Source: an uncultured Desulfurococcales archaeon (lineage in GTDB: Archaea; Thermoproteota; Thermoprotei_A; EX4484-217-1). Taken from it: a stretch of 64,000 bases of DNA. Below the pieces are notes generated by a model. The model did not search any database and had not been told where the DNA came from. It saw only the letters and a list, made by a program, of their open reading frames with translations. Of the stretch, positions 1 to 64,000 are shown one piece after another. Location: positions 15,936 through 79,935 of the forward strand of contig CAZLZO010000002.1 of NCBI GenBank assembly GCA_964564025.1, given 5' to 3'. The translations under genes and the position numbers were made by a program. The number at the start of each line of letters is the position of its first letter. Positions within the stretch are counted from its first letter, which is position 1.

Positions 1-224
1 ACATATATCATATGAGTATTGATGAAAGAAGAAAGTTAGGGATAAAAGAGCTTCCACGTACTCTGTGGGAAGCATTAGATGAATTAGAAGCAGACATGGA
101 CTATTTGATACCCATATTTTCAAAGGAAGTACTTGAAGAATACATAGAGTTGAAACGTAAAGAAGCCAAATTTATAGAATCCTTCCCTACACCAGCCGAA
201 TACTACATGTACATGGATGTTTAA
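1..224 (+). CDS. glnA: Glutamine synthetase, C-terminal fragment (gene continues upstream of the window)
   Basis: The frame is open from the window edge. The C-terminal sequence ...YIELKRKEAKF...TPAEYYMYMDV matches the conserved GS type I C-terminus (..YIELKR.E...HPYEF.LYY.V). Confidence 0.7.
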   Translation, partial: IYHMSIDERRKLGIKELPRTLWEALDELEADMDYLIPIFSKEVLEEYIELKRKEAKFIESFPTPAEYYMYMDV

Positions 225-287
225 TCTTAAAACAAGCTTAAAACCTAAATATAGTCGTTTTTCTAGTATTGTTGAGGTGAACTAGGC

Positions 288-1019
288 ATTAGAGTCAATA
301 TTAGGCTTTTTGCCATATACAGAGATATTGTAGGCTCAGAGAGAATCACTGTAGATCTTCCGGGAAACTCTACGGTAAAGAATCTTTTAGAGTTTCTTAT
401 AAGAAAATACCCGGAAATAGCTAACTATATTGATGAAAGTGAACCTGAAGAACCAATAATAATTTTAGTTAATGGTGAACCCGCTAATCAAAATACTAAG
501 TTAAATGATGGTGATGAAGTTTTCCTGTTCCCACCAGCATCAGGTGGTTCGCCTGAAGGAGTGATTATTGAGGATGACATTGATATTGAGAAAGTAATTA
601 ATGAACTTAAAAAAACACCTGAATTTGAAAGAGCAGGCGCACTAGTGATTTTTATAGGTTTTGTTAAGGGGGACTTAGGTAATAATGTTAGGGTTCACGA
701 GTTAATATACGAAGCTTATAAACCCTATGCTGAAACTAAACTAAACCAATTAGCCAAGGAATACTCTAAAAAACCAAGTGTTATTGATGTGAAAATATAT
801 CATAAAATCTCGTCACTTAAACCTAAGGAAACTACAGTTTACATTTTCGTAGCTGCTGTAGACAGAAACACAGCCTTTAACGTTGCAAAGGAGGTTCTAG
901 AAAAAGTAAAGCATGAAACACCTATCTGGAAGCTTGAGAGAAGAAATGATGGTGAATACTGGGTTTTGGGTGATGGAAAAAGAGTTCCCAGACCTAAGTT
1001 AATTAGGGAATCTCAATAA
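288..1019 (+). CDS. MoaD-MoaE fusion protein (ThiS/MoaD-like ubiquitin-fold domain ending in GG, fused to the molybdopterin synthase catalytic subunit MoaE); the 5' boundary is uncertain because no canonical start codon is found
   Basis: The frame is open from the stop at 273-275. The translation ..RVNIRLFAIYRDIVGSERITVDLPGNSTVKNLLEFL...VFLFPPASGG is a MoaD/ThiS beta-grasp with a C-terminal Gly-Gly. It continues without a stop into a MoaE domain (..GALVIFIGFVKG...HKISSLKPKETTVYIFVAAVDRNTAFNVAKEVLEKVKHETPIWK). There is no ATG, GTG or TTG in frame before the GTG at 561. Confidence 0.65.
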   Translation: MRVNIRLFAIYRDIVGSERITVDLPGNSTVKNLLEFLIRKYPEIANYIDESEPEEPIIILVNGEPANQNTKLNDGDEVFLFPPASGGSPEGVIIEDDIDIEKVINELKKTPEFERAGALVIFIGFVKGDLGNNVRVHELIYEAYKPYAETKLNQLAKEYSKKPSVIDVKIYHKISSLKPKETTVYIFVAAVDRNTAFNVAKEVLEKVKHETPIWKLERRNDGEYWVLGDGKRVPRPKLIRESQ

Positions 1020-1428
1020 TTTCGACTTCACATAAATCATCGTCTTTAATAATGTAAGCCACAATTGCTTTATCATGCTTACTGATTATAACCCAAGGTA
1101 TCCCCCATAACCTCATGAATTTCAAGTCTCTACTAGATGGTTTTGTAGATGACATGTGCGAATGAAATAAACCGACAATATCCATAGATTTTTTCGCATG
1201 CTTCATTATCTCAAAATACATTTCTTTAGGATCCATAGTAAAACTTAATGGCGAATTGTTTAAGTTCTTTATAAATGAGCATTCTTTAACTATGAACTCC
1301 TTCCCCTTTCTTCTTTCACCAAATAAAATGCCGCAGATCTCTATGTTTTCACTTTCTACTTTACTAAGAATCTTACGTATTACTTCTTTCTTTACAAGTA
1401 ATAGTATTTCACATTTCTTCCTTCCCAT
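1003..1428 (-). CDS. JAMM/MPN+ (Mov34) family metalloprotease, a candidate Ubl/MoaD-processing isopeptidase
   Basis: The protein carries E..CGILFGE and a HSHMSSTKPSSRD motif, i.e. the JAMM pattern Ex(n)HxHx7Sx2D. It is 141 aa, typical of stand-alone archaeal JAMM proteases. It is convergent with the MoaD-MoaE gene and overlaps it by 17 nt. Confidence 0.7.
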   Translation of the reverse strand: MGRKKCEILLLVKKEVIRKILSKVESENIEICGILFGERRKGKEFIVKECSFIKNLNNSPLSFTMDPKEMYFEIMKHAKKSMDIVGLFHSHMSSTKPSSRDLKFMRLWGIPWVIISKHDKAIVAYIIKDDDLCEVEIIEIP

Positions 1429-1521
1429 AATACAGCCCTAAGTTATGTTGGCATCGTTAGAAAATATGTACAAAACTATTTAATAGAGTTATGAAAGAGA
1501 AGTTAAGGGTAACAATGTAAG

Positions 1522-2760
1522 GTGTTTGATATCTTGAGTGTAGTTAAGGAAAACGTTTATTTGAAATGTGTAAACTGTGGTGCAATTTACCCTCCAAACC
1601 CTAAAACATATAAGTGTGCAAAGTGCAATGGCTTACTTTCTGTAGAATATGATTTCTTAAAAACCGAAATTTCATGGGAGGATTTTAAAGGGAAAGGTGT
1701 ATGGCGCTATAAGCAACTTCTCCCTCTTTCAGAAACCTTACTTGATTACGTAATAACATTAGGTGAAGGCAGCACACCACTTATTAGCGTTGAAAATATT
1801 TTTGGTTCAAAAAGCTTCTACGTTAAGTTTGAAGGCGCAAACCCTACGGGGAGCTTTAAGGATAGAGGGATGACGGTTGCAGTTACACTAGCTAAACTTA
1901 TAGGTTCGACATCAGTTATTGTTGCTTCAACAGGAAACACTGCAGCATCTGTTTCAGCATATGCTTCACGAGCCAAAATGAAATCCATAATAGTTTTACC
2001 TAAGGGAAAAGTTGCTTTAGGTAAACTTGCTCAAGCAATACTTCATGGTGCAGAAATTTTTGAAATTGAAGGGAACTTTGATGATGCATTAGAGGTTGTA
2101 AAAAAAGTTGTTGAGAAAGAGCCGAAAATATATCCTTTAAACTCCTTTAATCCATGGAGACTTGAAGGACAAAAGACTATAGCATTTGAAATTGCCGAGG
2201 AAATTAACACGCCAGACTGGGTTATTGTACCTGTGGGTAATGCAGGAAATATTTCAGCAATATGGAAGGGCTTTAAAGAGCTTTACAGATTTAAACTCAT
2301 AAATAAGCTACCAAAAATGGTGGGCGTTCAATCAGAGGGGGCTTCACCATTAGCTAGAGCATTTGAACTTGGATTAAGCAAACCTATTTTCACTGATAAG
2401 CCTGAAACTATAGCAACTGCTATTAGGATAGGTAAACCTGTCAATTGGCCTAAAGCAATGGCTGCAGTTAAGGAATCTAAAGGCCTATTTGTTAAAGTTA
2501 GTGATAAAGAAATATTTGAAGCAATGGTGAAATTAGGTTCCCTTGAAGGTATTGACTCGGAACCTGCAGGAGCAGCTAGTGTTGCAGGTTGTTTAAAACT
2601 TTTAAAGCAAGGCATTATTAAAAGGAACGATAATGTTGTATGTGTAGTTACTGGTCACGCATTAAAAGACCCTGAAATCCTATTAAGAATTCAAGCGAAA
2701 AGAACAACCATGCTTAAGAACAAAGCTATAGAGATAATTTTGAAAACTACTTCCCATTAA
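1522..2760 (+). CDS. thrC: Threonine synthase
   Basis: N-terminal Cys4 zinc ribbon (CVNCG...CAKCNG) typical of archaeal ThrC, and the PLP-lysine motif TGSFKDRG. 412 aa with a GTG start. Confidence 0.85.
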   Translation: MFDILSVVKENVYLKCVNCGAIYPPNPKTYKCAKCNGLLSVEYDFLKTEISWEDFKGKGVWRYKQLLPLSETLLDYVITLGEGSTPLISVENIFGSKSFYVKFEGANPTGSFKDRGMTVAVTLAKLIGSTSVIVASTGNTAASVSAYASRAKMKSIIVLPKGKVALGKLAQAILHGAEIFEIEGNFDDALEVVKKVVEKEPKIYPLNSFNPWRLEGQKTIAFEIAEEINTPDWVIVPVGNAGNISAIWKGFKELYRFKLINKLPKMVGVQSEGASPLARAFELGLSKPIFTDKPETIATAIRIGKPVNWPKAMAAVKESKGLFVKVSDKEIFEAMVKLGSLEGIDSEPAGAASVAGCLKLLKQGIIKRNDNVVCVVTGHALKDPEILLRIQAKRTTMLKNKAIEIILKTTSH

Positions 2761-2790
2761 CTCAGATTCCACTTTAGTAGTCATGGAAGA

Positions 2791-2820
2791 ATTTTTTATT
2801 AAACTTGCCAAAAAGTTTAA
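2791..2820. terminator. Shared convergent terminator region (T-run on the + strand, A-run facing the - strand gene)
   Basis: An oligo-T run (tttttt, 2794-2799) lies directly after the thrC stop. An oligo-A run lies after the convergent 2824..3075 gene. Archaeal terminators are oligo-T tracts. Confidence 0.3.
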
Positions 2821-2823
2821 AAC

Positions 2824-3075
2824 TTATTTTAGAGCTAAAGCGGTCTCTAAACCTTTTTTCGTTAAGACATAAATGGGGATGTTAAGGGGATTTCTAGAGT
2901 AAGGGCAGATCTTTTTTAGAGAACAGGCTTCACATTTTTCTTTAAAACAATCAATTTTCATAAGATACCCTTTTACGATAAGGTTATTTACTACATCTTT
3001 TACTTCATTCCGAGTCATGTTTAAGTCTTTAGCTAGCTCCAGCATGGACCATGAGCCTTTAAATATTTTCAACAA
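2824..3075 (-). CDS. Small winged-helix protein with a C-terminal Cx4Cx2Cx5C cluster (FeoC-like putative Fe-S or metal-binding regulator)
   Basis: 83 aa. The HTH-like segment is MLELAKDLNMTRNEVKDVVNNLIVKGYL, followed by CFKEKCEACSLKKIC. Confidence 0.4.
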   Translation of the reverse strand: MLKIFKGSWSMLELAKDLNMTRNEVKDVVNNLIVKGYLMKIDCFKEKCEACSLKKICPYSRNPLNIPIYVLTKKGLETALALK

Positions 3076-3100
3076 TACCTTTTTTCAATAGAATTTAAAC

Positions 3101-3733
3101 TCATATGTGTCCCTGCAGATCATTTTTTATTTCTTTCACAACATCTGATATTTCACTTAGTTTTGGAAGATATTTTACGTTCTTAACTCTAAACGTTATC
3201 GTAACTAAGAGCCTATTCAAGTGTTCCCTTGTACTGACGCTATATTTTAACTTATGTGAAGGCTTTTTCGATGGTTTTCTTTTAACATATTTTTCTAAGA
3301 AGAATGTAAATCCCATGCTGGCTGAAGCTAAGTTTAGCTTAATCCACATATCACCTAATTTAAGCTGTGATTCTGGAAATTCCCGAAACATTATAAAAAT
3401 TGAGTTGTCATCTATGTCTAAATCTACTTCCTCAAGTACATACATTCCTTTTCCATTAACTTTTTCGAGAACGTCTTCTTCTAAAGCCCTAATGTTTAAT
3501 GAATCAAGCATTGTTCTATGAAGCTCTTCTCTAAGCCTCTTAAAATCTACGGTTTTTTCTTCAACTATTTTCCTAAGCACAGGTTCGGTTAATGAAAACA
3601 CCTCCTTAGCAACATCATTTACATTTGCATTAGTAATTTCGGCTAATTTCTCTAAAAGATTTATTATTTCCTCTGAAACTTCTAACATTATATACTTCTT
3701 CTTGCTTTTCAAGATGCACACATCCCTTTCCAC
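3101..3733 (-). CDS. Hypothetical protein
   Basis: 210-aa ORF with protein-like composition and no recognisable motif. Long ORF in the coding-dense minus-strand block. Confidence 0.4.
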   Translation of the reverse strand: MERDVCILKSKKKYIMLEVSEEIINLLEKLAEITNANVNDVAKEVFSLTEPVLRKIVEEKTVDFKRLREELHRTMLDSLNIRALEEDVLEKVNGKGMYVLEEVDLDIDDNSIFIMFREFPESQLKLGDMWIKLNLASASMGFTFFLEKYVKRKPSKKPSHKLKYSVSTREHLNRLLVTITFRVKNVKYLPKLSEISDVVKEIKNDLQGHI

Positions 3734-3800
3734 TATAGCTTAATACAGTATTTATAGTGGGTCAAGTTTAAAGGTTCTCTGTAAATTATTATACATTCAG

Positions 3801-3866
3801 AAGTGATGACTGTGGCGGGCTTGACCTAAGACTATTAGGGATGAAGACTTAGGAGCCCCCTGATCT
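3801..3866 (+). ncRNA. Candidate C/D box sRNA
   Basis: Intergenic. C box GTGATGA (3803-3809), C'-like ATGAAGA (3841-3847), 12-nt guide cttaggagcccc, D box CTGA (3860-3863). The D' box is degenerate. Weak terminal pairing AGA/TCT. Confidence 0.35.
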
Positions 3867-4186
3867 ATCTTTAAAATGTTATATACTGATGTTTGAAAGC
3901 ACTATTGAAATATTTTCATTCTATAATTACGAGTTACTTGCTATTCTCTTCAAGTTTAAAGAAAGAACTTACTCTAACCTCTGTAAAATTTTCTTACTCG
4001 TTATGGATTCTAGTGAATTAGCTAAGTTAAAAGTCCCCATGTAATGATAATTGTAGTCATGGCTAAGAAAATGTTGAGTTTTAATGGGAGCATCATGGTT
4101 CTAATTACAGCATCTTTACCTCCATTAGAGGCTTATATGAAATATAAGAGAAGAGCTATAAACTTGTAATGTAACTAAAAAGTTAT

Positions 4187-5020
4187 TTGAAGGAGAGTTT
4201 AATGAGCAGTAATATAGTAAATGATCTATTAGCTCTTATTTTAAAGTCCTTAACAAAGGGAGTAGCTCAGGAAAGCGTAGACGACTTTATTGCGAAAATA
4301 AATAGAATTATTGAAAACACGAACTACTCCTGGGTAAAGGTTTTTGCTGCGGAAACACTTGATGAAGTTTATGGTGGATTAAATGAATTATCAGCTAAGT
4401 ACTATTACCTTTTTTCACAAGATATCTTAAGGATAATGCAGGCATTGATCATAGCTTGGTTTGAAGATAAAAGAGGCTTCTTTAGAGAGAATATTAACCC
4501 TATAATTTTAGCTGAAGCTATTGAAAGATTTATGATTTCAATTAAAGGGCTTGAAAGCAGCGAAACATATACCGTACTAGGTAATGTGTTTAAAAAGATC
4601 ATTGAGAATTTAGATAAAAAGACATATGGCCGCGTTTGGCATGACTTATGGAGAAAAGCTGAAAAACATTATTTAAAAGCTTTAAGCATTAATAGGGGGA
4701 ATCATGAAGCCCTTGAGGGATTAGGTGATCTTTACTTTATGAAGGAAAATTATGAGAAAGCGCTAAATTATTACATGCAAGCTGCTATTTTATTCAAAGA
4801 GAACCCTAGAATATGGGCAAAAATAGGTTATATTTTCGATAAACAGGGAAGGGTGGATAAAGCATTAGAGGCTTATGAAGAATCGTTTAAGCTAGAAAAG
4901 AGAAGAGATGTTGCAAAAAGGCTCTATGAAATTTATTTATCCAAAGGTTTAAAAGAGAAAGCAAAGGACTTAGAGAAATACTTGAGTACTGAAAGTTCTT
5001 CTTCAAGTGTTAAAGCATGA
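4187..5020 (+). CDS. TPR-repeat protein
   Basis: The C-terminal half has tandem 34-residue repeats with the TPR signature (..ALEGLGDLYFMKENYEKALNYYMQAAILF...WAKIGYIFDKQGRVDKALEAYEESFKL). Confidence 0.55.
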   Translation: MKESLMSSNIVNDLLALILKSLTKGVAQESVDDFIAKINRIIENTNYSWVKVFAAETLDEVYGGLNELSAKYYYLFSQDILRIMQALIIAWFEDKRGFFRENINPIILAEAIERFMISIKGLESSETYTVLGNVFKKIIENLDKKTYGRVWHDLWRKAEKHYLKALSINRGNHEALEGLGDLYFMKENYEKALNYYMQAAILFKENPRIWAKIGYIFDKQGRVDKALEAYEESFKLEKRRDVAKRLYEIYLSKGLKEKAKDLEKYLSTESSSSSVKA

Positions 5021-5403
5021 GAAAAAAGAATATGAAAAATAGAGTTGAAGGAGGAGTAATTGCTTTCATAGGTTACATACTCTCTCCATTATCATGGTGG
5101 AATGATGTTTTCGTTAACATACCCATATCCTACATTTTATCAAGCCTAACTATTCTCCTTCTTCCAAGAGACTATTTTCCAATACTTTTCATAATTTATT
5201 ATAACTTTACTAATGTCCTAGGATTTATATTAATGCATTTAGGGACGGAAAGGGCTATTAAAGGAGGAGGTATTAATTTGTCTAAGAAAACAGTGGTGAA
5301 GTATGTTGTTGTGTCAGTATTTTATACAGCATTGGTCTACATACTTTCAATACTTGGTTTCTTGGAACCTATACAGGAAATAGTTTCTACGCTAAATTAT
5401 TAG
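5017..5403 (+). CDS. Small membrane protein (3-4 TM)
   Basis: ATGA start/stop overlap with the upstream TPR gene. Contains hydrophobic helices. Confidence 0.4.
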   Translation: MRKKNMKNRVEGGVIAFIGYILSPLSWWNDVFVNIPISYILSSLTILLLPRDYFPILFIIYYNFTNVLGFILMHLGTERAIKGGGINLSKKTVVKYVVVSVFYTALVYILSILGFLEPIQEIVSTLNY

Positions 5404-5743
5404 CTGTAAAATGCTTAACGAGAAGAGGGTAATATTTAATGAGTTTAAGAGCGGCCTCGCTATTTACCTTGTGTAGTTCATTGAGAATAAGCCAGGCTTC
5501 TCTAATTTTATTGTCAAAGAATTTTATTATGAAAATGTCAACATTACGCTTACTTACATCTAATAATTTCTTCATAGTTTCTTCATGAACGTCTTTTTCG
5601 TAAATCAGTAATGCCGTATTGGCGGAATACTCTGTTTCAGAACTTTTACCGATAATTCTTTCCACTTTATGGACAGCTTCCTCTAAGGTAATTTCTTCGA
5701 AATTTAGTGTTATTAGTGTTAGGTGAATAAATGTTCTTAACAT
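5387..5743 (-). CDS. Hypothetical protein
   Basis: 118-aa ORF, tightly packed with the downstream DUF457 gene (1-nt overlap). Confidence 0.35.
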   Translation of the reverse strand: MLRTFIHLTLITLNFEEITLEEAVHKVERIIGKSSETEYSANTALLIYEKDVHEETMKKLLDVSKRNVDIFIIKFFDNKIREAWLILNELHKVNSEAALKLIKYYPLLVKHFTANNLA

Positions 5744-6195
5744 TAAATGCCACCCTTAAATATTATGTAAATGTAAGTTAGAGAGAAAAAAACACCCATT
5801 AGTGAAACTACATAGTTAAGGTAAGGATTATCGTATCTTTCCTTGAGAAAACTTATTCTTCGCGTTGTAAAGGGCCATAAAAATGCGACACCAGTTTTAG
5901 TTAAAGTATCCAATAGGATATGTGTAAAAAACCCTATGGTGAAGCTTAAGATCGATACTTCAACGTATTCTCCAATATTAATAAAGAACTTTAATATGAA
6001 AAATAAAACAGCTGTTGCAATAGTTAATGCGAAAACATTATGTAGAAATACTCTATGTCTAAATCTTATATCCATATCGGGAAATACGCTACCTAATGCT
6101 GAGAAGAATATTGCAAAAACCATCTTTTCTATTGATGGTGTTAAGAGAAAAAGAGCCGAACCTATTCCGAAAATTACATGAGTAATTCTTTTCAA
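5743..6195 (-). CDS. Membrane-bound metal-dependent hydrolase (DUF457/YdjM-like)
   Basis: 150 aa with 4 TM helices and conserved His/Asp (FPDMD..H..H....H.LLD), as in the LexA-regulated inner-membrane hydrolase family. Confidence 0.5.
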   Translation of the reverse strand: MKRITHVIFGIGSALFLLTPSIEKMVFAIFFSALGSVFPDMDIRFRHRVFLHNVFALTIATAVLFFILKFFINIGEYVEVSILSFTIGFFTHILLDTLTKTGVAFLWPFTTRRISFLKERYDNPYLNYVVSLMGVFFSLTYIYIIFKGGI

Positions 6196-6441
6196 TATGC
6201 ATCATCTTAATCTTTATAGTCTTTTGTGTTAATGCCTCGGGACGCGGCCTCTTTTAATCACCAACTTTCATTTTTCATGCCAGGCATTCCTCATCGGCTA
6301 ATATTTTGCTTAGTTCTAGATGGAAAATAAAGGTTACCTATTAACAGTGAATTACCTTAATAGTGGAGTGAACAAGTAAAAATATTTTAGGAAACTAGAC
6401 TATGTCATCTTAAGAGGAAAGTTTAGTTAGGCTGTTTATTT

Positions 6442-9009
6442 ATGATCTTTGAGATTATTCCTTGGTATCTTTACAGACCTGATGCAGTAGAAGTTTGGCG
6501 TAATGAAAGTGTTAAACGTAGATTATGGTGGTACTATCGTGTCATGAAGGATGTGAAGCCGGCTAAATTCATGATAGCTAAGCGTATTGAAGTAAATGAA
6601 GATCCTAAGAAATTAGATTATGATGGATTATGGAATTTACATAATGAAGTAGCAAAAGTTTTTAGAGAAGTTTTCAATAAAATAGAAGAAAACAAATTAG
6701 ATTTTGAAGAGCTACCTAAACCTAAAATCAATTTCTTGGATGTAAAAATAGCGATTGTAAATGAAATGCTTAAGGAATGCATATTTTGTGAGAGAAAATG
6801 TAAAGTTAATAGAGCTAAGGGCGAGAAAGGCTACTTCTGCAAGCTCGATTACAGAACATATGCTCACTCATGGTTTCATCATTTAGGAGAAGAATCGCCT
6901 CTCGTGCCAAGTGGCACAATATTTTATGGATCATGCAACTTCAAGTGTGTATTCTGCTTGGACGAAGATGATTACTTGCTAGTAAGAATTAATAAAATTA
7001 TTTCAATTAAGAAAGTAAAGGAAGTTGCGAAAACATTAAAAGAGGCTAGAGAAGTAGAGGTTCTAACATTAAGTGGATGGAGAAAAATAGATGATATAAT
7101 TTCCAGGGAAACAGACGTAATTTATGAGGTAGTCACTAATAGAGGTAAGAGAGTAAAGCTTACGCCAGAACATATAGTAATAGTGCAAAATAATAATGAA
7201 TTAAAGGAAAAATATGCTAAAGATTTAAAAGTAGGAGAGAAACTTATAACTTTACCGTGCATTCTGCTTTCCAAAGAATCTATTATTGAAAACAGTATTA
7301 GTGCAATAAATTTAATTGAAGAATTTGATCGAAAACTACCATGTGATCTGAAAGAAAAAATTAGGGTAAAAAATGTTAATAAGGCTTTACGAAAACTGCA
7401 TAAGAAATATAACATTAGTTTTAAGGAATTATTTACCAAAGCTGGTATAAAGAATTTCAAGTATTATTGGCTCCGTATAGATTCTATTCCATTACCAGAG
7501 TTTATTAAACTGTACAGAAAGTACTATAGCGAATTAAGCAAGTATAACGAGACATATATGTTGTCCATGAAGAAGGGAGTAAAATACTACATACCCGCTT
7601 TAATTAATATATCTAAAGAGCTCATGAGACTTTTGGGATACTTTATAGCCGAAGGTAACTATCTTAGAGAGCACGGACTAGTTTTTACAACATCAAATAG
7701 GCGTATCCAACAAGATATTTTACATTGCATAAAATCCATTATTCCCAATTTAGACGGAATAAAATTACTCTACAACTATAGAGGAAAAACGCCTCAAATA
7801 ATAGTGCCAAGCAGATTACTATACATATTATTTAGATATGTTTTAAATATAGGGAGAAAAGCCCATAATAAAAGCATTCCATGGATTGTTTTTAATGTAA
7901 GTAAGACTTTCTTAAAGGAGTTCCTTTCTGCCTATTTAACAGGAGACGGAACATTAAGCATAGGGAAAAAAGGAGTGTTTTACATAAGATTCGTAACAAC
8001 ATCTGAACGGATGGCTTATGAATTAAGCTACATATTGGGATTAAACGGTGTCCAATATAGAATTAAAGAGAGATTACCTTCTGTAAAATATGTCCTTCCT
8101 ACAGGTCATGTAAGCAAGCATAAACAATTCTGGATAGATATTAATGGTACATTTGATATACTCAAATTAACCGAAATTGCAATATTTCTTGACGATAGAA
8201 AAGAAAAAATGTTTAAAAAACTGGGCTTAACAAAAAAGATGAAGAAAGTAAGGAAGGCAGACTATGTAAAAGAAGTAAGGGTAATTAGAAGGAGAAAGAA
8301 AGTTTACGATATAGTCTTAAGAGCTTCAAATAATGTTCTTGACGAACACGTATTCTTTGCAGGTAATGGCATATTAATACATAACTGTCAAAACTATGAT
8401 ATTAGTCAAGAAAACATTTATGGTGGTGTTGTCGTAACTCCAGAGTCGTTAGCTCTTATTCAGAAGGAGCTAAGAGTGAAGGGAGCTAAAAATATAAATC
8501 ATGTAGGTGGAGATCCTACGCCAAATTTACACACCATCGTAAACTCACTGAAATTTCTTGATGTAAATGTCCCGCAGCTATGGAACAGCAATATGTACTT
8601 GACTAATGAAGCAATGGATATCCTAGTTGATTTAATTGACATATGGCTTCCAGATTTTAAATATGGTAATAATAAATGTGCTTTAATGCTTTCAAGTGCA
8701 CCACGATACTTTGAAGTTGTTACTAGAAACTTAAAGGCAGCTATTAAATATGGAGACATGATAATTAGGCATCTTGTGTTACCTAATCATTTAGAGTGCT
8801 GCACGAAACCCATTCTTAAATGGATTGCCGAAAATTTGCCTAAAGACAAAGTTTTAGTGAATATTATGGGACAGTATAGGCCGGAGTTTAAAGTCTTAAG
8901 AACACCTGAAAAATGGCCTGACATAACTAGGAGACCCACTTACGAGGAAATGGCTGAAGCATACGATTATGCTAGAAGACTTGGCATAGTTTTCGAGCCT
9001 GTAAGCTAA
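6442..9009 (+). CDS. PflX-type radical SAM enzyme (pyruvate formate-lyase activating enzyme-like, COG1313-like) interrupted by an in-frame intein
   Basis: N-terminal Cys cluster CIFCERKC...YFC. The radical SAM motif C165-NFK-C169-VF-C172 reads CNFKCVFCQNYDIS once the intein is removed. The mature extein is about 378 aa, typical for PflX. Confidence 0.8.
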   Translation: MIFEIIPWYLYRPDAVEVWRNESVKRRLWWYYRVMKDVKPAKFMIAKRIEVNEDPKKLDYDGLWNLHNEVAKVFREVFNKIEENKLDFEELPKPKINFLDVKIAIVNEMLKECIFCERKCKVNRAKGEKGYFCKLDYRTYAHSWFHHLGEESPLVPSGTIFYGSCNFKCVFCLDEDDYLLVRINKIISIKKVKEVAKTLKEAREVEVLTLSGWRKIDDIISRETDVIYEVVTNRGKRVKLTPEHIVIVQNNNELKEKYAKDLKVGEKLITLPCILLSKESIIENSISAINLIEEFDRKLPCDLKEKIRVKNVNKALRKLHKKYNISFKELFTKAGIKNFKYYWLRIDSIPLPEFIKLYRKYYSELSKYNETYMLSMKKGVKYYIPALINISKELMRLLGYFIAEGNYLREHGLVFTTSNRRIQQDILHCIKSIIPNLDGIKLLYNYRGKTPQIIVPSRLLYILFRYVLNIGRKAHNKSIPWIVFNVSKTFLKEFLSAYLTGDGTLSIGKKGVFYIRFVTTSERMAYELSYILGLNGVQYRIKERLPSVKYVLPTGHVSKHKQFWIDINGTFDILKLTEIAIFLDDRKEKMFKKLGLTKKMKKVRKADYVKEVRVIRRRKKVYDIVLRASNNVLDEHVFFAGNGILIHNCQNYDISQENIYGGVVVTPESLALIQKELRVKGAKNINHVGGDPTPNLHTIVNSLKFLDVNVPQLWNSNMYLTNEAMDILVDLIDIWLPDFKYGNNKCALMLSSAPRYFEVVTRNLKAAIKYGDMIIRHLVLPNHLECCTKPILKWIAENLPKDKVLVNIMGQYRPEFKVLRTPEKWPDITRRPTYEEMAEAYDYARRLGIVFEPVS
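6955..8385 (+). mobile_element. Intein (477 aa) with a LAGLIDADG homing-endonuclease domain
   Basis: Begins with Cys (CLDEDDYLLVRI, block A). Block B is TPEHIV. The LAGLIDADG motifs are LLGYFIAEGNY and FLSAYLTGDGTLS. It ends ...GILIHN followed by a +1 Cys (CQNYD). Confidence 0.8.
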
Positions 9010-9248
9010 ATTTTCTTAGCCTTTCTCTTAAATTCCTCCCTAAGTCTACTTTTGAATTCTTCAACAGTATCTTCAACGGCACTTCTAATTAAATCAAAAC
9101 TTATTTTATGCAGTAAAGCGTTAAAGAATTTTAAAGCACATGCTTTGCTATGAAATGTTAGCGTATAGTCTCCTAAAGTAAGTACTATTCCTTGCCCCTC
9201 AGGGAATGCTTTTCCACAAACAATGCATACATGTTTTTTCCCAGGCAT
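9006..9248 (-). CDS. Small metal-binding protein (TRASH/YHS-like CxxC...HxxxC)
   Basis: 80 aa. HVCIVCGK...FHSKAC followed by a charged helical tail. Confidence 0.35.
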   Translation of the reverse strand: MPGKKHVCIVCGKAFPEGQGIVLTLGDYTLTFHSKACALKFFNALLHKISFDLIRSAVEDTVEEFKSRLREEFKRKAKKI

Positions 9249-9373
9249 TTAACTACACCTCATTTTAGCTGTTATACGAAAATATTTTTTAGTTGTAGTG
9301 CCTTATGCGTTTAGGCTACAAATCCATGCTAAAATGCCGTATAAAAGCATAGCGTAACATGAGGAACTAAGCA

Positions 9374-12223
9374 ATGTTTGAAGATTCAGCTATAAGCATA
9401 GAGAATCCGAAGATAGTAGAGTTACTTAGGGAGAAGGGGTGGAGAGAGCTTACAACACCTCAAAAACTTGCTATTCCTAAGATAAAGGAGGGATATAATG
9501 TACTAATAATAGCACCAACAGGTTATGGTAAAACCGAAGCAGCAATTCTTCCTGTTTTCGAAAAAATGATTGAGGAGAAAGCGGAACCTGTTGCCGTAGT
9601 TTACATAACTCCTTTAAGAGCATTGATAAATGATATAACTAGAAGGTTAAGGTGGTGGGGTTCTAGACTAGGTTTCACTGTTGCTAGAAAGCATGGTGAT
9701 GTTCCATCATCTGAGAAAGCTAAGAGATTAAGGAAGGCACCACATGTCATAGTTACAACGCCTGAAAGTTTAGAAATAGATCTTGACTGGGCTCAGAAGT
9801 TTAGAAGCTACTATAGGAATGTTAAATGGGTTATCGTAGATGAGGTCCATGAGCTAATTTCGTCTAAAAGAGGAATTCAGCTTATTCTACTATTAGAGAG
9901 GCTTCGGAAACTTACAAACTATGATTTTCAAAGAATAGGTCTTTCAGCGACTATAGGGGATCCTGAGAAAGTAGCGAAATTCCTATTTGGATCTTCAAAG
10001 AGGAAAAGCGTTATAATTGAAATTGGCAGAAGCAAGAAGACAATAATAGAAGTTGATGCCGTACAGTCTAAAAGCGATGATGATTTATGGGAACAGGTAG
10101 CTAAAACAATAATAGAGCACATTGAGCCTCCAAGCCTAATCTTCGTAAACTCCAGGTCAACTGCAGAAAGACTGCATGAATACTTGGAGAAGACGGGATT
10201 AAAGGAGATCCAAGTTCATCACTCTTCGGTTTCTAGAAACATAAGGGTAACTGTTGAGAAAGATCTTCTCGAAGGCAAGCTTAAAGGTGTTGTTTGCACA
10301 AAAACCCTTGAACTAGGTATCGACATAGGCGATATAAAGAAGGTTATTCAATTTAGACCTCCAGGTTCAGTAACTACGCTCCTTCAGAGGGTAGGGAGAA
10401 GTGGCCATAAATTCTACGATGTATCTAAGGGAGCAATTATAGGTTTAAATGAAGTTGATATTTTAGAAACTTTAGCTACAATCTCTTTAGCATTAAGGAA
10501 CGAACTTGAAGAACCACAAATATTAGAAAAACCTCTTGATGTTTTAGCTAGAGAAATTTTGGGTATAGTTCTTCAATATGGGGAAGTTGATGCTGAAATG
10601 ATTTATGAAATAATATCTAAAGCTTATGCTTACAAAACACTTAGCTTCGATGAGCTTACAAAGCTACTAAAATACATGGAGGCTAATGGCTTACTCTCCA
10701 AAGTAGATAATTCAAAATATAAAATAGGTCCAACATTCTTTAAAATATGGAGATTTGATACTGACACAGCTTTTAGAAGATGGTGGGCTAGAAGTTTTAC
10801 AGAGTTCTTTACCACAATAGGTGAAAGACCTTCGTTTCAGGTAAAGCATGGTGACATAATAGTAGGTGATGTTGATTCACAATATGTTTATAGATACTTA
10901 AGAGTTGGAGACGTTGTTAGACTCTCGGGAAGAAACTGGAAGATCGTTGACGTTGATGATATTAGCATGAAAATTTCAGTTATACCTGCTTCTACAGAAG
11001 AAGCGGAAGTACCTATATGGAGAGGAGAGGGAGCTAGACGTTCTAAGAAAATATCCTATGAGGTGGGGAGATTACTTCATAAAGTAGTTAATGGAGGTAA
11101 ATTAGACTTACCAGAGAATGTTAAAGTGTTCAATTCAGCAATCTTTTACATAAGCAAGCTGTATAAGGCATATAGGGGTAAGGAAGATTTACTACCTGAT
11201 GAAAAAACTATGGTGATTGAAAAACATGGTGATGAAACAGTTTTCCTCTTCTGGATGGGTCAAAATATAGCTGAAACTCTTGCACACATCATAATGTACC
11301 TTATATCAACTAAGTACACATTAAATGTTTATGTAAAGTCATCGTATGTAGGCTTTTCAGTAAGAGTAAGAAATATTGATCCAGTGAAGATATTATTGGA
11401 TGTAACACCTAGTAAAGTTGAAAGACTTGTTGAATTGTCCCTTGAGCGTTCTCCATTATACTACGCTATTTTGAAGGAACTTCAAGTAAGCTTTGGAAAG
11501 ATAGGTAAATTGGATCCTGAGAAAGACTCATTAATTATAGAAGAGGCTAAGAGGCAAGTAAAGTCACAATACATGGATGTTGAAGGGGCGAAGGAGCTTT
11601 TAAGAAAAATACATAGTGGAGAGATAAACCTAGTTTATGCTAGAAACGTCGAAACTCCCTTAGGGAAGTATGTTAAAGAATTACCGCCAATAAGGCCATG
11701 GATTAAGGACGCATCTCTTCTAATAGTTGAAACTCTCGAAAATATGGCATTAACTGTCGATGAACTTTCAGAAATCCTTGAATTACCATCTAAAACCATA
11801 GAAAATAAGCTTAAGGACCTAAGAAAACCTGATGTTGTTGATAGAGTGTTTCAATTTATTGATATAGATATTGGTGAGTGGAGATGGGCTTTAATTAAGG
11901 ATGCTAAAAAGATTTATGAATCACCGGAATATAGACAGTCTTTCGAACCATACGATGTCGACGAAGTCTACACATTATATATAAAGCCTATTAACGGGCT
12001 GTCATATTTCACATTGTACTTTTCGGCTAGAGAGATAATTTCGAATTTTAAGAAGTTTCTAGAGAGGGTCCCGGTTAGCGAAGCTTACGAGGTTAGAGTT
12101 ATACCATCAGATTCTATGCTTAAAACATTAACGCCAAGATACTTTTATGTACCTAAGAACATAATACCTTATGTTGCCTTAAACGGAATAACTTATATGC
12201 AAATGCTGAAAAGGTCGAGTTAG
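9374..12223 (+). CDS. lhr: Lhr-type (large helicase-related) superfamily 2 DEVH-box helicase
   Basis: Motif I APTGYGKTEAA, ITPLRAL, motif II DEVHEL, then SAT and VNSRSTAERL. 949 aa with a long C-terminal Lhr-core-like extension. Confidence 0.8.
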   Translation: MFEDSAISIENPKIVELLREKGWRELTTPQKLAIPKIKEGYNVLIIAPTGYGKTEAAILPVFEKMIEEKAEPVAVVYITPLRALINDITRRLRWWGSRLGFTVARKHGDVPSSEKAKRLRKAPHVIVTTPESLEIDLDWAQKFRSYYRNVKWVIVDEVHELISSKRGIQLILLLERLRKLTNYDFQRIGLSATIGDPEKVAKFLFGSSKRKSVIIEIGRSKKTIIEVDAVQSKSDDDLWEQVAKTIIEHIEPPSLIFVNSRSTAERLHEYLEKTGLKEIQVHHSSVSRNIRVTVEKDLLEGKLKGVVCTKTLELGIDIGDIKKVIQFRPPGSVTTLLQRVGRSGHKFYDVSKGAIIGLNEVDILETLATISLALRNELEEPQILEKPLDVLAREILGIVLQYGEVDAEMIYEIISKAYAYKTLSFDELTKLLKYMEANGLLSKVDNSKYKIGPTFFKIWRFDTDTAFRRWWARSFTEFFTTIGERPSFQVKHGDIIVGDVDSQYVYRYLRVGDVVRLSGRNWKIVDVDDISMKISVIPASTEEAEVPIWRGEGARRSKKISYEVGRLLHKVVNGGKLDLPENVKVFNSAIFYISKLYKAYRGKEDLLPDEKTMVIEKHGDETVFLFWMGQNIAETLAHIIMYLISTKYTLNVYVKSSYVGFSVRVRNIDPVKILLDVTPSKVERLVELSLERSPLYYAILKELQVSFGKIGKLDPEKDSLIIEEAKRQVKSQYMDVEGAKELLRKIHSGEINLVYARNVETPLGKYVKELPPIRPWIKDASLLIVETLENMALTVDELSEILELPSKTIENKLKDLRKPDVVDRVFQFIDIDIGEWRWALIKDAKKIYESPEYRQSFEPYDVDEVYTLYIKPINGLSYFTLYFSAREIISNFKKFLERVPVSEAYEVRVIPSDSMLKTLTPRYFYVPKNIIPYVALNGITYMQMLKRSS

Positions 12224-12960
12224 CTTTCCTCTATAATGACTTTATCCTTAATTTTATTATACAAGTCGCTTGCTTTTTTCGAATACAATCTTACTCTCAT
12301 TATGGTTTTACCTGCGAATGGATTTTCTTGAACAACATCTATATCTATAAAGCTCCTTTTCTCGTTACATGTAATACGTTTTGCTTTAATAGGGAATTTT
12401 AGTGTTAAACTTCCTCCTCTTTCAGAATATATCCCCTTTTCTGTAATAACATATTCATTAAGCACCATTATCGTTGAATATCCTTTTCTTCTCGCCATTA
12501 TCTTCTGATACAATCTGGTTATCAATGAAACTACGAAAAATGTTTCGTAAAGTATAGCGTACCCTATGAACACTTCTATTGATCCAGGTTCTCCTTTAAC
12601 TAGCATGTCTCTTAATGTACTAAATAGGAACCATATTACGAGTATTGAAAGGAAAGGTAGAAACGTTGTTAAAAGTTGTCCCTTCATTTCGGAAATAAAT
12701 AATGGGTCATTTGCCATAAGTTGTCTAACTTCAGTAGCTTTAGCCTTATATATCCTATTACCTCTCCTTATTTCCTCAATGTCCTTTGTTTTACCCTTTA
12801 ATGTTTTCTTTCCTGTTTCATACATTATTGCGCCGAAAATTATAATGTAGACTATGATAAATGCGAACGTGTATTGTGGAAGCCAAGTGTTCATAACCGC
12901 GAATCCTAAAAGTAGCATTTGAGGCATGATATACTGTAGAAAGAACGTTCTCAACTTCAT
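12220..12960 (-). CDS. Membrane protein (3 TM plus a C-terminal soluble domain; possibly DUF106/Oxa1-like)
   Basis: Hydrophobic helices. The 4-nt convergent overlap with lhr suggests a real gene. Confidence 0.4.
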   Translation of the reverse strand: MKLRTFFLQYIMPQMLLLGFAVMNTWLPQYTFAFIIVYIIIFGAIMYETGKKTLKGKTKDIEEIRRGNRIYKAKATEVRQLMANDPLFISEMKGQLLTTFLPFLSILVIWFLFSTLRDMLVKGEPGSIEVFIGYAILYETFFVVSLITRLYQKIMARRKGYSTIMVLNEYVITEKGIYSERGGSLTLKFPIKAKRITCNEKRSFIDIDVVQENPFAGKTIMRVRLYSKKASDLYNKIKDKVIIEES

Positions 12961-13060
12961 TTCTTATCTATCCTCGGGAAGGTATAGTTAGGGATTTCCC
13001 TAAAAATTTTGCGTGAAAACTATATTTGAGACTTCGGTGTAGAACATAAATAGGGCATCC

Positions 13061-13122
13061 CTTATAGATGATGAGTGAACCCGGATCAGATATAATGAAG
13101 ACATGTGGAAGGGCTGAATAAG
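13061..13122 (+). ncRNA. C/D box sRNA (2'-O-methylation guide)
   Basis: C box ATGATGA (13068-13074), 12-nt guide, D' CAGA (13087-13090), 4-nt spacer, C' ATGAAGA (13095-13101), 12-nt guide, D box CTGA (13114-13117). A perfect 5-bp terminal stem CTTAT/ATAAG flanks the boxes. Confidence 0.6.
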
Positions 13123-13191
13123 TTTACCGATGAAGAAAAGGTAGGTTGCCGAAATAAAGATGAGGACGTTATCCCCGTCGGAGGTTTTCTT

Positions 13192-13773
13192 ATGAAGCAG
13201 CATACAGTAATAAGCACTATACTGTCCGTTAAACCCGATAAGTTAATTGTAAAAGCTGTAAAGAAATTAAGGGATTTTGAAGCAACAATAATTGAAGTAG
13301 ATGAAGAAAATAGAGTTTTAAAGTTTGCATTGCCCTTAAAATATTATCCATTTTTAGCAGAGTTCATAGAGGAATATGCTTCTACAGTGGAATACCAAGT
13401 CTTAACAATAATATTTCACGATCTGTCTGCGGCTAAACTTAAGGAATTCTATAATAGAGCTAAGGATATACTAAAGTTATGGATTATTTCGCCTCCCCAA
13501 TCATATGTAAGAATTTTAGGTGTAATAAAAACCACACATGGAAACGTAATGCTTGAAATGTATCCAAGAAGAACAAGAAGAAAGGGTACTATTTACTTAA
13601 GATATTTAGGTAGAAAAGGTGATATCATTGACTCTTATACTGTTCTAACTCAAGTGGTAGCTTTTAGACAGTTCCAAAATAGGCAGACATTTTATAATGA
13701 AATTGATAAAGCATCGAAAGCTTTGAAGATAGCTGAAGTTATTATTAGAAATATTTTAAGGAGTAAGAGTTAA
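13192..13773 (+). CDS. Hypothetical protein (start revised from 13105)
   Basis: The in-frame ATG at 13192 is preceded by GGAGG (13180-13184) with a 7-nt spacer. The upstream ATG at 13105 lies inside the C/D sRNA. Confidence 0.45.
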   Translation: MKQHTVISTILSVKPDKLIVKAVKKLRDFEATIIEVDEENRVLKFALPLKYYPFLAEFIEEYASTVEYQVLTIIFHDLSAAKLKEFYNRAKDILKLWIISPPQSYVRILGVIKTTHGNVMLEMYPRRTRRKGTIYLRYLGRKGDIIDSYTVLTQVVAFRQFQNRQTFYNEIDKASKALKIAEVIIRNILRSKS

Positions 13774-13781
13774 AACAGAAA

Positions 13782-13845
13782 CATGGATGATGACCGCCCT
13801 ATCCTTAGAGTATATACGATGACGAGTAGAAATCCCGGCTGATAA
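13782..13845 (+). ncRNA. Candidate C/D box sRNA
   Basis: Intergenic, between two convergent gene ends. C box ATGATGA (13787-13793), 12-nt guide, D'-like TAGA, C'-like GATGACGA (13818-13825), 13-nt guide, D box CTGA (13839-13842). Confidence 0.35.
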
Positions 13846-13869
13846 TAATTAAAGAATTATTAGTAGTGA

Positions 13870-14412
13870 TTATAGTTCGCTAACAGCTTTCCTAATGGAC
13901 TTTGTCACTCCATCTTCATAAACTAATCCAGCGTTTTTAAGAACTTCTAGAAGTTTTTGTTCTTCTTTGCTTAATTCCTTTACCTTATCTTTAGGTATTG
14001 GCAATTTATTCCATAATTCAAGAAGCTTTGGTTTATATACCAAATATGATCTGCCTGCTGCATGAATTATTTTGAAAATGCCTTCATTAATGTATCTCTC
14101 TATTTTCTCTTTTGAAGTTCGTATTTTATCTAAAGGGTACACAATTACATCTTTGATGAATCCTACGAATTTATCGTGTCTTACTTCATATTTTCTAGGG
14201 AATTGTGGAGCAGTAATTTCTTCAAGACCGCGCTCAATACTACTTAACCTCCTAGAAAGCTCAAAGTATATTGCGAAGTGTACATTGTTGCTTAAAACTA
14301 AACGTAACACTTCATCATAACTCATTTTTCTTTTAAATACTTCTTCTAAAACTTTCCTATACTTTTCCAGAAGCCTATAAGTTTCCTCGCTAACGCTTAT
14401 AGTATAAGTCAT
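13870..14412 (-). CDS. Hypothetical protein
   Basis: ORF 13870..14496. The start at M29 (14412) is preferred because the longer form overlaps the 3' end of rgy. Confidence 0.4.
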   Translation of the reverse strand: MTYTISVSEETYRLLEKYRKVLEEVFKRKMSYDEVLRLVLSNNVHFAIYFELSRRLSSIERGLEEITAPQFPRKYEVRHDKFVGFIKDVIVYPLDKIRTSKEKIERYINEGIFKIIHAAGRSYLVYKPKLLELWNKLPIPKDKVKELSKEEQKLLEVLKNAGLVYEDGVTKSIRKAVSEL

Positions 14413-14455
14413 TTCAATTCTTAGCCTCAAGTAGAATAGTAGGGGTTCAGAGTAT

Positions 14456-17400
14456 TTATGTTTCAACTTTAGCTTTTTCAGCATGAACTCTAACATACGG
14501 CTTGTTAAGCATCGTTAAAAGGTCTCTCAATACTTCAATGTAATTTAACTTACCCTTCTCTATAAGATTCATGGTCTCTTCAAGCTTTCTTGTGGTTTCC
14601 TCTGAAACAAGGTGCTTATAGTTTTTGTTAAGATATTCATATACTTTAATACCTAGAGTTGTTGGAACTAAATACTTGTTCTTACTTTCTATTACGTAAC
14701 CGTGCTTAAGTATGGAGGATAATATTTTAGCGTAAGTTGAAGGCCTACCTATTCCTCTATCTTTCATTAATTTAATTACGTCTCCCTGCCTATACAGGGA
14801 ATTTAATGAACCTTTCCACATTTTACAATCAACTATTCTTATTACTGATCCTTTGTTTACATTATTTAAGCTTAATACTTGCTGTATTGGAAGAATCTTG
14901 AGAAATCCTTCTTCAACGACTTTGCTTATAAACTCTACAGTCTTGGCATCCTCTCCGATCTTAACCGTTAACCTTACCTTTTCAACTATAGCAGATTTCA
15001 TTTGACTTGCAATAAATCTTCTGAATATGAGGTCATATACTTTGAAATGCGTATAAGTGAAGTTTGCAAAGGTCCTTAACGTTCCATTTAGTAAGAGTTT
15101 TTTAAGAGTTTCAGCATCATAGGGTTTTGTAGGCCTAATGCATTCATGTGTTCCTTCGGCACCCCAGTTTCTTAACTTTATAAGGTCATTACACTTTAAC
15201 GTATTGAATATGTATTCTTTAGCTACTTCAAACCCTGCGTTTGAAACATGCGTGCTATCTGTTCTATGGTATGTTATAAAGCCTGATTCAAAGAGGTCTT
15301 GAAGAACCCTCATAGCAAATTGAGCGTCTAATCTGTATTTACTAGTGAGCTCTGAAAGTAGAGTATTCGTTGTGTAAGGGGGTGGTGGGTTTATTTTCTC
15401 AATAAATGTCGTTTTTATTAAGATTAACGCGCCGTTTTTAACGTATTCTTTAATTAATGATTTATCAAAGTAAACATCATAATCAAATCTTACTTTTAAT
15501 CCGCCTTCTAAAATGTACTCGGCGAAGAGTCTTCTTGAGGCTTTCCATTTTTTGTGTTGTTTTATTATCCATCCTAGTACTGGTGTTTGTACTCTTCCTG
15601 CTGATAGCCAGTGTTTTCCGAAAACACCCCAAAGCCTCCTTGAAAGCTCAAAACCAATCCAACGATCCTCAACACGCCTAACAACCTGAGCCTCAACAAG
15701 AAACCTATCTATTTTTCGCGGGTTCGCTAAAGCCTTTATTATAGCCTTCCTCGTTATTTCGTGGAATTCTATTCTGAAAATGTTTTTTACGTAGGGTTTA
15801 AGTAGTAGCATGACGTCCCATGCTATTTTCTCACCTTCACTGTCAGGATCTGTTCCAATAAATACCATGTCAACTTCTTGAGCAAGCTTTCTTAGGGTAT
15901 CTATAATGCTTTTCGAATCAAATATTTTTGTTGAGCCGCATTTTGGACAAACAACGCTATTTAACGTATATTGATGGCCGCATTCTCTACATTTCTTTAT
16001 TGTAGTATATATGGGAGCTATAGTGTCGGAGTCTACAAGTACACCAAAATACCCCATGGTTGATGATGTTGTTAAGTCAAGTATGTGTCCTTTAGTAGCA
16101 ACTATAGATAACATGTAATCTTTTGATCCCAGCTTAGGATCTCCTACAAGTACTTCATAAACTACTACTCCATTTATTCTTCTTTTCGATGGTTTACCGA
16201 AGAAGTAGGCTATGGTTCTGGCTTTTGTTGGAGATTCAACAACAAATAAAGCGGGGATAATAGGGTCTTGGTATTTTGCTTCAATCTCTCCTCTCAATAT
16301 TTTTCTAATAACTTCCCTGTCTCTATCTATTTCATGAAGAATCTTGCTTAAATTGATTTCATCAAATTTCTTTATTTCAAAACTATCGATATAATACCTC
16401 AATTGCTTAATTAATTTCTTAAACACCTTTTCATCATCAACCAATATTATGCTAAGACCCTTCGTCATTCCGTTTGCAAACATTCTAGATGTTCTACCGC
16501 TAGCTTGAATATACGTCATAACATCCGGTGAGACTATGTAAGTTTTACCTTTAAATTCCCTAAGAATTAATAACTGTGATTTCTTCAGTTTATCCCTAAT
16601 AATTGAATCCGATATTTTGTTAAGAATGAATTTTTTTGCTTCAAGTATTATTTGCAAGAGCTTACCTAGGTACCCTTTAAGCTCTATGTTCTCGCTTATT
16701 GCTCTCCTTAGTATCTTTAATTCTTTAAAGCTAATTTTATCTAATGATTTTGATAGAATGTTAATGGTCTTCCTTATATATTTCAGTTCATCCTCGTTTT
16801 CAACAGCTTCTTCTAATGCTGTTAAGAGAACAATTATCTTTACAGGATTATTCAATCCCTTTTCTAATTCTATTTGAAACTTAGGAACCCCTAAGAAAAT
16901 AGCGTATCTTATTCTATCAGGTATGTCTATTCCTCTAACTATTACGCCATAGTAATTTGCGATGCCTACTAGTATGTCGGTTTTTCCTTCAACAAATCTT
17001 TTAATATAACCATGTCGTGAGGATGAAGCAAGCTCAGCTTTTATGCCGTTTTCCCTTAATTTTTCTACTAGCTTCCTAGCTTCCTTAACCCCTAGATCTT
17101 GAGATACGAATATTAATCCTCCATTTCCCAGCTTCTTAATTAATGAAATTACTTGTTTTACATAGTCTTTCTCTAAGGGCATGTATGTGTCTACAACGTT
17201 TCTCATATACTCTATTACTGTTCCAGCTTCGAACTTTAGAAGTTCTTTAAACATCTTAGCTTTAAGACCTTTACTTCTACCAGTAGCGCTGCATACAAGT
17301 ATTTGCCCTAATTTTGTTTCTTTAACATATTTTTCGATTTCCGCTTTATATTCTCTTATTTTTTCCCTTATCCTAGCTATTTTGTTTTCATTAGAGCCTG

Positions 17401-18163
17401 AAATTACAAGTTTAAAGAAGTCTATTTTACTTACTATGAGCTTGTATGCTATCTCAAGTATTCTATCATTAAATCCTATGAGCTTTAAAATTCTGTCTAT
17501 ATTTCTAGAGTTCCTAAGTAAAGCATCAACATCATCAACTATTATTAGCGAGAATCTATATGTTCCTATTTTTGCAAAGTTTTTTGAAAGATAAGCTGAT
17601 GTGGTTATGAGTAATTGGAAATTTCCAGTTTCCAGAAGATCTTCATTAATTATACCTGGTGAGCAAATGTTTAAGGTGATGCCAAGTTTGGAAACAAACT
17701 CCAAAGCTTTCTTCGTGACTTGGTCTTGAAGATTTTTCGTGGGAACTATGATGTATGCTCGGCTTTTACTTTTAAATGCATGGTATAGTGCATAAATTAT
17801 GGAAAACGTTGTTTTACCAACTCCCGTAGGAGCTATGATGGCAAAGCTTTCACCTTTCAAAAGCCTTTTAGCCCAAGTTCTTTGAGCACTCCAAGGCTTC
17901 TTTCCAGAAGCTTTACTAAAGAATACTTCGAACTCCTTAATGCTTCTTTCAATATTTAAAATTTCTTTGTAACCATAAAGTTTTTTTCTCGTTAAAAGAT
18001 TAATGTAGACATTTTCTTTTAAGGATAATTTATCTAATTTAACATGTTCTAAACCATTTAGGCAAACTCTACATGGAAGACCCTTTATTAGTCTCTCAGT
18101 ATCTATGAAACCCCCACAATTAGGGCAAGCATGTTCTATAATAGCGTAAGGCAAAATCGCCAC
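14456..18163 (-). CDS. rgy: Reverse gyrase
   Basis: 1235 aa. N-terminal zinc ribbon (CPNCGG...CRVC), helicase motifs (APTGVGKTT, DDVD) and a C-terminal type IA topoisomerase domain. GTG start. No intein (normal length). Confidence 0.95.
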   Translation of the reverse strand: MAILPYAIIEHACPNCGGFIDTERLIKGLPCRVCLNGLEHVKLDKLSLKENVYINLLTRKKLYGYKEILNIERSIKEFEVFFSKASGKKPWSAQRTWAKRLLKGESFAIIAPTGVGKTTFSIIYALYHAFKSKSRAYIIVPTKNLQDQVTKKALEFVSKLGITLNICSPGIINEDLLETGNFQLLITTSAYLSKNFAKIGTYRFSLIIVDDVDALLRNSRNIDRILKLIGFNDRILEIAYKLIVSKIDFFKLVISGSNENKIARIREKIREYKAEIEKYVKETKLGQILVCSATGRSKGLKAKMFKELLKFEAGTVIEYMRNVVDTYMPLEKDYVKQVISLIKKLGNGGLIFVSQDLGVKEARKLVEKLRENGIKAELASSSRHGYIKRFVEGKTDILVGIANYYGVIVRGIDIPDRIRYAIFLGVPKFQIELEKGLNNPVKIIVLLTALEEAVENEDELKYIRKTINILSKSLDKISFKELKILRRAISENIELKGYLGKLLQIILEAKKFILNKISDSIIRDKLKKSQLLILREFKGKTYIVSPDVMTYIQASGRTSRMFANGMTKGLSIILVDDEKVFKKLIKQLRYYIDSFEIKKFDEINLSKILHEIDRDREVIRKILRGEIEAKYQDPIIPALFVVESPTKARTIAYFFGKPSKRRINGVVVYEVLVGDPKLGSKDYMLSIVATKGHILDLTTSSTMGYFGVLVDSDTIAPIYTTIKKCRECGHQYTLNSVVCPKCGSTKIFDSKSIIDTLRKLAQEVDMVFIGTDPDSEGEKIAWDVMLLLKPYVKNIFRIEFHEITRKAIIKALANPRKIDRFLVEAQVVRRVEDRWIGFELSRRLWGVFGKHWLSAGRVQTPVLGWIIKQHKKWKASRRLFAEYILEGGLKVRFDYDVYFDKSLIKEYVKNGALILIKTTFIEKINPPPPYTTNTLLSELTSKYRLDAQFAMRVLQDLFESGFITYHRTDSTHVSNAGFEVAKEYIFNTLKCNDLIKLRNWGAEGTHECIRPTKPYDAETLKKLLLNGTLRTFANFTYTHFKVYDLIFRRFIASQMKSAIVEKVRLTVKIGEDAKTVEFISKVVEEGFLKILPIQQVLSLNNVNKGSVIRIVDCKMWKGSLNSLYRQGDVIKLMKDRGIGRPSTYAKILSSILKHGYVIESKNKYLVPTTLGIKVYEYLNKNYKHLVSEETTRKLEETMNLIEKGKLNYIEVLRDLLTMLNKPYVRVHAEKAKVET

Positions 18164-18185
18164 CTAAAACTTCGTTCAAGAAAGT

Positions 18186-18198
18186 CTATTTAAATAAG
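18186..18198. promoter_or_regulatory. Palindromic TATA box (TATTTAAATA) in the divergent rgy/nnr intergenic region
   Basis: Centred about 28 nt from the rgy GTG start, consistent with a leaderless transcript. It also lies about 50-60 nt upstream of the nnr ATG, which has a GAGG Shine-Dalgarno 8 nt upstream. Confidence 0.4.
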
Positions 18199-18246
18199 AG
18201 TTGAGAGGTAATAATACCGGCGAAATACTGAAGAGGTATTTTTGAG

Positions 18247-19752
18247 ATGATAACATCCACTGAAATGAGAATTTTAGAGCAAAACTCTGTAGCCTTAGGT
18301 ATTCCAACGAGATTACTTATGGAAAATGCAGGTGCTGCAGTAGCTAAAATTATTGTTAATAAATTTGGTAAACGAGGAAAAGCCGTAGTGTTTGCTGGAA
18401 AAGGAGGTAATGCTGGTGATGGATTTGTTGCTGCTAGGCACTTAGCTCAATTCGGTTTTAAAGTTGATGTAATTCTTCTTTACGATAAGGATGAAATCAA
18501 TAATGTTGATACTAAGGAGAACCTTAAGATTTTGGAGAAAATGAGTTCTTCAGTTAAATTGTTAAGGAGAACTATTGATGTTCTTGAACCTGTAAAAGCC
18601 GATATTATTATTGATGCCATATTGGGTGTTGGTGTTAAACCACCTTTAAGGGAACCTGTAAAAACAGCTATTGAAATATTGAATGAAAGTGTAGGTTACA
18701 AGGTTTCAGTAGATGTTCCTTCAGGTTTAAACCCAGATACTGGAGAAATAGCTGGAAATGCTGTTAAAGCAAACTTAACAGTGACTTTTCATGATACAAA
18801 ACCAGGTCTTATTAAGGCAAAAGAGTATGTAGGAGAACTTCATGTAGCGAAAATAGGTATTCCTCCAGAAGCCCGCCTATTTGTTGGTCCGGGCAATGTA
18901 ATGTTTGAAATACCTAGAAAGCCTCGAGATGCACATAAAGGCGTTGGAGGAAAAGTAGCTATCATTGGAGGTTCAGAAACTTATACGGGAGCACCTGCCT
19001 TAGCCGCTTTAGCTGCGTTAAGAACAGGCTCGGACTTAGCCTATGTTATAGCACCAGAGAAAACAGCATACGTTATTTCATCATTTAGTCCGAATATAAT
19101 AGCTATTAAGTATGAAGGAAAGCATTTATCCATAAATGTTCTCACAGAAATAACTAATTTACTCAACAAAGTAAACTCCATAGTTCTAGGCCCCGGGCTT
19201 GGAGTTCACAAAGACACAATCAAAGCTGTCATTGAAATAGCTAAGTATGCAGTAGATCAAGGTAAGTTTTTAATTCTAGATGCAGATGCGTTAAAAGCAA
19301 TAGCTTTAAAAGAGGTTTCATTTAATGGCAGAGCTATTTTAACTCCCCATTTAGGTGAGCTAGCAATGCTTGCCGACGTAAGCGTAAATGAGGCAAAAGA
19401 GAGAAGAGAAGAAGTTGTTAAGGAAGTTTCTAAGAAATACAATGCAGTAGTACTTTCTAAAGGACCCGTAGACATCATAGCATATTCTGATCAAATAATC
19501 TACAATAGAACAGGGAATCCTGGAATGAGTGTTGGAGGAACAGGAGACACTCTTTCAGGAATTATAGGTTCAATCTTAGCCAGAAGAGTTGATCCATTTA
19601 AAGCAGCTTATCTTGGAGCATTCATAAACGGCTTAGCCGGTGATTTAGCATACAAGACCTATGGAGAAAGAATCTTAGCAACAGACATTATAGATAAAAT
19701 ACCGGAGGTTCTTGAGAAACCTTTAGAATCATATGTAAGAGTTTATGGTTAA
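18247..19752 (+). CDS. nnr: Bifunctional NAD(P)H-hydrate repair enzyme (YjeF N-terminal epimerase plus C-terminal ADP-dependent dehydratase)
   Basis: The YjeF-N region reads GKGGNAGDGFVAARHL. The C-terminal carbohydrate-kinase-like domain reads GGSETYTGAPALAALAALRTGSDL...GGTGDTLSG. 501 aa. Confidence 0.85.
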   Translation: MITSTEMRILEQNSVALGIPTRLLMENAGAAVAKIIVNKFGKRGKAVVFAGKGGNAGDGFVAARHLAQFGFKVDVILLYDKDEINNVDTKENLKILEKMSSSVKLLRRTIDVLEPVKADIIIDAILGVGVKPPLREPVKTAIEILNESVGYKVSVDVPSGLNPDTGEIAGNAVKANLTVTFHDTKPGLIKAKEYVGELHVAKIGIPPEARLFVGPGNVMFEIPRKPRDAHKGVGGKVAIIGGSETYTGAPALAALAALRTGSDLAYVIAPEKTAYVISSFSPNIIAIKYEGKHLSINVLTEITNLLNKVNSIVLGPGLGVHKDTIKAVIEIAKYAVDQGKFLILDADALKAIALKEVSFNGRAILTPHLGELAMLADVSVNEAKERREEVVKEVSKKYNAVVLSKGPVDIIAYSDQIIYNRTGNPGMSVGGTGDTLSGIIGSILARRVDPFKAAYLGAFINGLAGDLAYKTYGERILATDIIDKIPEVLEKPLESYVRVYG

Positions 19753-19841
19753 ACAATTAATGCTGCATTTAAACAATAAAATTTATATCTAAGTACCTAG
19801 CCTAATGTCTATAGCTAAACAAAAACCATGGGGTTTAGGAT

Positions 19842-20132
19842 ATGTCGGCACAACCAACACCAAGCAATGTTGTTCTAGTAGGTAAAAAACCTGTAATGAA
19901 CTATGTTTTAGCAACACTAACCCTACTAAACCAAGGAGTAAACGAGGTAGTAATCAAGGCTAGAGGTAGAGCAATAAGTAAAGCAGTAGATACCGTGGAA
20001 ATCGTAAGAAATAGATTCTTAGCGGGTCAAGTGGATGTAAAGGATATTAAAATAGGAAGCCAAACAATACAGAATCCTGACGGCCGCCAATCTAGAGTGT
20101 CAACAATAGAAATAACGATTGTAAGGAAATAG
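19842..20132 (+). CDS. albA: Alba (Sso10b) DNA/RNA-binding chromatin protein
   Basis: [51 protein letters not shown] matches Alba almost along its full length. 96 aa. Confidence 0.9.
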
Positions 20133-20160
20133 GCATAGCAAGAACTGTTAAAAGATAAAG

Positions 20161-20454
20161 TTGACGAAAAAAGAGGATGTACAGCGTTTTTCTCTTTTCT
20201 GCCCTACCACTTTATTTAACATTCTTAACAAAGCTAATTTTATAGAAGCTTCTTCCCCGATACCTTTAGAAAGACTTCATGATAGATTAGTTGCTCAAAC
20301 AATACTTAAAATAATATCTAAAAAATATTCTCGGGAAAATGCTTGCTTATTTCTCAAAGAAATCATTTCAAACGAGAACAATGCTATAATAAAAGATGTT
20401 GCTGCCTTAATATTACTGGTTCTTGACGATTTTGAAACAAAAATTATTATATAG
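20161..20454 (+). CDS. Questionable small ORF (97 aa)
   Basis: Only ORF in a 330-bp gap. No motifs and weak coding look. Confidence 0.2.
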   Translation: MTKKEDVQRFSLFCPTTLFNILNKANFIEASSPIPLERLHDRLVAQTILKIISKKYSRENACLFLKEIISNENNAIIKDVAALILLVLDDFETKIII

Positions 20455-20461
20455 CTTACGT

Positions 20462-20794
20462 TTATTCTTCTTCCTCATAAATTTCTATGAATATTCTTGC
20501 TTTAGCGCTCTTTTTCTTAAATGGTGGAGGAGTTTCTCCCAAGTCTACGGCAATAAAAACAGGGTTGCCTAGAGAGTCTTTAAATCTTACTTCCGCTACA
20601 AACTTCTTCTTAGGGCCTGCTTCGATAGATTTTATTAGTGCATCGTATATTCTTGAAAGTGCCATCTGCAAAGAAACAGGGCTTGAAAAATCCTCCGGTC
20701 TAAGCTGTATTTGAGTAAAGCTTCCATAAATTTCCCCTATTTTAGCTTCCCCATGAAAAACTGCAATTTTCTTTCTTTCTTCATTATTTTTCAA
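20462..20794 (-). CDS. Hypothetical protein with an acidic C-terminus
   Basis: 110-aa ORF with protein-like composition and no recognised family. Confidence 0.4.
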   Translation of the reverse strand: MKNNEERKKIAVFHGEAKIGEIYGSFTQIQLRPEDFSSPVSLQMALSRIYDALIKSIEAGPKKKFVAEVRFKDSLGNPVFIAVDLGETPPPFKKKSAKARIFIEIYEEEE

Positions 20795-20937
20795 TGTTAC
20801 CTACCTAACTTATGAAGAGAGTAGCTGCAATTTAAAGTTATCTTAAAACCAGTTTGTATCTTTTGGATTACCTATGGTTTGTTGAACCGAAGTCTTCTTT
20901 AATGAAATTATTGCTTATAGCATTTACGTGAGTAAGT

Positions 20938-21273
20938 GTGGAAAAAGATCACTGCCCATTTCTAAAATACGGACAATGCATAGTAGCTCCTCCTCAAATA
21001 GCATTTACCATCGTTAACTTTGAAAGATGCAAAAAATACTATAAGACGTGTAAGTACTACCTTAAACATACAGGTGCACTTACAGATTCTAAAGGAAAAC
21101 AAGGTTTACGCGATAAAAACAGGTCTTTATTACAGTTCATTGATAAGAGAGAGACTAAATTAGTTACTGTGGGGTATTATTCTAGTAGAAGCAATATGAG
21201 GGAGCGTAGAAAAAGCGAGAAACTGATAGCTAAGGTTCTTGAAATGTTATTAAAGGATTCTGAGGAATCTTAA
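20938..21273 (+). CDS. Hypothetical Cys4 small protein
   Basis: 111 aa. N-terminal HCPF..QC...ERC...TC cluster and a basic C-terminus. Confidence 0.35.
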   Translation: MEKDHCPFLKYGQCIVAPPQIAFTIVNFERCKKYYKTCKYYLKHTGALTDSKGKQGLRDKNRSLLQFIDKRETKLVTVGYYSSRSNMRERRKSEKLIAKVLEMLLKDSEES

Positions 21274-21613
21274 TAAATAATGTTTCGTTCTTTACTTTAA
21301 CAGTTATTTTGGAATTTACCTTTACCTCAGCTTTTAAGCTAAGAGATTTCAGTCTCCTTCTTATCCTAGATGCTATGTATTCTTTTAAATACTCTTTTAA
21401 GGCAGTGTATGGTTCCTTAACAGAATATGTAAAGCTATTTGTTTTCTTTAAAAACCCCATTTTGTGTAAGTGCTTAATGTCGCTTATTGCTGATTTTTTA
21501 CTTTCGAAAAGACTAAGTACTCTTAAAGCCTCTCCTAAGTTGAATTCTTGATTTCCAAAAACACTGTATAGGATAATGTATGTTGAAAGAATTTTCTTAT
21601 TAAGTTTCAACAT
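21230..21613 (-). CDS. Hypothetical protein
   Basis: 127-aa ORF. Confidence 0.35.
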   Translation of the reverse strand: MLKLNKKILSTYIILYSVFGNQEFNLGEALRVLSLFESKKSAISDIKHLHKMGFLKKTNSFTYSVKEPYTALKEYLKEYIASRIRRRLKSLSLKAEVKVNSKITVKVKNETLFIKIPQNPLITFQEP

Positions 21614-21616
21614 ACA

Positions 21617-21684
21617 TCACGCTCAGAGCCCGGTTCTCTATCACAGCTCTACGCTCTACCCTTACGAGCCTCATCATAGCGTAA
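21617..21684 (-). ncRNA. Candidate C/D box sRNA
   Basis: Locally GC-rich. On the minus strand: terminal stem ACGC...GCGT, C box ATGATGA (plus 21671-21678), 12-nt guide, degenerate D' (TAGA) and C' (GTGATAG), and D box CTGA (plus 21623-21626). Confidence 0.4.
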
Positions 21685-21703
21685 TTTAAATTCAACTTTA
21701 AAA

Positions 21704-22669
21704 TTATATAAACTGTTCATTAGCGTAGATAGAGACCTTAGCTATTAGCATGTTTTTAGCTAATAAGGCTCTACCCATGCCTCTGGTGTTAAATGAAGCA
21801 CCAACAAAGCCTTTACTATCCACAACTATTATTCCAGCGGTATCATTTCCATAAACTTCAGTTATGTACTCTATTGCTTTAACTGAAGCTTCGGTAGCTG
21901 TTAATCCTTTTTCTACATACCCTACAGTTCTTAAACATAGCATGGTCATTAAAATGTACTCGCCAATGCCTGTAGCTGAAGCTGCAGCATATTTGTTAGC
22001 ATAGAAGCCAGCACCTACTACGGGGCTATCACCTATTCTCCCAGGCATCTTAAGCCAGTAACCTCCAGTTGAAGTGGCTGAGGCAAGGCTTCCTTCACTA
22101 TCTAAAGCTACTGCACCTACGGTATCCGGCATAACTATGTTCCATTCTCTAATTAAACTGCGTAATTTAGATAGGTGCTTAAACCTTTTTCCTTCGAGAA
22201 AGTCTTTTAAAAGCCTTCGATACCTTTCCTTCTTAATGCTCACATATTTTTCATCTAAAGTTTCTAAACCATTTTTTAAACCTAATTTTTCAGCAAAGTC
22301 GCCAGCTAACAGTACATGATCTGTTTTTTCAAGTACAATTTTAGCTAATAATATGGGGTTTTTTATTTTCTTTATTAAAGCAACACCTGCTGCTTTAAAC
22401 AATTTTCCATCCATTACTCCAGCATCCATTTCTATTTCGCCCATAAGGTTAAGAACAGAGCCTTTACCAGCATTCATAACTTCACAATCCTCCATGGTTT
22501 TTACGGATTCCACTACAGCATCGACTGCTGAGCCTCTTCTAATAACATTATACCCGTTCGAAACAGCATCTTTTAGGCATGATCTATATTTTTTGAGATC
22601 GTCTTTACTTAATCCTAGGAATGACCCTGCTCCTCCATGAACTAAAACTATTGGCTTCTCGTACCTCAT
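21704..22669 (-). CDS. Isoaspartyl peptidase/L-asparaginase (plant-type Ntn hydrolase)
   Basis: The autoprocessing site DTVGAVALD is present, with HGGAG near the N-terminus and the Gly-rich GxGG region. 321 aa. Confidence 0.85.
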   Translation of the reverse strand: MRYEKPIVLVHGGAGSFLGLSKDDLKKYRSCLKDAVSNGYNVIRRGSAVDAVVESVKTMEDCEVMNAGKGSVLNLMGEIEMDAGVMDGKLFKAAGVALIKKIKNPILLAKIVLEKTDHVLLAGDFAEKLGLKNGLETLDEKYVSIKKERYRRLLKDFLEGKRFKHLSKLRSLIREWNIVMPDTVGAVALDSEGSLASATSTGGYWLKMPGRIGDSPVVGAGFYANKYAAASATGIGEYILMTMLCLRTVGYVEKGLTATEASVKAIEYITEVYGNDTAGIIVVDSKGFVGASFNTRGMGRALLAKNMLIAKVSIYANEQFI

Positions 22670-22748
22670 AATAAAATACCCTCTAAGAACTTAATGTGTA
22701 AGGTAAGTTTAAAGGTTACTAAGAAAATATCCTATAGAGCCAGGGAAA

Positions 22749-23540
22749 ATGCTGGGAAGCTATGCAGCAATAATTATTCCTGTTGAAAAGAATGTTCAAG
22801 AAAATTTACTTAAAGTATATAAGGTCATATTGCACTTAATTAGGGAAAACTATGAAACCTATTATTCGCTAAAACCTTTCACTATTAAAGTTTATGAGAG
22901 AGAAAGTAACATTAGACCCTATGTTAGAAGCTTCGGACTGAACACTTTCATAATAAAAGTTTATGATAAAGAGGAATTAGATCACCTGCTTGACGAGATC
23001 TCAGGTATTCGAGTAAACATTTCTTATGAGAAATTCTGGGTCAAAGGAAGAAGGATTATTGGAACCAAGGTATGTATTAAGAATGACTCACTAATATTAA
23101 AGAACCTATTACTCGAAGGCGGAATCGAAATAGACTGTGAAAATCCAAATGCCTATATCATGGTAATTAAGGATCCCACGAGCTTTATCGCATATTCGGA
23201 AACCATAACCACATGCATAAAAAGTATAGAGAAGCACTACATAAGTGAAATTTACATTACTAAACCATGGAACAGCATAGTTTATGGTTTACATTTAAAG
23301 GATGTAATTGATGATGTGAGAACGAAAGAGAACGAATACATCATTTGTAAAAATTCTTACTTTGAAGAACTCATTATGGCTTATGAGAGAAACGCATGGT
23401 TTCCAGTAGTTTCATACTCTGAAAGACCCTTGATAGTATGTGTAAATAACGTGTTTAAAAGTAGTAGTTTAAGTTATATAAGGTTAGTTATGAACACTAT
23501 ATTTTATGCACTTAGCTATTCTGTAAATGTAAGTGTTTAA
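22749..23540 (+). CDS. Hypothetical protein
   Basis: 263-aa ORF. Confidence 0.4.
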   Translation: MLGSYAAIIIPVEKNVQENLLKVYKVILHLIRENYETYYSLKPFTIKVYERESNIRPYVRSFGLNTFIIKVYDKEELDHLLDEISGIRVNISYEKFWVKGRRIIGTKVCIKNDSLILKNLLLEGGIEIDCENPNAYIMVIKDPTSFIAYSETITTCIKSIEKHYISEIYITKPWNSIVYGLHLKDVIDDVRTKENEYIICKNSYFEELIMAYERNAWFPVVSYSERPLIVCVNNVFKSSSLSYIRLVMNTIFYALSYSVNVSV

Positions 23541-23623
23541 GCAGCTTTCCTCTTATGTTATTTAAGGTTAAGTTAATATAATCGGTAATACCTATAATCA
23601 TTAGGGATTAAAGGGTCATTTAA

Positions 23624-24103
23624 ATGTCAAACATTATCGATATTGACCCATCCTTTTTAAAGTACATTAACAATCAAAGAGTAAAAATGCTTGAACTAAT
23701 AGTTAACGGCATAAATGACATTAATGAGTTATCTTATAGAATGTTTGTAGGTAAAAACATAGTTAAGCGACATGCTAAACTTTTAGAAAGTCTTGGGCTT
23801 GTTAAGTTAAGAAGTAATAGTATAGAGTTGAACATAACTCCTCGTAGCTTAGCTATTCTTTTAACGTTGAACATAATTTCCCTTAGCAAATTTTTCATGT
23901 TACTTAAAAAATATCTTCTATCAACGCTAAATAGAAAGTACAGAGTAGCTGAAGAAGACATAGTATTTCACTTTTTAAGCGATGGCGGTGTAATGATTGA
24001 GTCACATTACAAAATGAGCGAATATGTTAAAAACAAAATTGCTGAGCATCTCTTGAAAAACACAGAGTTTATTTATGTTAGCTTTCTAGATTCACTCAGA
24101 TGA
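23624..24103 (+). CDS. Putative winged-helix transcriptional regulator
   Basis: N-terminal HTH-like segment (RVKMLELIVNGINDINELSYRMFVGKNIVKRHAKLLESLGLVK). 159 aa. Confidence 0.4.
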   Translation: MSNIIDIDPSFLKYINNQRVKMLELIVNGINDINELSYRMFVGKNIVKRHAKLLESLGLVKLRSNSIELNITPRSLAILLTLNIISLSKFFMLLKKYLLSTLNRKYRVAEEDIVFHFLSDGGVMIESHYKMSEYVKNKIAEHLLKNTEFIYVSFLDSLR

Positions 24104-24157
24104 TGTCACCATCGGGTCCGAAGCCTACATCATATGTGGAACACCGACCTCTCTGAT

Positions 24158-24394
24158 TCATTTTCTCTTTTTACCTTTTATTCGTGGCTGAAGTAAAGGC
24201 TTCTTGGTTCCTCTAATTTTAGCTAAAACCCTAATTACTTCAATAGGCTTCTTCTTCCTAGAAGTTGGCCAAAGCCTCCACCTACATATTCCACAAGTCT
24301 TTATCCTAAATACTTTGCCTTCCCTGTTATCTCTAACTTCTAAAAGCCATCTAGCCCTGTGTTGGCCGCAAACTTCACAGTCTTTTCTGGCCAT
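24158..24394 (-). CDS. Small basic zinc-ribbon protein
   Basis: CEVCG...x24...CGIC with a Lys/Arg-rich C-terminal tail. 78 aa. Confidence 0.45.
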   Translation of the reverse strand: MARKDCEVCGQHRARWLLEVRDNREGKVFRIKTCGICRWRLWPTSRKKKPIEVIRVLAKIRGTKKPLLQPRIKGKKRK

Positions 24395-24493
24395 GTTCTT
24401 CTTGCCTCCTACTTCTTGCTAAATAGAGCATAGGTTAAAATATTCTTCCCTCAGATAATGTAAGCGATAAGTGCAGAATGGATTATTTAGGAG

Positions 24494-25060
24494 ATGATTA
24501 AAGTAATGGTTGAGCCAAAGTTTAACTTAATAGTTTCAGCATATGCTCTTAGAGAGGAAGCAGCAATTGAGGAACTTACACAGTATGTAGGGGGTCTTTA
24601 TGTTGTTTGGAAGCAGAGATCGCTTATTCTTGTAAGAACAACTAAGATGAATCCTTATGAAGCTATTAAAGTTATTAGAAAAGAAATAGACCCTTACCAT
24701 ACCAATATTTTACGCATAGTGCCTGTAGACATAGTTTATTCACCGTTTCTTGAAGATGTAGCGAAGATCGTTTGGGATCTTGCAAAAGAGAAAATAGGTG
24801 AAAATGAAACATTCAGAATAACTCTTGAAGGACATTTGCTTAAACTTACTGAGGAAGGTAAGGCTGTTGAAGCAAGATCTAGGGAGGCAATAGATTATTT
24901 AGCTAAAAACATTGACCGTAAAGTTAACCTGACAAAACCCGATAAAATAGTTTACATAAAAGTTGTTAGAGTTGCTGGGAAACCGTACTCAGCAATAGCA
25001 ATATGTAAGCCTGAAGACATATTGTCAACTCAAAAAATGATTCTTCATAAGAGAGATTAG
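24494..25060 (+). CDS. THUMP-domain RNA-binding protein (Tan1-like)
   Basis: About 188 aa. The C-terminal ETFRITLEG...VNLTKPDKIVYIKVVRVAGKPYSAIAI fits a THUMP fold. A likely alternative start lies at 24506, where GGAG sits 9 nt upstream. Confidence 0.45.
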   Translation: MIKVMVEPKFNLIVSAYALREEAAIEELTQYVGGLYVVWKQRSLILVRTTKMNPYEAIKVIRKEIDPYHTNILRIVPVDIVYSPFLEDVAKIVWDLAKEKIGENETFRITLEGHLLKLTEEGKAVEARSREAIDYLAKNIDRKVNLTKPDKIVYIKVVRVAGKPYSAIAICKPEDILSTQKMILHKRD

Positions 25061-26682
25061 TACATAAAGTCGCTAAGATCTATGCTTTTTCTTTTCCTTG
25101 ACTGATAAACTTCAGAAGTACCTCTCACAATAATCTCATATAGCCTAGCTTCTTTGCCTTTAGAGGGCCTTAAAAGTCTACCAAGTCTCTGAATAAACTG
25201 TCTTCGCGATCCTGTTCCAGTAACTATAATTCCTACATTAGCGTCAGGTATGTCTAAGCCTTCGTCTCCTACTGTTGTAACAACTAAAACCCTTTCAATA
25301 CTCTCTCTAAAGTTTTCTAATATTTTTCTTCGAACCTTTGTTTTAACCTCACCTACAAGTATAGGTGCATTGAGAAGTTTCCCAAGCTCTTTTGCTTGAT
25401 CAACATACTGTGTGAAAACTATGATTTTACTTCCACGTTTAAGCTCTTTTTCAACAATGTTCTTAACAGCTTTTTTCTTAGCTTCAGCCTTATGAACTAT
25501 TTGCCTTAATTTGCTATGGACCTTTAATGCCATCTGGGCTTTTTCATCACCTCTCTTAGCTAATTCTAAGAGCTCTTCAAACTTTTTTCCTCCACTTAAT
25601 TCTTTGTAAAGCTTTAATGTTTCAAAGTATTCTTTAAGTTCTTTAGGGGTTAAGTCAACTTCTACTTGATAAATAACATATGGCGCTAAATAACCTTGTA
25701 CTGAAAGCTCAGATGGTGTTTTGTGATAAGCAATTCCTCCCATTAAAGGAAATAGTTCCTCATGCTTACCATCTTCTCTAATAACTGTTGCTGAAAGCCC
25801 CATTCTCTTAAGAGAAAACATGTTTAAGGCAATATGCTTAAACTTCTCGGATGGGAGGTGATGACATTCATCGATTATTAGAAACGAGAAGTATTTAGAG
25901 AGAATCTTAACTTTCCTATATGCTGTTTGATACGTTGAAATGGTTATTGGAGCTATTCTTTTTTCTTCACTATAATATAACCCTACGATGTTAGGGTTTA
26001 CTGAAGTAAACCTGGTTATCATATCTTTCCATTGAAACATTTGTTCTTTAGTATATGTTACTATGAGTGTTCTTTCAGAAAGCTTAGCTAAGGCAGCAAT
26101 GGCAATTACTGTTTTCCCTGAACCTGTTGGTAAAGCTATTATTCCTTTCATACCTTTCTCGAACCATTTGTCAAGAGCTTCTTTTTGATAATCACGTAAC
26201 TTCCCATTAAAATTAATTTTATATGGGAGTTTTAATTCTTCAGAAACACCCGTATTATCAATTATATTGTAACCTAAGTTTTCTAATGTTTTCTTAAGCT
26301 CGAAGAAATGTAGGGGTTTTACTATGAATACCTTTCTTACTCTATCGTAAATAGTGTAGTCTCTAATGTACTGGTAGTCGCTTCCAAAGTATACTTTACT
26401 TTTCAAAACTACGTCGTCACCGTACCATTCCAGGTATACTGTTTTTCTTTCAATAAGCTTCCTCTTCAAGATGTTTAAGCTTTCCTTATCTATTTCGGCT
26501 TCAGCTTCTTCCAAAGCTTCTAATATGTCGTAGAAGTCAAGGTTGTTTTCACGTATTTTAGTGAAGTTTATAGAGAATTTTGAACCTCTTTCAACATCTC
26601 TACCCAAATAATCCGAGAACATAGAGATTTTTCGGAAAAGTTCCTGGTCAATCCATTTCTTGATGTAAAAGTATATTGACAT
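25057..26682 (-). CDS. xpb: XPB (ERCC3/Rad25) DNA repair helicase
   Basis: Walker A LPTGSGKT, DECHHLP, an SF2 C-terminal helicase domain and the archaeal XPB RED/thumb architecture. 541 aa. Confidence 0.85.
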   Translation of the reverse strand: MSIYFYIKKWIDQELFRKISMFSDYLGRDVERGSKFSINFTKIRENNLDFYDILEALEEAEAEIDKESLNILKRKLIERKTVYLEWYGDDVVLKSKVYFGSDYQYIRDYTIYDRVRKVFIVKPLHFFELKKTLENLGYNIIDNTGVSEELKLPYKINFNGKLRDYQKEALDKWFEKGMKGIIALPTGSGKTVIAIAALAKLSERTLIVTYTKEQMFQWKDMITRFTSVNPNIVGLYYSEEKRIAPITISTYQTAYRKVKILSKYFSFLIIDECHHLPSEKFKHIALNMFSLKRMGLSATVIREDGKHEELFPLMGGIAYHKTPSELSVQGYLAPYVIYQVEVDLTPKELKEYFETLKLYKELSGGKKFEELLELAKRGDEKAQMALKVHSKLRQIVHKAEAKKKAVKNIVEKELKRGSKIIVFTQYVDQAKELGKLLNAPILVGEVKTKVRRKILENFRESIERVLVVTTVGDEGLDIPDANVGIIVTGTGSRRQFIQRLGRLLRPSKGKEARLYEIIVRGTSEVYQSRKRKSIDLSDFMY

Positions 26683-26686
26683 TATT

Positions 26687-27148
26687 TTATACGACCTCTG
26701 TATAATCGTATCCTATGATTCTATTTGGAATTTTAAAGCCAATGTTTTCCAGCATCTTACGAATATTTTCTAATGTTGAAATGAGATTTTTTATGTTTTT
26801 TGTGCCTATAATAACGTATACGTAGTCTTTACTTTCTCTATACATTTCTGTTTCTCTCTTATTAAGAAAAAGAATGCGTAACTCCTTTATAATGTCATCC
26901 CAGTTTTTATTTATGCTTGCACAGTGATCTTTGTTAACATAAATTTTTATTCCGTGAATAAGTATTTTTTCGTACTCAGCAATATTCTGCTCGATTACTA
27001 TGGAGACTATAGGTGTTGTTGATATAAAGAACTCTAGGAATTGTGCTCCCTTAGCTCTGCTTTCCTCAAACGCCCATAGTATATAGTAGTCTTTATCAAC
27101 TAATTTTCCTAGAATTCTCTTAACTTCCTTAACTGTAGTTTTAATCAT
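26687..27148 (-). CDS. Hypothetical protein, apparently co-transcribed upstream of xpb
   Basis: 153-aa ORF, 4-nt gap to xpb. No motif recognised. Confidence 0.4.
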   Translation of the reverse strand: MIKTTVKEVKRILGKLVDKDYYILWAFEESRAKGAQFLEFFISTTPIVSIVIEQNIAEYEKILIHGIKIYVNKDHCASINKNWDDIIKELRILFLNKRETEMYRESKDYVYVIIGTKNIKNLISTLENIRKMLENIGFKIPNRIIGYDYTEVV

Positions 27149-27231
27149 TACATACTATACCCACATAAATGTATGGTTTATAACAAAACTTTAATTTCTT
27201 TCCTTTTTCAAAACTAAGTTAGTGATTAACT

Positions 27232-27855
27232 TTGCTTGTTAAGTTACTGAACTGTTTGAGAAGAATATCAGAAGAAGAGAGAAAGTATGAGGAAATATTG
27301 AAGAGGTTTTCAGAAGAAATGGTTAAAAAAGGGGTCAATGTAAGTTTTGCTCTAAATAAAATCGTGGAAAATAGAAAACATGGTCTCTTAGTGAAGTATT
27401 CTGGCTTAAAAGTAATATTTAAAGGAGTAGAAGATCAAAAACTTGCAGACAAAATAATCCTACCTCCGAAATTCATTTACGATGGTTTAGAATATGTAGT
27501 TCATGGAGAGGAAGTGTTATGCGAATACTCTGTTTTTAGGAAGTTCTCTAAAGTGCTTAATTGCAACTACGTTGTAGTTGTTAATATTGATGTAAATGAT
27601 TTCTTAAGAAGTCTATGTAGTGAGGCAACAATTTTTCTTAGAGAAATTTCAGCAAAAATAGAATATGTACCTCAATGGGTGCCTTTGTTTTCATCTGGAA
27701 TAGTGAGTAAGCTTTCTAAAAAATATAGAATGAGAATGTCCGATATAAAAGACTATATGGTTTACCTTTACGATGAAGGTAAGTTGCCTATTAGGTTTGG
27801 TGAAACAGGTGAGTTATGGCTAAACTTTAGGGGTGTTTGCATGAATGAGCGCTAA
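27232..27855 (+). CDS. Hypothetical protein
   Basis: 207-aa ORF that overlaps the cutA start by 11 nt. Confidence 0.4.
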   Translation: MLVKLLNCLRRISEEERKYEEILKRFSEEMVKKGVNVSFALNKIVENRKHGLLVKYSGLKVIFKGVEDQKLADKIILPPKFIYDGLEYVVHGEEVLCEYSVFRKFSKVLNCNYVVVVNIDVNDFLRSLCSEATIFLREISAKIEYVPQWVPLFSSGIVSKLSKKYRMRMSDIKDYMVYLYDEGKLPIRFGETGELWLNFRGVCMNER

Positions 27856-28165
27856 GCACTTAGTAGTTTTCATTACAACTTCAGGAAACGAGGAAGCTAG
27901 GAAAATATCTAGGGAGATTGTTAATAATAAACTTGCAGCGTGTGTAAACATCGTTAGCAATATTCACTCAGTTTATTTATGGAAAGGAGGAGTTGAAGAA
28001 TCTTCCGAGTGTTTATTAATCGCCAAGACACTTGAAGAAAAATTTGAAAAATTAATTAATAAAGTAAAGGAGATTCACAGCTATGATGTTCCTGAAGTAA
28101 TAGCGTTACCTATAGTTAAAGGTTATGAAAAATATTTAAGATGGATATATGATTCGCTAAAATAG
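27845..28165 (+). CDS. cutA: Divalent-cation tolerance protein CutA
   Basis: KLAACVNIVSNIHSVYLWKGGVEESSECLLIAKT...HSYDVPEVIALPI...YLRWI matches the CutA1 fold. 106 aa. Confidence 0.8.
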   Translation: MSAKHLVVFITTSGNEEARKISREIVNNKLAACVNIVSNIHSVYLWKGGVEESSECLLIAKTLEEKFEKLINKVKEIHSYDVPEVIALPIVKGYEKYLRWIYDSLK

Positions 28166-28270
28166 TTTCAATAAATTCTTTGAAATTAAAAAAAAAATAA
28201 AGTTTTATAGCAGATATCGGTGAATAAGAATTTGATCAATAAGAAACTGAAAGCTATGGTGTCTTAATAT

Positions 28271-28567
28271 ATGCGTAGAAAAATAGTGATTACGGAGAAA
28301 CTTATTGAGCATTTATCGTGGCTTGCAAGAATAAGACTTACTGAGGAAGAAAAAAGGGATTTTATAAAGGATCTTAATAGGGTTCTTGAGTTTTTCAATG
28401 AAATAGATGAGGTTAACGTGAAGAACATTGAACCAACAACTCATACTGCGCTTTTAACGAATGTTCTTAGGGATGATGTTCCTAGAGAATCTTTACCCTT
28501 AGAGAAAGTTCTTCGTAACGCTTCAGAGAAGGAGAAAGAGTACTTTAAGGCTCCAAAAATCTTATGA
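28271..28567 (+). CDS. gatC: Glu-tRNA(Gln)/Asp-tRNA(Asn) amidotransferase subunit C
   Basis: Its size and position directly upstream of gatA and gatB support this. It also carries a conserved GatC-like N-terminal helix. Confidence 0.75.
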   Translation: MRRKIVITEKLIEHLSWLARIRLTEEEKRDFIKDLNRVLEFFNEIDEVNVKNIEPTTHTALLTNVLRDDVPRESLPLEKVLRNASEKEKEYFKAPKIL

Positions 28568-28579
28568 GGAACATTAATT

Positions 28580-30058
28580 TTGCCTAAACATATTTATGAA
28601 CTTGAAGCATTAGAGCTAATTAAAAACATTAAAGAAGGAAATCTTAGGGTTTACGAAGTAGTTGAGGAATTCTTAGAAAGAATAGAGAAAGTAGAGACTA
28701 AGATAAACGCGTTTATAACTTTAAGGGATAGAGAGGAAATATTAAGGGAAGCAAAGGAGAAGGATGAAATACTGAGGCAAGGGCAAGCAAAAGGTATTCT
28801 TTTTGGATTACCGATTGCTGTAAAGGATAATATTTCAACTGAAAACATTAGGACGACATGTGGTTCTAAAATGCTTTACAACTATGTTCCGCCATATGAT
28901 GCAACAGTTATTAAACTTTTGAAGAGAGAGGGAGCGATAATTTTGGGTAAAACAAACATGGACGAATTCGCTATGGGGTCATCAACAGAGACGAGCTTTT
29001 TCGGACCTACAAGAAATCCTTGGGACTTAAGTAGGGTTCCAGGAGGATCATCGGGAGGAAGTGCGGCAGCATTAGCTTCTGGTGAAGCACCTTTAGCTCT
29101 AGGTTCAGACACGGGGGGTTCAGTTCGTGCGCCAGCAAGCTTTACTGCAACAGTAGGTTTGAAGCCGACCTACGGTTTAGTTAGTAGGTATGGATTAATA
29201 GCTTATGCTAACAGTTTAGAACAAATAGGGCCTATGGGTAGAAGCGTTCAAGATACTGCACTTTTGCTCAACGTAATAGCGAAGTACGACCCTAATGATG
29301 CTACTTCGCTTAATGTTAAAAGACCTAATTATTTAGCATCCACATATAATGTCAACGACTTACATAGAAAAGTAAGGGTAGCTTTGGTTAAGGAAATGTT
29401 TGAAGAAGGTGTAAGTAAAGATGTTGCTTTAATAGTGAAGAATGTTGTTAATAAATTAGTTAGCGAAGGGTTCTTAGTAGACGAAATATCAATTCCAATA
29501 ATAAAATATGCTTTACCCGCATATTACATTATAGCCATGTCTGAAGCCAGTTCAAACTTAGCTAGATACGATGGCATACGCTATGGTTTTAGAGCTAAAA
29601 TCTCGGGAGACTGGAATGAGGTGTTTTCAGAGACTCGCAAAGAGGGTTTTGGAAAAGAAGTTAAAAGGAGAATAATTATGGGCACTTTTACTTTAAGTGC
29701 AGGATATTTTGACCAATATTATTTAAAGGCTTTAAAAGTTAGAACCCTTATAATAAGGGAGTTTAAAAATGCTTTTAGAAAATATAATATTTTAATTTCG
29801 CCAACAATGCCTACTCCACCTTTCAAAATAGGTGAGAAAATAAAAGATCCTCTCGCAATGTATATGAGTGATGTAGAAACTGTTGTCGCAAACATTGTAG
29901 GGATTCCTGCAATATCGCTTCCAGCCGGTTTCGTTAGCGACAATTTGCCCGTAGGAATACAGCTTATGGCTGATCATCTCAGAGAGGATCTTTTATTCTC
30001 CATAGCAGCTTTTATTGAGAAATTAACTGGACTAAGAAATCTCATAGCAAAAATTTAG
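28580..30058 (+). CDS. gatA: Glu-tRNA(Gln)/Asp-tRNA(Asn) amidotransferase subunit A (amidase)
   Basis: Amidase signature [12 protein letters not shown] and the Ser-cisSer-Lys triad context. 492 aa. Confidence 0.9.
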
Positions 30059-30068
30059 AGGGTGACCC

Positions 30069-31538
30069 ATGGAAACGTCAGATGATGTTAAAATAGGTTT
30101 AGAAGTACATGTACAATTGACGGCTTTAAAAACGAAGCTCTTTTGCTCATGTTCATCAGATTATCGTGGAAAACCTCCAAACACGCATGTATGTCCTGTA
30201 TGTTTAGGTCTTCCTGGAGCATTGCCCGTAGTTAATAAGAGGGCAATAGATTATGCAATAATGGTGGCTTTAGCTTTAAATTCTAAAGTGAATGAAAAAA
30301 TAATTTTCTTTAGAAAACACTATTTTTATCCTGACTTACCAAAGAACTTTCAAATAACACAATATGATAAAGCAGGCGGAGCTCCTATAGCTATTGGAGG
30401 ATTCTTAAAGATAACTATTAATGGCAAAGAGAAAAGAATTAGAATTAGAAGAATCAATATTGAAGAAGACCCCGGGAAACTTGTTTATCCAACAGGCTCT
30501 ATAATGACGAGCCCATACACCTTAGTTGATTATAATAGATCAGGTATAGCTCTTCTTGAAATAGTTACTGAACCTGATATGAATAGTCCAGCTGAAGCAA
30601 GAGCTTTCTTAAACAAGTTAAGGTCAATACTTGAACATTTAGGCGTATGTAATTGTGAATTAGAAGGCTCTATGAGAGCCGACGCTAACATCTCTATAGC
30701 TGGTGGAAATAGAGTTGAAATTAAGAACATAAGCTCTCCTAAAGATGTAGAAAAAGCACTAGCTTATGAAATTATTAGGCAGAAACAAGCTATTTCTAAA
30801 GGACTCAGCATTAAAAGTGAAACAAGACATTGGGACGACTTAAGGAAAGTTACTGTTCCTTTACGAGTAAAAGAGGAAGAGCAAGATTACAGATACTTCC
30901 CAGAAGCTGACATACCGCCGATAGTGATAACTCGTGATTACATAGAAAAGATTCGTGAATCTATGCCAGAACTTCCTGATGTTAGAGCTAAGAGATTCAC
31001 GGAAACTTACGGACTTACTGAGTACGATTCGTTAGTTTTAGTTTCTAACAAGTGGTTAGCGGACTTTTTCGAGGAGGCCTTAAAATATTATGATAAAGAT
31101 CCTAAGAAACTTGCTAACATACTAATAAATGACTTCTTAAGATGGATTCACGATAAAGGTTTAAGCCATAGTGAAGTTAAAGCCACACCTCAACATATTG
31201 CTGAACTCTTAAAGTTACTTGATGAGAAGGTAATAAGTATTAAAATATTGAAGAAAATACTTCCCGAAATAATAGTGTATGGTAAACATCCTTATCAAAT
31301 AATTAGGGAAAAGAATTTACTAAAAATATCGGACGAGAACATTATTAGGGAGGTAGTTAAGCAGGTATTTGTTGAACATAAGAAATCAGTTCATGACGCA
31401 TTAGTTAATAGGAAAGCAATACATTATCTGATAGGTCAAGTCATGCGTAAAACTAGAGGAAAGGCTGATCCCGAAATAACACATAGGATAGTATTAGAGA
31501 TGCTTGAGAAAGTTAAAAGAGGCGAATTTAAAGTTTAA
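30069..31538 (+). CDS. gatB: Glu-tRNA(Gln)/Asp-tRNA(Asn) amidotransferase subunit B
   Basis: GLEVHVQL, the CPVCLGLPGALP zinc-like motif and a C-terminal YqeY-like tail. 489 aa. Confidence 0.9.
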   Translation: METSDDVKIGLEVHVQLTALKTKLFCSCSSDYRGKPPNTHVCPVCLGLPGALPVVNKRAIDYAIMVALALNSKVNEKIIFFRKHYFYPDLPKNFQITQYDKAGGAPIAIGGFLKITINGKEKRIRIRRINIEEDPGKLVYPTGSIMTSPYTLVDYNRSGIALLEIVTEPDMNSPAEARAFLNKLRSILEHLGVCNCELEGSMRADANISIAGGNRVEIKNISSPKDVEKALAYEIIRQKQAISKGLSIKSETRHWDDLRKVTVPLRVKEEEQDYRYFPEADIPPIVITRDYIEKIRESMPELPDVRAKRFTETYGLTEYDSLVLVSNKWLADFFEEALKYYDKDPKKLANILINDFLRWIHDKGLSHSEVKATPQHIAELLKLLDEKVISIKILKKILPEIIVYGKHPYQIIREKNLLKISDENIIREVVKQVFVEHKKSVHDALVNRKAIHYLIGQVMRKTRGKADPEITHRIVLEMLEKVKRGEFKV

Positions 31539-31542
31539 AGCG

Positions 31543-31607
31543 AGGATGTCATCGCGTGGGTTTGTCATCAACATATCAGTACTTAAATCCCTCTTCATCC
31601 ATCCTCC
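31543..31607 (-). ncRNA. Candidate C/D box sRNA
   Basis: Minus strand. 7-bp terminal stem GAGGATG/CATCCTC, C-like ATGAAGA, 12-nt guide, D' CTGA, 5-nt spacer, C' TGATGA, 12-nt guide, and a D-like ATGA. Lies just 3' of the gatB stop. Confidence 0.45.
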
Positions 31608-31638
31608 TAAATAAATATTAATTACTAAGAAGCTATAA

Positions 31639-31893
31639 GTGATTGTGAAAATGAGTGTAGCTTATGAATATAAGATAGTGAAATGCCCTTACTGTAAAAA
31701 CATCCTTGTAGTTAAGATTAAACAGAAAATTAAGTTATGCACTTACTGTGGAAGGAGGCTTAAAGTTTATGAGCTAAAAGCGCTAGCTTACGCTAGAAGC
31801 TCATATGAAGCTCACTTGTTAGTGAAGTACTATAAAGCTAAAGAGGCAGGGTTAGAAAAGAAATTATATGGTGATGAAGGCACTCGGATCTGA
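31639..31893 (+). CDS. Small zinc-ribbon protein
   Basis: CPYC...x15...CTYCG. 84 aa. Confidence 0.4.
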   Translation: MIVKMSVAYEYKIVKCPYCKNILVVKIKQKIKLCTYCGRRLKVYELKALAYARSSYEAHLLVKYYKAKEAGLEKKLYGDEGTRI

Positions 31894-31992
31894 TATTGAT
31901 GATGGTTTTCCCGCATTACTGACATATTAAAAAAGATTTTTAAATCTGTGTTGAAAAATTATTAGAAAAAGCTGAAAGTTAAGGGAAAGAAC

Positions 31993-32724
31993 ATGAGCAT
32001 ATCCGCAGATAAATACGAGGCATTGAGATTTCGTCTCATGGTAATTGAGAGGTTAAAACTTCTTAAAAGGATGTTCTCATATAAGGAGTTGTCTTCAATT
32101 ACTGGTGTTCCGGAAACAGTGCTTTGTAGATATATTAAGGGATCTATTATTCCAAGTTACGATCAAGCAGAAAGAATATGGAATGCGTTAAATAGAATGG
32201 TTGATATTAGAAAACTTATTCTAGAAAAACTTGAAATAACGGGGGAGGGATTCGTAGACCTTTCACAAATACTATCAGATCCTTACATGTTACAATATAT
32301 AGCACAACATGTTTACATGATGTTCGCTGGAAAAAGAGTAACAAAAATACTTGCACCAGCAGTTAATGGTATACCATTAGCTGCCGCAATATCTTTAACA
32401 TTTCAAGTACCACTGGTTATTGCTAGAAGAACAAGACATATTAACGCTATTGACTATATTGAAGGATCATATATAGCTCCATCAGCAGACATTGTTACTT
32501 TCTACGTTCCAAAGAGAATGATTAAAAGAAAGGACGAAGTGCTTATAATAGACGATATTATTAGAACAGGGAAAACATTAAGGACTATGGTAAGAATTAT
32601 TGAAAAAGTCAAAGCTATAATAAGTGGTGCAGTAGTTTTAGTAGCCATAGGCGATAGTTGGAAGAAGGAAATAAACATTCCAGTACAGACTATAGTTCAG
32701 CTTCCCGAGAATTTAAAAATCTAG
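31993..32724 (+). CDS. HTH domain fused to a type I phosphoribosyltransferase domain (GfcR/PyrE-like regulator family)
   Basis: N-terminal HTH (YKELSSITGVPETVLCRYIKG) plus the PRPP-binding motif VLIIDDIIRTGKT. 243 aa. Confidence 0.55.
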   Translation: MSISADKYEALRFRLMVIERLKLLKRMFSYKELSSITGVPETVLCRYIKGSIIPSYDQAERIWNALNRMVDIRKLILEKLEITGEGFVDLSQILSDPYMLQYIAQHVYMMFAGKRVTKILAPAVNGIPLAAAISLTFQVPLVIARRTRHINAIDYIEGSYIAPSADIVTFYVPKRMIKRKDEVLIIDDIIRTGKTLRTMVRIIEKVKAIISGAVVLVAIGDSWKKEINIPVQTIVQLPENLKI

Positions 32725-32784
32725 GTTTTTCTTAAATTAATGTTTCAACATTACAATCTCCAATATATTTGAGGATAAGAAGTA

Positions 32785-34560
32785 ATGGATACTGAGGCTT
32801 ACGTATCAAAGTATTACTCTAGATTTGTATTTACTTCACCTAAGCTTACTAGCTTAATTGCTGCATACGTCCTTTTACTTACTTTATTATGTATTTTGAA
32901 AGCTTCTATGGGTTACGTAGCGAGTGTTTTTTACTTAGTTATTGTTGCCTTATTAGTGTCAAATATCTTAACATTTATAATGCTTAAAAGAAGTGTTTTA
33001 AGGGCTAAAAATTTTTTAAGAAGAGTTCTTGTTCTGCTTAATTTTGTTCTATTACACTTATTAATTTTTGAATCGTTATCAGTTATTGTTTTTGGCTTAA
33101 AATATCCATTCTTAATCACTTATTGTGGTTATTCCTTTATCCATTATCTTTTAATAAGACCTAAGCGTAAAGTTTTAGAAAGTATTGTTGAAGCTTCAAT
33201 TCCTGTAGTAGCATATTATGTGTTGGCGAGTATTTTCGTTAAAGATCTCATATTATTGCCGCTTGCTTTAGGATCTTTGGTATCAGCTCTTATGGGAGAA
33301 CTTTATTTTTTAACTTTGAGAAAATATTCGAAAATAGGAGATTTTACCCTTAAATTCTCAGAAGCTTTCTTGGAACTCTGGTTTGCAAATAACAAGAAGC
33401 CTCTTGAGGAAGTATTAGAGAAAAACTCCGTTAATGGTGAAGTTTGGATAAAAGTGTTCACCATAGTTGATAAGAGTTCAAGAAATGTTAAGGGAATTAT
33501 AGCATTAACATCTATTCATGCGGGTCCTTTCAGAGATGTTGGTAGTTCCAAAGTTATTGCAAAACTACGTGATACATTAAAGAAAATTTACGGAAATGTT
33601 CCTGTGGCAATATTTCATACAACAACTACTCATGAAAAGGACTTAGTTTCTTCACGCTATCTTGAGGAGGCACTTGAAGAGTTGGTGAGAACTTTAAAGG
33701 CAAACAACTATGACACCATAGAGGAAATATATGGTTTATTTAACTTATGCATAGATAACCAATGTGCTTATATAATAGGGTTAGATAAAGTTCCTTTAAT
33801 TTTGCTTTATAACTCTAAGAACGGTATTGATGATTTACCAACATACCTTAATGATGCATTAGAGAGAAAAATCCGTAAAATCGAGAAGCTAAAGGATATT
33901 TTCTTAATTGAAGCCCATAATTCTAAGCCGGAAGGCGTAAGAAATGTTGCAAAAGAGATGAACTATTATAGGAAGCTTATTGAAGAAACATTACCAAAAA
34001 TATTTCTCAATGATGAGTCCAAAAAATCCCTTAAGATAGGTATAGCAGAGGTAGTGGATGCAGAACTTATCGGATGTCGTGATTTATGTTCGCCAATAAT
34101 AAACGCAATAGCGTTCGAACATAATGGTCGCATATCTGTTCTTATAGTTTATGATGGAAATAATGCTTTAGAGGATTTTAGAAACATTGTGAAAGATGAA
34201 GTTAGGAAACTAAATGAGAACATAGTGTTTGCTGAAATTACTACCACAGATAATCATGAAAAGACAGGTTATTTTGGTGGGCAGACATATGTTCCTGTGG
34301 GAGCAAGTAAGTGTAGGAGTGTAATTATTAAATTAACCGTTGATGCTGTTAAGAAAGCGTTAAGTTCCATAAGTGAATGTAAGCTAAAATACTTTAGGGT
34401 TAACATTAAAACTAAGATTTTAGGTTCCTTAGGATATAGGGTTTTAGAGGATATAGTGAAAGATCTTAAAATAACTGTTTCTTTATTTTTTGCCCTAAAC
34501 TTTTCCTCGTATATTTTAGTTTCTACACCAATAGTTTTTATATATGGAAGTCTTTTCTAA
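32785..34560 (+). CDS. Polytopic membrane protein with a C-terminal soluble domain (DUF2070-like)
   Basis: 591 aa. The N-terminal 200 aa holds 5-6 TM helices. Assigning it to a named family is tentative. Confidence 0.4.
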   Translation: MDTEAYVSKYYSRFVFTSPKLTSLIAAYVLLLTLLCILKASMGYVASVFYLVIVALLVSNILTFIMLKRSVLRAKNFLRRVLVLLNFVLLHLLIFESLSVIVFGLKYPFLITYCGYSFIHYLLIRPKRKVLESIVEASIPVVAYYVLASIFVKDLILLPLALGSLVSALMGELYFLTLRKYSKIGDFTLKFSEAFLELWFANNKKPLEEVLEKNSVNGEVWIKVFTIVDKSSRNVKGIIALTSIHAGPFRDVGSSKVIAKLRDTLKKIYGNVPVAIFHTTTTHEKDLVSSRYLEEALEELVRTLKANNYDTIEEIYGLFNLCIDNQCAYIIGLDKVPLILLYNSKNGIDDLPTYLNDALERKIRKIEKLKDIFLIEAHNSKPEGVRNVAKEMNYYRKLIEETLPKIFLNDESKKSLKIGIAEVVDAELIGCRDLCSPIINAIAFEHNGRISVLIVYDGNNALEDFRNIVKDEVRKLNENIVFAEITTTDNHEKTGYFGGQTYVPVGASKCRSVIIKLTVDAVKKALSSISECKLKYFRVNIKTKILGSLGYRVLEDIVKDLKITVSLFFALNFSSYILVSTPIVFIYGSLF

Positions 34561-35437
34561 CATTGTTAAGGAAATACAGAGGTCACTTATGATGAGTTCT
34601 CAAGGGTTGAGAAACCTTAGGGTTCCAAGTTTTATTGAGAAGCAGAAAGAACTTATCCTTAGACGCTTTAAGAAAATAAAGTATAAAATACTTATAGGTA
34701 GCGGTAAGGGAGGTGTAGGAAAAAGTTTTATCGCTGCAAACTTAGCTGTAGCCTTGACTATGTTTGGAAAGAAGGTTGGGATACTTGACGCGGACTTTCA
34801 TGGCCCTGATATCCCTAAAATTCTCGGCTTAAGGGGTACTCCTCTTTTAGCAAGTCCTCAGGGAATAATACCTGTTACTTCAAGGGATGGTATAAAGGTA
34901 GTGTCATTAGACTTCATGCTTCCAGATGATGAAACGCCTATTATATGGAGAGGTCCTTTAAAAATTTCTGCTATAAGGCAGTTGTTAGGAGAGGTTAACT
35001 GGGGGGAACTTGATTATTTCATTGTTGATTTACCTCCAGGTACAGGTGATGAACCTTTAAGCGTTGCTCAGGAAATGCCTAATCCCTCAGGGATAATTCT
35101 AGTAACTCTTCCATCAGAAGTTTCCTTACTTGATGTTAAACGAGCTGCGGGTTTCGCAAAGAAACTTAACCTCCCGATTTTAGGTATTGTGGAAAACATG
35201 AGTTATTATAAATGTCCTAAGTGTGGTCATGTAGACTATGTTTTCGGTAAAGGCGGAGGAGAATTCTTAGCTAAACACTTAAATGTTGATCTCCTCGGCA
35301 AAATACCGTTAAGTTCAAAGATAGCTGAAGCAAATGATAAAGGCATTCCTTTTGTGAAAGCTTACGCTAATGAAGAAGGCGCTAAGGAAATTCTTAAAAT
35401 AGCCGAAAAAATAGTTAAGAAGTTAGAGGAGAGTTGA
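34544..35437 (+). CDS. Mrp/NBP35 (ApbC) family Fe-S cluster carrier ATPase
   Basis: Deviant Walker A GSGKGGVGKS plus the CPKCGH cluster-binding motif. 297 aa. A likely start lies at an internal Met (about 34589). Confidence 0.85.
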   Translation: MEVFSNIVKEIQRSLMMSSQGLRNLRVPSFIEKQKELILRRFKKIKYKILIGSGKGGVGKSFIAANLAVALTMFGKKVGILDADFHGPDIPKILGLRGTPLLASPQGIIPVTSRDGIKVVSLDFMLPDDETPIIWRGPLKISAIRQLLGEVNWGELDYFIVDLPPGTGDEPLSVAQEMPNPSGIILVTLPSEVSLLDVKRAAGFAKKLNLPILGIVENMSYYKCPKCGHVDYVFGKGGGEFLAKHLNVDLLGKIPLSSKIAEANDKGIPFVKAYANEEGAKEILKIAEKIVKKLEES

Positions 35438-35494
35438 TGATAGGACCACGAAATGACCTATAAGGGATGATGACCAGGCTAAACACTGATCTCA
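35428..35494 (+). ncRNA. Candidate C/D box sRNA overlapping the mrp stop codon
   Basis: Terminal GAGA/TCTC pairing, C box TTGATGA (35434-35440), 12-nt guide, D'-like ATGA, 9-nt spacer, C' GATGATGA (35466-35473), 12-nt guide, D box CTGA (35486-35489). Confidence 0.5.
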
Positions 35495-35526
35495 AAATAA
35501 ATAACCATTAGGAGGCGAGTAATTTA

Positions 35527-36036
35527 TTGAGTAAAAAGGTATTAATAATATCATTTGATGACGTAGAGGATATAGAACTACTATACCCTTACTATAGACT
35601 TATTGAAGAAGGATACGAAGTTCATATAGCATCAAAAAATAGAGGCGTTATAAAAGGTAAACATGGGTACGAAATGAGAGTTGATCTAGCATTTGACGAA
35701 GTAAACCCTGAGGAATACGATGGATTAATAATTCCAGGAGGCAGAGCACCTGAGAAAATACGAATAATACCTAAGGTTATAAGTATTGTTAGACACTTCT
35801 TTGAAAACGATAAACCTATTGCTGCAATATGTCATGGACCTCAAGTTCTTATCTCAGCTGGTGTTATTAAGGGCAAAAAGGTGACGTCCTATATAGGTAT
35901 AAGGGACGACATCATTGCTGCAGGAGGTCTTTATGAAAATAAAGAAGTTGTTGTTGACGGATATTTAATAACGTCAAGGCATCCTCCTGATTTACCAGCG
36001 TTTATGAGAGAATTTCTTAAGCTACTTAAGAAGTAA
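35527..36036 (+). CDS. pfpI: DJ-1/PfpI family intracellular protease/deglycase
   Basis: The nucleophile-elbow context AICHGP, EDIE and GLIIPGG are present. 169 aa with a TTG start. Confidence 0.85.
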   Translation: MSKKVLIISFDDVEDIELLYPYYRLIEEGYEVHIASKNRGVIKGKHGYEMRVDLAFDEVNPEEYDGLIIPGGRAPEKIRIIPKVISIVRHFFENDKPIAAICHGPQVLISAGVIKGKKVTSYIGIRDDIIAAGGLYENKEVVVDGYLITSRHPPDLPAFMREFLKLLKK

Positions 36037-36050
36037 ATGAATTATTTTTC

Positions 36051-36950
36051 TTGGTGGCTTTTGTAATGATTTTTGTAGATGCTCAATGTATTCCATGCAT
36101 ACTGCATGTTAGGGCTAGAGAGATTGCTAATTTTATTAGGGATAGGAGAATTAGAGTTAAACTGATAAGTGAATTAGCTGCATTGGTAGCTAATGAGGCG
36201 TTAAAGGATACCAACATTACCAAAATAGCTACATTAACTTTTAGACGCCTTAAAGAGGCTATTGAAAATAATGACCCTTACGATAGAGTTAAGAGGGAAG
36301 CTAATTTTCTCGCTGAAAAAGCACTTAAAGACTTGAATTCGGAATATCTCAACGACATAAAGTTTTTAATTAAGCTTGCTGCTGTAGGAAATTCAATAGA
36401 CTTCGGTGTCTTGGGATACGAATTTGACACTGGAAATATTCTTAATGAAGTTAAGAAAGCTGTTTTTAAGATAGACGATACTGATAAGCTTCTAGAAATA
36501 TTGAAAAGCGTAAGAATAATCATTTATTTACTTGATAATGCAGGTGAAGCCGTTTTTGATAGGGAACTTATTAGAGCTATTTCTAAAAACTATGTAAACG
36601 CCGTAACTTATGTTGTGGCTAAATCAGGAAGCTTCCAAAACGATATAACTTATGAGGAAGCTAGGGAGCTAAGATTTTCCGATATTGGAAAAAATGTTAG
36701 ATTAATAGAAACAGGTACTGATGCTTCCACTATTTTCCTAGACGAAATAAATCCAGAACTCCGTGAGGTAGTGGAGGAAGCTGATTTAATAATATCTAAG
36801 GGTATGGCTCATTATGAATATTTAGCTTCAAAAGATTTTCCACTTAAGAAAAATATGGTATTCATTCTTAGAGCTAAGTGCTCAGTTATAGCATCCTCCT
36901 TAAATGTAGGTTTAGGCGAATATGTTATTAAATTCGTTAGGAGTAAGTAA
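36051..36950 (+). CDS. DUF89 (ARMT1-like) family metal-dependent phosphatase/damage-control protein
   Basis: CxxC near the N-terminus, the conserved DNAGE motif and a GMAHYE-like region. 299 aa. Confidence 0.55.
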   Translation: MVAFVMIFVDAQCIPCILHVRAREIANFIRDRRIRVKLISELAALVANEALKDTNITKIATLTFRRLKEAIENNDPYDRVKREANFLAEKALKDLNSEYLNDIKFLIKLAAVGNSIDFGVLGYEFDTGNILNEVKKAVFKIDDTDKLLEILKSVRIIIYLLDNAGEAVFDRELIRAISKNYVNAVTYVVAKSGSFQNDITYEEARELRFSDIGKNVRLIETGTDASTIFLDEINPELREVVEEADLIISKGMAHYEYLASKDFPLKKNMVFILRAKCSVIASSLNVGLGEYVIKFVRSK

Positions 36951-37045
36951 TTATTAGAGAGAAGTTTTGTCGAATAGATAAAAATGACGAGGTCTTCACT
37001 AAGCTGGATATTTAAAACTTACCTGTGTTCAACGGGTGATGTGAG

Positions 37046-37462
37046 TTGAAAATATCGGAAATAGCCAAAATAGACAGTAAAGGAAGAATAACCATACCTT
37101 TAATCATGAGGGAATCTTTAGGTCTTTTAGAGGGAATGTATGTTCTTTTACTTGCAGATACAGAGTCTAGAGAGATAATTCTCACCCCTGTGCTTCCTCC
37201 ATCAGCTGAACTCTTAGAGCTAAAGGTTGAAATAAAGGATGAACCAGGAGCCTTAGCTAAGGTAGCTACGAAGCTTGCAGATTTAAAAATAGACATGGTA
37301 ACCAATAGATGTGCCACAGTAAAAAGAGGTGAAACCGCCGAGTGTTTAATAATAGTCGATGTTTCAAAGGCTTTAATAAGAGAGGCAAGCAAGCTAAAAA
37401 TTGCCCTTAATGAAGTACCTGTAGTAAAATATGTGGAAATAAGAAAACTTATGAAGAAATAG
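37046..37462 (+). CDS. AbrB/SpoVT-type DNA-binding domain fused to an ACT-like domain
   Basis: N-terminal swapped-hairpin motif (KIDSKGRITIPLIMRESLGL). The C-terminal half has a ligand-binding-like beta-alpha fold. TTG start. TATA-like ATATTTAAAA at 37003-37012. Confidence 0.45.
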   Translation: MKISEIAKIDSKGRITIPLIMRESLGLLEGMYVLLLADTESREIILTPVLPPSAELLELKVEIKDEPGALAKVATKLADLKIDMVTNRCATVKRGETAECLIIVDVSKALIREASKLKIALNEVPVVKYVEIRKLMKK

Positions 37463-37475
37463 GGTTGCCTAAAAA

Positions 37476-38171
37476 TTGCCTATAATAGGAATATCTCGTG
37501 GAATATATTTAGTAGGAGGTCAGCAACTCTCTCACCCCTTAGATGCCAACGTCTATTTGATACTAAGAGATAGAAGTAGAGGCGTGTTAGTGGATTCAGG
37601 TATAGGATTAGGTTACGAAAATGTTTTAAGAAATATCCTAGAATTAGGTGTTATTCCCTCGAAAAACATAGAGTATGTAGTATTAACACACTGCCATGCG
37701 AGGCATTCCGGTGGAGCCAGTAAACTATATTATAGAATAGGTTTGAAAACAATAGCTCATGAGCCGGATTCCACCTATATACGTATAGGTGATGAGGAAA
37801 AGACTTTAGCGAGAAAGTATGGATTACACTATAGTCCATCGCCAATAACAGTTAATTTAAGAAGAAGCGTTGAAACTATGTCAATAAATGGTGTATATTT
37901 TGAGCTTATACATACACCAGGGCATACCTTAGGATCGTTATCTATTTATTTCGAGCTTAATGGAAGGAAAATAATGATCATTGGTGATGCATTAGGTCCA
38001 TTAAGTAGGAAATGGGATTCTGATGAGAAATTATGGAGGAAAAGTTTAGAGAAAATATTTTCATACGATTTTGAACTACTTTTAACCGGACACGACTACA
38101 TTAGAAATGGAGGAAAAGCAATTATAGAAAAAGCCTTAGAGTTAGGGCCTGTATGGATTAAAAATTTTTAA
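37476..38171 (+). CDS. Metallo-beta-lactamase fold hydrolase
   Basis: THCHARHSGG (an HxHxDH-type motif) and downstream His/Asp ligands (HTPGHT, GDAL, TGHD). 231 aa. Confidence 0.7.
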   Translation: MPIIGISRGIYLVGGQQLSHPLDANVYLILRDRSRGVLVDSGIGLGYENVLRNILELGVIPSKNIEYVVLTHCHARHSGGASKLYYRIGLKTIAHEPDSTYIRIGDEEKTLARKYGLHYSPSPITVNLRRSVETMSINGVYFELIHTPGHTLGSLSIYFELNGRKIMIIGDALGPLSRKWDSDEKLWRKSLEKIFSYDFELLLTGHDYIRNGGKAIIEKALELGPVWIKNF

Positions 38172-38822
38172 TTAATATGGAACTATTACAAAGTATGGTA
38201 TGAATCGCCTTATGAAAGTGTACGCGTTCCTATAGATGCTGCCTTTCCTTTCGGTTGAAACTAGATCTATATGGCCCATTTTCCAAAGATAAGTGAGTGC
38301 TACCATATACATGCTCCTATATTTTTCCATTAAATAACCCGCATTAACTTCTTCCTTGAAGAATTTTTTGACAAAAACTTCGCTTCTTAATCTAAGCTCT
38401 AGTTTATCTATGTTTTCCCTTATAAACCTACAAGCACTTGAAATAGTATATTCGCTCCTATGGATAGCCGCTCTCGTTATAGGGTCAAAGTAGTAGTTAA
38501 CATTTTTTATTGTATACGGAAAACTCCTGCAAATCAGTGGTTTATATGTGCGATGTATTTTACACTTATTATCCCTACTTAAAAACGGGCACTCGCCTTT
38601 CTCATTAAGTTGCATATGATATGTAAGAACAATGTTAGTGTTACTTAAACTATCATGGACCGTGTAGCCTCTAGTGAACTCTATTTTTATATTCAATTTC
38701 TTCGCTAGATTTTCGATTAATAATCTCTCATGAGGAAGTAACGATATAGGGCTTGCTCTGCAACAATCTCCGCACATAAGACATGTAAAATAGTTAGGAT
38801 TACTACTTGCTATTTCGAACAC
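38172..38822 (-). CDS. YkgJ/UPF0153 family CxxCxxCC putative Fe-S/zinc-binding protein
   Basis: CLMCGDCC near the N-terminus plus a second Cys cluster (CPF...C). 216 aa. Confidence 0.55.
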   Translation of the reverse strand: MFEIASSNPNYFTCLMCGDCCRASPISLLPHERLLIENLAKKLNIKIEFTRGYTVHDSLSNTNIVLTYHMQLNEKGECPFLSRDNKCKIHRTYKPLICRSFPYTIKNVNYYFDPITRAAIHRSEYTISSACRFIRENIDKLELRLRSEVFVKKFFKEEVNAGYLMEKYRSMYMVALTYLWKMGHIDLVSTERKGSIYRNAYTFIRRFIPYFVIVPY

Positions 38823-38883
38823 CTTATTTCTTTTGGGTGTTCAGTTTTTCTGAATACAAACTATTATAGCAATCATTAGGTAA

Positions 38884-39708
38884 ATGCTTAATAAACTTAA
38901 TGTAGCATTTTATTTAGAGAACACTATGGTGGCTAAATTGATAGTAAAAGTTGGATGCTGCGGCTTTCCAGTTTCTAGAAGCAAATATTTTAAAACACAT
39001 AACATAGTTGAGATTCAGCAAACATTCTATAAGCCTCCCTCCATAGAAACACTGAGGAGATGGCGCAGTGAGGCTCCGGGGACTTTTGAATTCACAATTA
39101 AGGCTTGGCAGCTAATTACGCATTCTCCAAAGAGTCCTACATGGAGGAAAGCGGGAATAAGGGTGAAGAGAAGCGGAAACTACGGTTTCCTTAAACCAAC
39201 CCCAGAGAATTTTAAGGCATGGGAAAAAATGGTTGAAATAGCGGAAATTCTAAAATCAACCATTATTATTGTTCAGACCCCTCCGTCGTTTAAGGTATCG
39301 GATGTTAACATTAAAAATGCGCTTGAATTCTTCAGTAACGCTAAGTCCATTGCAAAAAACATAGAAGTTGCTTGGGAACCTAGAGGAGACTGGATTAAAA
39401 AAGTAGAGAGTGTTAAAGCTATAGTTTTAAAAACCGAAATTATTCACTGTGTTGATCCATTCGTTATAGACCCTGCTTATGTGAGCAACATAGTTTATTT
39501 GAGATTACATGGTAGAAATGGTAAATGGCCAAATTATAAGTATAGGTATGGAGAAGAGGACTTTAACTTCTTAATTTCAAAGTTAAGAAACTACGTTGAA
39601 AAGGGTGCTAATGTAATATATGTTATGTTTAACAATATTTTCATGTACAATGATTCTTTAAGCTTTAAAAATAAATGTAATATTAAGTTTAAAGGGCTAT
39701 GCGCATGA
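38884..39708 (+). CDS. DUF72 family protein
   Basis: VGCCGFPV at the N-terminus (the DUF72 G.SG(W/F) start), with a TIM-barrel-like length and pattern. 274 aa. Confidence 0.55.
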   Translation: MLNKLNVAFYLENTMVAKLIVKVGCCGFPVSRSKYFKTHNIVEIQQTFYKPPSIETLRRWRSEAPGTFEFTIKAWQLITHSPKSPTWRKAGIRVKRSGNYGFLKPTPENFKAWEKMVEIAEILKSTIIIVQTPPSFKVSDVNIKNALEFFSNAKSIAKNIEVAWEPRGDWIKKVESVKAIVLKTEIIHCVDPFVIDPAYVSNIVYLRLHGRNGKWPNYKYRYGEEDFNFLISKLRNYVEKGANVIYVMFNNIFMYNDSLSFKNKCNIKFKGLCA

Positions 39709-39953
39709 GATTTATTAGAATAGTCAGGGCTGTTATTCCAGTAGCTTTAATAATGATTATTGCTTGGCTTGGCATGCTTGGTGTACTATATGTTGTAAAT
39801 AGCTTAATAACGTATTTTCCCTCCGGAGGGAGTCCTTTAGAGAAATTAGTAACTAGTTTAGTTAGATTAATATTATCAGCTACTATAGCATTCCTATGGC
39901 TTCTCCTATGGTTCTTTTTAATAGTTAAATACAGGGAGAAAGTGCTAAAATGA
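39699..39953 (+). CDS. Small 2-TM membrane protein
   Basis: 84 aa. Overlaps both neighbouring genes (operonic). Confidence 0.35.
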   Translation: MRMRFIRIVRAVIPVALIMIIAWLGMLGVLYVVNSLITYFPSGGSPLEKLVTSLVRLILSATIAFLWLLLWFFLIVKYREKVLK

Positions 39954-41365
39954 ATACCATAACGTATTCGTTAATAATGATAGTAGTGCTAATGTTAATG
40001 ACAGGCATACTTCTACCTTTGATTTTCCAAATGACGTACTATATGGTGAGAGGAAGACGTAAACTGTGCTCTTCAAATATTGCTGCAGAGACTTATCCTG
40101 AAATTACTATAATAGTTCCTATACGTAATGAGAATCTAGACACTATCTTAGGCCTTATAGACAACATTTTGAAACTAAATTATCCTAAGGAATACTTTGA
40201 GGTCATCATAGTAAGTGATGATGAGAGAAGATACTTTGAAATTATCAGAGAAGCAGTGTTTAAGAAAATAAGGAACAAAAATGTTAAGCTATCTATTGTT
40301 CGAAGACCTGTTAATGTTGGGTATAAAGCTGGAGCATTAAATTATGCTTTGAAATTTTCTAAGGGAGAATACATCGTTGTACTAGATGCGGATTCTAGAT
40401 TTAGTAGTGATTACTTAGTTAAACTTGTTAAAGTAGTAAGTGAGAGTAAATGCGATGCAGTGATGAGCAAGTGGGTGCCTTCAAATATAAACAATTCATT
40501 ACTAAGCGAAGCTTTGGGGTACGTTAAGAAATTTGTTGTTGAAACCCTTTTTAAAAGGAGGTTTATGAGCTTAGGATACTGTAGCATCGCTGGCTCAGGC
40601 TTTATCATTAAGAAAAATGTTCTCTTTAAACTCGGGGGATTCAATGAAAAATCTATACTTGAAGACGTTGAGCTAGGTTTAAAAATGTTAATTTCAGGGC
40701 TAAAAGTATGTTTTTGCGAAAGTGTATCAACGTACTTGGAAGTGCCTTCAACTTTTTACGCTTATAAGATTCAGCAGGAAAGGTGGGCCTATGGTTCATC
40801 ACAGCTTTTAAGAGAGTATTTTACTAAGATCCTTAGATCTAAGATGAGTTTTCTTAAGAAAATCGAGAACTTAACATATCTTTCACAGTATCTTTCACCA
40901 TTCTTTCTCATAATGCTTAATGTTCTTATTTTGCTGTTAACTTTCATGTTAGAAAAGGACATTATATCCTATGTGTTTAATTATGCATTTGCTCTTTGGC
41001 TCCTTGTTTCGGGTTCTTACGCTTTAATATTCACTAAGTATTTTAAAGGAAAAATGGGATATTTTAGAACCTTAAGAATTCTTGGAAGAACTGCTGGTTT
41101 AACCTTCATGTTGGCTCCATTACTTGCTTTTTCTGTAATTAAGGGATTATTTAATTTACCTTTTAAATGGCATGTAACACCTAAGGGCTTATGTATGGTT
41201 TCTAGAGAAAAATATGTTTATGAAATCTCTTTCTTATTCATCTTCTTCCTCTTAACTATGCTCGTAGCTTACATTTACGGCTACGCTACGGTTACTTTAT
41301 GGTATATTTTACAGCTATCTTCAATAATTTACTCGGTAAACATGTTATTTAGAGGAAAAGTATAA
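39950..41365 (+). CDS. Membrane glycosyltransferase family 2 with a processive-type Q(Q/R)xRW motif
   Basis: N-terminal TM, the GT-A core (IIVPIRNE, the VLDADS DxD motif, KAGALNYAL), QQERWAYGS, and 4-5 C-terminal TM helices. 471 aa. Confidence 0.75.
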   Translation: MNTITYSLIMIVVLMLMTGILLPLIFQMTYYMVRGRRKLCSSNIAAETYPEITIIVPIRNENLDTILGLIDNILKLNYPKEYFEVIIVSDDERRYFEIIREAVFKKIRNKNVKLSIVRRPVNVGYKAGALNYALKFSKGEYIVVLDADSRFSSDYLVKLVKVVSESKCDAVMSKWVPSNINNSLLSEALGYVKKFVVETLFKRRFMSLGYCSIAGSGFIIKKNVLFKLGGFNEKSILEDVELGLKMLISGLKVCFCESVSTYLEVPSTFYAYKIQQERWAYGSSQLLREYFTKILRSKMSFLKKIENLTYLSQYLSPFFLIMLNVLILLLTFMLEKDIISYVFNYAFALWLLVSGSYALIFTKYFKGKMGYFRTLRILGRTAGLTFMLAPLLAFSVIKGLFNLPFKWHVTPKGLCMVSREKYVYEISFLFIFFLLTMLVAYIYGYATVTLWYILQLSSIIYSVNMLFRGKV

Positions 41366-41387
41366 GAAAGAGCATAGAGTAACCTAC

Positions 41388-41448
41388 ATAACTTGATGAG
41401 CGGCGAACCCGCGTCTGAAAGATGATGAAAGCTGGTGCTCGTGATAGG
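41388..41448 (+). ncRNA. Weak candidate C/D box sRNA
   Basis: Locally GC-rich. C TTGATGA (41393-41399), D' CTGA (41415-41418), C' ATGATGA (41422-41428), 12-nt guide, D-like GTGA (41441-44). The first spacer is 15 nt and there is no clear terminal stem. Confidence 0.3.
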
Positions 41449-41468
41449 CTCTTAAAGGTGTCTATGTC

Positions 41469-42830
41469 ATGGAAAGCTATGAGAATTTTGATGTTGTAGT
41501 TGTTGGAGGTGGTGTTGCAGGTCTTTTTTATTCCCGACTTGTTGCGGAAAAAGGGTTTTCAGTAGCTTTAGTTGAAATGAAGCCTCTGGACAAAATAGGA
41601 GAGAAGGTATGTGGTGATGCGATAAGTAAAGAGTATTTTAAAAAGCTTGGTCTTAAAGAGCCTTCAGGTAATGAAGTAGAAAATGTTGTTAAAGGTATAG
41701 AAATTATAGCACCTGACGAAAAACATAGTTTACTGGTTAAAGGCGAAGGTTACGAACTAAATAGGAAGATTTTTGGACAAAGACTTTTAAGAGAAGCCAT
41801 TTCTAGGGGTGTTCTTGTCTACGATAATAGTTTCGCTAAAAAACCTATTTTAGAAAAAGGTCTCGTTAAAGGAGTCCTAATTTATGATGGGAAAGCTAAG
41901 AGGAATAGAGTGTTAGAAGGAAAAATAATTGTTGACGCATCAGGTGTCGCGGCTGTAATAAGAAACATGCTGCCCGAAGACTGGTGGGTGTCTGAGAAAC
42001 TTAGTTACGAAGATGCAGCAATAGCATATAGGGAGATAAGGATTTTAAGTATGGATATTGAAAGATCAGAATATCTTAGAATATATTTATCTCCGAAAAT
42101 AGCTCCTGGAGGTTACTGGTGGTTTTTCCCTAAGGGTAAAAATAAGGTTAATGTCGGATTAGGTGTTCAGGGAGGTGTTGATAACCCTAGCCCTATAGAG
42201 AATTTTAGAACATACATTTTACCTAGAGACGAATTTAGAAATTCAAAATTAGTTCATGCTGGAGGAGGTATTGTACCTACGAGACGTCCTCTCAGAACCC
42301 TAGTTTACTCTAATTTCATTGCAATAGGGGATGCCGCCTTTACGGCCAATCCAATACATGGAGGTGGTATAGGTTCATCGCTGATTTCAGCTTGGGCTGC
42401 AGCTAAAGCATCAATAGAATCTCTAGAAAAGGGAGAGATTACAATAGAATCTCTTTGGCCTGCTAATAAACTGTACATAGAAAACTACGGGGCAAAACAA
42501 GCTTCTCTCGATATTCTTAGATTATTTCTGCAAAAACTTAGCGATGAAGATTTAACATTTATAATTAAGAAAAAGGTTATTTCAGATGTTGAACTTCTGG
42601 AAATAAGCACAACAGGTAATCTAAGAGTAAGTATTGCTGAAAAAATAATTAGTGCACTAAAATTTGTAAGTCGACCTAGCTTACTTTTAAAGCTCAAGAG
42701 TTTAGCAGACTATATGAATAAAGTAAAGAAACATTACTATAGGTACCCTGAAAATCCAAGATTTTTACCTAAATGGGAAAAAGAACTATTAAAAATATAT
42801 AATGAGTTTAAAGCAAAAATAAGCCAGTAA
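41469..42830 (+). CDS. Geranylgeranyl reductase family FAD-dependent oxidoreductase (digeranylgeranylglycerophospholipid reductase-like)
   Basis: FAD-binding VVVVGGGVAGL, GDAA and the CGDAIS motif characteristic of GGR. 453 aa. Confidence 0.85.
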   Translation: MESYENFDVVVVGGGVAGLFYSRLVAEKGFSVALVEMKPLDKIGEKVCGDAISKEYFKKLGLKEPSGNEVENVVKGIEIIAPDEKHSLLVKGEGYELNRKIFGQRLLREAISRGVLVYDNSFAKKPILEKGLVKGVLIYDGKAKRNRVLEGKIIVDASGVAAVIRNMLPEDWWVSEKLSYEDAAIAYREIRILSMDIERSEYLRIYLSPKIAPGGYWWFFPKGKNKVNVGLGVQGGVDNPSPIENFRTYILPRDEFRNSKLVHAGGGIVPTRRPLRTLVYSNFIAIGDAAFTANPIHGGGIGSSLISAWAAAKASIESLEKGEITIESLWPANKLYIENYGAKQASLDILRLFLQKLSDEDLTFIIKKKVISDVELLEISTTGNLRVSIAEKIISALKFVSRPSLLLKLKSLADYMNKVKKHYYRYPENPRFLPKWEKELLKIYNEFKAKISQ

Positions 42831-42855
42831 TAAGTGTTTTAAGGGGAAGCATATC

Positions 42856-43107
42856 ATGACAATGTATTGGGAAAGGTGCCATACCTGTGGACGTTATATG
42901 CCAACACTAACATGCTGGCTTCATCCAGAGAGACAAGTTTGTTCTTCGTGTTGCTTAATGTGTTCTGAAAGAAATCGTTGTCCAAAACCTGTATGGTTCT
43001 CTGAACTTAAGCTGAAGAGTATGGAAGAAGTTACGGTGAAGGAAAAGAAAGTAGCAGAGGAAAAGATTCAGAAGGTTCTTGAGGAGCTTTTGGGTAAGTT
43101 AGAGTAA
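42856..43107 (+). CDS. Small Cys-rich protein (9 Cys in 45 aa) with a coiled-coil tail
   Basis: CHTCG...C...CSSCCLMCSERNRC. 83 aa. Confidence 0.35.
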   Translation: MTMYWERCHTCGRYMPTLTCWLHPERQVCSSCCLMCSERNRCPKPVWFSELKLKSMEEVTVKEKKVAEEKIQKVLEELLGKLE

Positions 43108-43111
43108 ATAG

Positions 43112-43873
43112 TCATGCTTGAGCTCTAGGTGCTACCCAGTAAACTAAGGTTCCTCCTCCCGGAACATCAAAGGTCACTTTCATAGGCATTGATGAACCGA
43201 ATTCTAAAGTTACTGTTTCAGAAGCAGCAATGGCCTTTAATGTTATTTCCAATAAGTCTATTCCATAAGTGGATCTGACTTCAGATTCCTCAACCATTAA
43301 GGATATTAACGGCCTGTCAAGTCTCATAATATTGTAGTATTCTTTTTGAGGAGTTATTGTTTTTGCTTCCAGCTTGTCGGAAGTCGCTATGAACTCTATT
43401 TCATCACCTACTATTTTTGCATCCTTAATTATGTTTTTGAAATCATCACTAACCATTCTAACTATTGCAGGAAGCTTCAGCTTAGGCTCAGGTAATTTCT
43501 CTATTACACCTTCCTTAAGCTGAACATAGAATGTTCTTTTATAGCCAAGTTTCTTATCAATAAACGTCATTCTTAACCTTCTATTCTCTTTTTCAAGGAC
43601 AAGCTCAACCATATCATTTCTTGAACCCCTTCTAGCTGTCCTATTGAATTCATCACTACTTACGATAAACGTTGTTTCTTCTGGGCACTCAAATTCGTCG
43701 AAAGCTAATGATGGAATATTTAATGATATCATAGTTGTTTTATCGGGACTCAATGTTTTAACAAATAAGCCATTCTCATTCACTGTAAATGGGATTTCAT
43801 CGGCAATTTTAGCTAATGTCTGGGCTATATACTTAAATTTCGACGCCGAAGGATAGAGTGCTCTAAAACTCAT
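43112..43873 (-). CDS. pcn: DNA polymerase sliding clamp (PCNA)
   Basis: 253 aa with the two-domain PCNA pattern: FVKTLSPDKTTMISLNIPSLAFDEF..., the interdomain loop and a C-terminal PIP-binding region. Confidence 0.9.
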   Translation of the reverse strand: MSFRALYPSASKFKYIAQTLAKIADEIPFTVNENGLFVKTLSPDKTTMISLNIPSLAFDEFECPEETTFIVSSDEFNRTARRGSRNDMVELVLEKENRRLRMTFIDKKLGYKRTFYVQLKEGVIEKLPEPKLKLPAIVRMVSDDFKNIIKDAKIVGDEIEFIATSDKLEAKTITPQKEYYNIMRLDRPLISLMVEESEVRSTYGIDLLEITLKAIAASETVTLEFGSSMPMKVTFDVPGGGTLVYWVAPRAQA

Positions 43874-43978
43874 TTCTACTACACCACACTCTAGAATATT
43901 TACAAACCAAACTTTATAATGTTACTTTTGACTAGAATATCCGTAAGGAGTTCTAAACAGATCTAGGAGGTATGGTAT

Positions 43979-44368
43979 ATGTCTAAGGAAATTACGTTAA
44001 AAGTTATGTTGGGAAACTACAAATATGTTGAGCTTCCTTTAGAGGATTCTGAAGAATTTTTACAAATACTTTCTAAAAGGTTTCCAAATAAAGATAGGGA
44101 TATTAAGGAGGTACTTAGGATCATACGTAATTTCGATGTATTTTACGAAATAGCTCGTAAGAAGTTTAAAAACTATATTCTAATACCTCATGATACAAGC
44201 GATATGCTTAAAAAAACGGTTCTCTTCGATAAAGTGAAGCTTCTTATTGGTGAAAATGGTAGAAAGAAAGTGGGTTTAATTTTTGACCGCTCAATTCCCC
44301 TTGAAAATGTTATGAAAGTGTTAGAGGAGTTAGGTTATAGTGTAAACGTTGTTAAAAGCGAACTGTAA
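43979..44368 (+). CDS. Hypothetical protein
   Basis: 129-aa ORF with GGAGG 10 nt upstream of the ATG. Confidence 0.4.
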   Translation: MSKEITLKVMLGNYKYVELPLEDSEEFLQILSKRFPNKDRDIKEVLRIIRNFDVFYEIARKKFKNYILIPHDTSDMLKKTVLFDKVKLLIGENGRKKVGLIFDRSIPLENVMKVLEELGYSVNVVKSEL

Positions 44369-44376
44369 TTAATAAG

Positions 44377-44625
44377 CTATCCTTTCCTTTTCCTTCGAGC
44401 CTTTACCTTAATTTTCTTTCGCTCAAGCTTAGTTATATCCTGAAGCGTTGCCTCTCCTCTAAGCATTTTTTCCCAGAGCTCCGTTATTTCCACAAAGAAT
44501 TCTAAATCTTGCACGGAAAGTTCTTCACCATATTCCTCTTCTTCGACAATTTCCTCTTCTTTTACTGGAGCTTCTTCGGTTTTTTCTTCGACAATTTCTC
44601 CTTCAGACAAAAATGGAACCCCCAA
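44377..44625 (-). CDS. Rpo13-like RNA polymerase subunit (acidic N-terminus, helix-turn-helix, basic tail)
   Basis: Glu-rich N-terminus, LSVQDLEFFVEITELWEKMLRGEATLQDI helix pair and the RKKIKVKARRKRKG tail. The architecture matches Sulfolobales Rpo13. 82 aa. Confidence 0.4.
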   Translation of the reverse strand: MGVPFLSEGEIVEEKTEEAPVKEEEIVEEEEYGEELSVQDLEFFVEITELWEKMLRGEATLQDITKLERKKIKVKARRKRKG

Positions 44626-44687
44626 TAATGAATAACGAGGTTAGGATCGAGGAAATAGTAGTTTGTAAGGATATTTAAAAACCTTGT

Positions 44688-46502
44688 TCAACTTGAAACA
44701 TCTATTCTAACTACGATAGGGTCATTCACTACACTATCTTTAATTATAGCATGAAACATCGGTAAATAGTATAATGCTTTTCTCACCATATCATATCTGT
44801 TATCAGTAACGAATCCGGCAAATGTTTTAGCTATATAATCTAAATTCTCCGGCTCTGAAAGTTTGAAAGATATTTTAGTGACTGCATTTGCAACTATGGA
44901 TTCATCGATGTCCAATGGTTGCTGAGTTATAACTACAAAGCCTATACCATATTTTCTACTTTCCATCATTAGTTTTGCTACAAGCGATGGTTCAACTCCC
45001 CTCCTGCATAGCCTATGAGCTTCATCTATTACTATGTAGTTTAGAAGTCTTCGTTTCTCTCCAGTAGCGTACATTTTGTGAGCTATTTTTCTAAGAACCG
45101 TTTCAGCGAGGATAGATTTAACGTAGTCTCCTGGCAAGTTGGCCATAGCTATTACACTTGGTTTTTCAAGAAGCTTTTGAAACTCTATTGTGGTGTTTCT
45201 AAATATAGTGATGGAGAGCGTTCTTAAATATGGCTTTAAACTTTCATATCTAGCTCTTTCAGCTGAAGTTCTCGCATATTCTATTCTTTTCTCAACAACC
45301 TTCAGTAATGTTTGAAAAGTTGGAGGAGTGTTATTCCAAGATTCCTCATCATCTATTAGTATTCCCTTTTCCGCATAAGCTTCTTCAATTAAGTCCTCAA
45401 GAACTGTTCTTTGGAGGTTTCCTAGCTTAAAAACTCTTTGCAGTGTATCAGCTACTTGAACTGTTCTCTCTCTTGGCGATGCACCATCAAGTTCTAAAGG
45501 GTTAATTGATATTTTAGATGCGTCTACAACTACACCATTAAGTTGTTTGATTAAATCTACGTATTCATTATGAGGATCAAGTATTAACGAAGGAATACTC
45601 CATGTAAGGTAGAGTTCTTTCACCAATTTTTTAGCTAAGCTAGACTTACCTGTGCCACTAGTTCCTGTGATTAATACATGGTAATTAACCTGCATATAAG
45701 GGTTAAAAGCGTACTCTTCATCCTCTATTCGCCAATACCATGAGGGTGATTTTGTTGCAGTTATTCTATTCTTTAACCACTCATTAACAGGTTTACCATA
45801 AGTTAACGATGCCACGAGTTTTCCTAAAACAATACCCTCTCTTACGACTTCTAGCCTCTTTCCTCTTGATATTTCCTTCGGCGGAATATGTATTGAATAG
45901 GGTATTAGTATCCATGAGAGAAGAGGCACTAAAATAGTTGCTTGACCTAATTCACGTATAAATAATGAGGAAATTAAGACTCCTGTTAAATATATTATTT
46001 CGTCAAGTAAAGTTAGTGGTCTTAAAATTATTAATAGTAATGAAAGAAGCATTATTATAAGTACCTTCTTAGGTTTTATTTCAATGTTAAAACTTCTCCT
46101 CTTGATGCTTTCTATGAGAAAATCTCCCTTCTTAATTATGAAGGTCCATGAATAGTACAGTGTTATGTAGGTTGCAAATATAGTTAGATAGGTTATAGGG
46201 TTTTTTATGAAGGAGTCTATTGAGAATACTAAATAGTATAGTGATGTGCTTCTCACTAAAAATGCTACGAAAAGCACGTACCTTTTTAAAATGTTCATTC
46301 CAAACGTTAATGCTAAGGTGCTTACGAAAGCCAGTGTTGGAGATTCTAAAAGCGTAGCTGTAATTAGTTGAAATGTTATTATCACCGTATAAAGAATTGG
46401 TACTATGATTAAAGAGCCAACATTACTTACTAAAGCTAACAATAGGAATAATGCTACGATGAAAACTAAGTTTACTACTAAGATAACTTTATTAATACGC
46501 AT
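44688..46502 (-). CDS. Membrane-anchored HerA/VirB4-like (DUF87) P-loop ATPase, a CedB-like paralog
   Basis: 5-6 N-terminal TM helices. Walker A GTSGTGKSS, the DUF87-type NPLE motif and Walker B IVIDEAHRL. 604 aa. Confidence 0.6.
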   Translation of the reverse strand: MRINKVILVVNLVFIVALFLLLALVSNVGSLIIVPILYTVIITFQLITATLLESPTLAFVSTLALTFGMNILKRYVLFVAFLVRSTSLYYLVFSIDSFIKNPITYLTIFATYITLYYSWTFIIKKGDFLIESIKRRSFNIEIKPKKVLIIMLLSLLLIILRPLTLLDEIIYLTGVLISSLFIRELGQATILVPLLSWILIPYSIHIPPKEISRGKRLEVVREGIVLGKLVASLTYGKPVNEWLKNRITATKSPSWYWRIEDEEYAFNPYMQVNYHVLITGTSGTGKSSLAKKLVKELYLTWSIPSLILDPHNEYVDLIKQLNGVVVDASKISINPLELDGASPRERTVQVADTLQRVFKLGNLQRTVLEDLIEEAYAEKGILIDDEESWNNTPPTFQTLLKVVEKRIEYARTSAERARYESLKPYLRTLSITIFRNTTIEFQKLLEKPSVIAMANLPGDYVKSILAETVLRKIAHKMYATGEKRRLLNYIVIDEAHRLCRRGVEPSLVAKLMMESRKYGIGFVVITQQPLDIDESIVANAVTKISFKLSEPENLDYIAKTFAGFVTDNRYDMVRKALYYLPMFHAIIKDSVVNDPIVVRIDVSS

Positions 46503-46588
46503 ACTCTACCATGTCCTAGATTAAATTTAAAAGTTATATTTAATTTTTAAGCTTAACTGGAATACTCACACTTAGGTTAAGTGAAATA

Positions 46589-49423
46589 ATGCTTAGCAAT
46601 AAAAACAAACATACTTCAAATGAAGAGAATGTGTTTAGCATACTAAATCCTAAACTCAAAAGTGTTATTCAAAAATATGGATATTTAGAGCCTACAAAAG
46701 TTCAGAGTAAAGCCATACCGCTCATACTCAAAGGCTATAATATATTAATTGTGGCACCGACAGGGGCAGGAAAAACTGAAGCAGCACTATTTCCCATATA
46801 CTCGAAAATTATTGAAGAGAACTTTGCAAATGGAATTCAAGCACTTTATATAACACCTCTTAGAGCCTTAAATAGAGATATTCTGGTAAGAATGGGGAAA
46901 ATAGCTAAAGACATAGGTTTAAATATAGCTGTAAGACATGGTGATACAACCTACTATTTTAGAAGAAAGATAGCAGAGAATCCGCCACACTTGCTAATAA
47001 CAACTCCTGAAACTCTTCACTACCTTCTGGTTCACGCTATTATGAGAAAAGTTCTTAAAAGTATTAAATGGGTTGTTGTTGATGAAGTAAACGAGTTAAT
47101 GGGTAGTAAGAGAGGCGTAATACTTTCAGTAGCTTTGGAAAGACTTGTTAAGCTCTGTGGAAGGGAATTTCAAAGAATAGGGCTTTCAGCGGTTATAGGA
47201 AATGTTGAAGCAGCTAAAAGGTTTTTAGGAGGACCTAGATATGTTGAAGTTGTTGAAGTATATTATCAGAAGCCATATGAGATTATTGTCGAAGTTCCTC
47301 AGCCTACAAGTGAGGATGAAATAATTGCTTTACGTGAAGGCATTTCACCTAGCACCATGGCTAGATTAAGAAGAATAGTTGAGATCCTTGAAAAGTCTAA
47401 ATCAGGTATAGTCTTCACCAACACAAGAGATTTGGCTGAGCTCTTATCCTCAAGATTAAAGAGAACATTCAATATTGATGTCGGAGTACATCATGGCAGC
47501 TTATCAAGAAATGTTAGATTAACTCTAGAATCAGAATTTAAACAAGGCATCATAAGATACGTGGTAGCTACATCATCTTTGGAATTAGGTATAGACGTGG
47601 GTGAAGTAGATGTAGTGATTCAGTATGGTTCTCCAAGACAGGCAACAAAGCTTCTACAAAGAATAGGTAGGTCTGGACATAGAGAAACTGAGAAATCGAA
47701 AGGCTATGTTATAGCCTTAGCTAACGTAGATGACGCATTAGAATCCCTTGTATTAGCAAGAAGAGTTATTGATAAAAATTTGGAAAGTGAAAGCACTTAT
47801 GAAAACCCGCTTGACGTTATAGTTTATGAAACTGCTGGATTGCTTCTTGAATATGGAGAGATCTCCGTAGACGAGGTCTTTAAGATATTGAGGAGATCTT
47901 TCTACTACAGGAAGTTAAGCTATGCTACTCTTATTGAAACATTAAATTTTGCTTCGGCGATAGGTGTCATTTCTTTTGACGGAAAAATATTAAGGAAAAC
48001 TAGGAGAACTAAGATTTACTATTATGATGTTTCAATGATACCTGATGTAAGGCATTTCTTAGTTAAAAATATTATAGACAACACTATAATAGGGCAGCTT
48101 GACGAAGATTTTGTGATTTCATCACTTAACGTAGGAGCTAAATTTTTGCTTTCAGGAAAGGTTTGGGAGACATTAGATTATGATGAAAAATACGTTTATG
48201 TTAAACCTGCTGAAGATTCTTGGGGTGCTCTTCCTAAATGGGAGGGTGAACTTATACCTGTTGATTATAAGGTTTCTAGGGAGGTAGGCGCTTTAAAACG
48301 TAGAATAATAGAGAAGGGACTCACTGTTCTCAGAAAATATCCGACTTCTCAATCTCTTCTCAATTTCATTGAAAAGCAAATTAAGGAACATTATTCTAAG
48401 ATGGGATGGATTCCTACAGATAGAGAGGTTGTAGTTGAGATAATTGGAGGCAAAAATGTTATTGTAAATTCACATTTAGGTAGTAAAGGAAATTTTGGCC
48501 TAATGCTGTTGCTTACATACTTTCTAAGAAAACGAGGAGTAAATGTTGTAAGCAAAAGTGATCCGTATAGAGTAGTTCTGATGAGCAACTCAATAGTGCA
48601 TTTTGAGGAAATAATTAATGACTTAATTAGCATTAACAATGAGGATTTAAAGTACTTACTAAGAGAGAATATTAAGAAGAGTAATGTGTTTAAATGGCGT
48701 TTGTACAACGTGGCCAAAAGGTTTGGAGCTATAAGGAAAGATGTTAGTGTAAAAAAGGTTTCAAACATTTTAGCATACTATGTTGATACACCTATAGGTT
48801 ATGAGGCATTTAATGAAATAATTGTTGATAAAATAGATTTAAATGCTATTTTCGAGTTCATTGACTCAATTAGAAAAGGTAGGGTTAAAGTGAAATTTGT
48901 TTACTTAGAAGATTATTCACCGCTAACTATGCAAGCCTTAACAACTTATTCTTACTATGATGTTTCAGTAAAGCTCACTCCCATGGGAGAAATAATAGAG
49001 TTATTTAAGCGCAGAGTTGTAGAAAAGCGGGTTAAGCTTGTGTGTTTAATGTGCGGTAGTGTTATAGACGAAGTTAAGATTGCTGATCTTCCAGACTATC
49101 CTAAGTGTAATATTTGCGGGTCAGGTTTTTTAACAATAACATCTACGGGGTCAAGAGACGTAGAAATTATTGTGCGCAAGATGCTGAGAAAGCTTAGACT
49201 AAATCCTGCTGAAAAAGCTATGTTAAGAGAAGAAAAGTTAAAGGCCGATCTTGTGTTAAGATTTGGTAAACCAGCTATAATTGCTCTTTCAACATTTGGT
49301 GTTGGATATAAAACTGCGGCGAGAATAGTTGGAAAGTTTTTTGAAAATGAGAGTGAATTTTACAAAGCTCTCATAGAAGCTGAAACATTATTTATTAGAA
49401 CAAGAAGATTCTGGAAAAGCTAA
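46589..49423 (+). CDS. lhr: Lhr-type SF2 DEVH-like helicase (second paralog)
   Basis: APTGAGKTEAA, ITPLRALN, VDEVNEL, then SAV and a C-terminal Lhr-core-like domain with a zinc ribbon (CLMCG...CNICG). 944 aa. Confidence 0.8.
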   Translation: MLSNKNKHTSNEENVFSILNPKLKSVIQKYGYLEPTKVQSKAIPLILKGYNILIVAPTGAGKTEAALFPIYSKIIEENFANGIQALYITPLRALNRDILVRMGKIAKDIGLNIAVRHGDTTYYFRRKIAENPPHLLITTPETLHYLLVHAIMRKVLKSIKWVVVDEVNELMGSKRGVILSVALERLVKLCGREFQRIGLSAVIGNVEAAKRFLGGPRYVEVVEVYYQKPYEIIVEVPQPTSEDEIIALREGISPSTMARLRRIVEILEKSKSGIVFTNTRDLAELLSSRLKRTFNIDVGVHHGSLSRNVRLTLESEFKQGIIRYVVATSSLELGIDVGEVDVVIQYGSPRQATKLLQRIGRSGHRETEKSKGYVIALANVDDALESLVLARRVIDKNLESESTYENPLDVIVYETAGLLLEYGEISVDEVFKILRRSFYYRKLSYATLIETLNFASAIGVISFDGKILRKTRRTKIYYYDVSMIPDVRHFLVKNIIDNTIIGQLDEDFVISSLNVGAKFLLSGKVWETLDYDEKYVYVKPAEDSWGALPKWEGELIPVDYKVSREVGALKRRIIEKGLTVLRKYPTSQSLLNFIEKQIKEHYSKMGWIPTDREVVVEIIGGKNVIVNSHLGSKGNFGLMLLLTYFLRKRGVNVVSKSDPYRVVLMSNSIVHFEEIINDLISINNEDLKYLLRENIKKSNVFKWRLYNVAKRFGAIRKDVSVKKVSNILAYYVDTPIGYEAFNEIIVDKIDLNAIFEFIDSIRKGRVKVKFVYLEDYSPLTMQALTTYSYYDVSVKLTPMGEIIELFKRRVVEKRVKLVCLMCGSVIDEVKIADLPDYPKCNICGSGFLTITSTGSRDVEIIVRKMLRKLRLNPAEKAMLREEKLKADLVLRFGKPAIIALSTFGVGYKTAARIVGKFFENESEFYKALIEAETLFIRTRRFWKS

Positions 49424-51421
49424 GTGTTTAGAGAAAAGCTTTGTTTTAAACATTAATTCTGCAAGCAATTTTGCAGTGTATTCTCTACTTCTTTTAGTCT
49501 TTCTTCTCCATGCATCGTATCTGTTAAAGATCATAGCTGAAACCAGCTTTTCCACCATAACGTCAGCTATAGGGCATACATCATTACATGCTCTACATTT
49601 AAGACATAGCAGCTCTTGGACTACTGGTTTTGCATTAATTACTTTGATTGCTCCGGAAGGACAAAGGGCTTCACAAGAACCACACTCCACACAATAATGC
49701 GCTCTATAGACAAGCTTTACTGCATCTAAAAACTCTTCAATCCATCTTTCATTAACTTGTGCTTTAACAAGTATTTCACCATTTCCTTTAAAAATATAGT
49801 GAGTTCTAGTTTCATCACTATATACTATTACTTCATCAGCATGTTTTTTAATGGCTTTCCCCAAAATAGCGAGAATTCTTAAGACTTTATCTAAGTCTAT
49901 TTTCTTGCTTAACTTTACCTTAGCTATGATAGAGTCTTCTTTTCCCTCTTTTTCAAAGGAATAGATCTTGGCCTCCACCCATTTTTCATAAGTGCTAATC
50001 CAATCGTAAGCGTTAAACTGCGTTTTTCTTGAGAGAACTTTCTTAGGTGCAGCAGGTCCAAGCCATCTCCATAAGCCTAGCGTTACCCATTCCTTAGGCG
50101 CATTTATTCTTTGAGCCCATTTATAAAGGAAACTCTCCCATTTATTCCATAAGTTAAGATGAGTTTTCTTAACTTCCTCAAATTCAGCTAATCTACTGGC
50201 AGGACACATAAAGCACCCTATTCTATCAAATCCTTTGAAGTATAATGGGTTAACATGTTTGGTAAGTTTCTCTTTAAATATGTAAAGCCATATTGAAAGC
50301 TGACTCCAATACTGTATGGGCGAAACACTTATTACCATAGGAACCCATTTGTTACGCCAAATTCTAGTACTCTTAGCTCTCTCAAGAGATTCGTATGCTC
50401 TCTGACCAACAACATTTAATGCGCCAAAAGGCCATTTTTTAAGCATTTTCTTAGCTAAAGGAACAAGTTTTGCAACTTTACAGCACCATCTGTAGTCCCT
50501 TGCTGGAGGCCCAAATGTATTCACGGTTTTCCAAAAAGCGTTTTCTGCATCAGCTATTTCAAGTTTTAATCCGTATTCTTCAGAAACTTTTAAAACAGTC
50601 TCTAAAGTTTCCGGAAGCTCTATGCCCGTATTATTGAAAAGTAGCGTTATTTCGCCAACACTATTTAGTGCTAAATGAAGTGATACTAAACTATCTTTAC
50701 CTCCGGAAAACGAGACAACAATAGGTTTCCTTATTTTTGAATCCATTTTTCTAAGAAAAGCTTTCGCTTCTTCAACTTGCCTCTCTAACTTATCAATATT
50801 TCCCTCAATTACTTCATTTATTGTTGCTGGTTTCTCTGATGTTTCATAAATAAACTTCTGTCTATATTTCTTAATTACTCGAATTTTTCCGTTTCGAAGT
50901 ACAGCACCTAAACCTAATGGTTCTCCATTAAGATTCGTTATGATAACATATTGGCTCTCATTTATGCTTTGTTTTCTGAAGGGCAATATCTCGTTCTCTT
51001 TAATATTGCTTTTAACAGCTACTGTTTCTACTTCATTTCCCTCTAGTATTTTGAGAGCACTATAATATGATGGTCTAAACTCCCACTTTAAAGTGAAAGG
51101 ATTAAACAATAGTATTCCAGCGTTATTGCCATTAATTACCATTTCTTTAGCATCATCTATGTGAGTTGTTTTGTTTAGTAGAATTATTTTTGAGGAATTA
51201 GCTATTCTTTCAAAACCTCTTTCTGTACCGAATTTTTCTTTAAACGCTTCCTTTGCTATTTCTATATCTCTTGGAAAAGCTATTCTTGCATCTGCCGGTT
51301 CTCTAAGTTTAACTTCTATACCTTCACCTCCACATTTGTAACATTTGCTACTGACAAGTGGGATGTTGCAGTTAGGACACCAATATACTTTAGCTGTTTT
51401 CGGCCAATGCTTTTTCAGCAT
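49388..51421 (-). CDS. Multidomain PP-loop protein: N-terminal zinc ribbon, PAPS reductase/FAD synthetase-like ATP pyrophosphatase domain, C-terminal 2x[4Fe-4S] ferredoxin domain
   Basis: CPNCN...CYKCG at the N-terminus, PP-loop SFSGGKDS, YRWCC, and the ferredoxin motifs CVECGSCEALCP plus CLKCRACNDVCP. 677 aa. Confidence 0.65.
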   Translation of the reverse strand: MLKKHWPKTAKVYWCPNCNIPLVSSKCYKCGGEGIEVKLREPADARIAFPRDIEIAKEAFKEKFGTERGFERIANSSKIILLNKTTHIDDAKEMVINGNNAGILLFNPFTLKWEFRPSYYSALKILEGNEVETVAVKSNIKENEILPFRKQSINESQYVIITNLNGEPLGLGAVLRNGKIRVIKKYRQKFIYETSEKPATINEVIEGNIDKLERQVEEAKAFLRKMDSKIRKPIVVSFSGGKDSLVSLHLALNSVGEITLLFNNTGIELPETLETVLKVSEEYGLKLEIADAENAFWKTVNTFGPPARDYRWCCKVAKLVPLAKKMLKKWPFGALNVVGQRAYESLERAKSTRIWRNKWVPMVISVSPIQYWSQLSIWLYIFKEKLTKHVNPLYFKGFDRIGCFMCPASRLAEFEEVKKTHLNLWNKWESFLYKWAQRINAPKEWVTLGLWRWLGPAAPKKVLSRKTQFNAYDWISTYEKWVEAKIYSFEKEGKEDSIIAKVKLSKKIDLDKVLRILAILGKAIKKHADEVIVYSDETRTHYIFKGNGEILVKAQVNERWIEEFLDAVKLVYRAHYCVECGSCEALCPSGAIKVINAKPVVQELLCLKCRACNDVCPIADVMVEKLVSAMIFNRYDAWRRKTKRSREYTAKLLAELMFKTKLFSKHLAFPESSCSNK

Positions 51422-51427
51422 GGTTTC

Positions 51428-52138
51428 TTACTCTTTTTCATACTTTTCTCTCTTTTTCACATAGTCTTCGTAGGTACCTATAATTTTTGCTGGTATGCCA
51501 GCAACTACTGTATGAGGTGGTACGTTTTTCGTAACTACGGCTCCTGCAGCTACTACTGCTTTTTCACCTACCTCTATTCCTGCAATTAATGTTGCATTTG
51601 CCCCTATTACTGCTCCATCATGTATTTTAACGCCTATTAGACGTCTACTTGGTGGATACTTATCGTTAGTTATTATGACCCGAGGTCCAATGAATACGTT
51701 GTTTCCAATTATTGTTTCAGGAGGAATATAAACTGATGATTGAATACTGACATTTTTACCTATTAAAACGTGACCGTCAATTATTGTCCCAGTTCCTATT
51801 TTAGTGTTTTCACCTATTCTCGTATTTTCCCTTATTAAGACATTGTGTCCTGTTTCAACATTGTTGCCTATGAAGGTGTCCTCATATAATATACTATTTG
51901 ATCTGATAATGCAGTTTGCCCCTATGATTGCTCCAGAACTTACTTCATCATAGATTTCAAAATTTGCATTTCCCTTACTCTTTATTATTTTAAGTATTTT
52001 GGCCTTAGTAGGGTAACCCACTATGACTCCGAAACCCAATATGGTATTGTCCTTAATGATGGAGCGGCCTAGCACTATAACGTTTCCTTCAACAATAACC
52101 CTCTCCCCTATTTTCGCCTTATTAGAAATATAAGCCAT
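51428..52138 (-). CDS. Left-handed beta-helix (hexapeptide-repeat) acyltransferase
   Basis: Tandem [LIV]-G-x4 hexapeptide repeats throughout. Start chosen at M20 of the ORF, where a TATA-like TTATATTA lies about 20-27 nt upstream (leaderless). The longer ORF extends to 52195. Confidence 0.65.
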   Translation of the reverse strand: MAYISNKAKIGERVIVEGNVIVLGRSIIKDNTILGFGVIVGYPTKAKILKIIKSKGNANFEIYDEVSSGAIIGANCIIRSNSILYEDTFIGNNVETGHNVLIRENTRIGENTKIGTGTIIDGHVLIGKNVSIQSSVYIPPETIIGNNVFIGPRVIITNDKYPPSRRLIGVKIHDGAVIGANATLIAGIEVGEKAVVAAGAVVTKNVPPHTVVAGIPAKIIGTYEDYVKKREKYEKE

Positions 52139-52248
52139 TTTGACCACTAATGATATGTAATATAAGGACATATTAATTACATTACTGTTTAGCATTTCAC
52201 AAATACTGTGCTCTAATCGAGTAAATGAAACAATTATATATTTTTAAC

Positions 52249-52400
52249 CGTCGGTATTACTTAAATAATTGATTGAAAAATCATGAACATTATCTCTCGG
52301 TATTTTTAAATAATTATTTAAAGAAATTATTGGGTATTACTTAGTAGTAGATGGTAAATATGTTTTTCTACATATTTTCGTTCGACGTCAGTATTACCCA
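52249..52400. promoter_or_regulatory. Intergenic region with four copies of a (C/G)GGTATT(A/T) motif
   Basis: cgtcGGTATTAC (52249-52260), tcGGTATTTT (52298-52307), ggGTATTAC (52332-52340) and cgtcaGTATTAC (52385-52397). They lie between the divergent gene starts at 52138/52195 and 52419. Confidence 0.3.
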
Positions 52401-52418
52401 TGTGAGTGTGTATTAGGA

Positions 52419-52628
52419 ATGCCTGTAGTATATGTTTGTAAAAACTGTGGTTTTGAATTATATAGGTTTGAACGTGTAGGTCAAGATTACTATGGTTTAC
52501 CTACACCTAGCGAGATTATGAACTGGTATAGTGGAGTTTGTCCAAAGTGTAACGCTAAATTGGAGAGACCAAGCTTAAATAGGATTAAAATTGCCTTTAG
52601 AGGGAAAATTATTAGCTTAAAACAGTAA
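52419..52628 (+). CDS. Small zinc-ribbon protein
   Basis: CKNCG...x24...CPKCN. 69 aa. Confidence 0.4.
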   Translation: MPVVYVCKNCGFELYRFERVGQDYYGLPTPSEIMNWYSGVCPKCNAKLERPSLNRIKIAFRGKIISLKQ

Positions 52629-52860
52629 GTCTGGGACCAAAAATTTCCTTTAAATTTCTTTCATCAAGTCTTTCTCCATTTCCCTCTCCTTTGCTATAAC
52701 TATTTATTAACATTATTATTGCTGTTCTTATTGCTTCGCTTCTACTGGAAAAGTATCCATTCTTTACTAATTCATCAAGTCTATCAAGAAGTTCGCGTCT
52801 TACTTTAAAAGTTACGACAACTGTATCGTTAAGACATAATACACTCAAAAGAATTATCAC
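52612..52860 (-). CDS. Ribbon-helix-helix (CopG-like) DNA-binding protein
   Basis: The segment VVVTFKVRRELLDRLDELVKNGYFSSRSEAIRTAI is a classic RHH (beta-strand then two helices). 82 aa. Confidence 0.5.
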   Translation of the reverse strand: MIILLSVLCLNDTVVVTFKVRRELLDRLDELVKNGYFSSRSEAIRTAIIMLINSYSKGEGNGERLDERNLKEIFGPRLTVLS

Positions 52861-52917
52861 CCAAAAGTATTACCGTAGTAGCAGCTATAAAAGTATTTTG
52901 AGAATTATCTTAAATAA

Positions 52918-53211
52918 TTGCTTTTTAAAAGCCCAAAAAAGCCTTTTAAAAAGCAACATATTCTTAGGGGGATAGTTGTGGATATAGAGGCTCTAATTAA
53001 TGATTTAACTAATAGGGTAGTTATTGCAGCATGGGCACTCTTCATGCTTTCATGGGCGATTGGATGGCTTCTGAAGGGTTCACCTATTCCAATATATAGA
53101 GTAAAGAGGTTCGGACAAGATATAGTTGAAGATGCTATTTTAGGCGCATTTTGGCTAGCTGTGGGAACAAGTATTTTCGCTTTAATAAAGTACATAGCTT
53201 CATCAACTTAG
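52918..53211 (+). CDS. Small 2-TM membrane protein (CedA1-like position)
   Basis: 97 aa with two hydrophobic helices. First gene of the membrane/ATPase cluster. Confidence 0.4.
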   Translation: MLFKSPKKPFKKQHILRGIVVDIEALINDLTNRVVIAAWALFMLSWAIGWLLKGSPIPIYRVKRFGQDIVEDAILGAFWLAVGTSIFALIKYIASST

Positions 53212-53245
53212 TCGGTGTAATGAGAGATACTACAAGGGTTAAGTA

Positions 53246-54694
53246 ATGGATGAGTTTCTAATAATCGCTTATTCATTAGCTATATTGACTTATTACTTAG
53301 GCGTACTTATATACTTGTTACCTATACCTGTTTGGAGCGTTAAGAAGTGGGCGCCAGCTTTAATTTATGATTCGTTTGCAGTAACGATTTTGGTTTTATT
53401 GTTTACATCAATAATTGAAGCTACATCCTATTTTGGAGGTATTTTGGGGGTCAGTTGGGACTTCTACTTTAACTGGCTTGTTGAAAGAATAGCAGTTTTG
53501 GGTTCATTTATTTCATTACTAATAAGTGTTTCTTTAGCTATATCCCAAGCCGGAGGAAGAGCTTTAGTTACGTCTTTCTTAGGACCAATAACTAGTATAG
53601 CCACATATACGCTCATAGTCATGGAGTTCTTCTTCGTTTTAGGATTAGTGTTTAAAGAATATTTCGCAAAAATACTTGCCTTCGGAATTTTACTTTATGC
53701 AGTACCATTTAGATTAGCTAGAAGTGCAGGAGCATCATTAATAGCTCTGTCTATAGTTTTTACAATAGCTCTTCCGCTTCTCCCAACGTTTGTGAATGTT
53801 ATGAGCGTGAGCGAAAGTAACCCTCTTACAAACATGAATATAAGTGAGCCACTTAAGCCTAAAGAGGATCTTGGAGTATTTTTTGCTAAAGGAATAGTTA
53901 AAGATATTACAGGAGAGCCTATACCATATATCAAAACGGAATGGTTTCTTAAAGAAAATAGCATAGATCCCATAGCTACATATTATACTGACGAAAATGG
54001 CTTTTATAATGCCGGAAGACCCTTCGGAGGGTTGCCTGCAAAAGTAAATGGATTTTACGTTAAATTTAGCTATTTAGGTATTAGCATAAGCTCTATGAAT
54101 GTTTCAATAAACGAATTCTTCTACAACCCCTATTTGGATCCCAATGCAGACTATGTACATGACTTTACATTAAACAACGTTATTTACTTTGGCCGCACAG
54201 TTCTTTTAATACTACAGAGTGAAGTAAAGAATGCTGAAGTTAATAAACAAGGAAATACGTACGTTCTTAACATAGTTTTAAATGGACCACAAGAAGCCAT
54301 AATCGCCTATGTTCCTGAAGTCGCAAAAATAACAAAATTGAAGGTAAATTATAGCGAAATTGAATTTACTAATAAAAGTTATATTTGGAATAATGTAAAT
54401 GTTTCAACTATAAACTTTCACTTGCCCAAAGGATCTACGGTTATAGAAGTATCCTATGTTATAGTTGGTGAAGAAAACATCCAACTTGTAGATAAAGGGT
54501 ATTTTAGCGATATAGATAACACTTTAAACTCTAGCATTAATGTTCAAAATTTAGGTGAAGCCATAGGTAAAGTGTTCTTTCAATGGATAATATTGCCTGT
54601 AACTTACTTAACAATTCTTATTTCGATAACTTACTCTTTTGCATATACTCTTGGAGGTAGGAAATTACGCTTACCGATAAGAGATAGGGTGTAA
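53246..54694 (+). CDS. Polytopic membrane protein (CedA-like 6-7 TM core) with a sequon-rich extracellular domain of about 250 aa and a C-terminal TM anchor
   Basis: 6-7 TM helices in the first 210 aa. This is followed by a beta-rich domain with at least 6 N-x-S/T sequons (NMNIS, NVSIN, NYSEI, NKSYI, NVSTI, NSSIN) and a terminal TM helix. Confidence 0.5.
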   Translation: MDEFLIIAYSLAILTYYLGVLIYLLPIPVWSVKKWAPALIYDSFAVTILVLLFTSIIEATSYFGGILGVSWDFYFNWLVERIAVLGSFISLLISVSLAISQAGGRALVTSFLGPITSIATYTLIVMEFFFVLGLVFKEYFAKILAFGILLYAVPFRLARSAGASLIALSIVFTIALPLLPTFVNVMSVSESNPLTNMNISEPLKPKEDLGVFFAKGIVKDITGEPIPYIKTEWFLKENSIDPIATYYTDENGFYNAGRPFGGLPAKVNGFYVKFSYLGISISSMNVSINEFFYNPYLDPNADYVHDFTLNNVIYFGRTVLLILQSEVKNAEVNKQGNTYVLNIVLNGPQEAIIAYVPEVAKITKLKVNYSEIEFTNKSYIWNNVNVSTINFHLPKGSTVIEVSYVIVGEENIQLVDKGYFSDIDNTLNSSINVQNLGEAIGKVFFQWIILPVTYLTILISITYSFAYTLGGRKLRLPIRDRV

Positions 54695-54702
54695 GGTGGT
54701 TA

Positions 54703-54885
54703 ATGGTGAATCCTTTTAATTTTAAAACAATGCTAATATTATACCTAGTTAACGTACTTTACGTAACTTACATTATCGTAAAGAACAGTGCTAACCTAAA
54801 TACCGTGTTAACTGTTTTACTAGTAATACTTGTTGTTATTCCTATGATTGTACTCATCATATATCATAGAGACGTTTTAAAATAG
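54703..54885 (+). CDS. Tiny 2-TM membrane protein (CedA2-like position)
   Basis: 60 aa with two TM helices. The gaps to both neighbouring genes are 9-11 nt. Confidence 0.4.
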   Translation: MVNPFNFKTMLILYLVNVLYVTYIIVKNSANLNTVLTVLLVILVVIPMIVLIIYHRDVLK

Positions 54886-54895
54886 GTGGTAGGCT

Positions 54896-56737
54896 ATGGA
54901 CTATAATGAAAAAATACCAGTGCTTATAATTGTTATTGGAGCATTTGTTTTAGCTTACGTTTTCTTGAAGGATTTTGTTGCATTAGAGCATTACATAGCC
55001 TTATTCTTACTGCTCATTTTTGCTTATAATATACCGTTGGTTTTTCCAAAGCTTACATCGAAAATAATACCTCGTAAGCTAGAGTTTAGCGAAGCAAACA
55101 TGATGGTTAAAGGTAACATCTTAGTTGTGAAAAAAGATAAAACTGTAAGTGGCTTAGCGGTATATGTGGTTGATGATGTTCCTTATAGTTACAAAGATGT
55201 AACCTCAGATTTCCTTATACAACAAATCAGATCTTTTACAGGCTTTATAACAGCAACGGAAAGTGATGTTTCAATAGTTCTATTAAAGAAGAAAGCAAAT
55301 ACATCATCTTATGTTAAGAATATTGAGAGACAGCTCATAAATTACAAGATAATGGTGGCAACAGATCCTGCAAATCCTCAGATTTTAAAGAAACTTAGAA
55401 GATTAGAAAAAATATATGATAGGATAGTTAAAGGCGAAAAGCCCATTAGCATAAAGTACTATATAGTAGTTAAAGCACATGCTTCATCGGAAAGGGGATT
55501 GATAAAGGCTATTCAGGAAAGATCACGTACAGTAATAACGTCATTTAAAGCCTCAATGGGTTTTGATGTTAGAAAAGCAACTGAGGACGAGGTCTTAGAA
55601 GCAATAAGTCTAGGTATTCTTAAAGAAACTAAACATAAGATTACGTTGGAGTCCGACGTAGGCTTCATGATGCCCATAGGATATGTTAAAAGGCCTAAGG
55701 TTTCCGGTAAGGGTATTTATCTAGGTGAAGACATAGACTATGGTACACCAGTTTTTTACGATTTCGAAAAATACTTAACGAAACATATAGTGGTAATAGG
55801 GCCTACAGGTAGGGGTAAAACAACATTCCTTTACACAATAGCGAAAAGGGCCATAGATGAATATGAAATTCCAGTATGGATCTTTGACTTAAGAGGAGAG
55901 TTTATTGGCTTAAAGTCTACAAGTGCTTTTGAAATAATAGATCCTGAGAGAAACAACATTAACATATTATACACGTGGTTTACGAGTCCTAGAATAAGGG
56001 CAAAGCAAATAATTGAGCTTATTAAAAGCATAGCATCATTAACTTCCAAGGAGGAATACTTACTATATATGTCACTTATAAAAACGTACGAATCAACAAA
56101 CAATCCTAGCTTCGAATACTTAATGTCAACAATAGCTGAGATCTCTAAGAACTATGGTGATAAGGATGTTGAGTTTAGTTTACTAACAAAACTTGAGTCT
56201 TTAAAATCAAAGATATTCTTCAACGGTAACGTATATGCCCTTAACTTTAAGAGGCCTCTAATATTTCTTCTACATAGGTTGCCTGAGGAGTATCGTAAAT
56301 TATACACTTTAGCATTGCTTCAAATCTTAGCTAACTATATTTTAACGCTAACGCCAACAAATACTATACGTTGCTTAGTAATACTTGATGAAGCATGGCG
56401 CTTTATGGATACACGTTCTGGAGCAAAAATTATTAAGTCCTTAGTAAAGGAGGGACGAGGCTACGGACTTGCAGTGGCTTTAGCTTCCCAAGATATATCT
56501 GATTTTCCAAAGGAAATTTTAGATAATGCTGGAACAATAGCTGTTTTTGGGTCAAATAGTAAAGATTACATTGAAAGCGTAAGCAAGTTTATGAAACTAA
56601 ATGAGACAGAAAAGGAGAGAATGTCATGGTTAAGAACGGGAGAGGTCCTTATTCGAATAATTGGAGACCCCAGACCATTATGGGTTAAAATACGGCCCGA
56701 ACTCGTGGAGACTCAAGAGAAACAAATAAAAAAGTAA
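54896..56737 (+). CDS. Membrane-anchored HerA/VirB4-like ATPase (CedB-like DNA translocation ATPase)
   Basis: Two N-terminal TM helices, Walker A GPTGRGKTT, an IIDPE motif and Walker B VILDEAWRF. 613 aa. Final gene of the operon. Confidence 0.65.
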   Translation: MDYNEKIPVLIIVIGAFVLAYVFLKDFVALEHYIALFLLLIFAYNIPLVFPKLTSKIIPRKLEFSEANMMVKGNILVVKKDKTVSGLAVYVVDDVPYSYKDVTSDFLIQQIRSFTGFITATESDVSIVLLKKKANTSSYVKNIERQLINYKIMVATDPANPQILKKLRRLEKIYDRIVKGEKPISIKYYIVVKAHASSERGLIKAIQERSRTVITSFKASMGFDVRKATEDEVLEAISLGILKETKHKITLESDVGFMMPIGYVKRPKVSGKGIYLGEDIDYGTPVFYDFEKYLTKHIVVIGPTGRGKTTFLYTIAKRAIDEYEIPVWIFDLRGEFIGLKSTSAFEIIDPERNNINILYTWFTSPRIRAKQIIELIKSIASLTSKEEYLLYMSLIKTYESTNNPSFEYLMSTIAEISKNYGDKDVEFSLLTKLESLKSKIFFNGNVYALNFKRPLIFLLHRLPEEYRKLYTLALLQILANYILTLTPTNTIRCLVILDEAWRFMDTRSGAKIIKSLVKEGRGYGLAVALASQDISDFPKEILDNAGTIAVFGSNSKDYIESVSKFMKLNETEKERMSWLRTGEVLIRIIGDPRPLWVKIRPELVETQEKQIKK

Positions 56738-56754
56738 TGTTTTGTAAATAATAA

Positions 56755-56841
56755 TGGAACCCACGGCCCGTGTAACCTCAACCCGCGTCGCGGGTAGGGG
56801 TGAACACGGGAGACTCCACCCCTAGGCGTCATGGCCCCCCG
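56755..56841. ncRNA. GC-rich (about 68% GC) island of about 90 nt, a candidate structured RNA of unknown class
   Basis: Sharp GC spike in an AT-rich intergenic gap. Contains hairpin-capable segments (GGGGTG..CACCCC, CCCGCG-T-CGCGGG). The only overlapping ORF (56713..56946, minus) is probably spurious. Confidence 0.3.
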
Positions 56842-56871
56842 TATACTCTTCTTTTCTTTTTCATGTAGAGG

Positions 56872-57396
56872 ATGATGCTGTTGAACCTCATACCTATTCA
56901 TGGGGAATCGTATTTTATAGTTGAACGTAAAGGAACGTTCAATCAAATACTAAGGTTTCTTTATTACGATGAGAATGAATACTATTATCGCTTAATACAT
57001 AAGCCTGAAGAATACTATGTTGAAATAAGTAGGCTCCATAATGCTATGGAGGATTTTCTTTCAAAAGAAAAAATATTTGTAAACGGTGAAAGAGTTAAAC
57101 CTAGAGTTCTCATGGTCAATATAGACTTTGCTGGTTATAGAGATCACCCATATATACTTTACTTCATACGTTTCAAAGGTAATTTAAGGAAGGGAGAAAA
57201 TGTTTTCGAAGACTTTTATGAAGAGGAAATAGCGGAGTACGATTACGAAATATACTGGTTCTTCCCTGAAAAAGCAAAAGTAAAGGAGATATATATTTCA
57301 GGGGATTTTGACCTGGTAAAACCAAACATACTTTATATTTGGACGAGGAGAGGCGATAGAATAAGCGGATATGAAAAAATAGTTTTTGAAATTTAA
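56872..57396 (+). CDS. Hypothetical protein (Tyr/Glu-rich)
   Basis: 174-aa ORF with a 4-nt convergent overlap with priL. Confidence 0.4.
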   Translation: MMLLNLIPIHGESYFIVERKGTFNQILRFLYYDENEYYYRLIHKPEEYYVEISRLHNAMEDFLSKEKIFVNGERVKPRVLMVNIDFAGYRDHPYILYFIRFKGNLRKGENVFEDFYEEEIAEYDYEIYWFFPEKAKVKEIYISGDFDLVKPNILYIWTRRGDRISGYEKIVFEI

Positions 57397-58517
57397 TCTC
57401 TCCTTACCATTCTCCTTAAAACTTCTCTATAATAGTATACTAAAGGATTTTTTACTTTACATTCGGAAATACAAAGGCCGAGTGTTCTCATAGTATCGCA
57501 GTTATAAGGTTTATATTTCTTTCTTGACCCTCTAAGACCAGCTAGGTGCTCAACTTGGTATCTAGCAATTGCTTCGTTGAAGTCAGGTAATTTTCTAAAG
57601 ACATTAACTACTGAGTCTACATCTAAACCTATGTTAAGAAGAAAAGATGCTAAGGCAAATCTTGCGTGATGTGATAAATGCTTTCCTTCTATTGCTTCAT
57701 CATATAATGTTTTAATACATGGAGGAAACGCTTCTGGCTCAATTATCTCCAGAAATTTTAGTTCTTCAAACTTCTCTCGTAAACTAAATTTTAACGCTTC
57801 CTTTACGTGTTCTTCTCTAACAATGTAATATTCTTTGGAGACTGCTTTCACAAGCTTTTTGATTTTCTCAGGCAATACATCGATTTCAATGGGTTTTACC
57901 ATTTCAGCTATTTTTTGCGATATTATTTCCTCCAAAAACCTACTTACGCGTTGATGTGTGAGATATACGTAGCCTCCATTTACTATTTGATTTGAAAGCT
58001 TCCATGACGGATCAGTATGTAATCTTAAGGATTTTAAGTAATCATACACTGTTACTTTAAATGGAAGATAAGTGTAAATTGCTCTCCCCTTTCTAACATC
58101 ATGAAGTACTTTATAGGCTTTGTTAGATCCTAAATATTGTATGTTTAAACCTAAAATTTTACCTATGGCTTCTAAAATTTCTGGTTTTTCTCTATCTAAA
58201 TGTTTCTTTATTCTTTTAGCTTCAAAGACGCTGTAACGTGATGTAAGCCACTTATCGTTTATTCCTCCTAAAACTACGAGTGAAAGATAAAAAGACACTA
58301 TCTCTTCATCATCAGAAAGCCCTTTTGGTTCTGATATCTTCCCCTTTACTGCTCCGATTATTCTTTCAATTACTCGTTTCTCTACAGATGATGTCAAATG
58401 TATTTCAAAAATTTCCGAGAGGCTTAGGGAGTAACCATATTTTTCCTCAAAGTACTTTTGCGGAGATGCAAGAAATGGGTATTTTGAATAGTCAATAAAG
58501 ACTATTTTTGCCTTCAT
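57393..58517 (-). CDS. priL: DNA primase large (regulatory) subunit PriL
   Basis: C-terminal Fe-S domain with four spaced Cys (PPCIKTL...YNCDTMRTLGLCISEC) and HLSHHARFALASFLLNIG. 374 aa. Confidence 0.85.
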   Translation of the reverse strand: MKAKIVFIDYSKYPFLASPQKYFEEKYGYSLSLSEIFEIHLTSSVEKRVIERIIGAVKGKISEPKGLSDDEEIVSFYLSLVVLGGINDKWLTSRYSVFEAKRIKKHLDREKPEILEAIGKILGLNIQYLGSNKAYKVLHDVRKGRAIYTYLPFKVTVYDYLKSLRLHTDPSWKLSNQIVNGGYVYLTHQRVSRFLEEIISQKIAEMVKPIEIDVLPEKIKKLVKAVSKEYYIVREEHVKEALKFSLREKFEELKFLEIIEPEAFPPCIKTLYDEAIEGKHLSHHARFALASFLLNIGLDVDSVVNVFRKLPDFNEAIARYQVEHLAGLRGSRKKYKPYNCDTMRTLGLCISECKVKNPLVYYYREVLRRMVRRD

Positions 58518-58574
58518 AATGCATCTTCTGTGGTCTTAATTGGATACTAATGCTTTTACATATTTCTTTAAACG

Positions 58575-59132
58575 TTACTCTACCTTAATCTTGATTCCTT
58601 CTTCCTTTTTTCCTCTCCTCTCCTTTTCCAGCCTGACCTCTAAAACACCATTCTTATATGTAGCCTTGGCTGTTTCAGGTTTTACCTTGGCAGGGAGCTG
58701 TATTTCCTTATAATATTTTCTATCTCCACTTTGGGCTGATATTATTAATGTATTGTCTCTAATCCTTATATCAATATCTTCCTTATTAACTCCGGGTACT
58801 TCAGCTACAACAGTTACCGTATTTTCGTCTTCTAAAACATCTACGAGAGGCTCTCTTTCTTCAGCAATTTTAGGTCTACCTGCCTCTCTACGTATGTTAC
58901 CAAACTCTTTAATTATTGGTCTGCCATCGGGGCCGATGGTTATGCTGAAACCATAAACGTAAGGACCTATAATTCTTCCCTCACGAGTGGCTCTAGTCAT
59001 TTCTTCCTCTATACGCTCAAACCTTTTCATCCAATCTCTAAATTCTCTATCTATGTTTTCAAAAATGTCCTCAAAGAACTCATCAAATAAATCCCAAATG
59101 CTTTTTCTTCTCTTAACCATAAGTGGGATCAC
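58575..59132 (-). CDS. Small heat shock protein (Hsp20/alpha-crystallin family)
   Basis: Alpha-crystallin domain (VDVLEDENTVTVVAEVPGVNKEDIDIRIRDNTLIISA...LPAKV...AKATYKNGVLEVRL). 185 aa. Confidence 0.85.
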   Translation of the reverse strand: MIPLMVKRRKSIWDLFDEFFEDIFENIDREFRDWMKRFERIEEEMTRATREGRIIGPYVYGFSITIGPDGRPIIKEFGNIRREAGRPKIAEEREPLVDVLEDENTVTVVAEVPGVNKEDIDIRIRDNTLIISAQSGDRKYYKEIQLPAKVKPETAKATYKNGVLEVRLEKERRGKKEEGIKIKVE

Positions 59133-59248
59133 CTCTTACCTATTTGAAGGGTGTTCTCGCAACCAACTATGCTAGGGCTCGTATATTGCAATTTCGGTAA
59201 ACCTTATTTAATGTTAAAATTTTAAAGTTAAAGGAATAAGGGGGGTTA

Positions 59249-60970
59249 ATGAGCATGGGTAAATGGGTTGTATGTTCCGCATGGCCTTACGTTAACTCTG
59301 TACCTCACTTAGGAACACTTATAGGCTCCGTTCTTTCAGCAGATGTTTTCGCAAGATATCTTAGAATGAGGGGTGAAGACGTAGTTTTTGTTAGTGGAAG
59401 CGATGAGCATGGAACACCTATAGAAGTTGAGGCTAGAAAGAGAAATGTGGAACCAAAGAAGTTAACAGATCAAGTTCACGAGTATGTATCTAAACTATTC
59501 GAAGCTTTTGGAATAAGCTTTGATAACTACACGAGAACAGAGAATCTTACTCATATTAAGTTTGTTAGAGAATTTCTGCTTAAAGTCTACAATAATGGCT
59601 ACATATTTATTCAAGAAATACGAATGCCCTATTGCTCCAAAGATAAAATGTTTTTACCAGATAGATTTATTGAAGGAACATGTCCCCATTGTGGTTATGA
59701 AAAGGCACGTGGTGACCAATGCGATAAATGCGGAAGACTACTAGAGCCTTGGCAATTAATAAACCCTAGATGCGTATTTTGCGGTTCAAAACCCATATTT
59801 AAATTAACTAAGCACTGGTACTTTGACTTACCTAAACTAACAGATGCCCTTAATAAATTCATAAAGGAACATAAAAACTTCCCAGATAATGTAAAGAAGT
59901 TTTCTTTAAACTGGATTAAGGAGGGTTTAAAACCCAGAGCCATAACTAGAGATAACAAATGGGGAATACCTGCACCTTTCCCTGGAGCTGAGGATAAAAC
60001 TATTTACGTATGGTTTGACGCCCTTTTAGGATATATTTCAGCTACAATAGAATACGGTATAAGAAAAGGGGATGAGAAGCTCTGGGAAAAATATTGGAAA
60101 GACAGTAGGACAAAGACAGTATATTTCATAGGGAAAGACAATATCCCCTTCCATGCAATAATACTGCCCGCGTTAATACTTGCTTCCGGAGAAAAATTAG
60201 TTCTTCCTTGGCAAATAGCTGCCACAGAGTACTTAACGTTTGAAGGGGAGAAGTTCAGTAAAAGTAGGGGAATAGGGGTATGGATTGATGAAGCTCTAGA
60301 AATGCTAGATGCTGATTATTGGAGATTTGCGTTAATCTCTATGAGGCCTGAAGTAAAGGACACTAATTTCACATGGAAGGAATTCTATAGGATAATAAAT
60401 AGTGACCTAAATGACGACATAGGAAACTTTATTCATAGAACACTAAGCTTTATAAGTAAATATTTTGACCAAAAAGTCCCTGAGCCAGGGATTCTAAGCC
60501 AAGTTGATCACGAATTTAAAGAAAAGATCCTTCAAACACCGGAGGTTGTAAGTAAATTCTTTGAAGAAGTTAGACTTAAACAAGCTTTACACTATATCGT
60601 CGAGCTAGCTAGATCAGGTAATCAATACTTAAACAGAAAAGCTCCTTGGGATAAAGTTAAAAGGTCGGAAACATTAGAGAATGCCAAAACAACTCTATGG
60701 CTTTCAGCGAATGCCGTAGGATTTTTAGCATTAATGCTGGCCCCGTTTATTCCTAAATATGCTCAAAAAATATGGAGAACGCTAGGCATGGAAACTGATG
60801 TTACACATGAAAAATGGAGTTTAATGAGGGAATTATTTGTAAAGCCGGGACATAAAATAAGGAAACCTAAGCCTATATTCAAAAAATTACCACCTGATTT
60901 TCTCGAGAAAGCAGGAGAAATGTTGTCTAAAGCTCGCGCTACAGTGAAAAGACCTAGTGTATTAAAATAA
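59249..60970 (+). CDS. metG: Methionyl-tRNA synthetase
   Basis: HLGT (a HIGH variant) in [15 protein letters not shown], a Cys4 knuckle (CPHCG...CDKCG) and KFSKSRG (KMSKS). 573 aa. Confidence 0.9.
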
Positions 60971-60974
60971 TTTT

Positions 60975-61361
60975 TCAATCCTCCTTCACTACAGTGTATT
61001 TTTCAAGTTCACTGTTCAAGAGTTCTTTAAGTCTTTCTAAATTCTTTTCATCAATTATTATGTCGTCATTCTCTATTTTGAACTTTATATCAAAGCTCTT
61101 TCGATGTATGTTTTTACCCAAATATTTCCACTTTATTTGAGATACTTTATCTTTCTTCCCCCTATACTTAATCCTCCACCAATATCTACTGATGTAAACA
61201 TATTTCTTAACAGTGTTTCCCTTTTTAACTATAACTATGTGAACCGGTTTCAAATAGAGTCTTTCTTCTCCTGGTACCTCATTTCTTCTCATAATTATTT
61301 TTGCTAACCTCTCTCTAATTTTAGGGAGTAGTTTTGCACCATGTATTATTTTTATCTTCAT
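60975..61361 (-). CDS. Hypothetical basic protein
   Basis: 128 aa, Lys/Arg-rich. Confidence 0.4.
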   Translation of the reverse strand: MKIKIIHGAKLLPKIRERLAKIIMRRNEVPGEERLYLKPVHIVIVKKGNTVKKYVYISRYWWRIKYRGKKDKVSQIKWKYLGKNIHRKSFDIKFKIENDDIIIDEKNLERLKELLNSELEKYTVVKED

Positions 61362-61382
61362 TTCCTATCTTAACCCTAGACT

Positions 61383-61442
61383 TTATCAGTGGCGACCGTT
61401 TTCATCACGAAAGCTCAGTGAGGGAAAGGATCATCACATCCT
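61383..61442 (-). ncRNA. C/D box sRNA (dual-guide 2'-O-methylation guide RNA)
   Basis: The minus strand reads aggatGTGATGAtcctttccctcaCTGAgctttcGTGATGAaaacggtcgccaCTGAtaa. That is C box (7), 12-nt guide, D' (4), 6-nt spacer, C' (7), 12-nt guide, D (4), all with canonical box sequences. Confidence 0.7.
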
Positions 61443-61543
61443 AATGTTACCTTTATTAGTAAGCCCACAGTATTTAATTAATAACAAAACTTGCAGAATA
61501 ATGTTTCTTATGTGCAAAAAGTTTCTAAAGTAGGTGGCATTCC

Positions 61544-62377
61544 TTGAAAAACAAGGTCTCCGCATCTATTCCTCAGACAAGTGAAGGTAAGCAATATCAT
61601 ATAGCATGTAAACCCGGAGACGTTGCTCCGTATGTTCTTCTTCCAGGAGATCCTAAAAGAGTACCCAAGATAGCGAGTTTTTGGGATAATTTTAGGAAAG
61701 TAGCTGAACATAGAGAGTATGTAACTTACACAGGCAAGTATAAAGGCGTGCCCATTTCAGCTACAAGCACAGGAATAGGAGGCCCAGCAGCTGCAATAGC
61801 AATTGAGGAACTTTTAAGGGTTGGTGCCCACACATTCATTAGAGTTGGCACAACAGGCGCTATTCGGAGAGAAGTTAATGTTGGAGATTTAGTTATTTCA
61901 TTAGGCGCCATAAGGTTTGATGGCGTAACTAAGCAGTATGTGTTTCCAGAATACCCGGCTATAGCAAGTTATGAAGTTGTCTTAGCTCTTATTGAGGCGG
62001 CAGAAAACCTTAACGTAAAATACCACGTTGGTATTACAGCATCTACAGACTCCTTTTACACGGGACAAGGTAGACCAGGTTTTAAAGGCTATATGTTGAG
62101 CTGGATGAAAAACATAATTCCCGATCTCCAAAAGATTGGAGTTATTAACTTCGAAATGGAAGCCTCAACAATTTTCACATTAGCTAACATTTACGGAGCT
62201 AGGGCGGGCTCAGTATGTGCTGCTATAGCAAACAGAGTTACTGATGAACTTTTACCAGAAGCCGGAGTTGAAGACGCCATACGTGTAGCTAATGAAGCAG
62301 TTAAAATACTCTATGAATGGGATGAAATTAAGCTGAAAAAAGGGAGGAAATACTTCTTCCCATCATTACTAATCTGA
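61544..62377 (+). CDS. PNP/UDP-family nucleoside phosphorylase (uridine/MTA/purine nucleoside phosphorylase-like)
   Basis: HIAC.PGDVAPYVLLPGDPKR...GVPISATSTGIGGPAAAIAIEEL..GA..FIRVGTTGA matches the PNP/UDP-1 family signatures. TTG start. Confidence 0.8.
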   Translation: MKNKVSASIPQTSEGKQYHIACKPGDVAPYVLLPGDPKRVPKIASFWDNFRKVAEHREYVTYTGKYKGVPISATSTGIGGPAAAIAIEELLRVGAHTFIRVGTTGAIRREVNVGDLVISLGAIRFDGVTKQYVFPEYPAIASYEVVLALIEAAENLNVKYHVGITASTDSFYTGQGRPGFKGYMLSWMKNIIPDLQKIGVINFEMEASTIFTLANIYGARAGSVCAAIANRVTDELLPEAGVEDAIRVANEAVKILYEWDEIKLKKGRKYFFPSLLI

Positions 62378-62393
62378 GGTGTGATAGTAGGTT

Positions 62394-63395
62394 ATGGTTA
62401 AAAAAGATGTAGCACTATTAGTTTCTAATATTGTTGAAAACATTAAGGAATGGAATATTAGAAGTTCGTCAGGTGTAGCTGAAGCAGCTCTTGAAACATT
62501 AGCTAAAATAATTAAACTAAGTTCATCGATGAACGAATTAGTAAATAATGTAACATATGCTATGCATGAAATAGTAGCTTCAAGACCTACATCCGCTATG
62601 CTCATTAATTCCTTTAGAGAAATACTTTTAAACCTTAAACAAGGCCTTAAGAAATACATGAAACATGAGGAAATGATTGAAATACTTCTTCGCAGAATAA
62701 GCTACCTTATTGCTAAGTCACGAAGCGACATAGAGAAAATAGCCACAATAGGTGCTAATAGGATAGTTGATGGAGACATCATAATAACTGCTACTTATAG
62801 TAAAACTATAATGAAGATTTTTGAGAAGGCTTTGAAGCAGGGAAAGAGATTTGAAGTATATGTCGCTGAGTCAAGGCCCGGTGATGATGGTAAGATTGTT
62901 GCTTCAGAACTTTCAAAAATGAACATACCAACAACACTTATTGTAGATTCTGCCATGAGATTCTTCATGAAAGATGCTACAAAATCATTTTTAGGTGCAG
63001 AAGCTGTAGCTGCTAATGGAGCAGTTATAAGTAAAGTAGGCTCATCATTACTTGCCTTAGTAGCGCATGAAGCAAGGGTTAGAGTTTTTGTGGCATCTTC
63101 CACCCTAAAGTTTAGTTATGAAACAATTTTCGGAGAACTCGTTAAAATACCTCATGCTCCTGAAAAGACAATATTAAATGAAGAAACAAAGGCAAGAATA
63201 GGTAAAGGCCTAAAAGTCGAAATACCGCTTTTAGACGTAATACCTCCAGAATATGTTGATGCAATAATAACAGAGTATGGCGTTATAGCTCCTCAAGCCT
63301 TACCTATTTTGATGAAAGAAATTTATGGTAAATGGCCTCCGGAATATCCTGATTTGCAAGTTTTAATAGGTGAGATAAGGTCATGGGTAAAGTAG
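62394..63395 (+). CDS. eIF-2B alpha/beta/delta family protein (ribose-1,5-bisphosphate isomerase or aIF-2B-like)
   Basis: Family pattern SSSGVAEAALETLAKII...GANRIVDGDIIITATYSKT...VAESRPGDDG...AANGAVISKVGSS. 333 aa. Confidence 0.7.
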   Translation: MVKKDVALLVSNIVENIKEWNIRSSSGVAEAALETLAKIIKLSSSMNELVNNVTYAMHEIVASRPTSAMLINSFREILLNLKQGLKKYMKHEEMIEILLRRISYLIAKSRSDIEKIATIGANRIVDGDIIITATYSKTIMKIFEKALKQGKRFEVYVAESRPGDDGKIVASELSKMNIPTTLIVDSAMRFFMKDATKSFLGAEAVAANGAVISKVGSSLLALVAHEARVRVFVASSTLKFSYETIFGELVKIPHAPEKTILNEETKARIGKGLKVEIPLLDVIPPEYVDAIITEYGVIAPQALPILMKEIYGKWPPEYPDLQVLIGEIRSWVK

Positions 63396-64000
63396 TTATA
63401 CCCTTCGAAGTAGTGAAGATAGCTGAAGACATAAAAGCTATGAGAATAAGAGGCGCAGGTAGGATAGCAAGAGCCGCAGCCCAAGCGCTTAAAATTGCTG
63501 CTGAAAAATATGTCGAGAAAAAGGATCTCACAGAGTTTATAAAATACATCGACGAAGTGGCTAAACTCCTACTATCTACTAGGCCTACAGCTGTATCTTT
63601 ACCTAACGCTGTAATGTATATTACATCGAGATTAAAGAGAGCAAAAATGAAAACAATAGATGAGGCTATTTCACTTATAGTTAAGCTATCTAACGAATTC
63701 ATAGAGTATTCTAAAGTAGCAACTGAAAAGATAGGTATAATAGGTTCTAGGAGAATTCAGAATGGAGACGTTATTTTAACACATTGCAATAGTTCAGCAG
63801 CGGTTTCTATAATCATCAATGCTCATAAGCAAGGAAAGAAAATTAAGGTTTATGCTACAGAAACTAGGCCTAAGTTTCAAGGATATATTACAGCTAAGGC
63901 TCTTTTATCTGAAGGTGTAGATGTAACACTAATACCGGATTCGGCAGTGAGATACATTATGAAGAAAGTGGATAAGGTAATTGTTGGTGCAGATACCGTA
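63392..64000 (+). CDS. Second eIF-2B family protein (MtnA / R15P isomerase-like), 3'-truncated by the window edge
   Basis: IRGAGRIARAAAQAL...GIIGSRRIQNGDVILTHCNSS...YATETRPKFQG...GADTV. ATGA overlap with the upstream paralog. No stop before position 64000. Confidence 0.65.

What the first reader, a model, noticed from the sequence alone, without database searches (positions are those of the whole stretch)
44688..46502. Second, orphan membrane-anchored HerA/VirB4-like ATPase paralog, divergent from an Lhr helicase
This 604-aa protein has 5-6 N-terminal TM helices plus a DUF87-type ATPase (GTSGTGKSS, NPLE, IVIDEAHRL). It is a paralog of the CedB-like gene 8 kb downstream but lacks adjacent membrane partners. 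It is divergently transcribed from an Lhr-type helicase across an 87-bp AT-rich promoter region. Two such translocase-like ATPases in one locus suggest either a second DNA or protein transport machine, or subfunctionalisation such as import versus export.
Basis: inference. Interest (0 to 1): 0.55.

Follow-up and report, generated by a model that had tools for sequence, protein, structure and literature searches.

The report
Lhr-linked membrane DNA-pump-like ATPase
This gene encodes a membrane-embedded, DNA-pump-like ATPase from an uncharacterised family that heat-loving crenarchaea keep back-to-back with the aLhr1 helicase, and often beside the Ced DNA-import genes, so it is a candidate missing part of archaeal DNA exchange.

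Summary
Window 44688-46502(-) is a real 604-aa gene under purifying selection (dN/dS 0.09). It has a polytopic N-terminal membrane domain and an intact FtsK-HerA-superfamily (DUF87) ATPase. It lies 86 bp from a divergent Lhr helicase and 8.4 kb from a CedA1/CedA/small-TM/CedB cluster.

It is neither CedB nor CedD. A genuine CedD, recovered through published qPCR primers, scores 37 bits against it, versus at least 160 bits within the CedD clade. CedD and members of this family coexist in the same Sulfolobales genomes.

It is also not an orphan. In all 14 related loci examined, from Saccharolobus islandicus to Hyperthermus butylicus, the ortholog sits divergently next to the aLhr1-type helicase and upstream of rpo13. 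In H. butylicus and two MAG contigs the Ced operon directly follows Lhr.

The S. islandicus ortholog (M164_1755, arCOG00285, annotated 'HerA helicase') is non-essential by Tn-seq. I found no functional study of it.

Best reading: a third, undescribed membrane DNA-translocase lineage working with aLhr1, possibly in Ced-type DNA exchange. Function and direction of transport are untested inference.

The parts
44688..46502 (-). Target gene: 604-aa membrane-embedded FtsK-HerA-superfamily ATPase, ortholog of S. islandicus M164_1755 (arCOG00285)
   Evidence: ORF and translation. DUF87 59 bits. 92-27% identical full-length homologs. dN/dS 0.094.
45858..46502 (-). N-terminal polytopic membrane domain (aa 1-215): 8 predicted long helices. 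Family-conserved residues D127, G174, S196-W197 and P201.
44688..45695 (-). Cytoplasmic ATPase domain (aa ~270-604), preceded by a beta-hairpin (aa 224-266). VirB4/DndH/HerA-like fold.
   Evidence: Foldseek against PDB: DndH C-domain 7es4 E = 6e-18, HerA 4d2i, VirB4 4ag5. Profile against PDB sequences: 7es4 at 104 bits. Invariant catalytic motifs.
45639..45665 (-). Walker A motif, GTSGTGKSS (aa 280-288)
   Evidence: G280, S282, G283, G285, K286 and S287 are invariant in 19 homologs.
45009..45035 (-). Walker B motif, IVIDEAHRL (aa 490-498)
   Evidence: E494 is invariant and D493 is at least 90% conserved.
46503..46588 (.). 86-bp, 74% A+T intergenic region shared with the divergent Lhr gene; presumed bidirectional archaeal promoter
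   Evidence: The equivalent spacer is 34-119 bp in the 13 related loci measured (H. butylicus from the gene coordinates). Promoter function is inferred, not shown.
46589..49423 (+). aLhr1-type Lhr helicase (944 aa), the conserved divergent partner
   Evidence: Pfam DEAD, Helicase_C, WH_Lhr and DEAD_assoc. It is closer to the ATPase-adjacent Lhr of the 9 other loci compared (446-909 bits) than to the window's second Lhr at 9374-12223 (350 bits). SSO0394/Saci_0814 is aLhr1 (PMC10003305).
44377..44625 (-). rpo13 (RNA polymerase subunit 13), 62 bp downstream on the same strand; conserved downstream neighbour
   Evidence: Pfam RNA_pol_Rpo13 26.9 bits against cut-off 25. A small ORF occupies this position in every related locus, with an Rpo13 Pfam hit in most of them.
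43112..43873 (-). PCNA subunit, a loosely conserved member of the neighbourhood
   Evidence: Pfam PCNA_N and PCNA_C. A PCNA gene lies within about 2.5 kb in all related loci with sequence on that side except L013.
52918..53211 (+). CedA1 pilin-like gene (likely start at ATG 52978, by comparison with the 77-aa gene called in L001)
   Evidence: NCBIfam Ced_CedA1 120.9 bits, above the cut-off of 100.
53246..54694 (+). CedA-like polytopic channel protein (482 aa, with a long C-terminal extension)
   Evidence: NCBIfam Ced_CedA is the best hit at 168.7 bits, below the cut-off of 330; aa 3-193 match.
54703..54885 (+). 60-aa two-TM ORF in the CedA2 position
   Evidence: Small ORFs of 57-63 aa sit in the same position in L006, L007, L014, L015 and L018. 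No family hit.
54896..56737 (+). CedB-like membrane ATPase (613 aa)
   Evidence: NCBIfam DNA_import_CedB 276.8 bits over the full length (5-586 of 590), below the cut-off of 700.

Best explanation
The gene encodes a chromosomal, vertically inherited member of a distinct, uncharacterised lineage of the FtsK-HerA superfamily. In the arCOG scheme this lineage is arCOG00285, annotated 'HerA helicase'. The S. islandicus M.16.4 ortholog is M164_1755.

The protein has an ~200-aa domain of about 8 transmembrane helices. A beta-hairpin follows, then a catalytically intact VirB4/DndH/HerA-like ATPase.

By analogy with every characterised relative, it most likely forms a membrane-anchored hexameric ring that uses ATP to move DNA at or through the cytoplasmic membrane (inferred).

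Its conserved partner is the aLhr1 helicase, transcribed divergently from a short shared spacer. I infer that the two are co-regulated and act on the same DNA substrate. aLhr1 would unwind or strip the DNA that the membrane motor hands over or receives.

In several Desulfurococcales the Ced operon (cedA1-cedA-small TM-cedB) abuts this pair. In this window it is 3.5 kb beyond Lhr. The likeliest process is therefore Ced-type intercellular chromosomal DNA exchange, with this protein as a third motor alongside CedB and CedD.

Whether it acts in import, in the still unassigned export step, or in DNA handling unrelated to Ced is not known.
For: Identity (shown):
- DUF87 scores above its cut-off.
- The Walker A, Walker B and ESRKYG motifs are invariant across 19 homologs.
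- The AF2 model has pLDDT 84.8. Its ATPase domain matches DndH-C, HerA and VirB4.
- dN/dS is 0.094.

A distinct lineage (shown):
- NCBIfam CedD scores 62 bits against a cut-off of 600. CedB scores 44 against 700, HerA 48 against 800 and VirB4 50 against 643.
- A bona fide CedD (771.7 bits against the model) gives 37.5 bits against the target. It gives at least 160 bits within its own clade, which includes Desulfurococcales members.
- CedD and CedB each form clades with 100% bootstrap support that exclude the target.
- S. islandicus, S. tengchongensis and Sulfurisphaera javensis carry both CedD and a member of this family.

Family breadth (shown): the exhaustive profile search found 455 cluster representatives at E < 1e-30. 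About 85 of the top 150 have the polytopic N-terminus followed by a P-loop at roughly aa 200-330.

Conserved context (shown):
- A divergent aLhr1 ortholog is present in all 14 related loci examined, and a downstream small ORF in the rpo13 position is present in every one. Lhr orthology was confirmed for 9 of them.
- The Ced operon lies immediately downstream of Lhr in H. butylicus, L014 and L015.
- It lies within about 2-6 kb of Lhr in L013, L001/L002, L006, L007 and this window.

Literature:
- The export ATPase of Sulfolobales DNA exchange is stated to be unknown (PMC11868833).
- The S. islandicus ortholog and its Lhr neighbour are non-essential by Tn-seq, as expected for an accessory DNA-exchange or repair function (PMC6249222 supplement).
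Against: - No experiment links any family member to DNA transfer.
- In Sulfolobales the ced genes are dispersed, yet the ATPase-Lhr-rpo13-pcna block persists. The primary linkage is therefore with Lhr and the replication/transcription genes, not with Ced.
- I did not find the Lhr-linked ATPase in two published damage-response lists: the S. islandicus table of genes induced more than 30-fold by NQO (which includes cedA, cedB and cedD) and the S. acidocaldarius TFB3-UV iModulon list. This was judged from annotations and predicted locus numbers. Its exact locus tags in those strains were not determined.
- L008 and L010 have no Ced genes within 10 kb.
- Conserved gene order among slowly rearranging hyperthermophile chromosomes could be partly historical rather than functional.
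- The membrane topology could not be resolved. Two strongly basic loops are separated by an odd number of predicted helices.
- The N-terminal domain has no recognisable homolog.
Confidence: 0.45

Rival explanations
1. It is an FtsK-like chromosome-handling translocase: a membrane-anchored DNA pump that clears or resolves chromosomal DNA at the division site or supports replication-associated repair. On this reading it works with aLhr1 and PCNA and is unrelated to Ced DNA exchange.
For: - The architecture (polytopic N-terminus plus FtsK-HerA motor) parallels FtsK/SpoIIIE.
- The gene is single-copy and widely conserved in the core chromosome, next to pcna1 and rpo13 in Sulfolobales, where the ced genes lie elsewhere.
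- One distant member (P0147) carries a precomputed Pfam FtsK_SpoIIIE hit.
- The promoter of the neighbouring Lhr gene is listed as a target of the cell-cycle regulator aCcr1 (PMC9976892).
- I did not find it in the published DNA-damage-induced gene lists.
Against: - The target has no FtsK_SpoIIIE hit. I saw no FtsK-like linker, and there is no room for a C-terminal gamma domain, because the alignment to relatives runs to the C-terminus.
- The S. islandicus ortholog is non-essential with normal Tn-seq recovery.
- Direct adjacency of the Ced operon in Pyrodictiaceae-type loci is not explained by this reading.
Confidence: 0.2
2. It is part of a DNA-modification or defence-type module (BREX type 4 or Dnd/Ssp-like). 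On this reading a DndH-like ATPase, a BrxHI-like Lhr helicase and a BrxP/DndC-like PAPS-reductase protein act together on DNA.
For: PADLOC hits:
- Target against DndH: 101 bits.
- Lhr against BrxHI: 309 bits.
- The 677-aa PAPS-reductase/4Fe-4S protein (49388-51421-) against BrxP: 169.5 bits, plus weaker SspD and DndC hits.

The best solved-structure match is the DndH C-domain. The PAPS-reductase gene flanks Lhr in the window and in L001, L006, L007, L008, L010 and L013.
Against: - The hits are at domain level only. DndH matches only aa 272-528 of the target, against part of a ~1,700-position model.
- No large ORF with the features I would expect of BrxC/PglY, BrxL, PglZ, BrxA/B or DndF/G was seen among the window ORFs that were scanned. 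This is from memory of BREX/Dnd composition, and not every ORF was scanned.
- The PAPS-reductase gene is absent from the H. butylicus, L014, L015 and Sulfolobales loci, where the ATPase-Lhr pair persists.
- Conserved position, vertical inheritance and a core-gene neighbourhood are atypical of defence islands.
- No relatives were found in viral contigs.
Confidence: 0.08
3. It is simply the Desulfurococcales ortholog of CedD, the VirD4-like import ATPase described in 2025, and so an already known Ced component.
For: - CedD is the top NCBIfam hit.
- Published work says CedD co-occurs with CedB in most Desulfurococcales and Acidilobales (PMC11868833 and PMC11823120).
- The gene lies near a Ced cluster.
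Against: - The CedD model scores 62 bits against a cut-off of 600, and only over the ATPase core.
- A true CedD gives 37.5 bits against the target, but 160-186 bits against CedD-clade proteins from Staphylothermus and other non-Sulfolobales sources.
- The CedD clade has 100% bootstrap support and excludes the target.
- S. islandicus, S. tengchongensis and Sulfurisphaera javensis each have both a CedD and a member of this family.
- The architecture differs: about 8 TM helices and no soluble N-terminal domain here, against a TM segment plus an N-terminal domain in CedD.
- CedD lies near tfb3, not near Lhr.
Confidence: 0.03
4. It is a VirB4/TraG-type ATPase of an integrated conjugative plasmid or virus.
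For: - Weak Pfam hits to AAA_10, TrwB_AAD_bind and P-loop_TraG.
- tblastn against plasmids hits mostly conjugative plasmids (220 of 358 records).
Against: - The plasmid matches cover at most 58% of the protein at no more than 29% identity. None is full length.
- None was found in IMG/VR viral contigs.
- The gene sits among core genes (PCNA, rpo13, Lhr, PriL, reverse gyrase, MetRS), with conserved synteny across orders (and the locus calls).
- G+C composition is uniform across the window.
Confidence: 0.02
5. It translocates something other than DNA, for example proteins as the FtsK-like EssC/EccC ATPases of type VII secretion do, and the Lhr pairing is only a historical accident of gene order.
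For: - The FtsK-HerA superfamily includes protein translocases (general knowledge).
- The membrane domain is novel, so the substrate is not constrained by homology.
Against: - The nearest structural and sequence relatives (DndH, HerA, VirB4, CedB, CedD) all act on or with DNA.
- The conserved divergent pairing with a nucleic-acid helicase holds across at least two orders (locus calls).
- I saw no candidate secretion-substrate genes nearby.
Confidence: 0.1

Closest known systems
[quoted passage not shown]
   Same: It is a membrane-associated FtsK-HerA-superfamily ATPase of Thermoprotei and the best-scoring NCBIfam model. Both are non-CedB motors found in Ced-carrying organisms.
   Different: It is a separate clade (62 bits against a cut-off of 600; 37 bits by phmmer against at least 160 within CedD). 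It coexists with CedD in the same Sulfolobales genomes. It has about 8 TM helices and no soluble N-terminal domain. It neighbours aLhr1 and rpo13, not tfb3. I did not find it in the published damage-induced gene lists.
CedB (Saci_0748), the VirB4/HerA-like Ced import ATPase
   Same: It is a distant paralog (23% identity over the ATPase domain). A CedB-like gene lies 8.4 kb away in this window, and within about 5 kb in H. butylicus-type loci.
   Different: The CedB model scores 44 bits against a cut-off of 700. CedB has a short N-terminal hydrophobic segment (aa 4-54) followed by a ~230-aa region before the ATPase. The target replaces this with a polytopic membrane domain.
Bacterial T4SS ATPases: VirB4, and the coupling proteins VirD4/TrwB/TraG
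   Same: The ATPase fold matches the VirB4 C-terminal domain (4ag5; TM-score 0.72-0.74 normalised to the target chain). Membrane anchoring plus a DNA-transfer gene context recalls a coupling protein.
   Different: All VirB4 and TraC models fall far below their cut-offs. There is no VirB4 N-terminal domain. The TrwB_AAD_bind hit covers only the P-loop region (21 bits). There is no relaxase or other conjugation gene set, and the gene is chromosomal and vertically inherited.
FtsK/SpoIIIE
   Same: The overall plan is the same: a polytopic N-terminal membrane anchor followed by a FtsK-HerA-type motor.
   Different: The target has no FtsK_SpoIIIE Pfam match, and I saw no long linker or gamma domain. 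The membrane domains are not detectably related.
DndH/DptH C-terminal ATPase domain (PDB 7es4) of the DndFGH restriction system
   Same: It is the best solved-structure match by fold (E = 6e-18) and by profile (104 bits).
   Different: DndH is a ~1,700-aa soluble defence protein. Only its C-terminal ATPase domain aligns, and no DndF or DndG partners were seen.
HerA (the HerA-NurA end-resection helicase); arCOG00285 carries the label 'HerA helicase'
   Same: Same superfamily, with HerA structures among the top fold matches.
   Different: HerA models score 40-48 bits against cut-offs of 800-970. No N-terminal HAS-barrel domain is present, and there is no NurA/Mre11/Rad50 neighbourhood. The target is membrane-embedded.

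Membership tests
FtsK-HerA superfamily (DUF87-type P-loop ATPases) | Pfam DUF87 (HerA central domain) above the gathering score | tested here: met
   59 bits against 23.2, aa 272-470.
FtsK-HerA superfamily (DUF87-type P-loop ATPases) | Intact Walker A and Walker B motifs and conserved downstream Arg/Lys and Gln residues | tested here: met
   K286, E494, R516-K517 and Q527 are invariant in 19 homologs. Assigning them as Arg-finger or sensor residues is inference.
FtsK-HerA superfamily (DUF87-type P-loop ATPases) | ATPase fold superposes on solved members | tested here: met
   Foldseek: 7es4 E = 6e-18, 4d2i E = 4e-13, 4ag5 E = 5e-13.
FtsK-HerA superfamily (DUF87-type P-loop ATPases) | Hexameric ring with a central substrate pore | not testable with these tools
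   Only monomer prediction was available.
CedD (NCBIfam NF053655) | Whole-protein score at or above the curated cut-off (600 bits), over the full length | tested here: not met
   62.3 bits, matching only profile positions 219-478. A true CedD scores 771.7 bits.
CedD (NCBIfam NF053655) | Groups with the CedD clade in a phylogeny or by score | tested here: not met
   The CedD clade has 100% bootstrap support and excludes the target. phmmer gives 37.5 bits against at least 160 within the clade.
CedD (NCBIfam NF053655) | One ortholog per genome, i.e. no separate CedD beside it | tested here: not met
   S. tengchongensis has P0250 and P0023. Sulfurisphaera javensis has P0282 and P0022. S. islandicus has P0246 and P0032.
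CedD (NCBIfam NF053655) | Required for DNA import; induced by DNA damage | not testable with these tools
   I did not find the Sulfolobales ortholog in the published induced-gene lists. Its locus tags in those strains were not confirmed.
CedB (NCBIfam NF041017) | Score at or above 700 bits over the full length | tested here: not met
   44.4 bits over the ATPase core only. The neighbouring CedB-like gene scores 276.8 bits over its full length.
HerA proper (NF040937 / NF040819) | Score at or above 800/970 bits; N-terminal HAS-barrel; NurA partner | tested here: not met
   48.5 and 39.5 bits. The N-terminus is a membrane domain. No nurA, mre11 or rad50 gene was seen among the neighbours scanned.
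VirB4 (TIGR00929) / TraC | Score at or above the cut-off; VirB4 N-terminal domain | tested here: not met
   49.6 bits against 643; TraC 55 against 567. There is no soluble N-terminal domain.
Type IV coupling protein (VirD4/TrwB/TraG) | TrwB_AAD_bind or TraG-D_C domains matched over their length; two N-terminal TM helices; relaxosome context | tested here: not met
   PF10412 scores 21.3 bits against 20.5, but the only aligned stretch (aa 272-316, around the P-loop) does not pass on its own. TraG-D_C scores 17.2, below its cut-off of 22. No relaxase was seen.
FtsK/SpoIIIE | PF01580 match; gamma domain | tested here: not met
   The target has no PF01580 hit at E <= 0.01. A distant family member, P0147, does have a precomputed hit.
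arCOG00285 ('HerA helicase'), as represented by S. islandicus M164_1755 | Orthology to M164_1755: full-length similarity plus the same Lhr/rpo13/pcna1 context | tested here: met
   P0032 (S. islandicus, 572 aa; its cluster includes the M.16.4 protein ACR42359) scores 569 bits over the full length against the family profile. The context is identical and matches the M164_1753-1756 rows. That P0032 corresponds to M164_1755 is inferred from this gene order. The arCOG model itself was not run.
BREX type 4 / Dnd defence systems | Presence of the other core genes (BrxC/PglY, BrxL, BrxA/B; or DndF/G) | tested here: not met
   There are only domain-level PADLOC hits to DndH, BrxHI and BrxP. No other components were seen among the ORFs scanned. 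The core-gene list is from memory.

The most novel reading that the evidence does not exclude
This family is the missing donor-side motor of crenarchaeal chromosomal DNA exchange. On this reading a membrane-embedded translocase, together with aLhr1 acting as the unwinding helicase in place of a relaxase, feeds DNA out through the Ced/Ups junction. That would make it a relaxase-free, chromosomally encoded conjugation export module. It would be ancestrally encoded as one supercluster (ATPase <> Lhr-cedA1-cedA-cedA2-like-cedB), as still seen in Hyperthermus butylicus.
Probability: 0.15. Interest if true: 0.85.

Novelty: new variant of a known kind. Interest (0 to 1): 0.6.

Why it matters
Ced/Ups-mediated DNA exchange is the best-studied archaeal counterpart of conjugation. 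Its export side, and the enzyme that prepares the transferred strand, are explicitly unknown (PMC11868833).

This is a conserved, non-essential, membrane-embedded DNA-pump-like ATPase. It stays wedged against the aLhr1 helicase from Sulfolobales to Pyrodictiaceae and directly abuts the Ced operon in some lineages. That makes it a concrete candidate that can be tested genetically in model organisms with existing assays.

It also gives aLhr1 its first conserved gene-context clue. A published survey reported no conserved context for aLhr1 (PMC8301817).

Finally, it corrects a database label: arCOG00285 'HerA helicase' hides a separate family.

Tried and rejected
1. CedD orthology was rejected. 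I recovered a true CedD through the qPCR primers in PMC11868833, then compared it by homolog search, phmmer and a neighbour-joining tree.
2. The N-terminal membrane domain as a fused CedA/VirB6-like channel was rejected: hhalign probability 0.1%.
4. The genome-contig scan with the family alignment was wasted.
5. The afdb50 fold library was unavailable.
6. Mobile-element origin was rejected: no viral-contig relatives and only partial ATPase-domain matches on plasmids.
7. The sigma-70 promoter scan is irrelevant for an archaeon and was not enriched.
8. Literature searches for SSO0395, Saci_0815, arCOG00285 and protein accessions found no study of the family. The UV-transcriptome supplement was not held.
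9. Membrane topology from the positive-inside rule was inconsistent. Two basic loops are separated by three predicted helices, so I left it unresolved.
10. My neighbour-joining tree is crude. It is unrooted, uses saturated distances, and does not recover the target family as a single clade. It supports only the exclusion of the target from the CedB and CedD clades.
Full report
**The observation**

The ORF at 44688-46502(-) starts with ATG and encodes 604 aa. It carries GTSGTGKSS (aa 280-288), NPLE (334-337) and IVIDEAHRL (490-498). It matches Pfam DUF87 at 59 bits against a gathering score of 23.2.

The first ~205 residues are strongly hydrophobic. An AlphaFold2 model built on 19 homologs has mean pLDDT 84.8. 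It predicts eight long helices and one short amphipathic helix (residues 2-204), a low-confidence linker (207-219), a beta-hairpin (224-266), and then an alpha/beta ATPase domain.

Against a 92%-identical homolog from a hydrothermal metagenome, dN/dS is 0.094. It is 0.19 for the membrane domain and 0.06 for the ATPase. This is a functional gene.

The Lhr-type helicase at 46589-49423(+) has DEAD, Helicase_C, WH_Lhr and DEAD_assoc domains. It is divergent across 86 bp of 74% A+T.

The window is ordinary chromosome of a hyperthermophilic crenarchaeon. It holds reverse gyrase, XPB, PCNA, PriL, rpo13 and MetRS, at a uniform ~35% G+C.

**The Ced cluster in the window**

Downstream lies a genuine Ced cluster:
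- CedA1 at 52918/52978-53211 scores 120.9 bits, above its cut-off of 100.
- A CedA-like gene is at 53246-54694.
- A 60-aa two-TM ORF is at 54703-54885.
- A CedB-like gene at 54896-56737 scores 276.8 bits over its full length, which is below the Sulfolobales-tuned cut-off of 700.

The target and the CedB-like protein share 23% identity over the ATPase domain only (E = 9e-17). They are distant paralogs.

**It is neither CedB nor CedD**

NCBIfam's best model for the target is CedD, the second Ced ATPase described in 2025 (PMC11868833, PMC11823120). The score is only 62 bits against a cut-off of 600, and only over the ATPase core.

To test this properly I needed a real CedD. The published cedD qPCR primer found two metagenome contigs. 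One carries a 541-aa ORF (L017:4864-6489) that encodes both primer peptides. A TFB-like zinc-ribbon ORF that I take to be tfb3 (not scanned) lies close by. The 541-aa ORF scores 771.7 bits over the full length of the CedD model.

Results with this CedD:
- Its homologs form a coherent family. It includes Sulfolobales CedDs and 344-574-aa proteins from Staphylothermus, Desulfurococcaceae AG1 and Thermoprotei MAGs at 160-186 bits.
- The target scores 37.5 bits, similar to the CedB-like gene's 54.5 bits.
- In a bootstrapped neighbour-joining tree of ATPase domains, CedD and CedB each form 100%-supported clades that exclude the target. Mean distances are 1.34 within the target family, 2.37 to CedD and 2.33 to CedB.
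- Sulfolobus tengchongensis (P0250 and P0023), Sulfurisphaera javensis (P0282 and P0022) and Saccharolobus islandicus (P0246 and P0032) each encode both a CedD and a member of the target's family.

The target therefore represents a third lineage.

**The family**

An exhaustive profile search of 1.84 billion cluster representatives found 455 hits at E < 1e-30. About 85 of the top 150 share the architecture: a polytopic N-terminus with the P-loop at roughly aa 200-330.

Named members come from S. islandicus and S. shibatae, Acidianus, Metallosphaera, Sulfolobales HS-7, Hyperthermus butylicus, Desulfurococcaceae MEX13E-LK6-19, and Desulfurococcales, Acidilobales and Thermoprotei MAGs.

In S. islandicus M.16.4 the gene is M164_1755, classed as arCOG00285 'HerA helicase' and non-essential by Tn-seq. 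That P0032 corresponds to this locus tag is inferred from the matching gene order. It is flanked by rpo13 (M164_1754), pcna1 (M164_1753) and the non-essential Lhr-like helicase M164_1756 (PMC6249222 supplement).

I found no paper that studies it. The two CedD papers and the Ced-pilus paper do not mention it or Lhr.

**Gene context is the main new result**

I examined 14 related loci spanning 92% to ~27% identity. In every one, the gene is divergent from an Lhr helicase and followed on its own strand by a small ORF in the rpo13 position, which carries an Rpo13 Pfam hit in most of them. The spacer to Lhr is 34-119 bp in the 13 loci measured. The loci are:

| Locus | Source |
|---|---|
| L001, L002, L003 | metagenome contigs carrying the 92%-identical homolog P0001 |
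| L006 | JGI metagenome contig |
| L007 | ENA metagenome contig |
| L008 | ENA metagenome contig |
| L010 | NCBI assembly (GCA_054031975.1) |
| L013 | NCBI assembly (GCA_054007735.1) |
| L014 | ENA metagenome contig |
| L015 | JGI metagenome contig |
| L009 | Sulfurisphaera javensis |
| L011 | Sulfolobus tengchongensis |
| L012 | S. islandicus |
| L018 | Hyperthermus butylicus |

Spacer sequences are; the H. butylicus spacer comes from the gene coordinates.

The adjacent Lhr is a single orthologous group. Scores run from 446 to 909 bits across the nine loci compared, against 350 bits to the window's second Lhr paralog at 9374-12223. This group corresponds to aLhr1 (SSO0394/Saci_0814; PMC10003305).

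The flanks outside Lhr-ATPase-rpo13(-pcna) differ between Sulfolobales and Desulfurococcales. This small block is what is conserved.

The position of the Ced operon varies:
- In H. butylicus, L014 and L015, cedA1-cedA-small ORF-cedB follows directly downstream of Lhr on the same strand.
- In L013, one gene separates them.
- In the window, L001/L002, L006 and L007, a PAPS-reductase/hexapeptide-transferase pair and small ORFs separate them.
- In L008, L010 and most Sulfolobales loci, Ced is not nearby.

The simplest reading is an ancestral supercluster, ATPase <> Lhr-Ced, that has been progressively broken up. A published survey using TIGRFAM annotation reported no conserved context for aLhr1 (PMC8301817). 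It could easily have missed this gene, which carries no specific family annotation.

**How it most likely works**

Shown:
- Catalytic motifs are intact and invariant.
- The ATPase domain's closest solved relatives are the DndH C-domain, HerA and the VirB4 C-domain.
- The protein is anchored by its own large membrane domain.
- It has a conserved divergent partnership with a nucleic-acid helicase.
- Ced genes are frequently nearby.

Inferred:
- It forms a membrane-bound hexameric ring that translocates DNA.
- It is co-regulated with aLhr1, which would act on the same substrate.
- The process is Ced-type intercellular DNA exchange.
- The role could be the still unassigned export ATPase (PMC11868833 states 'unknown ATPases') or a further import or hand-over step.

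Against the Ced link:
- The ced genes are dispersed in Sulfolobales while the Lhr pairing persists.
- I did not find the ortholog in the table of genes induced more than 30-fold by NQO or in the TFB3-UV iModulon list. Constitutive expression would not be incompatible with a donor-side role.

I put about 0.9 on the identity statement and about 0.45 on DNA translocation coupled to aLhr1. Ced involvement, within that, gets about 0.3, and a specific export role about 0.15.

**Rivals**

- *FtsK-like chromosome handling.* The architecture is analogous, the gene is in the core genome next to pcna and rpo13, and the Lhr promoter is listed as an aCcr1 target. This remains plausible at about 0.2. It does not explain Ced adjacency, and the gene is dispensable.
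- *BREX-4/Dnd-like modification module.* PADLOC suggests this, with DndH at 101 bits for the target, BrxHI at 309 bits for Lhr and BrxP at 169.5 bits for the PAPS-reductase protein. The hits are at domain level, the other core components were not seen, and the PAPS-reductase gene is missing from many loci that keep the pair.
- *Mobile-element origin.* Excluded by synteny and by the lack of full-length relatives on plasmids or viral contigs.

**Dead ends**

- The N-terminal domain shows no homology to CedA/VirB6 and no specific fold match.
- Its topology is unresolved.
The closest labelled relative is 'Desulfurococcales archaeon ex4484_217_2' at 67% identity.

**Verdict**

The 'orphan paralog' framing is wrong in an interesting direction. 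This is a conserved, uncharacterised third membrane-motor family of Thermoprotei, tied to aLhr1 and, in part of its range, to the Ced operon. It is a new variant within a known superfamily, with a directly testable functional hypothesis in genetically tractable Sulfolobales.

Noticed in passing
window 49388-51421 (-) and 51428-52195 (-): A 677-aa PAPS-reductase plus 4Fe-4S protein scores 463.6 bits on NCBIfam PRK13795.1-2, above the cut-off of 456. It also gives PADLOC BrxP 169.5 bits and weaker SspD and DndC hits. Its 3' end overlaps the Lhr 3' end tail-to-tail by 36 bp, and a hexapeptide acyltransferase gene precedes it. The same pair flanks Lhr in L001, L006, L007, L008 and L010 (the PAPS-reductase gene alone in L013). 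It is absent from the H. butylicus, L014, L015 and Sulfolobales loci. Function unknown.
   Followed up: partly
window 9374-12223 (+): A second Lhr-type helicase paralog (949 aa; DEAD, Helicase_C, WH_Lhr, DEAD_assoc). It is less similar to the ATPase-linked Lhr (350 bits) than that Lhr is to its orthologs in other orders.
   Followed up: partly
window 43979-44368 (+): A 129-aa ORF with no family hit. An ORF of 126-130 aa sits in the same place, just downstream of the rpo13-position ORF and on the opposite strand, in the Desulfurococcales-type loci with sequence there (L001, L002, L006, L007, L008, L010, L013, L014, L015, L018). It is absent from the Sulfolobales loci.
   Followed up: no
window 54703-54885 (+): A 60-aa two-TM ORF lies between the CedA-like and CedB-like genes. 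Small ORFs of 57-63 aa occupy the same position in L006, L007, L014, L015 and L018 (the gene called in L001 was not among them). It sits in the CedA2 position but has no model hit.
   Followed up: partly
window 53246-54694 (+): The CedA-like protein is 482 aa, whereas the Sulfolobales CedA model has 259 positions. Only aa 3-193 match. There is a ~290-aa C-terminal extension ending in another hydrophobic helix (aa 443-466), possibly an extracellular domain.
   Followed up: no
window 52612-52860 (-): A ribbon-helix-helix (RHH_1) gene lies just upstream of the Ced cluster. An RHH gene in the corresponding position is present in L001, L006 and L007, and in L008 where Ced is absent. It could be a local regulator. 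In Sulfolobales, the RHH cell-cycle regulator aCcr1 is reported to target the Lhr promoter (PMC9976892).
   Followed up: no
window 6442-9009 (+): A radical-SAM protein interrupted by an intein with a LAGLIDADG homing-endonuclease domain.
   Followed up: no
proteins P0049 and P0351 (not in the window): A target-family member (P0049, 610 aa) and a CedD-clade protein (P0351, 574 aa) both list an NCBI contig of exactly 197,810 bp. They are probably on the same contig. If so, the two families coexist in a further genome whose taxon I could not determine. I could not verify this because the look-ups were exhausted.
   Followed up: no
proteins P0107, P0116, P0125 and others: Dozens of soluble relatives score 210-255 bits against the family profile. 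They have the ATPase at the N-terminus and a ~200-aa C-terminal extension, with no membrane domain. Their source organisms are unknown. They may be the closest non-membrane sister group.
   Followed up: no
L012 10001-12025 (S. islandicus); also L009 and L011: In Sulfolobales, the small ORF immediately downstream of the ATPase gene (rpo13 in S. islandicus) starts 0-1 nt after the ATPase stop codon or overlaps it. This suggests co-transcription of the membrane ATPase with an RNA polymerase subunit, followed closely by pcna1.
   Followed up: no

Follow-up and report, generated by a model that had tools for sequence, protein, structure and literature searches.

The crenarchaeal exchange of DNA (Ced) system has been described in two groups that are close to the locus analyzed here. 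In Aeropyrum pernix and Desulfurococcales, the chromosomal genes stand in the order cedA1-cedA-cedB, the pilin is made without a signal peptide, and the CedA1 pilus of A. pernix has been solved (PDB 8DFU; Beltran et al. 2023, PMC9905601). In Sulfolobales, where the components are known from Saci_0568/0569/0567/0748 and as CedA/A1/A2/B/D/E of Sa. islandicus, the literature describes Ced as importing and not exporting DNA; cells make contact via Ups pili, and Ced pili are unseen there (PMC11823120). CedA2 lacks conservation across species (PMC9905601). The Ted system of Thermoproteales (TedA/TedB/TedC) follows the same chromosomal VirB2/VirB6/VirB4 logic; no sequence similarity between its components and those of Ced can be recognised, and the signal peptide of TedC is cleaved (PMC9905601). 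The Ced literature that we searched gives CedA only as a protein of 6 to 7 transmembrane (TM) helices and does not mention an ectodomain.

Here, we analyzed a window of DNA, meaning the whole 64,000-nucleotide stretch, from an uncultured Desulfurococcales archaeon. Its proteins match Ced models directly, unlike those of Ted, and we are confident that the region is a chromosomal Ced operon encoding a domesticated, minimal type IV secretion-like machine. The operon is a further member of a known system, of which the Sulfolobus form is a stripped-down exception, and it does not overturn the current understanding of Ced.

Gene content of the ced operon

The ORF listing of the region contains four plus-strand ORFs (52918-53211, 53246-54694, 54703-54885, and 54896-56737) of 97 aa (with a TTG start), 482 aa, 60 aa, and 613 aa, which are separated by 34, 8, and 10 nt, in that order. 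Since the same block is also present in related genomes whose CedA is 27 to 89% identical to that of the window, these ORFs are genuine genes and not chance ORFs. The order cedA1-cedA-(cedA2-position gene)-cedB, as claimed in the original prediction, is present, and the profile comparison that it proposed yielded strong matches for both CedA and CedB. All features are listed in Table 1.

Table 1. Features of the ced operon and its surroundings in the window
Feature	CedA residues	Nucleotides	Strand	Basis or remark
Candidate cedD, membrane-anchored VirB4/VirD4/HerA-class ATPase, 604 aa		44688..46502	-	
RHH transcription factor, aCcr1 family-like, divergent from cedA1		52612..52860	-	Pfam RHH_1
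Shared divergent promoter region, aCcr1-box-like palindrome AGTATTACC and adjacent GTAGTAG		52866..52893	.	
cedA1, VirB2-like Ced pilin, 77 aa		52978..53211	+	NCBIfam, PDB, conservation
cedA, VirB6-like transmembrane bundle TM1-TM6	1-186	53246..53803	+	
cedA, ectodomain in TM6-TM7 loop	187-442	53804..54571	+	
cedA ectodomain, flexible linker	187-207			
cedA ectodomain, D1, CarboxypepD_reg/transthyretin-like	208-305	53867-54160	+	cf. PF13620
cedA ectodomain, D2, fast-evolving beta sandwich	306-410	54161-54475	+	
cedA ectodomain, helical stem	411-442			
cedA, TM7 and basic cytoplasmic tail GGRKLRLPIRDRV	443-482	54572..54694	+	
60-aa 2-TM protein, cedA2 position, directly upstream of cedB		54703..54885	+	
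cedB, membrane-anchored VirB4/HerA-class ATPase, 613 aa		54896..56737	+	NCBIfam, Pfam, motifs
Conserved GC-rich structured RNA element		56764..56833	+	27 nt after cedB stop codon

The first gene had been read as encoding a 97-aa protein with two TM helices. Two hydrophobic segments were indeed found, and there is no signal peptide; the length was not borne out. The frame is open upstream to the TTG at 52918, but the start is most likely the GTG at 52978 (MDIEAL..., 77 aa). The protein has a mean column identity of 68% over 13 loci, with the start conserved as MD(I/L), while relatives differ in the 52918-52977 segment by indels that are not multiples of three, an SD-like GGGGG lies in these upstream 60 nt, and the gene caller also gives 77 aa for a relative of 89% identity. 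It scores 120.9 bits against NCBIfam Ced_CedA1 (NF041797), over the curated cutoff of 100, and residues 21-94 match the A. pernix conjugation-type pilin (PDB 8DFU; phmmer E 3.4e-23).

The last gene encodes the predicted TM-anchored HerA/VirB4-like ATPase, with Walker A GPTGRGKTT (residues 302-310, nt 55799-55825), Walker B ILDEAWRF (residues 496-503, nt 56381-56404), and two N-terminal hydrophobic segments (residues 6-24 and 33-51). It matches NCBIfam DNA_import_CedB (NF041017) over the full length (E 3.9e-82, 276.8 bits; residues 10-599 versus 5-586 of the 590 profile positions), with CedD as the second-best family at 84 bits. Pfam assigns AAA_10 and the DUF87/HerA central domain, and the PDB relatives are of the HerA type. 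Such an ATPase with membrane partners could also be taken for a HerA-type anti-phage defence module, as it scores 82.6 bits with PADLOC mad8, matches several HerA models, and reaches 52.6 bits with NCBIfam HerA_antiphage. We regard this as extremely improbable, as these matches span only the generic ATPase core and fall far under the full-length CedB score: PADLOC returned only generic HerA or mad8 ATPase matches (83 bits at most) for CedB and no match for the pilin or the VirB6-like partner, and there is no partner nuclease or Sir2 gene.

The scores of CedB and of CedA, whose best NCBIfam family is CedA itself (E 1.8e-49, 168.7 bits), are under the equivalog cutoffs of 700 and 330 bits, respectively. 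Since those models were built on the short Sulfolobales proteins, the NCBIfam equivalog models would not name these two proteins, and their database relatives all carry the label "hypothetical." Thus, Ced is likely underannotated outside Sulfolobales.

The 60-aa protein is a candidate CedA2 by position and architecture only. A 2-TM ORF of 51 to 69 aa occupies this position in 13 of 18 loci (within L001-L014) and is absent from L017 and from the Aeropyrum, Acidilobaceae, and Ignicoccus loci, the latter three also having a shorter CedB (452 to 497 aa). The proteins at this position are poorly conserved, with zero invariant columns. The one from the window showed no detectable similarity to Sulfolobales CedA2, no NCBIfam or PDB match, and no hhalign link to CedA1; Pfam gave a weak match to PrgI (VirB3-like; E 0.032).

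Chromosomal setting and candidate cedD

The region 6.4 kb upstream of the operon holds a candidate cedD. Its product carries the motifs GTSGTGKSS (Walker A) and VIDEAH (Walker B) along with a polytopic domain of ~210 aa at the N terminus, and it is related to CedB (phmmer E 2e-15). The best NCBIfam family is CedD (NF053655), although this match is weak (62 bits versus a cutoff of 600) and confined to the ATPase domain.

A second VirD4/VirB4-like membrane ATPase nearby, along with the homology of CedB, CedA, and CedA1 to VirB4, VirB6, and VirB2, is what one would expect if the block belonged to a plasmid or integrated conjugative element as its transfer module, i.e., as a DNA-exporting type IV secretion system. 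The surroundings make this very improbable. Housekeeping genes (PriL, MetRS, sHSP, PCNA, and Lhr helicase) flank the block, in an order shared by many species, and no relaxase or integrase was present among the genes covered by the scan, from 39950 to 60970. Furthermore, the best families are CedA, CedA1, and CedB, with 277 bits against 30 to 46 bits for plasmid VirB4/TraC models, and GC content is uniform (32 to 37%), revealing no compositional anomaly. The order PAPS-reductase-like/cedA1/cedA/cedB/orf174/PriL/sHSP/MetRS is kept in relatives with 36 to 89% CedA identity, and the PAPS-reductase-like gene adjoins ced even in Ignicoccus pacificus. These data indicated that the ced operon is chromosomal and vertically inherited and does not reside on a mobile element.

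The gene order is that of the Aeropyrum form, and the components are homologous to those of Sulfolobales, with CedB related over its full length. The 2016 Ced paper is said to place cedB of Sulfolobales apart from the cedA cluster.

A two-domain ectodomain in CedA

CedA is a polytopic membrane protein of the VirB6-like type, and its first ~65 residues share homology with the CedA1 pilin. The TM bundle is 37% identical to that of a bona fide short CedA of Sulfolobales, and residues 448-478 align to positions 226-256 of the short Sulfolobaceae form, i.e., to its last TM helix and tail. No sequence-level membership was found with the VirB6/TrbL models of Pfam and NCBIfam, nor was there a sequence-level match to VirB6/TrwI of the R388 secretion system stalk (PDB 7O3V).

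Inserted between TM6 and TM7 is a beta-rich ectodomain of ~250 aa, which consists of two transthyretin/CarboxypepD_reg-like sandwiches, with D1 as a candidate member of PF13620. The fold class resembles CarboxypepD_reg/transthyretin-like, pilin CnaB-like, and SlaB-like domains. The AlphaFold structure proposed earlier as a check was provided by an AF2 model (mean pLDDT 81), which shows an N-terminal helical bundle (residues 2-186) followed by beta strands (214-406), with a helix near the C terminus (433-468). A single continuous helix covers 105-152 in the model, where a 7-TM topology requires two spans, so the TM count is approximate.

The domain was predicted to be extracytoplasmic with a C-terminal TM anchor, and the charge distribution agrees with this. 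By the positive-inside rule, applied to the charges flanking TM6 and TM7 and not through a dedicated topology predictor, the ectodomain faces outward; mean K+R counts in the CedA family are 2.4 for loop 1, 2.0 for loop 5, and 2.3 for the tail. The domain itself is acidic, low in charge, and asparagine-rich. Where at least six N-x-S/T sequons had been claimed, we counted exactly six (at 198, 285, 368, 376, 385, and 428), all within residues 187-442. This density (23 per 1,000 aa) is 4 to 7 times that of the cytoplasmic proteins of the window; however, shuffling the N-rich domain gives an expected 3.45, so that six is no significant excess (P = 0.11). Family-wide, CedA averages 3.6 sequons versus 1.7 expected from composition.

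Long and short CedA forms

The ectodomain had been called unusual, and this does not hold. Among the 150 best CedA-family cluster representatives, 110 are 430 to 530 aa long with the same layout, and the long form (450 to 528 aa) is present in all 18 related genome loci, including those of Aeropyrum, Acidilobaceae, Pyrodictiaceae, and Ignicoccus; CedA of an Aeropyrum sp. MAG, for example, has 464 aa and the same TM6-ectodomain-TM7 layout. The length of the TM6-TM7 loop in the family is bimodal, at either 24 to 68 aa or 224 to 283 aa. The ectodomains of divergent members are homologous (hhalign probability 98.9%, E 3e-17), and for that of the Aeropyrum locus, comparing single sequences gave weak homology (hhalign E 0.02). 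Among the proteins examined, only the Sulfolobaceae CedA/CedE clade, with proteins of ~260 aa and a 24- to 68-aa loop in place of the ~250 aa in the window's CedA, and one other lineage have the short form. In a neighbor-joining tree of the TM columns, which is rough, midpoint-rooted, and without support values, the Sulfolobaceae short forms are one clade nested among long forms. This suggests that the long form is ancestral and that the ectodomain was lost in the short-form lineages.

The mechanistic understanding of how archaea exchange DNA has been built on Sulfolobus, with its minority short CedA, which amounts to a model-organism bias, since most members of the CedA family carry an extracellular module of ~240 aa.

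Proposed working of the machine and role of the ectodomain

From the homology with Ced of Sulfolobus and Aeropyrum, as well as with VirB2, VirB4, and VirB6 of bacteria, we infer a pilus and DNA import function, including the direction of transfer. CedA1 would be a two-helix pilin, kept in the membrane as a store and polymerised together with lipids to form a conjugation-type pilus, and CedA would be the VirB6-like polytopic platform or channel that serves both the extraction of pilins and the passage of DNA. CedB would act as a membrane-anchored VirB4/HerA-like hexameric ATPase, powering both assembly and translocation. The poorly conserved 2-TM protein lies at the cedA2 position, which in bacterial systems is that of VirB3, and the CedD-like protein encoded 6.4 kb away may supply a second ATPase.

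Compared with bacterial type IV secretion systems, that of the window is without VirB5, VirB8, and VirB10 partners, and compared with the extended VirB6 of the F plasmid (TraG), its tandem beta sandwich lies within the last loop and is re-anchored by a TM helix instead of being terminal. For the ectodomain we prefer, and purely infer, a structural role: its oligomer would surround the base of the pilus in the pseudo-periplasm as a short collar or stalk, replacing the periplasmic VirB5, VirB8, and VirB10 that archaea lack, and the faster-evolving D2 would face partner cells or the envelope of the cell itself. The original suggestion of a conduit across the S-layer is not supported by the dimensions. 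Two beta-sandwich domains of ~100 aa each measure under about 10 nm, and the membrane holds the ectodomain at both of its ends.

Alternatively, within the same Ced operon, the ectodomain could be mainly a recognition or adhesion module for glycans or S-layer proteins of the partner or of the cell's own envelope, playing the role in species recognition or mating-pair stabilisation that falls to Ups pili in Sulfolobales and to the TraG C-terminal domain in F-like plasmids. D2 evolves much faster (22% pairwise identity) than the TM part (58%) or CedA1 (68% column identity), proteins of the cell surface or associated with carbohydrates commonly have this fold class, and the short CedA occurs in the only lineage with Ups pili (PMC9905601). 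Nevertheless, we consider this rather unlikely: D1 is fairly well conserved, no ligand-binding motif was found, and, judging from its size, a domain that is small, tethered at both ends, and placed beneath the S-layer would hardly reach another cell.

Returning to the collar, a broader proposal may be formulated, namely that the ectodomain is ancestral and functionally required, that it builds the extracellular base of a Ced mating pilus, that Sulfolobaceae have lost it, and that ced has a specific RNA (with the CACCCCUAGGC tail). As a whole, this combination is tentative and we rather doubt that every part of it holds. If true, Ced pili have never been seen in Sulfolobaceae because the ectodomain was lost once Ups pili had taken over cell-cell contact. 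Structural models of the archaeal conjugation-like machine, which has to work without VirB5, VirB8, and VirB10, probably must place this ectodomain.

Putative operator and structured RNA

The two genes upstream of the operon, for a Zn-ribbon and an RHH protein, had been proposed as its regulators. This extra pair distinguishes the window's clade from Aeropyrum-type loci. Nothing linking the Zn-ribbon gene to ced regulation was found. The RHH protein (Pfam RHH_1, E 5.7e-7) scores 39 bits with NCBIfam aCcr1_fam, under the cutoff of 60; its gene is on the minus strand and, outside the closest clade (6 of 18 loci), does not adjoin ced. What remains of the proposal is a conserved aCcr1-box-like sequence beside the TATA box shared by both directions: the palindrome AGTATTACC adjoins the TATA-like CTATAAAAG, and the promoter block AAGTAWTACCGTAGTA..ATATAAAAGTATTTT is invariant in seven loci with a CedA identity of only 43 to 89%. 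The motif matches the published aCcr1-box of Sulfolobales (PMC9976878). [quoted passage not shown] The cluster beside the ced promoter is a putative conserved operator. ANTTTC is the damage-response motif of the Sulfolobales type, short and specific to that lineage, and was not seen by eye in 52861-52977.

Downstream of cedB lies an RNA element that forms a three-helix hairpin with an invariant single-stranded tail, CACCCCUAGGC. It is neither a tRNA nor matched by Rfam, and its GC content is 55 to 67% versus a background of 34%. With a covariance model (R1), the element was found 3 to 44 nt downstream of cedB and on its strand in 11 genome loci and likewise in all six metagenome matches with enough context. 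In the alignment (A9), 90.9% of the cells are paired versus 76.9% in shuffles, with none of 500 shuffles reaching the observed value, and slid controls give 20 to 59%; the element covaries, with both partners changing in 6 of the 12 pairs. It may be a previously undescribed, ced-specific RNA that acts on expression of the ced transcript or on its stability, and together with the aCcr1-like operator it offers a lead on ced regulation outside Sulfolobales. The internal loop is possibly K-turn-like, and a T-run (56843-56860) follows the element.

Identification of a Ced operon in the window

Four consecutive plus-strand ORFs had been predicted to form a cedA1-cedA-cedA2-cedB cluster of the crenarchaeal DNA exchange/import (Ced) system. 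We found them as described, separated by 34, 8, and 10 nt in gene order, with the hydrophobic segments and the Walker A (GPTGRGKTT, residues 302 to 310) and Walker B (ILDEAWRF, residues 496 to 503) motifs of the putative motor all in place. The block was found again in 18 species-level genomes, at CedA identities of 27 to 89%; thus, the four ORFs represent real genes. In NCBIfam searches, the 97-aa protein was identified as CedA1 at 120.9 bits, exceeding the curated cutoff of 100, and its residues 21 to 94 match the conjugation-type pilin of Aeropyrum pernix (PDB 8DFU; E 3.4e-23). The profile comparison also upheld the two larger proteins: the top-scoring family of the 482-aa protein is CedA (E 1.8e-49; residues 3 to 193 versus profile positions 6 to 198 of 259), and that of the 613-aa protein is CedB (E 3.9e-82; full-length match), with only 30 to 46 bits for plasmid VirB4/TraC models. 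Both proteins score below the equivalog cutoffs (CedA, 168.7 versus 330 bits; CedB, 276.8 versus 700 bits) of models that derive from Sulfolobales proteins. A Sulfolobaceae CedA from Candidatus Aramenus that passes the cutoff (P0083; 367 bits) shares 37% identity with residues 3 to 198 of the window CedA (E 9e-32) and aligns with it again at residues 448 to 478. The locus was correctly recognized as a Ced operon, and it is of the type common in Desulfurococcales. A newer Pfam family, PF27251 ("CedA1"), matches CedA1 and also the N terminus of CedA.

The identity of cedA1 held, but its start did not. The pilin alignment and a conserved Met/GTG both begin at position 52978, and a gene caller run on an 89%-identical relative returned a 77-aa CedA1. 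Upstream, positions 52918 to 52977 contain indels among relatives that are not multiples of three, as well as a Shine-Dalgarno (SD)-like GGGGG at 52967 to 52971. The start is most likely GTG 52978, yielding a 77-aa protein (MDIEALINDL...), and the first 20 codons of the longer ORF are probably 5' untranslated region (UTR).

Coordinates of the ced genes and neighboring features in the window
Feature	Position	Strand	Remarks
Candidate cedD	44688-46502	-	604 aa; membrane-anchored VirB4/VirD4/HerA-class ATPase
aCcr1-box-like palindromes	52253-52261, 52333-52350, 52390-52398, 52866-52883		RGTAWTACY cluster, 620 bp
Zn-ribbon gene	52419-52628	+	69 aa; two CxxC pairs; 17-nt overlap with the RHH gene, 3' end to 3' end
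RHH gene, putative aCcr1 family	52612-52860	-	Divergent from cedA1; 39 bits versus cutoff of 60 (NCBIfam)
cedA1 ORF as first read	52918-53211	+	97 aa
cedA	53246-54694	+	482 aa
Small 2-TM gene at cedA2 position	54703-54885	+	60 aa
cedB	54896-56737	+	613 aa
Structured RNA element	56764-56833	+	70 nt; starts 27 nt past cedB stop; T-run at 56843-56860
orf174	56872-57396	+	174 aa; rich in Tyr and Glu; 52 to 91% identity in relatives

Long CedA proteins are the norm in the family

The CedA of the window was originally regarded as unusually elaborated, a view that the family does not bear out. CedA proteins of 450 to 528 aa with the same layout are encoded in all 18 genome loci, including those of an Aeropyrum sp. 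metagenome-assembled genome (464 aa), Acidilobaceae (450 aa), Pyrodictiaceae (497 aa), and the cultured Ignicoccus pacificus (528 aa). Among 1.84 billion cluster representatives, an exhaustive HMMER search yielded 186 CedA relatives; of the best 150, 110 are 430 to 530 aa long and 24 are 240 to 310 aa. The spacing between the PFRxxR motif and the last transmembrane (TM) segment is sharply bimodal (24 to 68 aa or 224 to 283 aa), the short forms being the CedA/CedE proteins of Sulfolobaceae.

When the ectodomain profile of the window clade was compared by hhalign with that of divergent long forms, of which only the TM part is detectable by sequence, the two matched over 196 columns (probability, 98.9%; E 3e-17), from which we conclude that the domain was acquired once; support from single ectodomain sequences is weak (Aeropyrum, E 0.02; Ignicoccus, E 6e-4). 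In a rough neighbor-joining tree of the TM columns, built without support values, eight short forms constitute one clade five nodes deep among the long forms, and a ninth (P0062; 282 aa) is placed apart, within a long-form clade. This nesting at two places suggests at least two losses of the ectodomain rather than a gain. These data indicated that a long CedA with the ectodomain is the standard and probably the ancestral form in the family, and that the textbook Sulfolobus CedA is a reduced form.

The long form is underannotated and, in the literature examined, undiscussed: the Ced literature examined does not mention the ectodomain and presents CedA as a 6- to 7-TM protein. In public records (P0002 to P0014, P0040, P0067, and related clusters), long-form CedA appears as "hypothetical protein", and one record is labeled "carboxypeptidase regulatory-like domain-containing protein".

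Architecture, topology, and possible role of the CedA ectodomain

In the structure model, the extra segment comprises residues 187 to 442, inserted between TM6 and TM7, and consists of a low-confidence linker (187 to 207), two beta sandwiches, D1 (~208 to 305) and D2 (~306 to 410), and a helical stem leading into TM7. The model also shows a single long helix at residues 105 to 152, a stretch that would have to cross the membrane twice in a 7-TM topology; the count of seven TM segments is thus provisional. Fold searches with the ectodomain retrieved transthyretin-like/CarboxypepD_reg domains, Gram-positive pilin domains, and the Sulfolobus S-layer stalk protein SlaB; the related Pfam family PF13620 is matched by 6 of 94 CedA family members, the window CedA not among them.

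The beta-rich extracytoplasmic domain of ~250 aa proposed in the original prediction agrees with the two modeled sandwiches, and its location is supported by charge bias. Lys/Arg residues average 2.4 in loop 1, 2.0 in the invariant PFRxxR loop that precedes TM6, and 2.3 in the C-terminal tail (85 long and 9 short members), and the inserted domain is acidic, a distribution that would put the ectodomain outside. Its composition (18% charged residues versus 27 to 30% in cytoplasmic proteins; 11% Asn, 0.8% Arg, and no Cys) is typical of surface proteins of hyperthermophiles, not of cytoplasmic ones. Exactly six N-x-S/T sequons are present in the 482-aa protein, where at least six had been counted, and all lie within residues 198 to 428. 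Their number is not exceptional given the composition of the protein itself (P = 0.11), and sequon excess is only a family-wide trend; we therefore do not take enrichment as proof of glycosylation of the window CedA.

By homology, CedA1 would be polymerized into a lipid-containing conjugation-type pilus, CedA would serve as a VirB6-like platform or channel, and CedB would act as a VirB4-like motor. A conduit across the S-layer, as suggested earlier for the ectodomain, is unlikely because of the size of the domain and because both of its ends are tied to the membrane. We prefer a reading in which the ectodomain surrounds the base of the pilus as a short collar or stalk, replacing the VirB5, VirB8, and VirB10 parts that are missing in archaea. 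Its main competitor is a role in recognition or adhesion, which is favored by the much faster change of D2 (mean pairwise identity of 22% versus 42% for D1 and 58% for the TM core, with 68% column identity for the pilin) and by the restriction of the short form to a lineage whose cells make contact through Ups pili and for which no Ced pili have been observed.

A candidate aCcr1-like operator at the ced promoter

The RHH and Zn-ribbon genes upstream of cedA1 had been put forward as regulators. In favor of this proposal, the 57-nt RHH/cedA1 intergenic region holds an operator-like block, AGTATTACC followed by GTAGTAG and an adjoining TATA-like CTATAAAAG, which does not vary among seven loci with only 43 to 89% CedA identity. 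The AGTATTACC block fits the aCcr1-box, a published 9-nt motif (PMC9976878). RGTAWTACY occurs eight times in the 64 kb versus 3.1 expected, and four of these copies lie within positions 52253 to 52874, flanking the Zn-ribbon/RHH pair; the copy beside the TATA box common to the RHH gene and cedA1 is the one that is invariant across the seven loci. These sequence patterns suggest that the RHH protein is an autoregulated aCcr1-like factor, which might also touch the ced promoter, and repression of this back-to-back promoter is possible. Against the proposal, the RHH gene lies on the minus strand and is next to ced in just 6 of 18 loci. For the Zn-ribbon gene, no link to ced was found: it is located 5 kb from ced in one relative (L009) and is therefore not tied to the operon. 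Its product is highly conserved, retaining 72 to 97% identity where CedA has only 43 to 89%.

A structured RNA element downstream of cedB

The element 3' of cedB has a GC content of 55 to 67%, against a background of 34%. It is neither a tRNA, as the tRNA search was negative, nor a member of a known family, with no Rfam match at E <= 1. With a covariance model trained on six close loci, it was detected in five further loci, on the cedB strand 3 to 44 nt downstream of cedB, at CedA identities down to ~27%. A pattern scan of metagenomes returned nine stretches, and all six with enough context carry the element directly 3' of cedB; one match, L024 (11 bits), was discarded as a chance match. Altogether, the element directly follows cedB in the window, in genome loci L001 to L005, L007 to L010, and L012, and in metagenome stretches L022 and L025 to L029. 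In L007, it remains at cedB while orf174 lies ~900 nt further on; therefore, it goes with cedB, not with orf174.

In an independent MAFFT alignment of 11 copies, 90.9% of cells in the three-helix hairpin are paired versus 76.9% in shuffles, and none of 500 shuffles got as high. Both partners change in 6 of 12 pairs, and slid controls are 20 to 59% paired. This covariation supports the three-helix fold, and conserved U·G pairs assign the RNA to the strand of cedB. On its 3' side, the internal loop invariably carries UGA, and its 5' side reads GA in most loci and AA or UA in the closest relatives of the window; the loop bears a loose resemblance to K-turn or tandem G·A motifs. The tail, CACCCCUAGGC, is invariant, single-stranded, and complementary to GGGGUG-type SD-like sequences. 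For an alternative pairing of the tail with the 3' arm of the RNA itself, the alignment of copies contains one compensating (L004) and one contradicting (L005) case. The RNA may act from the 3' UTR in stability or termination, may regulate in cis, or may be a separate small RNA. This ced-specific putative structured RNA and the aCcr1-like candidate operator at the promoter are both worth keeping in view.

Genomic context, the small 2-TM gene, and a candidate cedD

Relatives with 43 to 89% CedA identity share the order PAPS-reductase-like (-), hexapeptide transferase (-), Zn-ribbon (+), RHH (-), cedA1, cedA, small gene, cedB, orf174, PriL (-), small heat shock protein (-), and MetRS, and the PAPS-reductase-like gene adjoins ced even in Pyrodictiaceae and I. 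pacificus. GC content along the region is flat (32 to 37%), no integrase or relaxase was found among the genes scanned between positions 39950 and 60970, and PADLOC gave only generic HerA-core matches. We therefore rejected the mobile-element and defense-system readings; the block is chromosomal and vertically inherited. The orf174 product has no match in Pfam, NCBIfam, PADLOC, or PDB. The gene is convergent with PriL, with a 4-nt overlap, and was left out of Ced because its syntenic partner is PriL, not cedB (in L007, it is 1 kb from cedB).

Thirteen of the 18 loci have a 2-TM ORF of 51 to 69 aa at the cedA2 position. The Aeropyrum, Acidilobaceae, L017, and Ignicoccus loci lack such an ORF, and there a shorter CedB comes directly after CedA. 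The 60-aa protein of the window showed no similarity in NCBIfam family, profile, or PDB searches (profile search versus PDB, noise only; hhalign versus CedA1, nothing), and we call it CedA2 by position only. Its assignment as VirB3 was rejected, as the Pfam PrgI/VirB3-like match (E 0.032) is too weak and TM composition bias too likely. CedB N termini vary, as seen in L010 (7606-9345), L012 (7618-9387), and L015 to L018 (452 to 497 aa): some lineages have a CedB without the two N-terminal TM helices and keep the small 2-TM gene upstream, and in others, the small gene is absent and the shorter CedB has a single TM. This variation recalls the split-or-fused VirB3-VirB4 arrangement of bacteria.

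The candidate cedD lies 6.4 kb upstream of the ced block, divergent from an Lhr-type helicase gene (46589-49423). Its product has a polytopic N-terminal domain of ~210 aa, and its best NCBIfam match is CedD, at only 62 bits. Such a CedD-like ATPase near ced fits the co-occurrence of CedB and CedD reported for Desulfurococcales.

Follow-up and report, generated by a model that had tools for sequence, protein, structure and literature searches.

Hyperthermophilic archaea each have dozens to more than 100 C/D box sRNAs, so that one more such RNA is routine annotation. In this class of archaeal sRNA, L7Ae binds the kink-turn formed by the C and D boxes and the kink-loop formed by the C' and D' boxes, and recruits Nop5 and fibrillarin. 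Structures of archaeal C/D RNPs have a guide-target duplex of 10 bp. Degeneracy of the C' (and D') box is usual among C/D sRNAs.

Among the published sRNAs closest to the one described here are Iho sR311 of Ignicoccus hospitalis and Mka sR115 of Methanopyrus kandleri, which are predicted to methylate G3058 of 23S rRNA (Dennis et al. 2015, PMC4644070). We predict the same nucleotide for the D guide of an sRNA gene in the window, the whole 64-kb stretch of DNA that was analysed. The sR311 guide, AAUGGCCGCUG, is nearly identical to the D guide in one lineage related to that of the window (AAAUGGCCGCAG, here called the L250 type), and its register relative to the box is equal. However, the matching guide of sR311 is its first (D') guide and its other guide has no predicted target, and the second guide and the genomic context are unlike those of the window sRNA. 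Given these differences in guide position, second guide and context, we take the likeness to sR311 to reflect a shared target or convergence, orthology not being demonstrated.

A second precedent concerns double guides. Neq sR15 and sR17 of Nanoarchaeum equitans each carry guides that pair on opposite strands of one helix, which was interpreted as an aid to folding (Dennis et al. 2015, PMC4644070). The opposite-strand pairing of these 'chaperone' double guides, at sites far apart in sequence, is like the arrangement that we propose for helix 94 of 23S rRNA. However, the Nanoarchaeum cases involve 16S helices 28 and 30, and the D' target of the window sRNA would adjoin the partner strand, an assignment that is uncertain.

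The best explanation of the locus as a whole is a dual-guide box C/D sRNA gene with a probable TATA box of its own, in which the D guide would act at helix 94 and the D' guide likely beside helix 94. We give this reading a probability of roughly 0.85. The sRNA gene is real, evolutionarily conserved and of the ordinary archaeal C/D type. The conservation data carry most of the weight in this argument, and complementarity alone is modest evidence.

The sRNA gene and its orthologues

The minus strand from 61437 to 61386 reads GTGATGA-TCCTTTCCCTCA-CTGA-GCTTTC-GTGATGA-AAACGGTCGCCA-CTGA (Table 1), bounded by gat 5' of the C box and by taaag 3' of the D box. This direct read bears out the four canonical boxes and two 12-nt guides that the first-pass annotation had placed on the minus strand. 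The span that it gave, 61383-61442, does hold the sRNA but includes a few flanking bases; box to box, the RNA measures 52 nt (about 56 nt in that annotation), and both spacers are exactly 12 nt. The site is the sole C/D-C'/D' arrangement, strict or relaxed, returned by a regular-expression scan of both strands of the 64 kb. The analytic expectation for such a layout is 1.2e-5 per window, and 100 shuffles gave 0 matches.

Table 1. Features of the sRNA gene and its neighbourhood (window coordinates)
Feature	Positions	Strand	Remarks
C box GTGATGA (RUGAUGA)	61431..61437	minus	direct read; TGATGA constant in 5/5 lineages
D' guide UCCUUUCCCUCA, 12 nt (TCCTTTCCCTCA in Table 2)	61419..61430	minus	direct read
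D' guide core, positions 2-11, CCUUUCCCUC	61429..61420	minus	unchanged in 5/5 lineages; positions 1 and 12 vary
D' box CTGA	61415..61418	minus	direct read; CCGA in the L247 lineage, otherwise CTGA
Linker GCTTTC, D' box to C' box	61409..61414	minus	6-10 nt and variable in sequence among orthologues
C' box GTGATGA	61402..61408	minus	direct read; degenerate in orthologues (GTGACGA, ATGATGT, ATGATAT)
D guide AAACGGUCGCCA, 12 nt (AAACGGTCGCCA in Table 2)	61390..61401	minus	direct read
D guide core, positions 2-11, AACGGUCGCC	61400..61391	minus	same in 4 lineages; AAUGGCCGCA in the fifth
D box CTGA	61386..61389	minus	direct read; constant across orthologues
Conserved 17-nt block CTAATAAAGGTAACATT	61443..61459	minus	between TATA box and C box
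Probable TATA box TTAAATAC for the sRNA	61470..61477	minus	sequence read; about 36 nt upstream of the C box
Small basic ORF, 128 aa, UBP-family-like	60975..61361	minus	start codon 24 nt after the D box
Uridine phosphorylase, divergent neighbour	61544..62377	plus	best PDB matches 1tgv, 1k3f and others, E~1e-57

The sRNA was recovered at the same synteny, that is, next to the uridine phosphorylase gene (udp) and divergent from it, followed by the small ORF, in four further lineages whose udp is 96, 88, 87 and 79% identical to that of the window (Table 2). These lineages are uncultured Thermoprotei, Desulfurococcales-like and not Sulfolobales. In lineages with udp identity of 76% or lower the sRNA was not found at this position, and therefore the family is limited to a narrow clade.

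Table 2. Boxes, guides and linkers of the sRNA in five lineages, named by locus
Lineage	C	D' guide	D'	Linker	C'	D guide	D
Window	GTGATGA	TCCTTTCCCTCA	CTGA	GCTTTC	GTGATGA	AAACGGTCGCCA	CTGA
L243/L246	GTGATGA	ACCTTTCCCTCA	CTGA	GTTTCC	GTGACGA	AAACGGTCGCCG	CTGA
L245	ATGATGA	ACCTTTCCCTCA	CTGA	AACGAATGTA	ATGATGT	TAACGGTCGCCG	CTGA
L247/L248	ATGATGA	ACCTTTCCCTCA	CCGA	AGCCATTA	ATGATGT	TAACGGTCGCCG	CTGA
L250-L255	ATGATGA	ACCTTTCCCTCT	CTGA	GCGAAAGCCG	ATGATAT	AAATGGCCGCAG	CTGA

Positions 2-11 of the D' guide are identical in all five lineages, and those of the D guide are identical in four and carry three differences in the fifth, the L250 type. The orthologues vary at both end positions of the guides (1 and 12), in the linker and in the C' box. 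This is the pattern that selection on a 10-bp guide-target duplex would give, and it is expected of a working C/D sRNA.

Class membership and comparison with RNA families

In all five lineages, a C box of the form RUGAUGA lies near the 5' end and a CUGA D box near the 3' end, and the boxes of the window sRNA follow the order C-D'-C'-D. The length falls within the range of about 50-70 nt and the spacers have the length of about 12 nt that are typical of the class, with 12-nt spacers in every orthologue too. Alignments of the orthologues indicate selection on the boxes and guides, and not on the linker or flanks.

Rfam gave no match at gathering thresholds anywhere within the window. A permissive search of 260 nt around the site returned C/D box families only, aligned end to end, the best of them snoPyro_CD (24.7 bits, E=0.003), followed by sR12, sR9 and sR19, all sub-threshold. 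These scores of 19-25 bits stand against gathering scores of 36-45 (24.7 versus 45 for snoPyro_CD, RF00095). Such a shortfall is to be expected, because the C/D families of Rfam are defined by guide sequences, which differ here. The four families (snoPyro_CD, RF00095; sR12, RF01147; sR9, RF01312; sR19, RF01142) likewise have C, D', C' and D boxes and two 12-nt guides in about 55 nt, but their guide sequences are unlike those of the window sRNA. Judged by archaeal C/D covariance models, a check proposed by the first-pass annotation, the resemblance is thus specific to C/D families, at scores below every gathering threshold. The sRNA fits the general archaeal C/D class and no existing Rfam family. 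By itself the RNA does not fold stably (MFE -12.1 kcal/mol, z=-0.19), as is expected because the guides must stay single-stranded. The earlier identification as a C/D box sRNA is supported by architecture, spacers, fold, the C/D-only Rfam matches, the orthologues in five lineages and complementarity to rRNA.

Ribosomal RNAs used in the target search

Target pairings were computed against the rRNA of relatives, namely the 7 archaeal 23S sequences in the alignment of Dennis et al. (2015; PMC4644070, Additional file 3) and 120 metagenome archaeal 23S loci. The latter contain GUGAGGGAAAG by construction of the search pattern, which is not lineage-specific; two of the 120, L149 and L239, were confirmed as full-length archaeal LSU rRNA genes. 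One criterion applied to the targets was the rule of Dennis et al. (2015), which calls for at least 9 consecutive Watson-Crick (WC) pairs covering the N+5 nucleotide.

By Rfam, the window and its extensions hold no tRNA and no rRNA, and the window holds no further copy of the target core of either guide. None of the 120 metagenome 23S loci could be assigned to the window's organism. The same-sample 23S contigs L137, L140 and L186 gave inconsistent guide matches, and the tetranucleotide similarity of the flanks of L151 and L181 (r=0.93-0.94) is suggestive only. Spurious antisense ORFs inside 23S, used as a route to the rRNA of the lineage, yielded 21 proteins, none of them informative, and viral contigs scanned for hypothetical compensated target variants gave chance matches only. 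A literature search for the guide strings returned nothing relevant, and the D' core, CTTTCCCT, occurs in none of 489 published sRNAs.

One of the loci is of interest in its own right. In L137 (about 400..1590, in 23S sense, the reverse complement of the stored locus), domain I of the 23S is split by an AT-rich insertion of about 1.2 kb, with 29-47% G+C versus 60-70% in the exons and with ORFs resembling homing endonucleases. L137 comes from metagenome Ga0190363, a sample shared with the sRNA locus L246.

Proposed target of the D guide

Three changes separate the window type of the D guide core (AACGGUCGCC) from the L250 type (AAUGGCCGCA): position 4 goes from C to U, position 7 from U to C and position 11 from C to A. 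The first two, both transitions, preserve pairing with G, and the change at position 11 costs an end pair alone; therefore GCGGCCGUU is the one sequence that pairs with both versions. It is found at a single place in 23S domain VI, CCCCGAAAAGA-GGCGGCCGUU-C, where it is present in 10 of the 52 loci covering the region and in Pyrobaculum, Thermoproteus and Methanopyrus. Ignicoccus and L239 read GGCGGCCAUU at this place, which makes 9 contiguous WC pairs with the L250-type guide. Both versions of the guide fit GGCGGCC(G/A)UU of the relatives' 23S, the 3' strand of helix 94 (domain VI), and no other site gives both guide types a good duplex energy (-17 to -19.5 kcal/mol). Most likely, then, this stretch is the one with which the D guide would pair, and GGCGGCCGUU or GGCGACCGUU would fit there. 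By the N+5 rule, the predicted methyl group falls on the central G of GGC-G-GCC, which is G3058 in the alignment of Dennis et al. and roughly C2785 of E. coli.

Under the strict pairing rule, the L250-type guide reaches at least 9 consecutive WC pairs against the 23S of Ignicoccus and L239, and the window guide at helix 94 has 9 WC pairs and one G.U pair against relatives' rRNA and falls short. In the window type, a U lies opposite a nearly invariant G beside the methylation site, giving a G.U pair unless the organism's own rRNA has an A there. A shuffle test on the shared 9-mer GCGGCCGUU gave p ~0.05 only.

Candidate targets of the D' guide

The D' guide is of low complexity, with a purine target, and it has several near-matches in 23S, among which we consider three sites. 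Site (a), GUGAGGGAAAG in domain I, makes 10 contiguous WC pairs in every archaeal 23S examined, and the base predicted to be methylated there is G589 of the alignment, which corresponds to G468 of E. coli (by our own count) and to Sac G522. Site (b), CGGCGAGGGAAAGGGG near nt 250, matches all 10 core positions; it is present in 12 of the 120 loci and absent from Ignicoccus. Site (c), CUGAGGGGAAGG(U) in domain VI, has 10-11 WC pairs and one G.U pair, and the whole guide pairs in the A1 variants. Its target, UGAGGGGAAGG, adjoins the 5' strand of helix 94, and the predicted methylated G is roughly G2641 of E. coli. None of the published guides targets the nucleotides proposed for D'. With so purine-rich a target, 10 contiguous WC pairs are attained in one operon by 2.4% of D' guides after shuffling, and the complementarity of this guide therefore has modest weight.

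Site (c) is tied to the D target by the structure of the rRNA. In helix 94, GCGGCC of the D target is base-paired to the GGCCGC just before C-UGAGGGGAAGG, a pairing supported by three independent compensatory variants among the loci. Site (c) begins one nucleotide past this GGCCGC, the partner strand of helix 94, and the two candidate sites are about 145 nt apart in the 23S sequence and adjacent in the structure. We consider UGAGGGGAAGG beside helix 94 to be the most likely D' target, rated slightly above the site in domain I, and use of both sites is possible.

A serious alternative, to which we give somewhat less than even odds, is that the D' guide of the same sRNA acts on GUGAGGGAAAG in domain I, so that the two guides would serve unrelated and distant sites in 23S. 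WC pairing there extends over t1-t10 and takes in the first D' box base as well, and this is the sole D' site to pass the strict rule of at least 9 consecutive WC pairs, as it does in all relatives' 23S. It is found in Sulfolobus, Pyrobaculum, Thermoproteus, Ignicoccus and the 120 metagenome loci, although its presence in the latter was built into the search pattern. Methanopyrus kandleri sR37, sR90 and sR121 target G586, A587 and A591 in the same GUGAGGGAAAG stretch, beside the candidate G589, but they address other nucleotides with guide sequences other than that of the window D' guide. However, guide position 2, a C that is invariant in all five lineages, would face a C in domain I, and the duplex there (-15.2 to -15.8 kcal/mol) is 3-4 kcal/mol weaker than that with UGAGGGGAAGG (-18.5 to -20.2 kcal/mol).

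At about position 250 of 23S (E. coli numbering), most Crenarchaeota have GGGGCGACCGAAAGG, in which 8 nt of the D-guide target are contained, and loci L123, L131, L153, L154, L169, L201, L206, L215, L217, L228, L230 and L234 read CCGGCGAGGGAAAGG instead, which is the full 10-nt D'-guide target. The position is about 230-257 nt 5' of the domain I site, and the coincidence complicates target calling.

The first-pass annotation had predicted targets complementary to the full 12-nt guides, presumably in rRNA or tRNA. Complementarity to rRNA holds for both guides, in each case to the 23S of relatives, but the literal 12-nt complements do not stand as targets; the pairing cores are positions 2-11.

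Other possible targets for the D guide

We think it unlikely that the D guide, which we place at helix 94, acts elsewhere, that is, at the tip of helix 25, at a hairpin near 23S nt 95, on a tRNA, or on no target at all as an orphan guide. The helix 25 tip (a G-GCGA-CCGUU hairpin), about 107 nt from the domain I site of the D' guide, matches 10 of 10 positions in L238, and L132 has a 9/10 match at 23S nt ~95. These two sites, however, fit the window-type guide alone, with the L250 type pairing there at -10 kcal/mol or weaker, and the matching sequences occur in single, probably unrelated lineages whose genomic G+C is about 47%. An orphan guide would have precedents, in that roughly one in three published archaeal sRNAs lacks an rRNA target (Dennis et al. 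2015, PMC4644070); no tRNA or other target was found within the window.

Placement of both guides on the GACCGAUAG...GUGAGGGAAAGG stretch of domain I was also considered and was dropped for the D guide, as archaeal 23S reads CCCGAGACCGAUAG there. The pairing of the D guide in the GACCGAUAG region holds in many bacteria and fails in archaea, and a contig search with TGGCGACCG N(10-40) TGAGGGAAAGG gave at least 120 matches, of which those listed are all bacterial 23S.

Probable promoter and downstream gene

A probable TATA box precedes the sRNA (Table 1), and the L250 lineage has a similar A/T element, TATATAC, at an equal distance from its sRNA. From standard archaeal promoter geometry, transcription is predicted to start at about 61447, roughly 10 nt before the C box. 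The 17-nt block between the TATA box and the C box is the same in L243 and L245 and differs in its first base alone in L247 (udp identity 87-100%). It was thus kept in four lineages while the neighbouring spacer diverged, and it is absent in the L250 type. A promoter-proximal or initiator element is one possible role for this block, and a site for protein binding is another.

On its 3' side, the sRNA is adjacent to the small basic ORF in all five lineages, on the same strand and with a gap of 18-30 nt. The first-pass annotation had called this ORF a basic hypothetical; it is indeed small and basic, but it is not without relatives. A word search of 5.8 billion proteins found 3 homologues only, and the ORF matches NCBIfam NF052683 (E=1.6e-11, 44.5 bits, below the cut-off of 90) and PDB 9efd/9efe (E=3.4e-7), sharing with UBP the motif YLKPxHIV...KKYxYIxxYW...KWxYLGK. 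By these matches, the ORF is a distant member of the UBP family of nucleoid proteins. An AlphaFold model of the ORF (pLDDT 60) was too poor for use. UBP is a ucm-binding nucleoid-associated protein that acts at Sulfolobus replication origins (PMC12141716).

No T-run or T-rich terminator lies between the D box and the ORF, and therefore read-through into the ORF is possible. The sRNA and ORF signals may overlap, or the two may be co-transcribed. The D box and the next bases, CTGATAAAG (61381..61390, minus strand), resemble a TATA box at leaderless distance from the ORF start at 61361.

This neighbourhood raises the possibility that the element acts mainly in cis, as a kink-turn leader controlling the UBP-like gene via L7Ae or the RNP, instead of or besides guiding in trans. 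In its favour is the constant position of the sRNA, which in each of the five lineages precedes the ORF by 18-30 nt on the same strand, without a T-rich terminator in between. Lineages without the sRNA here also have a different small-ORF arrangement, and L7Ae binding to archaeal mRNA leaders is described (PMC5539422). However, a kink-turn acting in cis leaves the two strictly kept 10-nt cores and the rRNA complementarity unexplained, and co-transcription is unnecessary if CTGATAAAG serves as the TATA box of a leaderless ORF. We therefore hold this reading to be improbable. Slimmer still are the chances that the sRNA and the UBP-like gene form one conserved transcription unit, in which an RNP on the leader would both release the helix-94 guide and chaperone and set the level of the chromatin protein; if true, such a unit would connect ribosome biogenesis with control of the nucleoid or of replication.

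A motif without function, arisen by chance or decayed, would agree with the lack of any Rfam family at gathering score, but this reading is effectively refuted by the low expectation of the layout (1.2e-5) and by the conservation pattern, in which boxes and cores were kept in five lineages despite a diverged spacer and a neighbour protein at 54% identity.

Genomic setting

The window is part of a 190-kb metagenome contig (35% G+C). The divergent neighbour of the sRNA, earlier labelled a nucleoside phosphorylase, is more exactly a uridine phosphorylase. Its nearest named relatives, at 79% identity, are from a 'Thermoprotei archaeon' and from 'Desulfurococcales archaeon ex4484_217_1', and we therefore take the organism to be an uncultured Desulfurococcales-like crenarchaeon and not Sulfolobus. 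After the uridine phosphorylase gene come two genes of the IF-2B family and one for a PfkB kinase, a grouping that resembles a nucleoside or methylthioribose salvage cluster.

Elsewhere on the window's contig, about 5-8 kb from the sRNA (L001, 14625..18384), are CedA1-family genes and a large ATPase (DUF87/AAA_10, TraG-like) that together resemble the crenarchaeal Ced DNA-import system. Another candidate C/D sRNA, ATGATGA-TTCTAGCCTACG-CTGA-ATA-GTGATGT-ATACGACGGGGG-CTGA, lies on the minus strand of L257, about 135 nt from its high-coordinate end (roughly 3060..3108 in plus coordinates), in a related organism without the window-type sRNA. L258, which is near-identical to L257, belongs to the window's own assembly, ERZ27227320.

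Proposed function and significance

For a dual-guide C/D sRNA acting at helix 94, the reading that we prefer, the likely function would be to 2'-O-methylate 23S rRNA near helix 94 and possibly at a site in domain I as well. In this scheme an sRNA of about 55-65 nt would be transcribed, probably from the TATA box that precedes its C box by about 36 nt, and an RNP of L7Ae, Nop5 and fibrillarin would form on it. Positions 2-11 of each 12-nt spacer would pair with rRNA, and 2'-O-methylation would fall on the nucleotide that faces the fifth guide base counted upstream from D or D'. The RNP would bracket helix 94, with one guide on the 3' strand and the other abutting the 5' strand, and the folding of this helix may also be aided. 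The motif, its conservation and its complementarity to relatives' rRNAs were computed directly; that the sRNA is expressed, binds proteins and directs methylation, and at which sites of this organism's rRNA, we infer.

The sRNA joins a very large class that is already known, as a new member from a lineage without catalogued RNAs of this type. It adds a guide RNA family, missed by Rfam-based annotation, for an uncultured Desulfurococcales-like clade, and it supports a methylation site at helix 94 of 23S that is common to Ignicoccus and Methanopyrus. If both guides bracket helix 94, the sRNA would be a further example of the proposed chaperone role of double guides.
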